Below, piece after piece: positions 1 through 47,626 of a stretch of 47,626 nt of DNA. How positions within the stretch are numbered: the stretch's first letter is position 1; the number at the start of each line of letters is the position of its first letter. The position numbers were made by a program, and so were the translations under genes. Source of the stretch: Anaeramoeba ignava BMAN. Its lineage: Eukaryota; Protista; Anaeramoebae. The notes below the pieces were generated by a model. The model saw only the letters and a list, made by a program, of their open reading frames with translations. It had not been told where the DNA came from and did no database searches. The stretch is taken from the NCBI GenBank assembly GCA_028826165.1, contig JAPDFW010000050.1, positions 1 to 47,626 of the forward strand. Direction: 5' to 3'.

Positions 1-1008
1 AAATTATCACTCAGTAATGTTGATTGAAGAATTTGATTTCGAACAAAATCAGTTAAAAGTGTATTCACAAGGTTATCGATTGTATAACGGGCTTGGAAAA
101 AAGACGAATATGAACATACTCTATGAATTTACTGAAATCAAATCACCTTTTATTTGAAAATGATGATATTTTGATTTTTCTGTTGGTCATGCTCATACTT
201 TGATTTTAACATCACAAGGAAAGATGATCGGTGGAAGAAGTAATTTTAGGCAATTAAATGCTGCAAAAAGCTAGATATAAATTAAGACCAATTCAAATCG
301 AACTTCCAAATTAAAATTTAATGAAGAAATTTCCAATTATCATCTTTCTTGTGGTTATGAAAATCTTTTTCTTTTTGTCATGGTTTTCTAGACTTGAAGA
401 AGACTGATAAAATTATTTAGAAGAAAAGAATTTTGTAATATTTCATTTAAAAACAGAAAATGGAGAAATAATTGAATCATAAATTATTGAAATATAGATT
501 AAAAGATTATAAAAATGAAATTGAAAAACTTCAAAATTATTTCAAAAATCAATTAAAGAATCTAATCAAATATTTGAAATGATTTATTCAAACAAGAAAA
601 GTAAATCAAAAATTATATTCAGAAATTAAAGAAATTATAAATTCAAATGAAAAATAGAAGAAACAATGAAAAGAATTTATTTAAATGAAAAATGAAAAGA
701 TTTTTATAATTGAAAGAAAAGAAAAACAATATAAATTTCATAAATTAATATTAATAATGAGAAGTGAATTATATCGAGGAATGTTTTTATCTGTTACAAA
801 TGATACTCAAAATAAAGTTACAGATTATATAGTGAATTAAGCAATGAATCATTTCAAATATTTGAATATTGGATTTATTCAAATCAAAAAAAAGGAATTC
901 AAATTACACAAGAAATAATTGATGAAATTAAAATTGAATTGATTATTTTCAATTAAATCAAACAAAACCAAATTTATTTTGATTTATTAATTAAAAATTT
1001 AATAATTA
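1..1008 (+). pseudogene. RCC1-repeat + tandem BTB gene, copy 1 (5'-truncated by window edge; many apparent frameshifts)
   Basis: Nucleotide collinearity with 6970-8007. Readable fragments include YEFTEIKS, VGHAHTLILT, LFRRKEFCNISFK, KLILIMRSELYRGMFLSVT and FEYWIYSNQ. Many 1-2 nt indels could be sequencing error rather than true decay. Confidence 0.8.
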
Positions 1009-1125
1009 AAATTAAAATCAAAAATCAAAATCAAAATTAAAATTATTAAAATTAAAATCAAAATTAAAATTAAAATTAAAATTAAAATTAAAATTAAAAT
1101 CATTTTTCATTTTTCTTTTTCAAAA

Positions 1126-2927
1126 ATGAATGAAATTTTATTTTTCTTTGGAACCAATCACCAAAACTTATAAAAATGAACCAAATAAAATAAAAAAACC
1201 AATTCAATTTAAATTTGAAAATGAAAATGAAAATGAAAACAAATTAAACAAATTTCATTGTCAAATTTTTCAACAATTTTCCTTTAAAAATGGAAATGTA
1301 ATAGAATATTTAAATGAAAAATGGTTAAAACAAAATACTGAAAAATCAAATTGAAGAAAATATTCAAAAAGTAACTGTTGGTCTCAATGAAGTCTATTTT
1401 AACAATAGAAGGAAATGTATTTGCAAAAGGAGATGATATTAATCCAAAAAATCCAGATGAATTTATCAATATTTCATCATTAATTGAAGATACAAATGAT
1501 AGAATAATTAAAGATATTGTTTCTGGAGCTGATTCAATTTATTTATTAACTTCAAATCAAAATGTTTATGGAATTGGTTCAAATGAATATGGTCAACTTG
1601 GTTTTGATTCTGAAACACTTAATGAAACAAAAACCAATTTTAATGATGAAAAATGTTTCTAAAATATTTTCAGGAAAATTCAAGTTCATTTTTCTTTTAA
1701 ATTCAAATCAAGAATTATTTGGATGGGATATAATAGATGGTCAACTTGGATTAGGAGAATCAATAAGAAAGAAAAAATCAAAAATTAACCAAAATCCAAA
1801 ATATTCCAAAAGGTGAAATAATTGATATTCAATGTGGAGATCAACATTCAATAATGTTGATTGAAGATGAAAATCAAAATGAAAATCCAAAAAGAAAACT
1901 TTATTCATGTGGAGATTATGAATATAATGGACTTGGCAAAAACGAAAATACTTATGAATTTACTGAAATCAAATCATCTTTATTTGAAAATGATGATAAT
2001 ATTCTTGATTTTTCTGTTGGAAGACTTCATACTTTAATTTTAACTTCTAATTCAAAATTAATTGGATTTGGAGAGAATTTATTTGGTCAATTAGGAACTG
2101 GAAATACAAAAGATCAAAGAATTCCAATTCAAATTGAACTTTCTGAATTAAGATTTAATGAAAATATTTCTAATTATCATATTTCTTGTGGTGATGATAA
2201 TTCATTTCTTTATTATTCTCCTCCTTCTTTTTCCAATCTTGAAGAAGATTTGATAAAACTATTTAGAAGAAAAGAATTTTGTAATATTTCATTTAAAACA
2301 GAAAATGGAGAAATAATTGAAGCTCATAAATTAATATTGAAATATAGATTAAATCAAAATCAAAATCAAAATGAAAAACTTCAAGAAATTATTTCAAAAA
2401 AATCAATTAAAGAATCAAATCAAATATTTGAAATGATTTATTCAAACAATTCCAAAATAAATCCAAAATTATATTCCGAAATCAAAGAAATTATAAATTT
2501 AAATGAAAAAATTGAAGAAACAATGAAAAGAATTTATTTAAATGAAAATGAAAATGAAAATGAAAATGGAAAAGATTTTATTATCGAAAGAAAAGAAAAA
2601 CAATATAAATTTCCTAAATTAATATTAATAATGAGAAGTGAATTATATCGAGGAATGTTTTTATCTGTAACTGAAGATACTTCTAATAAAGTTACAGATT
2701 ATAGTGAATTAAGTAATAAATCATTTCAAATATTTGAATATTGGATTTATTCAAATCAAATTAAAGATGAAATTAAAATTACACAAGAAATAATTGATGA
2801 AATTCAAATTGGAATTGATTATTTTCAATTAAATCAAACAAATCCAAATTTATTAGATTTATTAATTAAGAAATTTAATAATCAAAATCAAAATCAAAAA
2901 AAGAAAGAAAAATGTTTAATTTTTTAA
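1126..2927 (+). CDS. RCC1-repeat + tandem BTB protein, copy 2, with C-terminal polybasic-CaaX (KKKEKCLIF); 5' third frameshifted in this sequence
   Basis: ATG at 1126 (MNEILF) is equivalent to the starts at 4310 and 6220. ORF fragments 1130-1354, 1378-1662, 1562-1816 and 1854-2927 tile one paralogue. GxNxxGQLG RCC1 motifs, AHKLIL and KLILIMRSELYRGMF BTB motifs. Confidence 0.85.
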
Positions 2928-3066
2928 AAAAGAAATTATTGATGAAATTCAAATTGGAATTAATTATTTTCAAATAAATTAAAATCAAAATCAAAATTAA
3001 AATTAAAATTAAAATCAAAATCCAAAAAAATTTTTTTTCATTTTTCCATTTTGAATAATCAAAACG

Positions 3067-4278
3067 ATGTTGTTAAGGAGAGACACACCAGTAGTAAAGT
3101 GTGTTCTTGTTGGTGATTCCAAAGTTGGACAAAATGAGATTTTAATAAGTTATCTTGAAAAAAAATATCCAGAAGGATACATTCAAACAGTTTTTGAGAA
3201 TTTTTCTGTGAAATTAAATGTTGATAATGAAGAAATTGAGTTGTCCCTATTTCAAACATCAGGATTAGAAGAATATGATAGTTTAAGGCCTTTATCTTAT
3301 CCAAATTCGAGTGTAGTTTTGATGTTTTTTTCGATTGATAATCATTCCTCATATACTAATATTGTCACTAAATGGGCAGGTGAAATGAGGCATTATATTG
3401 AAGGTGTTCCAGTTATTCTTGTTGGAAATCGAGTGGAATTAAGAGATGATCTAGAAATGATCAAGGATTTGAAACAAAGAGGAACTCATCTAATAAGTCA
3501 TGAAGAGGGACTTGAACTGGCAAAAAAAATAAAAGCAGTTAAATATTTGGAATGTTCTCCCCAAACCCAAAAAGGTATCAAAACAATTTTTGATCAAGCT
3601 GTTCGAGTTGGTTTGAATTACCAAAAATCACAAAAAATAGTTTATTCCAAAAAAGAAAAAAAGCAAAAAATAAAAGAAGAAAAACAAAAAATAAAAGAAG
3701 AATCGCAAGATTTTAAAATCAAATGTGTTGTTGTTGGTGATGATAACTCTCAAAGAACCGAAATGTTATATAATTTTAAAGTGGATGAATTTTCAGATCA
3801 AGAAATTCCAGAAATTTGTGAGAATTTTGTTGTTGAAATTGAATCCCAAGAAAGAATATATGTTTTGAATATATTTGATACAACAGGAAAAGAAGAATAT
3901 GAAGAATTCAGAAAGTTCACTTATCCTGACACTCATTTTGTTTTAATTTGTTTTTCAATTATAAACTCCATTTCTTTCGACAGTGTTATTTCTAAATGGG
4001 TTCCTGAAATTAAAAAGAATTGCCCTCATGTTCCATTTATTCTTGTTGGAAATCAAAATGAATTGAGAAATGATCCTCAAATTACCAAAATTATAGAAGA
4101 AAAAGGTTTAAAAATTATTACTTATCAACAAGGACTTGAACTAGCAAAAAAAATTCAAGCAATCAACTATTTGGAATGTTCTTCAAGAAATAAGAAGGAT
4201 TTGAAAGCAATTTTTGATGAAATTGTGCAATATTTTAATAATTTAAAATCAAAAAAACAAAAATGTTCTATTTTTTGA
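3067..4278 (+). CDS. Tandem two-domain Rho/Rac-family GTPase-like protein with degenerate G motifs and CaaX (KKQKCSIF), 403 aa, intronless
   Basis: Two copies of KCVxVGD...TVFENF/EICENF...TxGxEEY..LRPLSYP/FRKFTYP...KW..E...VPxILVGN...YLECS, each with a Rho insert helix, joined by a K/E-rich linker. Confidence 0.92.
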   Translation: MLLRRDTPVVKCVLVGDSKVGQNEILISYLEKKYPEGYIQTVFENFSVKLNVDNEEIELSLFQTSGLEEYDSLRPLSYPNSSVVLMFFSIDNHSSYTNIVTKWAGEMRHYIEGVPVILVGNRVELRDDLEMIKDLKQRGTHLISHEEGLELAKKIKAVKYLECSPQTQKGIKTIFDQAVRVGLNYQKSQKIVYSKKEKKQKIKEEKQKIKEESQDFKIKCVVVGDDNSQRTEMLYNFKVDEFSDQEIPEICENFVVEIESQERIYVLNIFDTTGKEEYEEFRKFTYPDTHFVLICFSIINSISFDSVISKWVPEIKKNCPHVPFILVGNQNELRNDPQITKIIEEKGLKIITYQQGLELAKKIQAINYLECSSRNKKDLKAIFDEIVQYFNNLKSKKQKCSIF

Positions 4279-4309
4279 AATTTCATTTTTATTTTTTTTC
4301 TTTTCAAAA

Positions 4310-6093
4310 ATGAATGAAATTATATTTTTTGGTTCAAATGAATATCCAAAACTTATTAAAAATGAACCAAATAAAATAACAAAACCAATTCAATTTAAAT
4401 TTGAAAATGAAAATGAAAATGAAAATGAAAATGAAAAACAAATTAAACAAATTTCATCAGGAGATTTTTCAACAATTTTCCTTTTTAAAAATGGAAAAGC
4501 AATAGAATATTTAAATGAAAAATGGTTAAAACAAAATCCTTCAAAAATCCAAATTGAAGAAAATATTCAAAAAGTAACTGTTGGTTATCTCAATGAAGCT
4601 ATTTTAACAATAGAAGGAAATGTATTTGCAAAAGGAGATGATATTAATCCAAAAAATCCGATGAATTTATCAATATTTCATCATTAATTGAAGATAAAAA
4701 TGATAGAATAATTGAAGATATTGTTTCTGGAGCTGATTCAATTTATCTATTAACTTCAAATCAAAATGTTTATGGAATTGGTTCAAATCATAATGGTCAA
4801 CTTGGTTTTGATTCTGAAACACTTAAAAAAACAGAAAAACCAATTTTAATGATGAAAAATGTTTCTAAAATATTTTCAGGAAATACTTCAAGTTCATTTT
4901 TTCTTTTAAATTCAAATCAAGAATTATTTGGATGCGGATATAATGGATTTGGTCAACTTGGATTAGGAGAATCAATAAGAAAAGAAGTATATATCAAAAA
5001 ATTAACCAAAATCCAAAATATTCCAAAAAGTAAAATAATTGATATTCAATCTGGAGAATATCATTCAATAATGTTGATTGAAGATGAAAATCAAAATGAA
5101 AATCCAAAAAGAAAACTTTATTCATGTGGAGATTATGAATATAATGGACTTGGCAAAAATGAGAAAACTTATGAATTTACTGAAATCAAATCATCTTTAT
5201 TTGAAAATGATGATAATATTCTTGATTTTTCTGTTGGAAGACTTCATACTTTTATTTTAACTTCCAATTCAAAATTAATTGGATTTGGAGAAAATTTATT
5301 TGGTCAATTAGGAACTGGAAATACAAAAGATCAAAGAATTCCAATTCAAATTGAACTTCCTAAATTAAGATTTAATGAAAATATTTCTAATTATCATATT
5401 TCTTGTGGATTTTACAGATCATTTCTTTATTATTCTCCTCCTTCTTTTTCCAATCTTGAAGAAGATTTGATAAAACTATTTAAAAGAAAAGAATTTTGTG
5501 ATATTTCATTTAAAACCAAAAATGGAGAAATAATTGAAGCTCATAAATTAATATTGAAATATAGATTAAATCAAAATCAAAATGAAATTGAAAAACTTAA
5601 AGAAATTATTTCAAAAAAATCAATTAAAGAATCAAATCAAATATTTGAAATGATTTATTCAAACAGAATTATAAATCCAAAATTATATTCTGAAATTAAA
5701 GAAATTATAAATTTAAATGAAAAAATAGAAGAAACAATGAAAAGAATTTATTTAAATGAAAATAAAAATGAAAAAGATTTTATTATTGAAAGAAAAGAAA
5801 AACAATATAAATTTCCAAAATTAATATTAATAATGAGAAGTGAATTATATCGAGGAATGTTTTTATCTGTAACTGAAGATACTTCTAATAAAGTTACAGA
5901 TTATAGTGAATTAAGTAATAATTCATTTCAAATATTAGAATATTGGATTTATTCAAATCAAATTAAAAAAGGAATTGAAATTACACAAGAAATCATTAAT
6001 GAAATTAAAATTGGAATTGATTATTTTCAATTAAATCAAACAAATCCAAATTTATTTGATTTATTAATTAATAAATTTAATAATCAAAATTAA
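4310..6093 (+). CDS. RCC1-repeat + tandem BTB protein, copy 3 (single -1 frameshift near 4660)
   Basis: ORFs 4310-4687 and 4849-6093 join if one A is restored in aatcc[a]gatgaa (compare aatccagatgaa at ~1451). Confidence 0.88.
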
Positions 6094-6189
6094 AATTAAA
6101 ATTTAAAATTAAAATTAAAATTAAAATCAAAATCAAAAATTAAAATCAAAATCAAAATCAAAATTAAAATTAAAATTAAAATTCCAAAA

Positions 6190-6219
6190 ATCATTTTTTC
6201 ATTTTTTTTCTTTTCAAAA
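6190..6219 (+). promoter_or_regulatory. Putative initiator-like element TCATTTT plus pyrimidine tract just before ATG (representative instance)
   Basis: The same TCATTTT...TTTTCAAAA motif lies before ATGs at 1126, 4310, 6220 and 8503 (TTTTAAAA at 46717); TCATTT also precedes 3067, 19066, 27307, 18666(-) and 43081(-). Confidence 0.5.
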
Positions 6220-8007
6220 ATGAATGATTGTTTATTTTTTGGTTGGAATCAATCACCAAAACTTATAAAAAATGAACCAGATAAAATAACAAAACCAATT
6301 CAATTTAAATTTGAAAATGAAAATGAAAATGAAAATGAAAATGAAAAACAAATTAAACAAATTTCATCAGGAGATTTTTCAACAATTTTCCTTTTTAAAA
6401 ATGGAAAAGCAATAGAATACTTAAATGAAAATGATTCAAATCAAAATCCTTCAAAAATCCAAATTGAAGAAAATATTCAAAAAGTAACTGTTGGTAATGA
6501 AAGTCAAGCTATTTTAACAATAGAAGGAAATGTATTTGCAAAAGGAGATGATATTAATCCAAAAAATCCAAAAGAATTTATCAATATTTCATCATTAATT
6601 GAAGATACAAATGATAGAATAATTGAGGATATTGTTTCTGGAGATAATTCAATTTACTTATTAACTTCAAATCAAAATGCTTATGTAATTGGTTCAAATG
6701 ATAATGGTCAACTTGGTTTTGATTCTGAAACACTTAAAAAAACAGAAAAACCAATTTTAATAATGAAAAATGTTTCTAAAATATTTTCAGGAAATTGTTC
6801 ATTATCATTTTTTCTTTTAAATTCAAATCAAGAATTATTTGGATGCGGATATAATTCATTTGGACAACTTGGATTAGGAGAATCAAGAAAAGAAACAAAA
6901 ATCCAAAAATTAACCAAAATCCAAAATATTCCAAAAGGTGAAATAATTGATATTCAATGTGGATTTAATCATTCAATAATGTTAATTGAAGAAGAAGATG
7001 AAAATGAAAATTCAAAAAGAAAACTTTATTCATGTGGAGATTATGAATGTAATGGACTTGGCAAAAATCAAAATACTTATGAATTTACTGAAATCAAATC
7101 ATCTTTATTTGAAAATAATAATATTCTTGACATTTCTGTTGGAAGTTCTCATACTTTGATTTTAACTTCTAATTCAAAAATGATAGTATTTGGAAGTAAC
7201 TATTATGGTCAATTAGGAACTGGAAATACAAAATATCATAAAGTGCCAATTCAAATTGAACTTTCTGAATTAAGATTTAATGAAAATATTTCTAATTATC
7301 ATATTTCTTGTGGATTTTACAGATCATTTCTTTATTATTCTCCTTCTTTTTTCAATCTTGAAGAAGATTTGATAAAATTATTTAGAAGAAAAGAATTTTG
7401 TGATATTTCATTTAAAACAGAAAATGGAGAAATAATTGAAGCTCATAAATTAATATTGAAATATAGATTAAATCAAAATCAAAATCAAATTGAAAAACTT
7501 AAAGAAATTATTTCAAAAAAATCAATTAAAGAATCAAATCAAATATTTGAAATGATTTATTCAAACAGAATATTAAATCCAAAATTATATTCTGAAATTA
7601 AAGAAATTATAAATTTCAATGAAAAAATTGAAGAAACAATGAAAAGAATTTATTTAAATGAAAATGAAAATGAAAAAGAAAAAGATTTTATAATTGAAAG
7701 AAAAGAAAAACAATATAAATTTCCAAAATTAATATTAATAATGAGAAGTGAATTATATCGAGGAATGTTTTTATCTGTAACAGAAGATAAATCTAATAAA
7801 GTTACAGATTATAGTGAATTAAGTAATAAATCATTTCAAATATTAGAATATTGGATTTATTCAAATCAAATTAAAGAAGAAATTCAAATTACACAAGAAA
7901 TAATTGACGAAATTCAAATTGGAATTGATTATTTTCAATTAAATCAAACATATCCAAATTTATTTGATTTATTAATTAATAAATTTAAAAATCAAAATCA
8001 AAATTAA
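6220..8007 (+). CDS. RCC1-repeat + tandem BTB protein, copy 4 (intact, 595 aa; RCBTB/IBTK-like architecture)
   Basis: Complete ORF. RCC1 blades (GSNDNGQLG, GYNSFGQLG, CGFNHS, VGSSHT, GSNYYGQLG), then a short BTB (EFCDISF...EAHKLIL) and a second BTB (KDFII...KLILIMRSELYRGMF...ILEYWIYS). Confidence 0.93.
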   Translation: MNDCLFFGWNQSPKLIKNEPDKITKPIQFKFENENENENENEKQIKQISSGDFSTIFLFKNGKAIEYLNENDSNQNPSKIQIEENIQKVTVGNESQAILTIEGNVFAKGDDINPKNPKEFINISSLIEDTNDRIIEDIVSGDNSIYLLTSNQNAYVIGSNDNGQLGFDSETLKKTEKPILIMKNVSKIFSGNCSLSFFLLNSNQELFGCGYNSFGQLGLGESRKETKIQKLTKIQNIPKGEIIDIQCGFNHSIMLIEEEDENENSKRKLYSCGDYECNGLGKNQNTYEFTEIKSSLFENNNILDISVGSSHTLILTSNSKMIVFGSNYYGQLGTGNTKYHKVPIQIELSELRFNENISNYHISCGFYRSFLYYSPSFFNLEEDLIKLFRRKEFCDISFKTENGEIIEAHKLILKYRLNQNQNQIEKLKEIISKKSIKESNQIFEMIYSNRILNPKLYSEIKEIINFNEKIEETMKRIYLNENENEKEKDFIIERKEKQYKFPKLILIMRSELYRGMFLSVTEDKSNKVTDYSELSNKSFQILEYWIYSNQIKEEIQITQEIIDEIQIGIDYFQLNQTYPNLFDLLINKFKNQNQN

Positions 8008-8450
8008 AATCAAAATTAAAATCAAAATTAAAATTAAAATGAAAATTAAAATTAAAATCAAAATCAAAATTAAAATCAAAATTAAAATCAAAATTAAAAT
8101 TAAAATGAAAATTAAAATTAAAATTAAAATTAAAATTAAAATCAAAATTAAAATTAAAATTTGATAAAAAATTAAAATCAAAAATTAAAATTAAAATTAA
8201 AATTAAAATTAAAATTAAAATTAAAATTTAAATTAAAATTAAAATTAAAATTAAAATTAAAATTTAAATTAAAATTAAAATTAAAATTAAAATCAAATTC
8301 AAAATTTAAAATTAAAATTAAAATTAAAATTAAAATTAAAATTTGATAAAAAATTAAATTCAAAATCAAATTAAAATTAAAATTAAAATTAAAAATTAAA
8401 ATTAAAATTAAAATCAAAATTAAAATTAAAATTAAAATCAAATTCAAAAT
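8005..8450. repeat. (AAAATT/AAAATC)n hexamer microsatellite; shorter copies at ~1006-1100, ~2980-3020 and ~6091-6183
   Basis: Directly visible downstream of each RCC1-BTB stop codon. Confidence 0.95.
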
Positions 8451-8502
8451 TATTTTTCATTTTTCATTTTTCATTTTTCATTTTTTTCTTTTTCAAAAAT
8501 AA

Positions 8503-11423
8503 ATGAAAATCCAAACAATCCTTTTATCATTAATTTTATTCATATTAATATTTACAGAACATACAAAATTATATGATATTTTAGAAATAAAAAAAGATGC
8601 GAGTGAAGCTGAAATTAAGAAAGCATATCATCGACTTTCTAAAAAATATCATCCAGATTTAAATCCAAGTGAAGATGCTCATGATAAATTTATAGAGTTA
8701 GCAAATGGTATATCAATTATTACATATATTTATTTTCCTTCAAGAATTTTTAACAAAAAATTTATAATTAAATTTATAATTAAATTTATATCAAAATTTA
8801 TATCAAAATTTATATCAAAATTTATAATTAAATTTATAATTAAATTTATAATTAAATTTATATCAAAATTTATAATTATATTTATATCAAAATTTATATT
8901 TATATTTATAATTAAATTTATAATTATATTTATATCAAAATTTATAATAAAATTTATAATTATATTTATAATTAAATTTATAATTAAATTTATAATTAAA
9001 TTTATAATTAAATTTATAATTATATTTATAATTAAATTTATAATTATATTTATAATTAAATTTATAATTATATTTATATCAAAATTTATATCAAAATTTA
9101 TATCAAAATTTATAATAAAATTTATAATTAAATTTATAATCAAATTTATATCAAAAATTTATAATTAAATTTATAATTATATTTGTAATTAAATTTATAA
9201 TTATATTTTGTAATTAAATTTATAATTATATTTGTAATTAAATTTATAATTAAATTTATAATTAAATTTATATCAAAATTTATAATTATATTTGTAATTA
9301 AATTTATAATTATATTTATAATTATATTTTGTAATTAAATTTATAATTATATTTATAATTATATTTATAATTAAATTTATAATTATATTTTGTAATTAAA
9401 TTTATAATTAAATTTGTAATTAAATTTATAATTATATTTATAATTAAATTTATAATTAAATTTATAATTAAATTTATAATTAAATTTTATATTTATATTT
9501 ATAATTATATTTATAATTAAATTTATAATTAAATTTATAATTAAATTTATAATTAAATTTATAATTAAATTTATAATTAAATTTATAATTATATTTGTAA
9601 TTAAATTTATAATTATATTTATAATTAAATTTATAATTAAATTTATAATTAAATTTATATCAAAATATATAATTAAATTTATAATTAAATTTATAATTAA
9701 ATTTATATCAAAATATATAATTAAATTTATAATTAAATTTATAATTAAATTTATATCAAAATTTATAATTAAATTTATATCAAAATTTATAATTAAATTT
9801 ATATCAAAATTTATATCAAAAAGCTTATGAAATTCTATCAGATCCTCAAAAAAGGAAAATTTATGATATTCATGGAGAAGAAGGACTTCAAAATAATAGA
9901 CAAGGATTTAATCCATTTGATATTTTTCAAACGTAAAATACCAGAAATTTTTCTTGAATTGAATTGAATTGAATTGAATTCAATCAAAAAACTTGAACTA
10001 GCAAAAATTTATTACAAAAACAAAATATTTGAATTATCAAAATTCACAAATGAATGAATAAATAAAAAATAGATTCACACAATCATTTCAACAAGGATTC
10101 CCATTTACATTTGAATTTGGAGGAGGATCAAGAACCAAAAAAGGAGTTAATTTAGAATTAGAACTTTTTGTCGATTTAGTTGATTTATATAAAGGAAAAA
10201 TATTCTGGATTCCTTATACAAAAAATGTAATTTGTTCATGTCCAAAAGGTGGTTATAATTGTAAAGCTTGTAATGGAAAATCAACAAAAAGATTAGATAC
10301 TGAATTGATTGTTGTTGTTGAAGCAGGAATGCATTCAGGAGATCCTATTGTATATTTTATTCATTTCAAAATCAAAATCAAAATCAAAATCAAAATTAAA
10401 ATTTAAATTAAAATCAAAATGAAAATGAAAATGAAAATCAAAATCAAAATCAAAATCAAAATCAAAATCAAAATTAAAATGAAAATCAAAATCAAAATCA
10501 AAATTAAAATTAAAATTAAAATTAAAATTAAAATTAAAATCAAAATTAAAATCAAAATTAAAATCAAATTTAAATTTAAATCAAAATCAAAATTAAAATC
10601 AAAATTAAAATCAAAATTAAAATCAAAATTAAAAGGTTTTTGAACTTGCAGGAGATGAAGAACCAAATACTATTCCAGGAGATATTACTTTTATTCTTAC
10701 TCAAACACCTCATCAATTTTTTACTAGAAATGGAGATGATCTTTATATGAAAATAAAAGTTTCACTTTTAGATGCATTAATAGGATTTAAAGTATCAATT
10801 GCTCATTTAGATGGAACAACTTTTGAAATTGAAGAAAATACAGTTACATCACCTGGTAATCTAAATCAAATTATTTAAATCAAATATTGTTTAAATTAAA
10901 TCAATTTAAATCAAAATATTTAAATCAAAATATTTAAATCAATTTTAATCGATTATTTAAATCAATTATTTAAATCAATTTAAATCAAATATTTAAATCA
11001 AATATTCAAATCAAATATTAAAGTCAATTTAAATCAATTATTTAAATCAATTTAAATCAAATATTTAAATCAAATATTTAAATCAAATATTTAAATTAAT
11101 TTAAATCAAATATTTAAATCAAATATTTAAATCAAAATATTTAAATCAAATATTTAAATCAAATATTAAAATCAATTTAAATCAAATATTAAAATCAATT
11201 TAAATCAAATATTAAAATCAATTTAAATCAAATATTCAAATTAAATATTCAAAATTGTTTGTTTTAAAAAGGAATGATTCGGAAATATTCAGGAAAAGGA
11301 ATGCCAAAAAGAAATTTTCCTTCTGATAAAGGTGATTTACTTATTGAATTTCAAGTTGATTTTCCAAAATCACTTACAGAAAATCAAAAGAAAGAAATTT
11401 CATCAATTTTCAATCAAATTTAA
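8503..11423 (+). CDS. ER-type Hsp40/DnaJ co-chaperone (ERdj3/DNAJB11-like), 320 aa; exons 8503-8707, 9824-9932, 10073-10349, 10636-10855, 11272-11423
   Basis: Signal peptide (MKIQTILLSLILFILIF), J domain with HPD continuing across intron 1 as ANAYEILSDPQKRKIYD, G/F region, short Cys segment, and C-terminal PGD...RNGDDLY...ALIGF...HLDG...GKGMP...GDL. All four introns are GT-AG and in phase. Confidence 0.9.
8757..9820. repeat. Intronic 12-bp minisatellite (AAATTTATAATT / AAATTTATATCA variants) filling DnaJ intron 1
   Basis: Directly visible. DnaJ introns 3 (~10366-10634, AAAATC/T) and 4 (~10860-11250, TTTAAATCAAATA-type) carry different repeats. Confidence 0.93.
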
Positions 11424-11639
11424 ATCAAATTTAAAATTAATTTTTTGAACATTTTTTTTTAACAAGAAAATCTAAAATTTAAATCAAAAAATAAATTAGA
11501 AAACCAATCAAATATGATTTAAAAATAAAATTTAAATTAATTTTGTTTTTGAATTTTTAATTAAAATTTTTTAAGAAGAAATCAAAATTCAAAATTCAAA
11601 TTCAAAATTCAAAATTCAAATTCAAAAATAAAAAACAAA

Positions 11640-11850
11640 AAATTAATTAAAAATTTTTAAAAAAATTAATTAATTAAAATTGATTTAAAAATTGATTAAA
11701 ATTGATTTAAAATTGATTAAAAATTGATTAAAAATTGATTAAAAATTGATTAAAAATTAATTAAAAATTAATTAAAAATTGATTAAAAATTAATTAAATA
11801 TTGATTAAAAATTGATTAAAAATTGATTAAAAATTAATTAAAAATTAATT
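11640..11850. repeat. 11-12-bp repeat (AAAAATTGATT) between the convergent DnaJ and RasGEF genes
   Basis: Directly visible. Confidence 0.85.
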
Positions 11851-14800
11851 AAAAATTAATTGGTTCGATTGAAGTAGAAAGTTCAAATAATAATTTATCT
11901 TTAATTTCAAGTGAATAAATTAAACCAATTATTTTTTGAATTGTTTTGTTTTCTTGAAATGAATAATCAAATTTTTGGAATTGATGAATTTGAAACCAAG
12001 TAAGAAAAAATCTTCTCCATTTTTTCCAATTAATTTTATTATCAATTTTAATAGGAATTTCTTGAATATAAGTAAGATCAAATAAATAAACACCAATATA
12101 AGGAACTATTGTTGATTTTGATTGTAAATAAGCAAGTCTTAATTGTTGAAAATTATCAACACTTGTTAATTCATCCAAATTTTTAAGAATTTGAACCAAT
12201 TTAATTGGAACATTTGCCCAAGTTTTTTCCAATCTAAAAACAGAAGAAGATTGAATTCCTGTCATTACTGCCATTAAATCATGGTAATTTTCTAATGTTC
12301 TTAATGCTGAAGCTAATTTTATAAAACTGCAAATAACTTCCACTCTTTTTGTTATTTCTTTTTCTTTTAGAATTGAATAAGAAACCCAAAAAGTAAATTT
12401 ATTGAATTGATTTGTCATTTTTGAAATCATTTGATTTTCTTCTTGTTTTTCTGTTTCTTTGTTTTTGTTTTTGTTTTTGTTTTTGGTATATTTTTGAATT
12501 AATTCCTGGAGTGAAATTTTTTGGAATGTTTTTGATGATTGAAGTGTTAATTGTTTAGCAAATAATTGGATGTTTAATTCTGTTATTGAAATATCTTCAA
12601 TTTTTTTGTTGTTTAATGTTTCTAAATCTGATTCTTTTGTTGTTTGATGTTGTGAATTATCGATTGATTCTTTTCGATATGCTATTCTATTTGATTTTTG
12701 GATTTCAATTTGGTTTTGGATTTGTATTTGAGTTTGAATTTGAGGTTGGATTTGGATTTTGATTTTATTTTCAATTTGATTTTTATTTTTATTTTCAATT
12801 TGGTTTTCATTTTTAATTTGATTTTTATTTTTATTTTCAATTTCAATTTGATTTTGATTTTGATTTTGATTTTGATTTTGATTTTGATTTTCAATTTGAT
12901 TTTGAGTTTGAATTTGATTTTGATTTTGATTTTGATTTTCAATTTGATTTTTATTTTCATTTTGATTTTGTTCTTCATTTTGATTTTGTTCTTGATTTTG
13001 ATTTTGATTTTGATTTTGATTTTTATTATTTTGATTTTGTTCTTGATTTTGATTTTGTTCTTCAATTTGATTTTGTTCTTCAATTTTATTTTCAATTTGA
13101 TTTTGATTTTGATTTTGATTTTCAATTTGATTTTGTTCTTCATTTTGATTTTGATTTTGTTCTTGATTTTGATTTTCAATTTGATTTTGATTTTGATTTT
13201 GATTTTGTTCTTCAATTTGGTTTTGATTTTCAATTTTATTTTCAATTTTATTTTGATTTTGTTCTTCTTTTTGATTTTGTTCTTCATTTTGATTTTGATC
13301 TTCTTTTTTATTTTGATCTTCTTTTTCATTTTGATTTTCATTTTGATTTTGTTCTTCGATTTTATTTTCAATTTCATTTTGTTCTTCAATTTGATTTTTA
13401 TTTTCAATTTGATTTTGATTTTCAATTTGATTTTGTTCTTGATTTTGATTTTGTTCTTCAATTTGATTTTGTTCTTCTTTTTGATTTTGATTTTCAATTT
13501 GATTTTGATTTTCAATTTGATTTTGAATTTGATTTTTATTTTGTTCTTCTTTTTCATTTTGTTCTTGATTTTGATTTTGTTCTTCAATTTGATTTTGTTC
13601 TTCATTTTCATTTTGTTCTTCAATTTGATTTTGTTCTTCAATTTGATTTTGTTCTTCTTTTTGATTTTGATCTTCTTTTTGATTTTGTTCTTCTTTTTGA
13701 TTTTGTTCTTCATTTTGATTTTGTTCTTCAATTTGTTTTTGATTTTGATTTTGTTCTTCAATTTTATTTTCAATTTGATTTTGTTCTTCAATTTGATTTT
13801 GATTTTGTTCTTCAATTTGATTTTGTTCTTCAATTTGATTTTGTTCTTGATTTTGATTTTGATTTTCAATTTGATTTTGATTTTCAATTTGATTTTGATT
13901 TTGTTCTTCAATTTGATTTTGTTCTTCTTTTTGATTTTGTTCTTCAATTTGGTTTTGATCTTCAATTTGATTTTGTTCTTGATTTTGATTTTGTTCTTCA
14001 ATTTGATTTTGTTCTTCTTTTTGATTTTGTTCTTCAATTTGATTTTGTTTTTGTTTTTGATTTTGTTCTTCAATTTGATTTTGATTTTGTTCTTCAATTT
14101 TATTTTCAATTTGATTTTGTTCTTCAATTTGATTTTGATTTTGTTCTTCAATTTGATTTTGTTCTTCTTTTTTATTTTGTTCTTCAATTTGATTTTGTTC
14201 TTCATTTTGATTTTGTTCTTGATTTTGATTTTGTTCTTCATTTTGATTTTGTTCTTCATTTTGATTTTGTTCTTGATTTTGATTTTGTTCTTCAATTTCA
14301 TTTTGATTTTCATTTTGATTTCCAATTTGATTTTTATTTTCAATTTGATTTTGATCTTCAATTTGATTTTGATTTTGATTTTCAATTTGATTTTGATCTT
14401 CATTTTGATTTTGTTCTTCATTTTGATTTTGTTCTTCAATTTGATTTTGTTCTTCAATTTGATTTTGTTCTTCAATTTGATTTTGTTCTTCTTTTTGATT
14501 TTGTTCTTCATTTTGATTTCCAATTTGTTCTTCAATTTTATTTTCATTTTGATTTTGTTCTTCATTTTGATTTTGTTCTTCTTTTTGATTTTGTTCTTCA
14601 ATTTGATTTTGTTCTTCTTTTTGATTTTGTTCTTCAATTTGATTTTGTTCTTCTTTTTGATTTTGTTCTTCAATTTGATTTTGTTCTTCTTTTTGATTTT
14701 GTTCTTCAATTTGATTTTGTTCTTCTTTTTGATTTTGTTCTTCAATTTGATTTTGATCTTGATTTTTATTTTGTTCTTCAATTTGATTTTTTTCTTCGTT

Positions 14801-17800
14801 TTGATTTTGTTCTTCTTTTTGATTTTGTTCTTCTTTTTGATTTTGTTCTTCAATTTGATTTTGTTCTTCAATTTGATTTTTATTTTGTTCTTCTTTTTGA
14901 TTTTGTTCTTCATTTTGATTTTGATTTTGATTTTGTTCTTCAATTTGATTTTGATTTTGTTCTTCAATTTGATTTTGATTTTGATTTTGTTCTTCAATTT
15001 GATTTTTTTCTTCGTTTTGATTTTGTTCTTCAATTTCATTTTGATTTTGATCTTCAATTTGATTTTGTTCTTCTTTTTTATTTTGTTCTTCAATTTGATT
15101 TTTTTCTTCGTTTTGATTTTGTTCTTCTTTTTGATTTTGTTCTTCAATTTGATTTTTTTCTTCGTTTTGATTTTGTTCTTCTTTTTGATTTTGTTCTTCT
15201 TTTTTATTTTGTTCTTCAATTTGATTTTTATTTTGTTCTTCAATTTGATTTTGTTCTTCTTTTTTATTTTGTTCTTCAATTTGATTTTGTTCTTCAATTT
15301 GATTTTGTTCTTCAATTTGATTTTGATTTTGATTTTGATTTTCAATTTGATTTTGATTTTGTTCTTCTTTTTGATTTTGTTCTTCAATTTTATTTTCAAT
15401 TTGATTTTGATTTTGTTCTTGATTTTTATTTTCAATTTCATTTTGTTCTTCAATTTGATTTTGATTTTGATTTTGATTTTGATTTTCAATTTGTTTTTGA
15501 TTTTGTTCTTCTTTTTCAATTTGATTTTGATTTTGTTCTTCTTCTTTTCGTTTCTGCTCTTTTAGTTTTTCAATTTCATAAAGATTTGTTAAATACAATT
15601 CAATCTCAATACCAAGTAACTGAAATTCAGGAGAATCATTCAAAAGTAGTAAATTTTGCTCAAAAGCAAACATTTTGGGGAAAGTTGATTTCATAATATT
15701 GATATGATCTTTTTGATGATATTTCAAACAATTCCTGAAAAATTTTGTTATATTCAATCGAATTTCTTTTTTTCCTTCTTCTTTAAAAGGTATAACTTTC
15801 GGAAATTGATAAATTTCAACAATTTTTTCATAAAATCTATCGCTATCTTCAAAAATAAGACTACTAAATTTAAGAAACATTTTTGTGAAATAGGAATCAA
15901 TATATCTTTGAGAAATCGCCATTTCCAATGCCTTGTTTAGTGTTGATGTGCTTATCCCAAAGAAGAAATCCAGTGTTTCAACATTTTTGAGTTTGGAATT
16001 TTTTGATCTGTTTGTAAGAAATGTAATGAATTGTTCTTTTTCAACTTGAATTTTTTCATCAACTTGCAGAAAAATTGAATTGAAACTTGAGAAGTAATCA
16101 TCCCAGAAATTATTTTCTTTGGCTTTTGAGTCTTGCTCATTATAATCTAGTGATTCCAAAGAATGTAATGGTGAAAATTCTTCTTTTTTGAAAATAACCA
16201 ATCGAATTGAAGAATTGTTTGTGATATTTTGCTGCATTAAATTCAGATGTTTTTGGATTGGAATAAGTGATTCTAGTTGATTTTTTGTGTTTGATTCTGA
16301 TGTAGAATTTTGGTGATATTTGATTAGAAATGCTTTATAAACATCATTTTTATCTGAAGATAATTTTAAATGGAAAATCAATTCATCGAATAAATAACTT
16401 GAATTTATTGTAAGATCAACAAGGAAAGTTTTTTTGATTTGCGTAAAGTTTTGAGTTGAACCCATTCCACGAAATATTGTAAAGTGGATAATTGCAGGTT
16501 TTGGTTGAAATTTGAGGAAGAAATATTCATTTGTCTAAGTTTTTTTTTAAAAGGAAATGAATTTTAGTAATTTTTGTTTATATTATTATATTTATATTAT
16601 ATTATGTTATGTTATTATTTACAATAATTGTGTCTGTATAATATGCAAAATTAAAATCTTTTTCTGAATCAAGCCAAATTCCAAAGCAATTAACTGAACT
16701 AATAAGTTGATTTAAATCAATATTTCCATTTTGATTTTGATTTTGGTTTTGATTTTCGTTTTCATCTTCATTTGGATTTCCATTTATATTTATATTTTGA
16801 TTTTGATTTATATTTTGATTTTGATTTTGATTTTGATTTTGATTTTCATTTTCATTTTCACTATTTGGAATTTCTACAAAATAATTATGATTTTCAGCAA
16901 CAACTTGACCTGAACTTTGATTTGAATATAAAAAAGTTGCTCTTGGATTAAAAAAATTCCACAAATCAAAACTATTTGCAAGTTTTTTTGTAACAACTTT
17001 TAAAAAGAAGCCAAAATCAAGATTTTCAACACGTAAAGAAGTGGATAATTTTTTCAAAGTTTTTGAAATTGAGCTTTCAACAGGAATTGAGGTTTTGAAT
17101 TGAGGATTATCATTAAAACCCTTTGGAAGAAAAATATCGATTTGGGAATATTTCTGTTTGATCATCAATGGGATATTTTTATCGATATAAGAGTCAAGAA
17201 AAACCTCAGAAGAAACGAATAAACCGCGATATTGAATCAAGATATCTCTTGTTCCCTTTTGAGAATATTTAAGGAATTTTTCTTTATCTTTACAAATATC
17301 ATATATTTCATGATTGTCAAATCCTGCGAACACACCGTTATTGGTTTCTAAGTTGTGTTTCAATGTGCATGCATTTAGTAATATTGATGCTGTTGTTTCT
17401 CTTGGATTAAATTTGAGTGTAGTTGATGTAAAATTTGGAAGTGCGATTGTAAATTGTGAAAAATTTTTTGGAGGTTCATTTGTTTGTTTTTTTTTGTTTT
17501 CATTTTCAGTTTTTTTTGGATCTGCAACTTGAACGAAATCCCATGAATTTGAAAATTCACTTTCAAATCTTTTGATTTTGTGAGTATTTTTTTGGTTTTC
17601 TTCTTGTGAGAAGTATAGAAACATTGATTTTTTTCTTTGTCTCTAAAAAAATATTTGGATATAAAATTAAATATAAAATTAAATATTAATCAAATATTAA
17701 TCAAATATAAATATAAAATTGGATATAAAATTAAATATAATATTGAATATAATATTAAATATAAATTAAATATAAAATTAAATCTAAATTGAATATAAAA

Positions 17801-18666
17801 TATAAATTGAATATAAATTAAATCTAAATTGAATATAAATTAAATATAAAATTAAATATTAATTAAATATAAAATTTATTATAAATTAAATTCAAATTTA
17901 CCAAAAGTTGTGGTTTCTCAACTTTTGTTTGAGGTGATAATATATTTTTTATATTTGTCTCTAAAAATTTCATATCCTTTTTAGAAACAAAATCTTTTGC
18001 AATTTGTAAAATAAGACCAGAAATATTTAATTGTATGCTTTTTGGGAATTTTTCTTGATATTTTTCAATAATTTCAATTAATTCAAAAAAATCTTTAAAT
18101 TTTAAATCTTTAATTTTTTCAGGAAATTTAATTGGAACAGTAACTTCTGCATTAAAATAGTCAATTACAATATCAAATAAAGAAAGCATATTGATAAAAG
18201 ATAATTGATTTTTTATTTTGGATTTTGATAATTTTGAAAAATTCGATCCAAATTGTTTTTTAATATTAACAATTGAAAAACTTTGAATTTTAATTAAAAT
18301 GGTAATTATTTTATTTTTATCCCTATTTATTTTTAAATGAAAATTTTGAATGAAAATTTTTTTTTCATTTAAAATTTTTTCTTGCTTTTTTTATACTTTT
18401 TCTCAAGAATAATTTCAAATTCCGAACGTGAAACTGTTTTGAATAAATGTGTCCAAATAATAATTACTTTTTCATTTATTGATTCTTGAATTTTTTGATT
18501 GCATTTTTTTGAGAATAAAATTGGGAGAATCTATTATATTTTTTTAATAAAAAAATTTTTATTTGCTTTTTCTTTTTCTTTTTCTTTTTTTTTAATTTTA
18601 ATTTTAATTTTAAATGCGAACTTTAATATTTTCTTCAAGATCTGTGTGTTTTTTTTGTGTAGTCAT
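11849..18666 (-). CDS. RasGEF (REM + CDC25 domain) with N-terminal ubiquitin-like/talin-F0-F1-like domains and a ~950-aa Q/N/E repeat insert, ~2101 aa; exons 18666-18622, 18530-18397, 18322-17902, 17642-16623, 16534-11849
   Basis: CDC25 motifs [56 protein letters not shown] and INWKK. REM-like STLNKALE...DSYFTKMFL. Four in-phase GT-AG introns link ORFs 17863-18189, 16602-17624 and 11849-16465; spliced length 6306 nt. The two smallest 5' exons are less certain. Confidence 0.85.
12700..15540 (-). repeat. In-frame coding minisatellite encoding EEQNQ(I/K/N) and NQ units
   Basis: Units such as GAAGAACAAAATCAAATT; all are multiples of 3 and there is no stop in the gene frame. Confidence 0.93.
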
Positions 18667-19065
18667 CAATTTGGATTGTAAATGAAAAAAATAAATTAAA
18701 ATTAAAATAAAAACAAAAATAAAATAAAAATAATCAAAATAAGAAATTTTCGAAATTAAAAAAAAAAAATAAAAAAATGAAATTTAAAATTAAAAATTAA
18801 AATAAAAATTAAAAATAAAACTGGCAAATTCAATTTTAATTTTTTAAATAAAAAAAAGGAGAAAAAAATAAATAAAAAAAATAAAAAAGGAGAAAAATAA
18901 AACTAAATAAAAAAAAAAACAAGATTAAGAAAAAAATAAAAAAATAAGAAAAGAAATTTTGCTTTTTTTAATTAAATAAAAAATAAAAGAAAAAATAATT
19001 AAATAAAAAAAAAATAAAAAAAATTTTAATTTAAAAAAATCATTTTTTTTTTCAATTATTTGAGA

Positions 19066-22000
19066 ATGAGAGAAATTGTTCATATTCAAGTAGGACAAGC
19101 AGGAAATCAAGTTGGTTCAAAATTTTGGGAAGATGTTTGTATAGAACATGGAATAAATAAGAACGGAGAATATGATGGAGATAGTGAACTTCAACTTGAA
19201 AGAATTGGTGTTTATTTTAATCAAGCTGGTGGAGGTATTTTGTTTTATTTGATTAAAAATCTTTCAATTTTTTTTTCCCTTCATTCTTTTCTTATAATTT
19301 TTTTTTTGAATTCTTACGTTTTCGTTATTTAAATTTATCTATTAAATATATAATTAAATTTATAAACAAATTCATCTATTAAATTTATAAACAAATATAT
19401 AATTAAATATATTACTAAATATATTATTAAATTTATAAACAAATTTATTATTAGATTCATTATTAAATATATTATTAAATTTATAAACAAATATATAATT
19501 AAATATATTACTAAATATATTATTAAATTTATCTATTAAATTCATTATTAAATTCATTATTAAATTCATTATTAAATTAATTATTAAATTCATTATTAAA
19601 TTCATTATTAAATTCATAAACAAATTTATAATTAAATTTATTATTAAATTTATTATTAAATATATAATTAAATTTATTATTAAATTTATTATTAAATTCA
19701 TTATTAAATTTATTATTAAATTCATTAAATTTATCTATTAAATTTATCTATTAAATATATAAATTCATTAATAAATTCATTTATTATTAAATTTATTATT
19801 AAATTTATTATTAAATTTATTATTATTAAATTCATTATTAAAATTATTAAATTCATTATTAAATTTATCTATTAAATATATTATTAAATTCATTATTAAA
19901 TTCATTATTAAATTTATTATTAAATTCATTATTAAATTCATTATTAAAATTCATTATTAAATTCATTTATTAAATTCATTATTAAATTCATAATTAAATT
20001 TATTATTAAATTTATAATTAAATACATTATTAAATTCATTATTAAATTCATTATTAAATTTATTATTAAATTTATAATTAAATTTATTATTAAATTCATT
20101 ATTAAATTTATTATTAAATATATTATTAAATTCATTATTAAATTTATAAACAAATTCATTATTAAATATATAATTAAATTTATAAACAAATTCATCTATT
20201 AAATTTATAATTAAATATATAATTAAATATATTACTAAATATATATCAAAATTTATATCAAAATATATATTAAAATTTATATCAAAATTTATATCAAAAT
20301 TTATATTAAAATTTATTTCAAAATATATATCAAAATTTATATTAAAATGTATATCAAAATTCATTATTTAAAAAAAGGACGATATGTACCAAGATCAATC
20401 TTAGTAGATTTAGAACAAGGAACTATGGATTCAGTAAAATCCGGACCTTATGGAAAATTATTCAAACCCAATAGTTTTGTACATGGAACAAGTGGGGGAG
20501 CAAATAATTGGGCGAAAGGATATTACACTGAAGGAGCAGAATTAGTGGAAAGCATACTTGAGCAAGTAAGAAAAGAAGCAGAAAATTGCGACTGTCTTCA
20601 AGGTTTTCAAATGGTTCATTCACTTGGAGGAGGAACAGGTTCAGGTTTAGGAACTCTTATTTTGTCACGAATTAGAGAAGAATTTCCAGACAGAATGATT
20701 GCTGCTTTTTCTATTATTCCTTCTAGAAAAGTTAGTGATGCTGTTGTTGAGCCTTATAATGCTACTTTGTCTATTCATCAACTCGTTGATAATGCTGATC
20801 ATGTCATGTGCATTGATAATGAGGCTCTTTATGATATTTGTAATAATACTTTGAAATTGTCAAATCCTACTTATCCTGATCTTAATCATCTTGTTTCTCT
20901 TGTTATGAGTGGGATTACTTGTTGTTTACGTTTTCCTGGTAATTTTTTTAAATATTAATTTGAAATATTATTTTTAAATATTATTTTGAAATTTTATTTA
21001 ATTTGAAATTTGAATTAATTTGGAATTTGAATTAATTTGAAATTTTTATTTAATTTGAAATTTTAATTAATTTGAAATTTAATTTAATTTGGAATTTGAA
21101 TTAATTTGAAATTTGAATTAATTTGAAATTTTATTGTATTTGAAATTTGAATTAATTTGAAATTTTAATTAATTTGAAATTTGAATTAATTTGGAATTTG
21201 AATTAATTTGGAATTTGAATTAATTTGAAATTTGAATTAATTTGAAATTTTAATTAATTTGAAATTGAATTAATTTGGAATTCGAATTATTTTGAAAATT
21301 TATTTAATTTGAAATTTTTATTGAATTTGAAATTTTAATTAATTTGAAATTTAATTTAATTTGGAATTTGAATTATTTTGAAAATTGAATTAATTTGAAA
21401 TTTTTAATTAATTTGAAATTTGAATTAATTTGAAATTGAATTAATTTGAAATTTTAATTAATTTGAAATTTATTTAATTTGAAATTTGAATTAATTTGAA
21501 ATTTGAATTAATTTGGAATTTGAATTAATTTGAAATTTGAATTAATTTGGAATTTGAATTAATTTAAATTTTATTTAATTTGAAATTTGAATTAATTTGA
21601 AATTTTATTTAATTTGAAATTTTAATTAATTTGAAATTTGAATTAATTTGAAATTTGAATAAATTTGAAATTTTATTAATTTGAAATTTTTATTTAATTT
21701 AAAATTTATTTAATTTGAAATTTGAAATTTTTATTGAATTTGAAATTTTTATTGAATTTGAAATTTTTATTGAATTTGAAATTTTTATTGAATTTGAAAT
21801 TTTTATTGAATTTGAAATTTTTATTGAATTTGAATTGTTTTGAAAAAAAAAAAATAGGACAACTTAATTCTGATTTAAGAAAATTAGCAGTCAACTTAAT
21901 CCCTTTCCCAAGATTACATTTCTTCTTTGTTGGATTTGCACCATTAACAAGACGTGATTCAGTAGGATACACTTCAATGTCCATAGCAGAACTAACACAA

Positions 22001-22525
22001 CAAATGTTTTCACCCAAGAACATGATGGCAGCAGCTGATCCATCACTTGGGAAGTACTTGACAGCATCTGCCATGTTCAGGGGAAGAATTCCAACAAAAG
22101 AAGTTGATGACAACATGCTTTCATTGTTGAATAAAAATCGGGGGCAATTTATTGAATGGATTCCAAATAATATCAAAAGTACAATTTGTGATATTCCACC
22201 AAAAGGTCTTAAGCAAAGTGTTGCTTTTGTTGGCAATTCAACGTCGATTCAGGAACTTTTCAAAAGAATCGGCGACCAATTCTCAAAAATGTATAAGAGA
22301 AAAGCTTTTATTCATTGGTATCTTAATGAAGGTCTTGATGAATCTGAATTTGTTGAATCACAAAACAACATGAATGATTTGGTTATGGAATATCAACAAT
22401 ATCAAGATGCCACTCTTGATGATGTTTTTGGAGAGGCAGATGATTCAGAGCCAGAACAAAAAAGTGATGCAGATGAACAAGTTCAGAGTGGAGAAGATTC
22501 TGCTCAAGAAGACGATGATAATTAA
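19066..22525 (+). CDS. TUBB: Beta-tubulin, divergent, 465 aa; exons 19066-19234, 20378-20938, 21858-22525
   Basis: MREIVHIQ start, GGGTGSG signature, RFP|[13 protein letters not shown] across intron 2, EYQQYQDA and an acidic tail. Both introns are GT-AG, phase 1. Confidence 0.97.
19330..20360. repeat. Intronic 12-bp minisatellite (ATTAAATTCATT/ATTAAATTTATT) in tubulin intron 1
   Basis: Directly visible, with an internal ~54-bp duplication (~19381-19434 vs ~19477-19530). Confidence 0.92.
20955..21835. repeat. Intronic 17-18-bp minisatellite (TTAATTTGAAATTTGAA) in tubulin intron 2
   Basis: Directly visible. Confidence 0.92.
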
Positions 22526-22789
22526 CTTTTTTTTTTTTGGTTTCTTCTTTTCTCGTTTTTTTTCTGATTTTTTTTTTGTCGTTTTTTTGTTTTTTTTTTT
22601 TTTGAATTTGTTTTTGCTTTTTCATTTTCATTTTCATTTTCATTTTCGTGACAGAAAATATTAATATTCAATCAAACAATTCAATTTAGCTATTCATTCT
22701 TAAGAAAAAGCATTTTTAAAATAAAACAAGAAATAAACCAAAAAAACAAAAAGTGGAACAAAATTCTAAATAAATTTTTTGAACTATTT

Positions 22790-25700
22790 TAATTTAAATA
22801 AAATGGAATTGATTTAAATAAATAAAATGGAATTGATTTAAATAAATAAAATGGAATTGATTTAAATAAATAAAATGGAATTGATTTAAATAAATAAAAT
22901 GGAATAAATTTAAATAAATAAATTGGAATAAATTTAAATAAATAAAATGGAATTAATTTAAATAAATAAAATGGAATTAATTTAAATAAATAAAGTGGAA
23001 TAAATTTAAATAAATAAATTGGAATAAATTTAAATAAATAAAATGGAATTGATTTAAATAAATAAAATGGAATTAATTTAAATAAATAAAGTGGAATAAA
23101 TTTAAATAAATAAAATGGAATAAATTTAAATAAATAAATTGGAATAAATTTAAATAAATAAAATGGAATTGATTTAAATAAATAAAATGGAATTGATTTA
23201 AATAAATAAAAATGGAATTGATTTTAAATAAATAAAATGGAATTGATTTTAAATAAATAAAATGGAATAAATTTAAATAAATAAATTGGAATAAATTTAA
23301 ATAAATAAAATGGAATTAATTTAAATAAATAAAATGGAATTGATTTAAATAAATAAAATGGAATTGATTTAAATAAATAAAATGGAATTGATTTAAATAA
23401 ATAAAAATGGAATTGATTTAAATAAATAAAGTGGAATAAATTTAAATAAATAAATTGGAATAAATTTAAATAAATAAAATGGAATTAATTTAAATAAATA
23501 AAATGGAATTAATTTAAATAAATAAATTGGAATAAATTTAAATAAATAAATTGGAATAAATTTAAATAAATAAAATGGAATTGATTTAAATAAATAAAAT
23601 GGAATTAATTTAAATAAATAAAGTGGAATAAATTTAAATAAATAAAATAGAATAAATTTAAATAAATAAATTGGAATTAATTTAAATAAATAAAATGGAA
23701 TAAATTTAAATAAATAAAATGGAATAAATTTAAATAAATAAATTGGAATTGTTTTAAATAAATAAAACGGAATTAATTTAAATAAATAAAATGGAATTAA
23801 TTTAAATAAAAAGTGGAATAAATTTAAATAAAAAAAAATGGAATAAATTTTAAATAAATAAAATGGAATTGATTTAAATAAAGTGGAATTAATTTAAATA
23901 AATAAATTGGAATAAATTTAATTAAATAAAATGGAATTAATTTAAATAAATAAAATGGAATAAATTTAAATAAATAAATAAAATGGAATTGATTTTAAAT
24001 AAAGTGGAATTAATTTAAATAAATAAATTGGAATAAATTTAATTAAATAAAATGGAATTAATTTAAATAAATAAAATGGAATTAATTTAAATAAATAAAA
24101 TGGAATAAATTTAAATAAATAAATTGGAATTAATTTAAATAAATAAAAATAAAATTAATTTAAATAAATAAAATGGAATAAATTTAAATAAATAAAATGG
24201 AATAAATTTAAATAAATAAAATGGAATTAATTTAAATAAATAAATTGGAATTAATTTAAATAAAATAAAATGGAATAAATTTAAATAAATAAAATGGAAT
24301 AAATTTAAATAAATAAATAAAATGGAATTGATTTAAATAAATAAAATGGAATTGATTTAAATAAATAAAGTGGAATAAATTTAAATAAATAAAATGGAAT
24401 AAATTTAAATAAATAAAATGGAATTAATTTAAATAAATAAAATGGAATTGATTTAAATAAATAAAATGGAATTGATTTAAATAAATAAAATGGAATTGAT
24501 TTAAATAAATAAATTGGAATTAATTTAAATAAATAAATTGGAATAAATTTAAATAAATAAATTGAAATAAATTTAAATAAATAAAATGGAATAAATTTAA
24601 ATAAATAAAATGGAATTAATTTAAATAAATAAATTGGAATTAATTTAAATAAATAAAGTGGAATAAATTTAAATAAATAAAAATGGAATAAATTTAATTA
24701 AATAAAATGGAATTAATTTAAAAATAAATAAATTGGAATAAATTTAAAAATTAATTGAATAAATTTAATTTAAATAAATAAAATGGAATTAATTTAAATA
24801 AATAAAATGGAATTAATTTAAATAAATAAAATGGAATAAATTTAAATAAATAAAGTGGAATAAATTTAAATAAATAAAATGGAATAAATTTAAATAAATA
24901 AATTGGAATAAATTTAAATAAATAAATTGGAATAAATTTAAATAAATAAATTGGAATAAATTTAAATAAATAAATTGGAATTAATTTAAATAAATAAAAT
25001 GGAATAAATTTAAATAAATAAAGTGGAATTAATTTAAATAAATAAAATGGAATTAATTTAAATAAATAAAATGGAATTGATTTTAAATAAATAAATTGGA
25101 ATAAATTTAAATAAATAAATTGGAATAAATTTAAATAAATAAAATGGAATTAATTTAAATAAATAAAATGGAATTAATTTAAATAAATAAATTGGAATAA
25201 ATTTAAATAAATAAATTGGAATAAATTTAAATAAATTAATTGGAATAAATTAAATTTAAATAAATAAAATGGAATAAATTTAAATAAATAAATTGGAATT
25301 AATTTAATTAAATAAAATGGAATTAATTTAAATAAATAAAATGGAATTAATTTAAATAAATAAATTGGAATTAATTTAAATAAATAAAAATGGAATTAAT
25401 TTAAATAAATAAAATGGAATTAATTTAAAATAAATAAATAAAATGGAATAAATTTAAATAAAAAAGTGGAATAAATTTAAATAAAAAAAGTGGAATAAAT
25501 TTAAATAAATAAATTGGAATTAATTTAAATAAATAAAATGGAATAAATTTAAATAAAATAAAATGGAATTAATTTAAATAAATAAAGTGGAATAAATTTA
25601 AATAAATAAAATGGAATAAATTTAAATAAATAAAATGGAATTAATTTAAATAAATAAAATGGAATAAATTTAAATAAATAAATTGGAATTAATTTAAATA

Positions 25701-25790
25701 AAAAAAGAGGAATTAATTTAAATAAAATTGAATTAATTTAAATAAATAAATTGGAATTAATTTAAATAAATAAAATGGAATTAATTTAAT
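22790..25790. repeat. Intergenic 24-bp satellite AAATAAATAAAATGGAAT(T/A)(G/A)ATTT, ~3 kb, roughly 125 units
   Basis: Directly visible period of 24, with a few recurring variants (AATGG/ATTGG/AGTGG). Confidence 0.96.
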
Positions 25791-27306
25791 TAAAAAAAAA
25801 GAGGAATTAAATTAATAAAAAAAAAAGAGGAATTAATTTAAATTTAAATTTAAATGGAAATGATTAATTTGATTTATTTATTTTAATTAGATTAATTGTA
25901 TTTTTATTAAAATTTATATTGACAAAAAAAAAGAGGAATAAATTTTTTGGATTTATTTTTTTGGAATTAAATTTTAATGGCAAAAAAGACAAAATTTATT
26001 ATAAATTTATTTTTAATTTTTTTAAAGAGATCGAAATAAAACAATTTTTTAATTTAAATTATTAAAAATTTAATCAAAATTCTTTTAAAAAATTTTAATT
26101 AAAATATTTTAATTTAATTTTTTTTTGATCAAAATTCCAAAAAAAAAAAAATATTTTGATCCCCAAAAAATTAATAAATTATTAACAAAAATTTAATTTC
26201 TAATAATAAATCAAAGAGAACTAATTGATCCTAATATTTGGAATAATTAAAAATTAATTAATAAAAAATTTAAAAGAAAAAATTCTTTTGATTTTAATTT
26301 TAAAATTTTTAAATTAATCCTTTATTTATTTTAATAATTTTTAGTTGAAAAAATCAACAATCCAAAAAAAAAAATTTAATTTTAAAAAGAATTTTTTTTT
26401 TATTAAGCAAAAAAAAAATAAATAAAAAAATTAAAAAAGAAAAAAATTACGAATAAAAAAAATTTAAAAGGAATTTTAAATTAAAATTTTTCAATTTTTA
26501 TTAATAATTTAAAATCAATCCCCCTCTTTAAAAAAATTAAAAAATTAAATTTTAATTTAATTGGAAAAAATTTTTTTTTTTATTCTCCAATTTAAATCTT
26601 TTATTAATTAATTAAAATTAAAATTAAAATTAAAATTAAAATTAAAATTAAAATAGTGAAAAATTAATTAATAATATTAATTAATTTTATTTTATTAGTT
26701 TATTATATGATCATTAAAATTAATTTCGTAATTTTTAATCCAATTAATTTTCCCCTTTTTTATTTATTTTTTTTTTATTTAAATTAAATTAAAAAAATTT
26801 TTTTTTTTTTAAAAATAAATAAATAATATAATTAAAAAAAGGATTTTGATCCTATCAAATAATTTAAGGATTAGAAATTGATCGATTGATTAAAATAACT
26901 TATAACTGTTTTCTTTTCTTTTCTTTCTTTTTAATTAAAATTTTTTTTTTTTAATTTAAATTTTTTTTTCTTATTTATTTTTTTTAATTTAATTTTCAAG
27001 AATCCAAAAAAAAAATAAAAAGGGAAACAAACCATTAAGTGTTAAATTAATTGAAAAAAAAAAATAAGAAAAAAAAATTTTTTCGTTTAAAAAAAAAACA
27101 AATTAACTTTTAATTCAAAATTTAATAAACTTTTTATTATTAATTTTTTAATTGAAAAAAAAAAAAAAAAAAAAGAAAAGAAAATTTTTTTTTGGAAAAA
27201 AAAAAGAAGAAAAAGCAAAAAAAAAGCTTATTAAAAATTAATTAAAAAAAATTTTTTTCATTTTTCTAATTCACATTTTCTCAAATTTAAAAAAAAAAAA
27301 ATTCAA

Positions 27307-27897
27307 ATGCAAACTCAAATGAATTGGTATCAAAGAGACCCAGAAATTTTAGAAACAGCTCAAATACTAGTTAATTTAAAAAAAGAAATTCAACAGAGAA
27401 AAGTCAATTATCAACCAATAAATGAAGAATTTATAAAAACAATCAGAAAAGAAACAGAAGAAGAAAAACAACAAACAGAAAGAAAAAAGAATGAAGAAAA
27501 AAAAGAGGAAGAAGAAAAAAAAAAAGAGGAAAAAAAAGGAGAAAATTCTGATGATGAATTTCTTTTTAAATTTCGTAATTTTGTAACTCAAAATCCACCG
27601 CCACGTGTTGGTTTTAGACTAAGTTACATATCTCAATTTAAACCTGATTTGATTCACGGATGGAACCCAGATACTGTTATTCATGCTAAAAATGATCCTC
27701 CAAATCAAGTTGAAATTGAAGATGATTTATTTGTAATGGTTGAAAAATCAACTGGTCAATCTAAGAAAAATGTTCGTAGAAGTGTTGCTGCTTATTTAGC
27801 AAAGATTGGTCTTGAAAATATCACAAAATATCAACGCGGAAAGATGGTGTTTAAACGCAATTTAAATCGAAAACCTTTGCAATCCAAAAAAATTTAA
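27307..27897 (+). CDS. Hypothetical protein, 196 aa, intronless (K/E-rich helix followed by a ~105-aa basic globular domain)
   Basis: Complex, higher-GC ORF with ATG in an A-rich context, flanked by homopolymeric non-coding DNA. Confidence 0.8.
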   Translation: MQTQMNWYQRDPEILETAQILVNLKKEIQQRKVNYQPINEEFIKTIRKETEEEKQQTERKKNEEKKEEEEKKKEEKKGENSDDEFLFKFRNFVTQNPPPRVGFRLSYISQFKPDLIHGWNPDTVIHAKNDPPNQVEIEDDLFVMVEKSTGQSKKNVRRSVAAYLAKIGLENITKYQRGKMVFKRNLNRKPLQSKKI

Positions 27898-28583
27898 TTT
27901 TTTTTTTTCTTTTAACAAAAAAAATTTTTTGCTTTTTCTTTTTTTTTTTGCTTTTTACTTTTTAAATTTCTGTATGAAATAAAGAGTGTTTCCAAGTCTC
28001 AAAGAATAAATTTTTTTTTTATTATTTGATCTTTTTTTAAATTTTTAATAAGAAAAAAAATTTTTTTGCTTATTAATTTTTTTTTTTTAAAATAAATTAA
28101 TTAAAAATTTTTTAGTTGTTTGATTCCTTCCCCCCAAACAAGTTTCAATTATAATTTCAATTTAAAATTAATCAAAAAATTTATTAAAAAGTTATCCACA
28201 AAATTTTAATTATAATTTAAATTAAAAATTCGAACAAAAAATTTATTAAAAAATTATCCACAAAATTATCAAAAAAATTTAAATAAAGATTAAATAAAGA
28301 TTTAAAATTTAAATAAAGATTAAATAAAAACTATCCACAAAATTTTGATTTACAATTTAAATAAGATTAAATAAAAATTCGAACAAAAAATTTACGAAAA
28401 AGTTGCTTTTTTTTTTTGAAATAATTCTTTTTCTTTTGGTTAAATCAAAAAAAAAATTGAAATAAAAAGAAAGAAATTCACAAAAACATCAAAGAATTGA
28501 AAGAATATAAAAAAAAATATTTTTTTCACAAACTTAAACTTGTGTAAAAAAAAAGAAAAAAAAAAGGAGAACGATAAAAAAAA

Positions 28584-31343
28584 TCACATTTCATCATCAT
28601 TATTGATATTAATCAAAAGTTTATCATTAATTTGAGTTGAAATAATTTTTTTAGGAACTTGAGATTTTTTGCAACGAAGCATAAGTGGAATCTTATTTCT
28701 AACTTTTGAGGCAAAAATAACAAAAATAAGACAATCAATAAAACCTTGAAGTGGATCGAAAATTGCCTGCATTATATCAAGCCATTCAATTTCAGAACAA
28801 TCTGGATGAGCAACTTCTCTTGTGCGTTTAATTGAAGACCAGATTACAAGAAAGAAATAGGAAATTGGTATGATTGACATTCGTATTTGAGCTGATCTTT
28901 TTTCTTGACTTTTTGTTGTTTGATGTTCTTGTAATCTTTTGGATTCTTTGCGAATTTTGTCAATTAATAGAAAATAAAAAACCATCATTACTACAAGTGA
29001 TAACCAGTAAGTTACATATACTGCTGTTAATATTGTTCTTGATGTTGGACTGCACCTATTTTTTATATTTAGATTTTAATTTTAATTTTAAATTAGATTT
29101 ATATTTAGATTTAGATTTAGATTTTAATTTATATTTAGATTTATATTTTGATTTAGATTTAGATTTAGATTTAGATTTTGATTTATATTTATAATTATAT
29201 TTTTATATTTATATTTAGATTTAGATTTATATTTATATTTATATTTATATTTAGATTTAGATTTAGATTTAGATTTAGATTTAGATTTAGATTTATATTT
29301 AGATTTAGATTTATATTTATATTTAGATTTATATTTATATTTAGATTTAGATTTATATTTAGATTTAGATTTAGATTTAGATTTATATTTATATTTATAT
29401 TTATATTTTAAATTTTTATATTTATATTTATATTTATATTTATATTTATATTTATATTTATATTTATATTTATATTTATATTTATATTTTATATTTATAT
29501 TTATATTTATATTTATATTTAGATTTAGATTTAGATTTAGATTTAGATTTTGATTTAGATTTGATTTATATTTATATTTATATTTGATTTTGATTTAAAT
29601 TTAGATTTAGATTTAGATTTTAGATTTAGATTTTGATATTTATATTTATATTTATATTTATATTTATATTTTATTTAGAATTTTGATTTATATTTTGATT
29701 TTGATTTTGATTTATATTTAGATTTATATTTAAATTTAGATTTAGATTTTAAATTTAGATTTAGATTTAAATTTATATTTATATTTATATTTAGATTTGA
29801 TTAATAGATTTTTTTGATTTTGATTTAGATTTTTGATTTTGATTTAGATTTAGATTTAGATTTAGATTTGATTTTAAGATTTAATTTAGATTTTAGATTT
29901 AAATTTTTTGAATTTAGATTTCATATTTATTTTAGATTTATATTTATATTTATAGATTTATTTAGAAATTTAGATTTGAATTTAAATTTAAATTTAGATT
30001 TAGAAGATTTTGAATTTAATTTGATTTAGATTTTGATTTGATTACCATTTGATTTTTTATTTATATTTATATTTATATTTTAAATTTATATTTAGAAGAT
30101 TTATATTTATATTTATATTTATATTTAGATTTAGAATTTAGATTTAGATTTTTATAAGATTTATATTTTATATTTAAATTTATATTTTGATTTAGATTTA
30201 GATTTAGATTTATATTTATATTTAGATTTAGATTTGCATTTAGAGGATTTTTAGATTTAGACAAGATTCCATTTAGATTTAGATTTAGATTTTGATTTTG
30301 ATTTTGATTTAGATTTATATTTGTGATTTAGATTTGATTTATATTTTGATTTGTGATTTGGATTTAGATTTCATTTAGAAGATTTAGATTTAGATTTTAT
30401 ATTTATATTTATATTTAAAATTTGTTTTTGATTTAGATTTATATTTATATTTTGATTTAGATTTAGATTTAGAAGATTTAGATTTGGATTTTTGATTTGG
30501 ATTTTGAAAGATTTTGATTTTAATTTAGATTTATATTTACTATTTAGATTTATATTTATATTTAAATTTAGATTTAGATTTGATTTATATTTAGATTTAG
30601 ATTTAGATTTTAATTTTTGATTTTGATTTAGATTTAAATTTATATTTATATTTAGAAATTTATATTTATATTTATTTTATATTTTGATTTAGATTTAGAT
30701 TTAGATTTAGATTTAAATTTAAATTTAGATTTAGATTTCGATTTTAATTTTGATTTTGATTTTAATTTAGATTTATATTTATATTTATATTTGTATTTAT
30801 ATTTATAAATTTGTTTTCTGATTTTAAATTAAAATGAAATTAAAAGCAAAATTTTTTGAAAGCAAATAAAGAAAGAAAGAAAGAAAGGAATAAATAAAAA
30901 GAAGAGGAATAAAAGTACCAATGAGTAGGGGGAGTATTTTTAATATCACCAAAAAAGGAAGCTAAGAAGAAAAAAATCAAGCAAACAATCCATAAAAAGA
31001 AATTCAAAAATAAAGAAATTCTTCTAAGTTTTTTGCCTGAGACGTTTCTCGAAATTCTCAACCAAGTGAGGATGGAAATACAAGCAGTCCAAATGGGAGG
31101 TGCTAGTGAGATTCCTGTGAGATAGATTCCTTGACCACTGCATATTGAGTCCCATGACCCACCTGGAAATAAACATCCAATCCCAAGTAGAAGATCATAT
31201 ATTGATAATATAAAAACTAATTGTCGATAAAATTGCTTTTTTAACTCAGAAAAATATAAATGGGTCGCTATTATTAAAAGACATCCTACTATCGCAAAAC
31301 TACTACTAATCATCGTAATGTAAAATTCTGCCGTTTGAGTCAT
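28584..31343 (-). CDS. Seven-transmembrane receptor, Dictyostelium cAMP-receptor/plant GCR1-like GPCR, 298 aa; exons 31343-30919, 29055-28584
   Basis: Seven hydrophobic segments. Family-like motifs GCLLII, RQLVFILSIYDL, CSGQG, IWTACIS, HW|CSP across the intron, and PLQGFIDCLIF. One 1863-nt GT-AG intron, phase 2. Confidence 0.85.
29060..30800. repeat. Intronic hexamer microsatellite (ATTTAG/ATTTAT/ATTTTG on +) in the GPCR intron
   Basis: Directly visible. Confidence 0.93.
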
Positions 31344-31496
31344 TTTTGTTTTTGTTTTTCTTTTTGAAAATAAATTGAAAATAAAAAAAAATAAATTTTT
31401 TATTTTTGATTTTTTTTTATTTCAAAAAAGCAAAAAAAACTTTTTTTTCTTTTTTCTTTTTGATTTTGATTTTGATTTTGATTTAATTTTGATTTA

Positions 31497-32220
31497 ATTT
31501 CTTCTTTTGTTCCACTTTTCTTTTTTTATATAAATTTAATTTGATTTGAATTTAATTTGGATTTAATTTAATTTGGATTGATTTGAATTTGATTTGAATT
31601 TAATTTGGATTTAATTTTAATTTGAATTTAATTTGAATTTGATTTTAATTTGGATTTAATTTGGATTTAATTTAATTTGATTTGAATTTGATTTGATTTG
31701 AATTTAATTTGAATTTAATTTGATTTTGATTTAATTTAGATTTAATTTCTTCTTTTGTTCCACTTTTCTTTTTTTATATAAATTTGATTTGAATTTAATT
31801 TGGATTTGATTTGGATTTGATTTTAATTTGATTTTAATTTGAATTTGAATTTAATTTGAATTTAATTTGAATTTAATTTGGATTTAATTTGAATTTAATT
31901 TGAATTTGATTTGAATTTGGATTTAATTTAATTTGATTTGAATTTGATTTGATTTGAATTTAATTTAATTTAATTTGATTTTAATTTAATTTGATTTGAT
32001 TTGAATTTAATTTGATTTTAGTTTGAATTTAATTTGAATTTGATTTGAATTTGATTTGAATTTAATTTGATTTTAATTTGAATTTAGTTTGAATTTAATT
32101 TCTCCTTTTGTTCCACTTTTCTTTTTTTATATAAAATTAATTTGAATTTAATTTAATTTCTTTTTTTATATAAATTTAATTTGATTTAATTTCTTTTTTT
32201 ATATAAATTTGATTTGATTT
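31497..32220. repeat. Composite repeat: three ~37-bp direct repeats (CTTCTTTTGTTCCACTTTTCTTTTTTTATATAAATTT) plus two truncated copies, separated by GATTT/GAATTT microsatellite
   Basis: Copies at ~31501, ~31749 and ~32102; partial copies at ~32157 and ~32191. Confidence 0.88.
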
Positions 32221-32249
32221 CAATTTTTTTATATTAATTTTAAATTTCA

Positions 32250-35200
32250 TCAAAAATTATCATCGCTCATTTCATCTCCTCCTAAAGAATCAGTTTTATC
32301 ATTATCCTCAGTCTCTTCTCCAGATTTTTGATCTTCATTTTGATTCATAGATTCAATAAATTTTTGGCGAAGATCAATTGAATTACTCATCAAATTCATT
32401 TGATCTCCAAATTGAAAAATCTCTTCATCACTTGACAAATTGAAATTATCTTGCATAACATTTTCTTCTTGTGATTTCTCAGAAACTTCCGTGTTACTCA
32501 AACTGGGAATTTTCAACGTATTTCCCGAAAAATCATGAATATTTTTTTGATCCAAAAAATTATCTGAATTTTTTTGATCAATTTGAGAAGGAAAACGCTT
32601 TCGATTTGAAATTTCATCTGAAGATTTGCCAACACCCTTTTTGCGTGATGGCAATTCATCATCTTTCTTGTGATTATTACGCTTGGAATGAAAAGGAGAG
32701 GTTAATTCTGTTTGCATCATATCTTGAAAATTTGCAAATTCCAAATTTGTATCCAAATCAGAATCTGAATTGGATTCATTTTTTGTCTGAAAATCTAAAT
32801 TATATCGATCATCATCCGCCTGATCATTGATATTCTCATCATTATCTGACGAGCTTTCAAGATTCCGTTCATTTGACCAATTGATCGGAAACTGAGTATT
32901 TGATAAAGAGGAAAATTTTGTGATAAAAGAAAATTTTTTAAGGTTCTCCATTTTCTTCTTTTCTATATGAACAACATTGGAAGATAACCCATCCTTCTCA
33001 AAACTAAAAATATCGTTCGTAAAGGGTACTCTTTTTTTGGCAATAGACTTCAGTGCTTTGATTGTCCGAAACTCCTTTTCTTTTGCAAACTGAAGAAACC
33101 CATCGATTTTTTGCTCGTCATCAGAGCTCAAAATAAGACCCTCTAGACTACTTTGTCCTGTTATAACTCGGAGAATATCCATAACCTTCTCGAGATCTTG
33201 TTGTGAAGAGAAGGATGTTAAACTTGATATTAACTGAGGATCAACACTTTCCAAAAATTCGTTTTGTGAGATGTCAATTGTTGATAATAAAATTTTGAGG
33301 ATCTCAAAATATTCGTTTCGATATTGATTTGAGAAAGATCCCAAAGCATGAAGAAGGAAGTTAAATGTGAATGCGATTTCTTGTGGGAAAAATGCTTTTG
33401 AAAATGGGGTTTTTAAATTTAAAAGAAATTCTTCGTTGTTTTTGAATTCATTATTTTCAAATTTTTCAAGTATTTCTTCAATTTCTTTAAATCCATAAAG
33501 ACTTGATGAATTTCGTAGATTTTCTATTGTAGTTGAAATTTTTATAAGTGTGTTTTCTTGAAGTGATTTTGATAAAAGAGGTAGTAAGCCAAGAAAGTTT
33601 GATAAAAATTGGTTTGAATTTTTGGAGATGATTTCATTTTTAGGGAATATTGTCATTTTAGTAAGAATTTTGAGAGCGATATCTTCTGTTCTTGGGAAAT
33701 ACATTCCTTTTAGGATGAGAGGTTGAATTCCATCGAAAGGGAAGTCCCTTTTTTTTTAAATTGAATTAATTTGATTTGTATTAAATTTGAATTAATTTTT
33801 TGATTTGATTTTTTGATTTGAATTGAATTTAAATTAAATTTGAATTAAATTTGAATTAAATTTGGATTAAATTTGAATTAAATTTGAATTAAATTTGAAT
33901 TAAATTTGATTTGATTAAATTTGAATTAAATTTGATTTGATTTTGAATTAAATTTGAATTGAATTTGAATTAAATTAGTTTTGATTTGATTAAATTTGAA
34001 TTAAATTAGTTTTGATTTGAATTAATTTGAATTAAATTTGGATTAAATTTGAATTAAATTTGATTTGATTTGATTTGAATTAAATTTGAATTGAATTTGA
34101 ATTAAATTTGATTTGATTGAATTAAATTTGATTTGAATTAAATTTGAATTAAATTTGAATTAAATTTGAATTAAATTTGAATTAAATTTGAATTAAATTT
34201 GATTTGAATTAAATTAAATTTGAATTAAATTTGAATTAAATTTGAATTAAATTTGAATTAAATTTGAATTTGAATTAAATTTGAATTAAATTTGAATTAA
34301 ATTTGAATTAAATTTGAATTAAATTTGAATTAAATTTGAATTAAATTTGAATTAATTTGATTTGATTTGAATTAAATTTGAATTAAATTTGAATTAAATT
34401 TGAATTAAATTTGATTTAAATTTGATTTAAATTTGAATTAAATTTGAATTAAATTTGATTTGATTTGATTTGATTTGATTTGATTTGATTTGATTTGATT
34501 TGATTTGATTAAATTTGAATTAAATTTGAATTAAATTTGGATTAGATTTGATTTGATTTGATTTGAATTTGAATTTAAATTAAATTTGAATTAATTTTGA
34601 TTTGATTTGATTTTTTTTAAATTTGATTTGAATTTTTTTTAAATTTGATTTGATTTGATTTGATTTGATTTGATTTGAAACCATTGCTTAGGTAGACTAG
34701 AAATCAATTTATTCATCGTTTCTTCATCAGAAAACCCTATATCAATAATCCTTTCAACAAGTTGCATAACAAACAACAAAATCTTATCATTATCAGTTTG
34801 TAACAAAGCAATAGTTGTCCAAAATAAAGAAGGAAAATCCTTTAAACTTTGAACTTTTGTTGCCATAATTTTCAAAGTATTCAAAATTTCAACAATAAAC
34901 CAAATCAATTTTTCCAAAGACAAAGAAGGAGAAAATGTAAGATACAGAATATCAATCATTTCATTGAGTTCCTTCTTCTTCAATTTGCTAAGCAACGCTC
35001 GATAAATTTGATGCGAACGCGCGCAAATATGCAAATTATGTTGAGTCAATACTTTCCCATATTTATCCAATTTGGTGCTCCATTTAAACGCTTCAAGACA
35101 CCATTTCTCTTTGATATTAGCATCAAGAAGCTCAAATAATTCAACAAACTGAGTGATATAATCCTCCAACTCAATTTCACTCTGCAAATATAATTTGTTT

Positions 35201-38200
35201 TCGCAAATATCTTCCCGAATAAACAATGGTTTTTCTTGATTGCTTGTGATTCTTTCCACTAAATCATGCGCAATTTCTATTTTTTCTGAATTTATATACT
35301 CTTTTTCATTTAGTATTAACGTGATTATCATGTTTAATAAAACTAATTTAGCATTTTGATAAATTGTTGGATGCAAATGATCCAAAATTGAAAAAGTTGA
35401 ATGTAAAATAACTGCTAATTTTTCAACCATTTTTTTCCCAACTTCAGGTATCAATTCAGATAAAAATATTATCGGTATTTCTCTTCTATAAATTTCAATT
35501 TCCTCATTTTGCTTCATATTGGATTCAAATTCCTTATCAATTTCATTTTCATTTTTTCTTTTTTAATTTTTTTAATCAATTTTTTTTTTTTAATTTCCAA
35601 TCAATTTTGTTTGTTTGTTTTTAAATTTACTTATTCAAATTCAGTTTCGAAATTTGTTTCTTGTTTTTTTCCAATTCATTTTCTTCATTAAAAATATCAA
35701 TTTCTTGAATAAGTATATCAATAACTTGAGATCCACAATTTCTATAAATATATAAAATGATCCTTTTTGAAATATTAAAATAATTCTCATCTTTTAACTA
35801 ATTCAATAATTAAATATTGGAAGAAAAAAAAAAAAAGAGCATTTTTAGTTGTTTTTTCCTTTTTTGTTCTTTTTTGTTCTTTTACATTTTTGATTCCTTC
35901 TTTAAGTAAATAATCAATTATAAACATTAAATTTTTGGGATTTTTTGCAATTGATCCCCATATATTTTGTATAAAAGTTGAATTATTTCCTTCGATATTT
36001 TTAGTAATTTCAAACAATTTTTCGATAATATTATTAAATTTTTCTTCATTATTTGATATTTCAATTTTTTGGATCCAAGGAATTAAATATCTTAAAATGG
36101 AATCTTTTGCATTCTAAATTTTTTTAATTTTTGAATTTTTTAGTTTTTTGATTTTAAATTTAAATTTAAATTTAAATTTTTTCTACAAACTTGTGCATCA
36201 TGAAAATCTAATAATTTTTCTTCAATTTTCTTTATAATTGTTGTGTATCTAAAACATATTTCTTCAACCATTACAAAAGATAATTCTGGAAATTTTGAAA
36301 CGAATAAATTACTCAAATCAATCTAATCAAAAATATATATTTTTAATTGAATTTGGAATTTGGAATTTTGATTTAATATTTACTTGCATTTTTACTAATG
36401 TTTCATTTGTTGAACATAAATTTGAATGAATAGTTGGGAATTTTCTAACACCTGATTCACCAAAAGTTTTGCTAATAAAAAATTCAAACAATTCAACAAT
36501 ATGCTGACGAACTAATCGATCAGGAGAACCAATTTTTGCTAATATCAAATGAAGAGAAATTGGAATAGGGATTTCAAGATCATTTCGAATAATCATTTCA
36601 GTTAATGCAATGGCAAAAGCAGTAATTGTTTTCTGTGAATTCCCACAAAAAACTTGGTCAATATAAACTGATAAAAGAGCTTTTGAATTGTGTTTAAAAA
36701 AATTTGTGATTGAAATCCTTCCAATAGATTGCACATAATCATTTTCTGATGTTAACAAACTAAAAATCCATTTAAAAATTTCACCATCAAGTTGTTCACA
36801 ATTTTCAGAGAAAAAATCTCCAATTAACAATGATGCCATTGCTTGCAATAATACATATTCAACTGATCTGTTTTCTTCATTAAAAATATTCTTGTGTTTT
36901 TCAATAAATGATTCTTTAATTTTTTCCTCAATAATTTTATTAAATTTTTGCTTCATTTTTTCGTAATTTTCTTGATTTCCAAATCCACAATAATTTCCAA
37001 AAAGTTCAAATAATAAATAACGTTGTTCCTTTTTCAATTCCTTTCTAAAATTGGATAAAACTTGGATATATTTTTGGATTAAAATGGCAACATTATATCT
37101 TAATAATTGCAATCGTGGATTATCGATATTTTCTGCAGATGAAGCATAATCAATAAAGATTTGAATTTTCTCTTCAATCTTCTTGAAGAATTCTGCATTA
37201 TTTTGGAAATATTCTTCTCCAACTCCATTTACAACTGATCTAATAACAGCTAAAATTATTTAAATTTTTAATTTTAAATCAAATTAGATTTTCTTTCATT
37301 TTTCCATTTTACCAAAAATTTGGGAAATTATCCGATTTGTTTGAATAATTCCTTTTGCCTTTTCTTTTTCAAATAAAAGATATTTGAGTATCACATCAAT
37401 TTCTTCCCATAAATCTGGGATTGATTCTTCATTTGTTTGTGAAAGCGCCTAAAAAGAAGTAAATGTAAAAAAATTTTTTAAAAAAATTTCTTCTTAAATA
37501 AACTTGAACTAACCATAACTGCTGATTTTCGAATATCATCAGAATGGCTTTGTAATAATGGAACCAAAAATTGAAATAATGTTTTTGTTAATCCAGTTTG
37601 ATCATCTATTATATTCAATCCATTCCAAAAAAAATAAAAAAAATAATTAATATTCTCATTTTGATATAATTATTTGAATTGAATGAAAATTTTGTGTTCG
37701 TTTTTCAACCTTTTTTTGTTCCAGCAACAGAAGTTGCAAACATTGCATAATTAGTCCAATGAGTAATATAAATATGGAATTCATCTGATGTTTTTGAGAA
37801 TTGAGTACTTTCTGAATTGATACTTAATATTTTGGAAATTGTCTAATTAATTTAGAAGAATATAAATTTGTGTTTGTTTTTTTAATTCAATTTCCTTTTT
37901 TTTTTTTCATTTTGTTTTTCTACTTCTTTAAAAGATAAATATGTGATTTCTGGTGAAATTTTGGCAAGTATTTTGGCTAATCTACAAAAATAAAAAATCC
38001 AAATATCTGAAACTTCAGGATCTGAAATCATCTTATCAATAGAAAAAATAGAATATGATTGATTTGAAATCAACTAAATAATCAATCCAAAAAAAAAAAT
38101 ATTAAGTTGTAAAATTGTGATTTTTTTGTTTTGAGTTGAAAATATGAAATGTACTTCATCAATAGAAGTTATTTTTATTGGATGAATAAGATTTGTAGTA

Positions 38201-41200
38201 ATAACTTCATTCCAACCCTCTTCAAAAATATCAATCACTCTTTGTGTATCAAGGGAATCAATTTCTTATTATTTTTAAATTGGAACAAAAAAGGAAATGA
38301 ATTAAAAAAAAACTTTTTTTTTTTCTTGAATAAGAATCATGTTTTACCATCTTTTTGTAATTGAAGAAATTGAGATGATAAAAAGGAAGATAAATTCCGA
38401 ATTTTTTTGAGAATATTAAAAGATTTGGATCGAACTTTTGGGAATGAATTACAAAGAAAAACTAAAAAAACAGCTTCAATTTGATCGAAGAATTTAGTTT
38501 CAATTTCAACCGTTTCTTTGGAAGAAATTTGTTGCCAAAAATCAAGTAATTCTTCGAATTTCTGAAGAGAATCAAGAATAAAATCTTCTTGATTATCTGG
38601 GATTGTTAAAATATAATTTGCAAATTCTATGCAAATTTTGAATCGATATTTTGGATGATTTTGGATGATTTTTTTGATTGATTCAAACGAATGTTTTGAT
38701 AATTCTGCATCAAGATGTTGAGTGTATTTGCTTAATAAAGTGAATAAATTTTTTGAAAATGGGAAAAAATAAGGAGTGCATTTAATACATTCTGTAAGAA
38801 TTTCAATAGATTTTCTTTTTTCGTTTGGGAATTCATCTAAATTATAAATTTATATATATATAAATTGAATTTATATATATATATATAGATATTAAACTTA
38901 CCAGGAAATCTAGTTTGAACTATTCTTGAAATACCTCCAATTTGTTTATCCAAATCATTCATAGTTTTTTGGATAATAATTTTCAATTCTTGAGAAAAAG
39001 AATGTTGCGAATTAAAAATCATAGTGTCTTGATGATTGATATAATGTTTTTGAGAAATTAAAGCAAGAGACTTGATTCCAATCAAAGTAAACTCCATTTT
39101 ATCATTCAACAAAAAGGACATAACAATCTTATTCATTGAAAAAAATAGATCCCAATTTGAGATGATCAAGATCATTTTGGAGATTGAATTTGAGATTAAA
39201 GGAAGAAATAAATAATAAGGATTCTTTACTGAAAGTGCGATTGTGGAAAAAATAACCAAGGCTCGCTCCATAATTGATTCCACTTGTATATTTGAATATT
39301 TTCCAAATTGAACTTCGAAAAACAAGAGGAAACAACTTATCGATATTTCTTTCCCATGTTTTGAATTGAAAACACGGAACAAAATATCAAGTAGATTTTG
39401 TATGCTTTTGGCAAAAAAATCGGGAGAAGAACAACAATATAATGCAGTTATTAAAGACACAATCTCGTTTGTTTTTGGATTCGGTTTTTTAATTAATGAT
39501 TTTGTTTTTTGGATCAGTTCTTCAAGTTTCTGATCCCAATTCACAAATCGAAGATTTTGTGCTCGTGAAAAAAGTGCCACTTTCTTGAAGGGATTGGATA
39601 TACAACTCAGAAGATCTTTTTGTGCATTTGTTTTTGAATTATTTAAATTTTCTAGAATGATCTCAATAAATTTGCTTGAGTTGTCAATTTTCTCTTGAGA
39701 ATCAAGTTCAAGAATGATGTATTGCAATGGTTTAAACCGTGCTTTTGGTTGTGCGTGTTTTAATTGAGTACGTTGTAGTGTGGCTTGTACGAAAATGGGT
39801 AATTTTGTGCGAGATAAAAGACCAAAAGCATATCCAAAAAAATTTTGAATAAAAGAAATATTTTTATCGAAAAGTGTTTGTTCTGGAATATTTTCTGAAA
39901 CTTCAGATTCTAAACTGTCTAATGTGTTTAATAGTATTGTTGTGAATTGATTTCTTATTAAATGTGGAGGGTTAAATTGGTCTTCTTGTTTTTCGAGTAT
40001 TCTTGCGCAAGCTATTATGAATATTGCTTCTTTAAAGAGCTTTTTTTTTATTAAATTTAATTTGATTTTAAATATTTTTAAATATTTTTAAATATTTTAT
40101 TTGATTTTACCTTGATTTGTTGTTTTTTATTATGATAAATCGAAATATTTTTGCGTTTTTCAGTTTTTTTACTATTGATTTAAAAGAAATTTAAATATTA
40201 AATTTTCAATATTAATTTTAATAATAATTTTCAATATAATTTTTAAATATTGATTTGATAAAAAGACTTTGCAGGAGAAGAAGTTTGTAATTGTTTTGGT
40301 GATTCTTTTTCATTAGAAAGGTCTAAATTAGAAGAATGAGAAGATTGAATTTGAGAATGTTCTTTTTTAAGTGATAAACTTCTCCATTCAATTAAAGCTC
40401 TAATAAGATTAGGTGCACAATTAACAGAAAGCATAGAAAGTGAATAAAGAATAGAACTCAATCCTTGATGATTTTCAAGAGAATTTAATTCGATTATCTC
40501 ATCTTCTCTCTAAATTATTTTCAATTTATAACAAAAATTTATTTAGAAATTTATTTAAAAATTGATTTAGAAATTGATTTAGATTTAAAAATTTATTTAG
40601 AAATTTATTTAGAAATTTATTTATAAATTGATTTAAAAATTGATTTAGAAATTTATTTAAAAATTGATTTAGAAATTGATTTATAAATTGATTTAGAAAT
40701 TTATGTAGAAATTTATTTAGAAATTGATTTAGATTTAGAAATTTATTTAGAAATTTATTTAGAAATTTATTTAAAAATTTATTTAGAAATTGATTTATAA
40801 ATTGATTTAGAAATTTATTTATAAATTTATTTATAAATTGATTTAAAAATTAATTTAGAAATTGATTTAGAAATTGATTTAAAAATTGATTTAAAAATTG
40901 ATTTAGAAATTGATTTAGATTTATAAATTGATTTAGAAATTGATTTAGAAATTTATTTATAAATTTATTTAGAAATTTATTTAGAAATTTATTTAGAAAT
41001 TGATTTAGAAATTGATTTAGAAATTGATTTAAAAATTTATTTAAAAATTTATTTAGAAATTTATTTAAAAATTTATTTAGAAATTTATTTAGAAATTGAT
41101 TTATAAATTGATTTAGAAATTGATTTAGAAATTTATTTAAAAATTGATTTATAAATTGATTTAGAAATTGATTTAGAAATTGATTTAGAAATTGATTTAG

Positions 41201-43081
41201 AAATTGATTTATAAATTGATTTAGAAATTTATTTAGAAATTGATTTAGAAATTGATTTAAAAATTGATTTAGAAATTGATTTAGAAATTTATTTATAAAT
41301 TGATTTATAAATTGATTTAGAAATTGATTTAGAAATTGATTTATAAATTGATATAGAAATTGATTTAGAAATTTATTTAAAAATTTATTTAAAAATTGAT
41401 TTAGAAATTGATTTAGAAATTGATTTAGAAATTGATTTAAAAATTTATTTAAAAATTGATTTAGAAATTGATTTAAAAATTTATTTAAAAATTGATTTAG
41501 AAATTGATTTAAAAATTTATTTAGAAATTGATTTATAAATTTATTTAAAAATTTATTTAGAAATTGATTTAGAAATTGATTTAAAAATTTATTTAGAAAT
41601 TTATTTAGAAATTGATTTAGAAATTGATTTAAAAATTTATTTAGAAATTGATTTAGAAATTGATTTAAAAATTTATTTAGAAATTTATTTATAAATTTAT
41701 TTAGAAATTGATTTAGAAATTGATTTAAAAATTTATTTAAAAATTGATTTAGAAATTGATTTAGAAATTGATTTAAAAATTTATTTAGAAATTGATTTAG
41801 AAATTGATTTAGAAATTGATTTAAAAATTGATTTAGAAATTTATTTAGAAATTGATTTAGAAATTGATTTAAAAATTTATTTAAAAATTTATTTAGAAAT
41901 TTATTTAAAAATTTATTTAGAAATTGATTTAAAAATTTATTTAGAAATTTATTTAAAAATTTATTTAGAAATTGATTTAGAAATTGATTTAAAAATTTAT
42001 TTAGAAATTTATTTATAAATTTATTTAGAAATTGATTTAGAAATTGATTTAGAAATTTATTTAGAAATTTATTTAGAAATTGATTTAGAAATTGATTTAA
42101 AAATTTATTTAGAAATTGATTTAGAAATTGATGTAGAAATTTATTTAGAAATTGATTTAGAAATTGATTTAGAAATTGATTTAAAAATTTATTTAGAAAT
42201 TGATTTAAAAATTTATTTAGAAATTGATTTAGAAATTGATTTAAAAATTTATTTAGAAATTGATTTAGAAATTGATTTATAAATTGATTTAGAAATTGAT
42301 TTATAAATTGATTTAGAAATTTATTTAGAAATTTATTTAGAAATTGATTTAGAAATTGATTTAGAAATTGATTTAAAAATTGATTTAAAAATTTATTTAG
42401 AAATTGATTTAAAAATTGATTTAGAAATTGATTTAGAAATTGATTTAGAAATTGATTTAGAAATTTATTTAGAAATTGATTTAGAAATTGATTTAGAAAT
42501 TGATTTAGAAATTGATTTAGAAATTGATTTAAAAATTTATTTAGAAATTGATTTAAAAATTGATTTAGAAATTGATTTAGAAATTGATTTAGAAATTGAT
42601 TTAAAAATTTATTTAGAAATTGATTTAGAAATTGATTTAGAAATTTATTTAGAAATTGATTTAGAAATTGATTTATAAATTTATTTAGAAATTGATTTAG
42701 AAATTTATTTAAAAATTTATTTAGAAATTGATTTAGAAATTGATTTAAAAATTTATTTAGAAATTTATTTATAAATTTATTTAGAAATTGATTTAGAAAT
42801 TGATTTAGAAATTGATTTAGAAATTGATTTAAAAATTTATTTAGAAATTGATTTAAAAATTGATTTAAAAATTGATTTAGAAATTTATTTAGAAATTTAT
42901 TTAGAAATTGATATAGAAATTGATTTAGAAATTGATTTAGAAATTGATTTAGAAATTGATTTAGAAATTAATTTGCATTTGTTTTTACGGTCATTTCATA
43001 ATTTTCAATAAGAGAATTTGATAATGAACAAAATTGAGAAAATAATTTTTGAATAATTTGATTGGAAAATTCTTTATTCAT
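32250..43081 (-). CDS. FRY: Furry/Tao3/Mor2 (MOR2-PAG1) NDR-kinase scaffold homologue, ~2136 aa; exons 43081-42989, 40509-40268, 40171-40111, 40039-38902, 38836-38348, 38264-38155, 38073-37924, 37842-37710, 37605-37514, 37448-37313, 37249-36384, 36322-36191, 36113-35886, 35797-35631, 35557-34682, 33747-32250
   Basis: Family-like motifs LFSQF, LIRALIEWR, RVIDIF, HWTNY, LQAMASLL, YLIPWIQKIEI, LDHLHPTIYQNAKLVLLN, W...AFKW, ARSHQIYRAL, LFWTTIALLQTD and FDGIQPLILKG. Fifteen GT-AG introns, all phase-compatible (6411 nt spliced). Confidence 0.85.
33760..34678. repeat. Intronic 11-bp (GAATTAAATTT) and 5-bp (GATTT) repeats in the last Furry intron
   Basis: Directly visible. Confidence 0.92.
40535..42968. 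repeat. Intronic 12-bp minisatellite TTA(G/A/T)AAATT(G/T)AT, ~200 units, filling the 2479-nt first Furry intron
   Basis: Directly visible; period 12 is in register with the 60-nt lines. Confidence 0.96.
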
Positions 43082-43252
43082 TTTAAATAATAATAAAAAT
43101 AAAAAAAGAAAAAAAGAAAAAAAATGAATTTTGCTTTTTTTATTATTTAAAAAAAAAAATTTTTTTGAAAAGAAAAGAATTTGGAACAAAAATAAAAAAC
43201 CAAAAAAATTAAGCAAATTATTAACAATTTTTTTTTATGTTATCAATAAAAA

Positions 43253-46200
43253 TTATTTCACTTGCAAATTTTCTTCTTCAAAACTTGTATATTTTGAATC
43301 AAAAATTAAAGATGATTTTGGAGGATTTTTAAATTTAACATGAAATTTCTTAAAATTTGAATCAAAATTTGGATGAGTATTAGTAAGAAAAATAGATAAA
43401 ACAGAAAAAGTTTCTTCAATATTTGAACCAAAATCTTTTGAAAATTCTTGAAAAAGATGAGGAATTAAAATTTGTGATTTTTGTTCATCAATTTCAATTT
43501 GTTCTGAAATGTAACTTTTTGTCATATTTTTTAATTCTTTATCTGAGTTTTCTTTATAAAAAACACGTAAAGGAATTCCCGAATCATCAAATGATCTAAT
43601 TCCAAAATGAATAAAAGGATCCAAATTTATAGTATATTTTATTCTTTTGTCATTTTGCTTGAAATATTGTTTTTCTTTTAATTTTTTATCATGATTTCCA
43701 CGAAGAATTCCATTCAAAATATCATTTAATGAAAATTCCATTCCTTGAATGTTATATTTGTTTTCATTTTGAAATTTTTTTTTGGATGATTTATCTTTTG
43801 GAATTCCTTTAACAATAATAGCATGTAAATATAAACAATTATATATGTTTAAGAAGAATGCTTTTCTTTTTGAAACTGAAGTTATTTCATCAAGATTAAC
43901 CTTTTAGATTTAATTTTTAGATTTAATTTTTTAGATTTAATTTTTAGATTTAAATTTTTGATTTAAATTTTTAGATTTAAATTTTTGATTTAATTTTTAG
44001 ATTTAATTTTGAATTTTGTACATTTTGTAATTCTGATGTTAATACAACAAAACGTCGAAAAGGAATCGAATTGGAAAGTGAATCAATTTCAATTTTAGAA
44101 TTAGAAACTAAAAAGAAATAATTGCAAAAATCTATTAAAATTTGAATTAATAATTCAGAAAGAGAATTTGGATCTCTTGCTTTTCCTTCAAATTTATTTC
44201 CAATATTTAAAACGATATTTTTAGAAGAATGGAAGATTAATTTTGCCTATTTTTTATTAAATTAAATATTTTTTGATTTAAATATTTATTATTTAATTTG
44301 AATATTTATTATTTGATTTAATTTTGATTTAATTTTAATTTAATTTAAATATTATTTAATTAGAATTACATTTTTTATTGAAGATGATCCATTTTTAGAA
44401 AGATATTTTAATTTTTTTAATAAATCTTCATATAAATCAGAATTTTTAAATCCATCATAAGAATTTTGATCCATTAAAATGAAAATAATTTTCTGAGCCT
44501 AAATTAAAGTATTTAGTAAAAAAAAATCATAATTAAAGAATTTGTAAATATTTTGTTTTTTTTTTAAAAAAAAAAAAGAATTACTTCATCAAACATATTT
44601 AATGAAAAATCATTTTGTTCCACTTTATTTGAAATTTCATTTCTTGTTTGTGAATCAATATTGATTTCAAATAAACTTTCGTTTTTCACAAATTTTTCAT
44701 AAATATTTTTAGCTAAATTTTCGATATTCTAAAATGAAATTTTTTGATTTTGATTTTGATTTTGATTTAATTTAGAATTTGATTTTTAATTTGATTTTGA
44801 TTTAATTACCTCTTCTTTAATTTTTTTAAATTCATTAACTTCAAGATAAAACATTAAATTTTCTTGATTATATTGTTGAGTTAAATATTCTTTAAAAAAT
44901 TCAACTGCATATGAATTTTGAAGAACATCTTGTAAAGTAGAAAAATTGATTGAAGATTCTTCATTTATTTTTGGTTTAATTTGAGAAATTCCATTTTCTT
45001 GAATTTCTTGAAAAGATGGAATTCTAATTGCAAGAACTGATTGTCGTCTTGAATTTATAACAAAAATTTAAAAATTAATTTAAAAATTATTTTAAGAATT
45101 AAAATTTATAAGAACATGAAAATACTTTGAAAGTTTTGAAGAATCAGAATTTGGATTATCAAAAACAGTGAATTCTTTCAAATGTTCATTTTCATGAATT
45201 GATAATGGACTTGAATTTAGATTTCTATCAATAGTATTGTTCAGTAAATTTGAATCATCAAACCCAATAGCCTATATATAAAATAAAAATATTTATAAAT
45301 TTAATATATTTAATAAAATATTTATAAATTCAAAATATTTAATAAAATATTTATAAATTCAAAATATTTAATAAAATATTTATAAATTCAAAATATTTAA
45401 TAAAATATTTATAAATTCAAAATATTTAATAAAATATTTAATAAAATATTTATAAATTCAAAATATTTAATAAAATATTTAATAAAATATTTATAAATTT
45501 ACAATAACTTCTGAATCATAACTATCAGACATTTCAGAAACACGATCTTCATTTCCTGTTAAATTTGAATCATTGGGATTATTAGAATCAAAACCATCAG
45601 TAATATTATTATCAGTACTAGAAGTATATTCATGAATACTTCTCTCTTTTAGATATTGATATTCACTCATTAAAGCTCTATTTTCATTATTTTTTTCAGC
45701 AATTTGAAGCCTTAAAGCTGTTTTGCGCTCTTGCATTGATAAGTAAGTATTGGATTCAGAAATTAAATCTCTTTGTTCTTTTTCAAACAAGAGTTTATTG
45801 AGGATTTTGAGCAAATTATTTTTTTCATTATGAAGAAATTGAATAAGAATTTTGTTCTTTTGTTCTCTTTCTTTGTAAAAAAAACCAATTGATTTTTTAA
45901 GTGAATTTAATTGTTGTTGATGTGAATTATTTTTGATTAAAAAACTAGTTAAATTTTGAATAACGTTATTCAATTCTTCTTGTGAAAGTTGATCGTTAAT
46001 TTGTTTGTTTGAAAGTGAAATAACTTGTAAAAAAGAAACATGAGATTCTAATTTTTTGACAGTTGAATGTAAAGTTGAAGTTAAATTTGAATGAAAATTT
46101 GAAATATTATTTGGAACTGAATTTGAATGAGAAATTGAAATTGAAATTGGATTTAAATTAGAATTTAAATTTGAATTTGAAATTGAATTTGAAATTGAAA

Positions 46201-46417
46201 TGGTTGTTTTTTGATTAATTTTTTCTTCAAGTTTCTTTAATTCTAATCGTAAAAAATTTGTTTTATTCGTTGTTTCTTTCAATTTATTTTGAACTTGTTC
46301 GATTTTTTTTTTTAAATCTTGATTTGTTGATTGAACTCTAATTATATTTTGTTTTTGTTGTAAAAGTGTGGCAAATTTTCCTTTTAATTTATAAAAATAT
46401 TGCTTATTTGTTTTCAT
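43253..46417 (-). CDS. Coiled-coil + RGS domain + DUF547 protein, 814 aa; exons 46417-45503, 45271-45126, 45047-44810, 44728-44585, 44498-44370, 44246-44022, 43900-43253
   Basis: The spliced translation gives a full RGS domain (TLQDVLQNSYAVEFFKEYLTQQYNQENLMFYLEVNEFKK...AKNIYEKFV...EINIDSQTRNEI...MFDEAQKIIFILMDQNSYDGFKNSDLY). DUF547 motifs follow (RKAFFLNIYN..YLHA, YNIQGMEFSLNDILNGILRGN, DPFIHF). Confidence 0.87.
45283..45500. repeat. Intronic 29-bp repeat (AATAAAATATTTATAAATTCAAAATATTT) in RGS-gene intron 1
   Basis: Directly visible. Confidence 0.88.
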
Positions 46418-46716
46418 TTTGGAAAAATAATAAAAAGAAAAAGAAAAAAATAAATTTTTTTTTTAATTGAAAAATTAAATTTTTTTTTTGCTTTTTTTTT
46501 ATTTTTTTTAATTTTAATTTTGATTTTTTTGTTTCTTTTTAAAAATATTAAAATAATTCTTTTTGTGGATTAATTTTTAATTGAAATGTTTTTTATTTTA
46601 ATTAAAAAGGAAAAAAAAATTTTTTCTTTTTTTTTTTTTTTTTTTGTTTTTCTCCTTTTATTCTCCATTTTTTTTTTCAATTAAAAATTCTTTTTTCATT
46701 TTTTTTCTTTTTAAAA

Positions 46717-47626
46717 ATGAATGATTGTTTATTTTTTGGTTCAAATCAAAAACCAAAACTTATAAAAAATAAACCAAATGAAATAAAAAAACCAATTCAA
46801 TTTAAATTTGAAAATGAAAATGAAAATGAAAATGAAAAACAAATTAAACAAATTTCATCAAGTTTTTTTTCAATAATTTTCCTTTTTAAAAATGGAAAAG
46901 CAATAGAATATTTAAGAGATTCAAAACAAAATCCTGAAAAAATTCAAATTGAAAATATTCAAAAAGTAACTGTTGGTGCTCTAAATGAAACTATTTTAAC
47001 AATAGAAGGAAATGTATTTGCAAAAGGAATGAATATTAATCCAAAAAATCCATATCAATTTATCAATATTTCATCATTAATTGAAGATACAAATGATAGA
47101 ATAATTGAAGATATTGTTTCTGGATATAATTCAATTTACTTATTAACTTCAAATCATAATGTTTATGGAATTGGTGATAATGAACATGGTCAATTTGGTT
47201 TTGATTCTGTAACACTTAGAAAAACAGAAAAACCAATTTTAATGATGAAAAATGTTTCTAAAATATTTTCAGGAAATTCTTCAAAATATGTTTTTCTTTT
47301 AAATCCAAATCAAGAATTATTTGGATGCGGATATAATTATTCAAGTCAACTTGGATTAGGAGAATCAAGAAGAAATGAAAAAAAAATCCAAAAATTAACC
47401 AAAATCCAAAATATTCCAAAAGGTAAAATAATTGATATTCAATGTGGAACTAATCATTCAATAATGTTGATTGAAGATGAAGAAGAAGATCAAAATCCAA
47501 AAAGAAAACTTTATTCATGTGGATCTTCTGAATATAATGGACTTGGCAAATATGAAAATACTTATCAATTTACTGAAATCAAATCATCTTTATTTGAGAA
47601 TGATAATCATATTGTTGATTTTCTGT
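46717..47626 (+). CDS. RCC1-repeat (+BTB) protein, copy 5, 3'-truncated by window edge
   Basis: Open frame from MNDCLFFGSNQKPKLIKN, collinear with copy 4 to the end of the window. Absent from the ORF track because no stop is reached. Confidence 0.9.
   Translation, partial: MNDCLFFGSNQKPKLIKNKPNEIKKPIQFKFENENENENEKQIKQISSSFFSIIFLFKNGKAIEYLRDSKQNPEKIQIENIQKVTVGALNETILTIEGNVFAKGMNINPKNPYQFINISSLIEDTNDRIIEDIVSGYNSIYLLTSNHNVYGIGDNEHGQFGFDSVTLRKTEKPILMMKNVSKIFSGNSSKYVFLLNPNQELFGCGYNYSSQLGLGESRRNEKKIQKLTKIQNIPKGKIIDIQCGTNHSIMLIEDEEEDQNPKRKLYSCGSSEYNGLGKYENTYQFTEIKSSLFENDNHIVDFL

Follow-up and report, generated by a model that had tools for sequence, protein, structure and literature searches.

A lineage-specific RCC1-BTB family in Anaeramoeba ignava with a homogenized scaffold and a hypervariable propeller face: a putative cullin-3 substrate-recognition repertoire

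RCC1-BTB copies on contig JAPDFW010000050.1

The window analyzed here is the entire contig JAPDFW010000050.1 of Anaeramoeba ignava (47,626 nucleotides), in which five RCC1-BTB copies lie in tandem or dispersed (Table 1). When the window was scanned in full for repeats, low-complexity 12-nt arrays were the only hits, and BLAST was used instead to locate the copies. The window is AT-rich, with Asn/Glu repeats. All other copies align colinearly with copy 4 (c4), the single intact one: c2 at 90.7% (aligned part 1126-2897), c3 at 92.7%, and c5 at 89.1% nucleotide identity (c5 over nt 1-920 of c4), and c1 at 82% over nt 749-1788. While c5 is intact but end-cut (zero frame-disrupting indels; annotated as fragment M0811_14797), the remaining three are broken: c1 by in-frame stops and 18 frame-disrupting indels, c2 by 12 such indels, all within 1146-1762, and c3 by a change of reading frame between 4310-4660 and 4651-6078. 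The annotated gene models skip these breaks (c2, 1387-2927, 460 aa; c3, 557 aa). An intron explanation of the shifted frames was rejected for both c2 and c3, since these copies run colinear with c4, with gaps of only 1-13 nt and no inserted AT-rich segment; broken copies were entered as aligned codons with gaps kept at the breaks, not as the annotated spliced models. A preliminary description of the stretch had taken 1126-8007 as RCC1-BTB paralogues, which is correct for c2, c3, and c4 but also takes in an unrelated Rho gene, whose product carries two Pfam Ras domains (E = 1.4e-72). The frame breaks in c2 and c3 had gone unremarked, as had c1, a further decayed copy that lies upstream of this range.

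Table 1. Features of the contig and of the reference copy c4
Feature	Nucleotides	Strand	c4 residues	Description
Copy 1 (c1)	6-1021	+		Fragment (3' two-thirds) of a decayed RCC1-BTB pseudogene, at contig start
Copy 2 (c2)	1126-2930	+		RCC1-BTB copy, broken 5' third, intact 3' ORF 1854-2927
Double-Rho gene	3067-4278	+		Tandem double-Rho GTPase, 403 aa, CAAX CSIF; neighbor, outside the RCC1-BTB family
Copy 3 (c3)	4310-6099	+		Full-length RCC1-BTB copy, single 1-nt deletion after 4659
Copy 4 (c4)	6220-8007	+		Intact RCC1-BTB gene, single ORF, 595 aa; alignment reference
c4 propeller	6220-7344	+	1-375	
c4 HV-codon span	6244-7323	+		Hypervariable codons by per-site entropy
c4 HV codons, first part			9-12, 21-22, 52-53, 69, 93-96, 110-111, 142-143, 159-162, 193-196	
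c4 HV codons, second part			211-215, 224-229, 249-250, 274-277, 283-285, 309-310, 326-329, 338-341, 366-368	
c4 BTB1	7354-7656	+	379-479	
c4 BTB2	7681-8001	+	488-594	
Copy 5 (c5)	46717-47626	+		RCC1-BTB copy, open 303 aa, truncated by contig end

Domain architecture and predicted fold

The Pfam search with c4 returned RCC1/RLD and BTB domains only (PF25390, WD40_RLD, 154.2 bits against a cut-off of 150; PF00415, RCC1, 97.8 bits; PF13540, 82.1 bits; PF00651, BTB, 47.4 bits on aa 376-595), with neither a NACHT nor a death-effector domain among the hits. When the BTB halves were scored singly, they reached 24.6 and 29.4 bits, both above the PF00651 cut-off of 20.5. The AF2 model of c4 (pLDDT 88.2, pTM 0.79) predicts seven four-stranded blades that superpose on solved RLDs; Foldseek aligned it to HERC2 RLD2 with a TM of 0.80 and matched RCC1, RPGR, and UVR8 at E ≤ 1e-19. 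With an RLD at the N-terminus and two BTB domains behind it on a single chain, c4 has the RCBTB-type arrangement, for which the size range is ~530-600 aa.

Family size and integrity

About 567 annotated A. ignava proteins belong to the family (E ≤ 1e-200), or ~3.8% of the 15,022 predicted proteins. The best 120 of the 567 matches were every one from A. ignava, as were all relatives looked up, down to 33% identity. With tandem arrays of up to 8 copies within 14 kb (one of them flanked by an E2 gene and other BTB genes) and pseudogenes among the copies, this is a lineage-specific tandem expansion, and the repertoire that the preliminary description had supposed is a large one, with 567 members. 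The main text of the A. ignava genome paper mentions neither RCC1 nor BTB, and our literature search found no other description of the family.

Of 20 copies examined, 13 are open over all available sequence and 7 are broken. The broken copies may reflect either decay of part of the family or assembly errors, as the assembly (Nanopore R9.4, Pilon-polished with short reads) is error-prone for multi-copy families. None of the family members listed came from a EukProt transcriptome source.

Hypervariable positions lie in two loops per blade

Across 113 full-length paralogues, framework identity is 96.5%. Per-site entropy over the same paralogues defined 48 hypervariable (HV) positions, at which identity falls to 24%, and the HV signatures were unique in 114 of 114 cases. 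Every HV site falls in an a-b hairpin or a c-d connection, that is, in two loops per blade: (i) the G-xx-[H/S] hairpin and (ii) the G-x-N-xx-GQLG loop with its tail. Mean entropy was 1.55 bits for the a-b and 1.31 bits for the c-d loops, against 0.38 and 0.23 bits for the opposite-face loops, which hold zero of the 48 sites; the BTB half accounts for only 15% of the variability. The picture drawn earlier from a few copies, of an invariant framework with patches at the same loops of every blade, is therefore recovered in the wider set, and the multi-nucleotide patches described directly after each blade Gly/Asn are seen in both the copy alignment and the patch table.

On the alignment with UVR8, HV 211 corresponds to W198 and HV 326 to W302, which we take to be interface tryptophans as well. 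HV 249-250 corresponds to W233/R234 and HV 309-310 to W285/R286; W233 and W285, both from GWRHT motifs, are located at the interface of the UVR8 dimer (PMC4501546). Judged by strand topology and this alignment rather than by measured solvent exposure, all HV loops are placed on one propeller face, the partner-binding face of UVR8. That the patches form one face, as previously suggested, accords with the homology of the GWRHT and interface-Trp positions; scatter over both faces or the core was not seen.

HV variation is near-saturated, and the positions are almost statistically independent, neighbors included. The residues are enriched in Tyr, Asp, Glu, and Trp, while I/L/V/M make up 6.4% vs 36% expected from random codons. 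A composition this rich in Tyr/Asp/Glu and poor in aliphatics indicates that the HV residues are not neutral.

Diversifying selection on the loops

The framework evolves under constraint (dS 0.079, dN 0.017, omega 0.23), as does the BTB half (dN/dS 0.034/0.078, omega ~0.44). At the HV codons, dN is 0.675 (7-8 times dS), and HV codon pairs differing by a single nucleotide gave an omega of 2.9. As a test on independent loci, the 31 patch codons of the preliminary description were scored in ten copies from three other loci. There, dN was 0.62 at the patch codons, whereas the rest of the gene had a dS of 0.09 and a dN of 0.07, for a ratio of patch dN to rest dS of 6.8 (CI 4.8-9.6); 0 of 5000 random sets of 31 propeller codons reached the patch dN. 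All tests were pairwise and pooled instead of tree-based site models because recombination is pervasive (see below). With dN/dS far above 1 at the patch codons, the diversifying selection postulated earlier for the loops is supported, and it coincides with purifying selection on the putative docking domain.

These values also bear on whether the family is recently amplified and largely non-functional, with relaxed surface loops and assembly-error noise. The 7 broken copies of 20, the missing EukProt transcriptome source among the members listed, and the error-prone assembly would all fit this reading. However, neutral loops cannot exceed the synonymous rate, the residue composition is far from that of random codons, framework and BTB half are both under purifying selection, and 13 of the 20 copies are open over the available sequence, so that we regard it as highly improbable.

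Gene conversion and mosaicism

Several observations show the paralogues to be mosaic, which points to gene conversion: (i) runs tests on the informative sites of triplets were matched in only 0-2 of 5000 permutations; (ii) patch sharing among paralogues fits no single tree; and (iii) in c2, c3-like blocks are combined with L004_10001-like ones. Gene conversion and mosaicism, absent from the preliminary description, are a major part of the mechanism.

Synonymous diversity of framework codons is ~0.04 in general but reaches 0.215 beside HV codons, and it is 3-5 times higher both in patch-flanking codons and inside the HV codons. Such a rise is expected also from locally targeted mutation or micro-conversion, and it could be read as targeted diversification, in which localized hypermutation or templated micro-cassette replacement acts at the loop codons and selection only filters the products. 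The near-independence of even neighboring HV positions would fit, as would the multi-nucleotide replacements limited to 2-4 codons, with 38% of HV codon pairs vs 0.3% of framework pairs differing at 2-3 positions. In contrast, c1 carries the patch residues of L004_8113, which makes it part of a segmental duplicate, and the two retain 93% nucleotide identity at HV codons although one of them has decayed; HV codons are thus not fast-mutating by themselves. Moreover, at comparable framework distances HV divergence varies between 0.07 and 0.31, an uncoupling in keeping with patch exchange and old alleles; the window showed no candidate machinery; and the residue composition shows strong selection. 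Targeted diversification is therefore improbable. A DGR-like adenine-specific mechanism was considered and set aside, because variation affects each of the three codon positions and the duplicate pair has kept its HV codons stable.

BTB domains and the cullin-3 question

A profile search with BTB2 matched KBTBD4 (2.8e-11), KLHL3 (4hxi), KBTBD2, and SPOP (4eoz) (the last three at ~2e-7), and KEAP1, although the same profile also matches BCL6, a non-CUL3 BTB. The CUL3 class was defined by the phi-x-E motif in the alpha3-beta4 loop; at this position, the family has a conserved V-x-[D/E] (hydrophobic-x-acidic), aligned with the L-K-E of KBTBD4. No 3-box or BACK was found after BTB2, and the c4 chain stops with its final core BTB helix (H581-594 of 595 aa). 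As some CUL3 adaptors do without a 3-box, its absence lowers the claim of a CUL3 adaptor but leaves room for an adaptor role. Eight cullin-family genes are recorded for A. ignava (PTHR11932, supplement of PMC11550330), and human RCBTB1, with an RLD and two BTB domains, is a reported putative CUL3 adaptor (PMC4974088). Taken together, the RCBTB-like architecture, the BTB2 profile similarity, and the tripeptide at the phi-x-E position suggest, by homology, a CUL3-adaptor role, and ubiquitination by the family would follow.

Rho linkage and C-terminal tails

The c2 ORF ends in a polybasic stretch and a CAAX box (KKKEKCLIF), and 16 of 120 members share this type of tail with the neighboring Rho, so a subset of the family is probably lipid-anchored via the C-terminal CAAX box. 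In locus L004, the same Rho gene follows the paralogous RCC1-BTB copy. Protein P0004, a Rho fusion, is an artifact of gene modeling, the RCC1-BTB ORF in L004 ending at its own stop.

The shared tail, together with Rho/Ras genes that adjoin copies in the window, L003, and L004, raises the question of whether the proteins act as exchange factors or regulators of the RCC1 type, having diversified alongside the enlarged small-GTPase complement of Anaeramoeba, and not as ligase adaptors for foreign targets. RCC1, the GEF of Ran, works through the same face of the propeller. Anaeramoeba has expanded Rab families (PMC11550330). Yet only fold and face use are held in common with RCC1-type GEFs, the diversity of 567 unique, library-like faces with near-saturated variation goes far beyond what conserved GTPase surfaces would call for, and the Rho linkage in the window and L004 goes back to one segmental duplication. 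Two conserved BTB domains under purifying selection also point to a ligase or oligomerization module, and we consider the exchange-factor alternative quite unlikely.

Proposed function and significance

We consider it rather probable that this RCBTB-type, lineage-specific family, with its conversion-homogenized scaffold and selected variable face, is a putative cullin-3 substrate-recognition repertoire. Purifying selection on scaffold and BTB domains, together with frequent gene conversion between paralogues, would keep both near-identical, while diversifying selection would keep the ~48 same-face loop residues distinct and the same conversion events would shuffle them, so that no two paralogues share a binding-face signature. 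The proteins would then most likely serve as variable substrate-recognition subunits, which the BTB pair would dock and dimerize on a cullin-3-type ubiquitin ligase, each paralogue presenting a different target for ubiquitination.

The targets may be foreign proteins (of prey, symbionts, or viruses) or may serve allorecognition; a role in immunity or symbiont control is speculative. The biology of A. ignava revolves around housing bacteria. More tentatively, and in our view on the unlikely side, the ~570 cullin-coupled propellers, some of them prenylated, might form an antibody-library-like germline intracellular immune repertoire that tags prey, ectosymbiont, or virus proteins and owes its diversity to gene conversion between tandem arrays and diversifying selection. 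A self/non-self system between Anaeramoeba cells (allorecognition or mating-type-like) in place of microbial defense seems very improbable: we know of no allorecognition system that approaches 567 loci per genome, and the output module is a BTB, with no NACHT or death-effector domain. Its appeal lies in the signature, which is as in the fungal HNWD propellers (PMC2873952, PMC4986451).

If true, the immune reading would make this an innate immune receptor family of a new kind, in a deep-branching eukaryote. For nematodes and plants, a role as innate immune sensors has been proposed for expanded, positively selected E3-adaptor families. The A. ignava family joins this idea with that of hypervariable propellers, known from fungal NLR-like genes, on an RCC1 propeller, a scaffold not previously reported in this context, and does so with unusual clarity (a 96.5% framework and 48 near-saturated, independent positions on one face, in ~3.8% of genes). 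It offers a natural experiment on germline repertoires built by gene conversion and diversifying selection, a hint that Metamonada may possess a system for immunity or symbiont management, and a natural RCC1-based binder library that could guide protein engineering.

Comparison with known systems

The closest architectural match is RCBTB1/RCBTB2 of animals, which are of similar size and likewise have a seven-bladed RLD followed by two BTB domains; RCBTB1, a putative CUL3 substrate adaptor, interacts with an E2 (PMC4974088). The likeness described here is one of architecture: RCBTB1 and RCBTB2 are conserved and present in 1-2 copies, whereas A. ignava has ~570 paralogues with a randomized face, some with a CAAX tail.

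In evolutionary mode, the family resembles nematode and grass genes of the MATH-BTB and F-box type, described as adaptively evolving ligase adaptors (Thomas 2006, cited in PMC8120010 and PMC4091423). The resemblance extends to lineage-specific tandem expansion, birth-and-death with pseudogenes, and a ligase-docking domain under purifying selection beside a positively selected substrate-binding domain. However, recognition there is by MATH, FTH, or FBA and here by an RCC1 propeller, the variation in A. ignava is far more focused, the family takes a larger share of the proteome, and A. ignava is an anaerobic metamonad that is free-living and carries ectosymbionts.

The TRIM5alpha and fish finTRIM B30.2 proteins also combine an E3-linked recognition domain with hypervariable loops, positive selection, expanded families, and proposed antiviral recognition (PMC3137616). 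They are RING-B-box-coiled-coil plus B30.2 proteins of tens of genes, with an unrelated fold and ligase class.

The fungal HNWD proteins (HET-E, HET-D, HET-R) share an extremely conserved propeller framework with a few hypervariable face positions per blade, and there too the pattern is one of positive selection and of shuffling through recombination (PMC2873952, PMC4986451). The analogy with HET-E drawn earlier therefore stands for the evolutionary pattern but not for architecture, as HNWD proteins combine their WD40 repeats with a death domain and a NACHT NTPase, in contrast to an RCC1 fold with BTB output; in addition, their near-identical units are repeats within one gene, while in A. ignava they are whole genes.

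Finally, UVR8, RCC1, and HERC2 RLD2 have the same fold (Foldseek TM 0.73-0.80), and the HV residues occupy the Trp/Arg positions of the UVR8 GWRHT motifs. HERC2 RLD2 has been solved with a bound peptide motif (7q41), which demonstrates that peptide binding by an RCC1-like domain is possible inside a ligase. In these proteins, the face is conserved for one partner, whereas the equivalent face in A. ignava is randomized between paralogues.

Hypervariable patches recur in the same propeller loops

Nucleotide alignment of the RCC1-BTB copies revealed long near-identical stretches, synonymous positions included, interrupted by multi-nucleotide differences in blocks of 2-4 codons directly 3' of the conserved blade Gly/Asn. 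To guard against circularity, the 31 patch codons listed in the preliminary description were scored on ten copies from three other Anaeramoeba ignava loci (L002-L004), where patch dN was 0.62 and the rest of the gene had a dS of 0.09 and a dN of 0.07. The bootstrap ratio for the patch codons was 6.8 (95% CI 4.8-9.6), and none of 5,000 random sets of 31 propeller codons had a dN as high as that of the patches. The alignment and the independent loci thus confirm that the patches occupy the same loops of copies that are near-identical elsewhere, and the proposed diversifying selection is supported, as patch dN/dS is not ≤1.

Per-site entropy was computed from 113 full-length paralogues together with the intact reference copy of the window (c4), with a median of only 0.14 bits. 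The framework comprises 427 sites with 96.5% identity between random pairs, whereas 48 hypervariable sites (≥1.7 bits, 6-17 residue types per site) show 24% identity. The propeller holds 85% of the entropy and the BTB half 15%. All seven blades carry the hypervariable sites in two loops, namely (i) the G-xx-[H/S] hairpin and (ii) G-x-N-xx-GQLG with a few later positions of the same connection.

AlphaFold (pLDDT 88.2, pTM 0.79) gave a propeller of seven blades with two helical BTB-type domains C-terminal to it, and Foldseek matches of the model include HERC2 RLD2, RCC1, RPGR, and UVR8 (TM up to 0.80). By the strands of this model, the a>b hairpins and c>d connections hold every hypervariable site and the b>c and d>a loops hold none; scatter over both faces or the core is not seen. 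Mean entropies are 1.55 (a>b) and 1.31 bits (c>d), compared with 0.38 and 0.23 bits in the opposite b>c and d>a loops. Because of the antiparallel meander topology, a>b and c>d loops share a face, so that the modeled hypervariable sites are on one face of the propeller; this placement uses the strand topology of the model and an alignment to UVR8. In that HMMER alignment, positions 249-250 and 309-310 correspond to W233/R234 and W285/R286, and positions 211 and 326 to W198 and W302, which are interface tryptophans as well. The GWRHT tryptophans W233 and W285 are, with W94, at the UVR8 dimer interface (PMC4501546).

Selection and residue composition

Pooled Nei-Gojobori estimates from 20 DNA copies gave an omega of 0.23 for the framework (dS 0.079, dN 0.017) and 0.44 for the BTB half (dS 0.078, dN 0.034), while dN at the hypervariable codons was 0.675; hypervariable codon pairs differing by a single nucleotide had an omega of 2.9. 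The residues at these sites also depart from chance expectation. Ile, Leu, Val, and Met together make up 6.4%, against 36% expected by chance in a genome of 80% A+T, and at the second codon position A accounts for 63% and T for 12%. Enrichment of 1.8-4.9-fold is seen for Glu, Asp, Trp, Gly, Gln, and Tyr, with Tyr the commonest residue (16.6%). The composition is paratope-like and, together with purifying selection elsewhere in the gene, rules out simple relaxed constraint.

Mosaicism and the source of diversity

Hypervariable positions are almost independent across the family: adjacent positions share 0.11 bits of excess mutual information, those more than three codons apart ~0.01 bits, and all 114 signatures are unique. 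Viewed at close range, individual patches are shared in conflicting, mosaic combinations, i.e., AD, DYEY, RL, ENLF, and KDQR between c2 and c3, FYR between c3 and c4, WNQS, SNEY, DQ, and DDN between c2 and L004_10001 (a copy named by its L004 position), and WNQS, NESQ, DN, and CSLS between c4 and L004_10001. Informative sites of four triplets form alternating blocks, the BTB region included (runs tests, 0-2 of 5,000 permutations). Patch distance is not predicted by framework synonymous distance, as 22-89% of the hypervariable residues are different in pairs with pS of 0.03-0.06, and framework-codon synonymous diversity rises from ~0.04 through 0.14 to 0.215 in the two codons adjoining a hypervariable site. 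A dedicated mutator targeted to the loops is not favored as the source of this diversity: c1 and L004_8113, the only clean segmental duplicate, retain 93% identity at their hypervariable codons despite the decay of c1. Taken together, the independence, the mosaics, the uncoupled distances, and the stable duplicate fit old, selectively maintained patch variants in a homogenized scaffold. Gene conversion would keep this scaffold alike while reshuffling the patches, and tandem birth-and-death proceeds alongside it, with seven of 20 copies broken. Since the assembly is Nanopore R9.4 with short-read polishing, part of the frameshifts may be artefactual, as in principle may some mosaic tracts.

The RCC1-BTB copies of the window and their surroundings

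The window is contig JAPDFW010000050.1 of assembly GCA_028826165.1 over its full 47,626 bp, with a G+C content of ~20%. A BLAST of intact c4 against it located five colinear copies, whose close protein matches are all from A. ignava. The public annotation spans the breaks in c2 and c3 with invented introns. The c1-c2-Rho block is a segmental duplicate of L004_8113, L004_10001, and the L004 Rho gene (contig JAPDFW010000025.1), which NCBI model P0004 joins to an RCC1-BTB gene; the RCC1-BTB ORF has its own stop.

Features of the window and of related loci
Feature	Position	Strand	Description
c1	6-1021		RCC1-BTB copy, heavily decayed (BLAST vs c4)
c2	1126-2897		12 frame-disrupting indels at 1146-1762, then 3' ORF intact (BLAST vs c4)
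CAAX tail of c2	2898-2927		KKKEKCLIF; C-terminus
3'-end-like stretch	2924-3026		Directly 3' of c2 stop; resembles RCC1-BTB 3' end, 78% over 115 nt; probably a remnant of unequal exchange
Tandem double-Rho GTPase gene	3067-4278	+	Between c2 and c3; 403 aa, ends in CAAX (CSIF)
c3	4310-6099		Single 1-nt deletion after 4659 (BLAST vs c4)
c4	6220-8007		One 595-aa ORF; reference copy
12-nt-period array	7972-8450		Extremely A+T-rich; just downstream of c4
DnaJ gene	8503-11423		Annotated intron holds 12-nt-period array
12-nt-period array	8680-9800		Extremely A+T-rich; 7.6% G+C around 8-10 kb
1538-aa ORF	11849-16465	-	Part of 2101-aa annotated gene; strong AT skew, -0.5
Tubulin GTPase-domain ORF	20347-20958	+	Probably one exon
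24-nt repeat array	23500-25843		~97 copies of AAAATGGAATTAATTTAAATAAAT, 89% matching
MOR2/PAG1 (Furry-like) cell-morphogenesis gene	32250-39727	-	Exons
DUF547 protein	43253-43741	-
c5	46717-47626		Open 303 aa, ended by contig end (BLAST vs c4)
CAAX tail, L004	11780-11809		KKKEKCLIF and variants
Rho gene, L004	11933-12400		3' of paralogous RCC1-BTB copy
Neighbors of array, L002 (contig 64)	8453-9934; 13849-14522; 17261-17701	-; -; +	BTB-BACK-TLD, ubiquitin-conjugating E2 (UQ_con), small BTB

The 12-nt-period arrays give rise to spurious ORFs on both strands, and the 24-nt array accounts for a region of 9% G+C with a GC skew near +1. The 1538-aa ORF has no Pfam match, and its region, where long ORFs overlap on the two strands, looks like repetitive coding sequence of low complexity. 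The tubulin, MOR2/PAG1, and DUF547 genes are ordinary eukaryotic genes.

Family size and novelty

A database search with c4 recovered 567 proteins at E ≤ 1e-200, each its own 90% cluster and on a single contig, which among 15,022 predicted proteins amounts to ~3.8% of the A. ignava proteome. The best 120 of the 567 all come from A. ignava, with 81-87% identity and a length of about 590 aa; the more distant RCC1-BTB proteins that were looked up, with identities as low as 33%, belong to A. ignava too. The genes lie in tandem arrays, with eight copies in 14 kb at L003. Among the A. flamelloides proteins found, the nearest is a BTB protein of 1590 aa (32% identity). The candidate lateral transfers best represented in A. 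flamelloides include RCC1-type PANTHER families (BTK-binding protein-related, regulator of chromosome condensation, and claret), with 16-35 genes, and cullins number >30 copies versus 8 in A. ignava (PMC11550330 supplement, Data 5C, PANTHER table); the expansions in RCC1 and ubiquitin biology seem to have affected different components in the two species. The main text of the A. ignava genome paper mentions neither RCC1 nor BTB (PMC11550330), and literature searches found no other account of the family. An adaptively diversifying family of E3-adaptor type on an RCC1 scaffold, of such exceptional size and sharpness, has no described counterpart in this lineage.

A putative role in cullin-RING ligases

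The C-terminal 220 residues form two BTB domains, each alone above the Pfam threshold. Through the second BTB, a BTB-region profile built from 14 divergent A. ignava relatives matches KBTBD4 (2.8e-11), KLHL26, KLHL3 (4hxi), KBTBD2, SPOP (4eoz), and KEAP1, all of them CUL3 adaptors, 4hxi and 4eoz being complexes with Cul3; the profile also matches BCL6. A conserved V-x-[D/E] coincides in position with phi-x-E, the cullin-contact motif, and the AlphaFold model of c4 has no 3-box after the second BTB. The family shares its RLD + BTB + BTB architecture with human RCBTB1, a reported putative CUL3 adaptor that also binds an E2 (PMC4974088). A. ignava encodes eight cullin-family proteins, and one array has an E2 and a BTB-BACK-TLD gene as flanking neighbors. 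BTB homology, the likeness to RCBTB1, the cullin genes, and the E2/BTB neighbors together make one mechanism the best supported, by inference from homology: the paralogues would be a set of substrate receptors for cullin-RING ligases that differ in their recognition face. BTB genes with several domain architectures lie near family members, among them an Ank-BTB gene adjoining the L004 copies.

Predicted membrane anchoring and candidate targets

A polybasic stretch and a CAAX box (CLIF, CSIF, or CFIF) end 16 of the 120 members, c2 included, whereas most members end in NQN. The Lys-rich stretch and CAAX box (KKKEKCLIF and variants) predict that this subset is geranylgeranylated and membrane-anchored.

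A. ignava is a free-living anaerobic metamonad with a symbiosome housing sulfate-reducing bacteria (PMC11550330). The biochemical and biological reading of the preliminary description (putative ligase adaptors that may serve immunity or symbiont control) is plausible. By analogy, the targets could be (i) foreign proteins, as put forward for MATH-BTB and F-box expansions (Thomas 2006, via PMC8120010), or (ii) conspecific non-self, which HET-E recognizes (PMC2873952, PMC4986451); they could also be (iii) endogenous GTPases. In its evolutionary dynamics, the RCC1-BTB family resembles HET-E.
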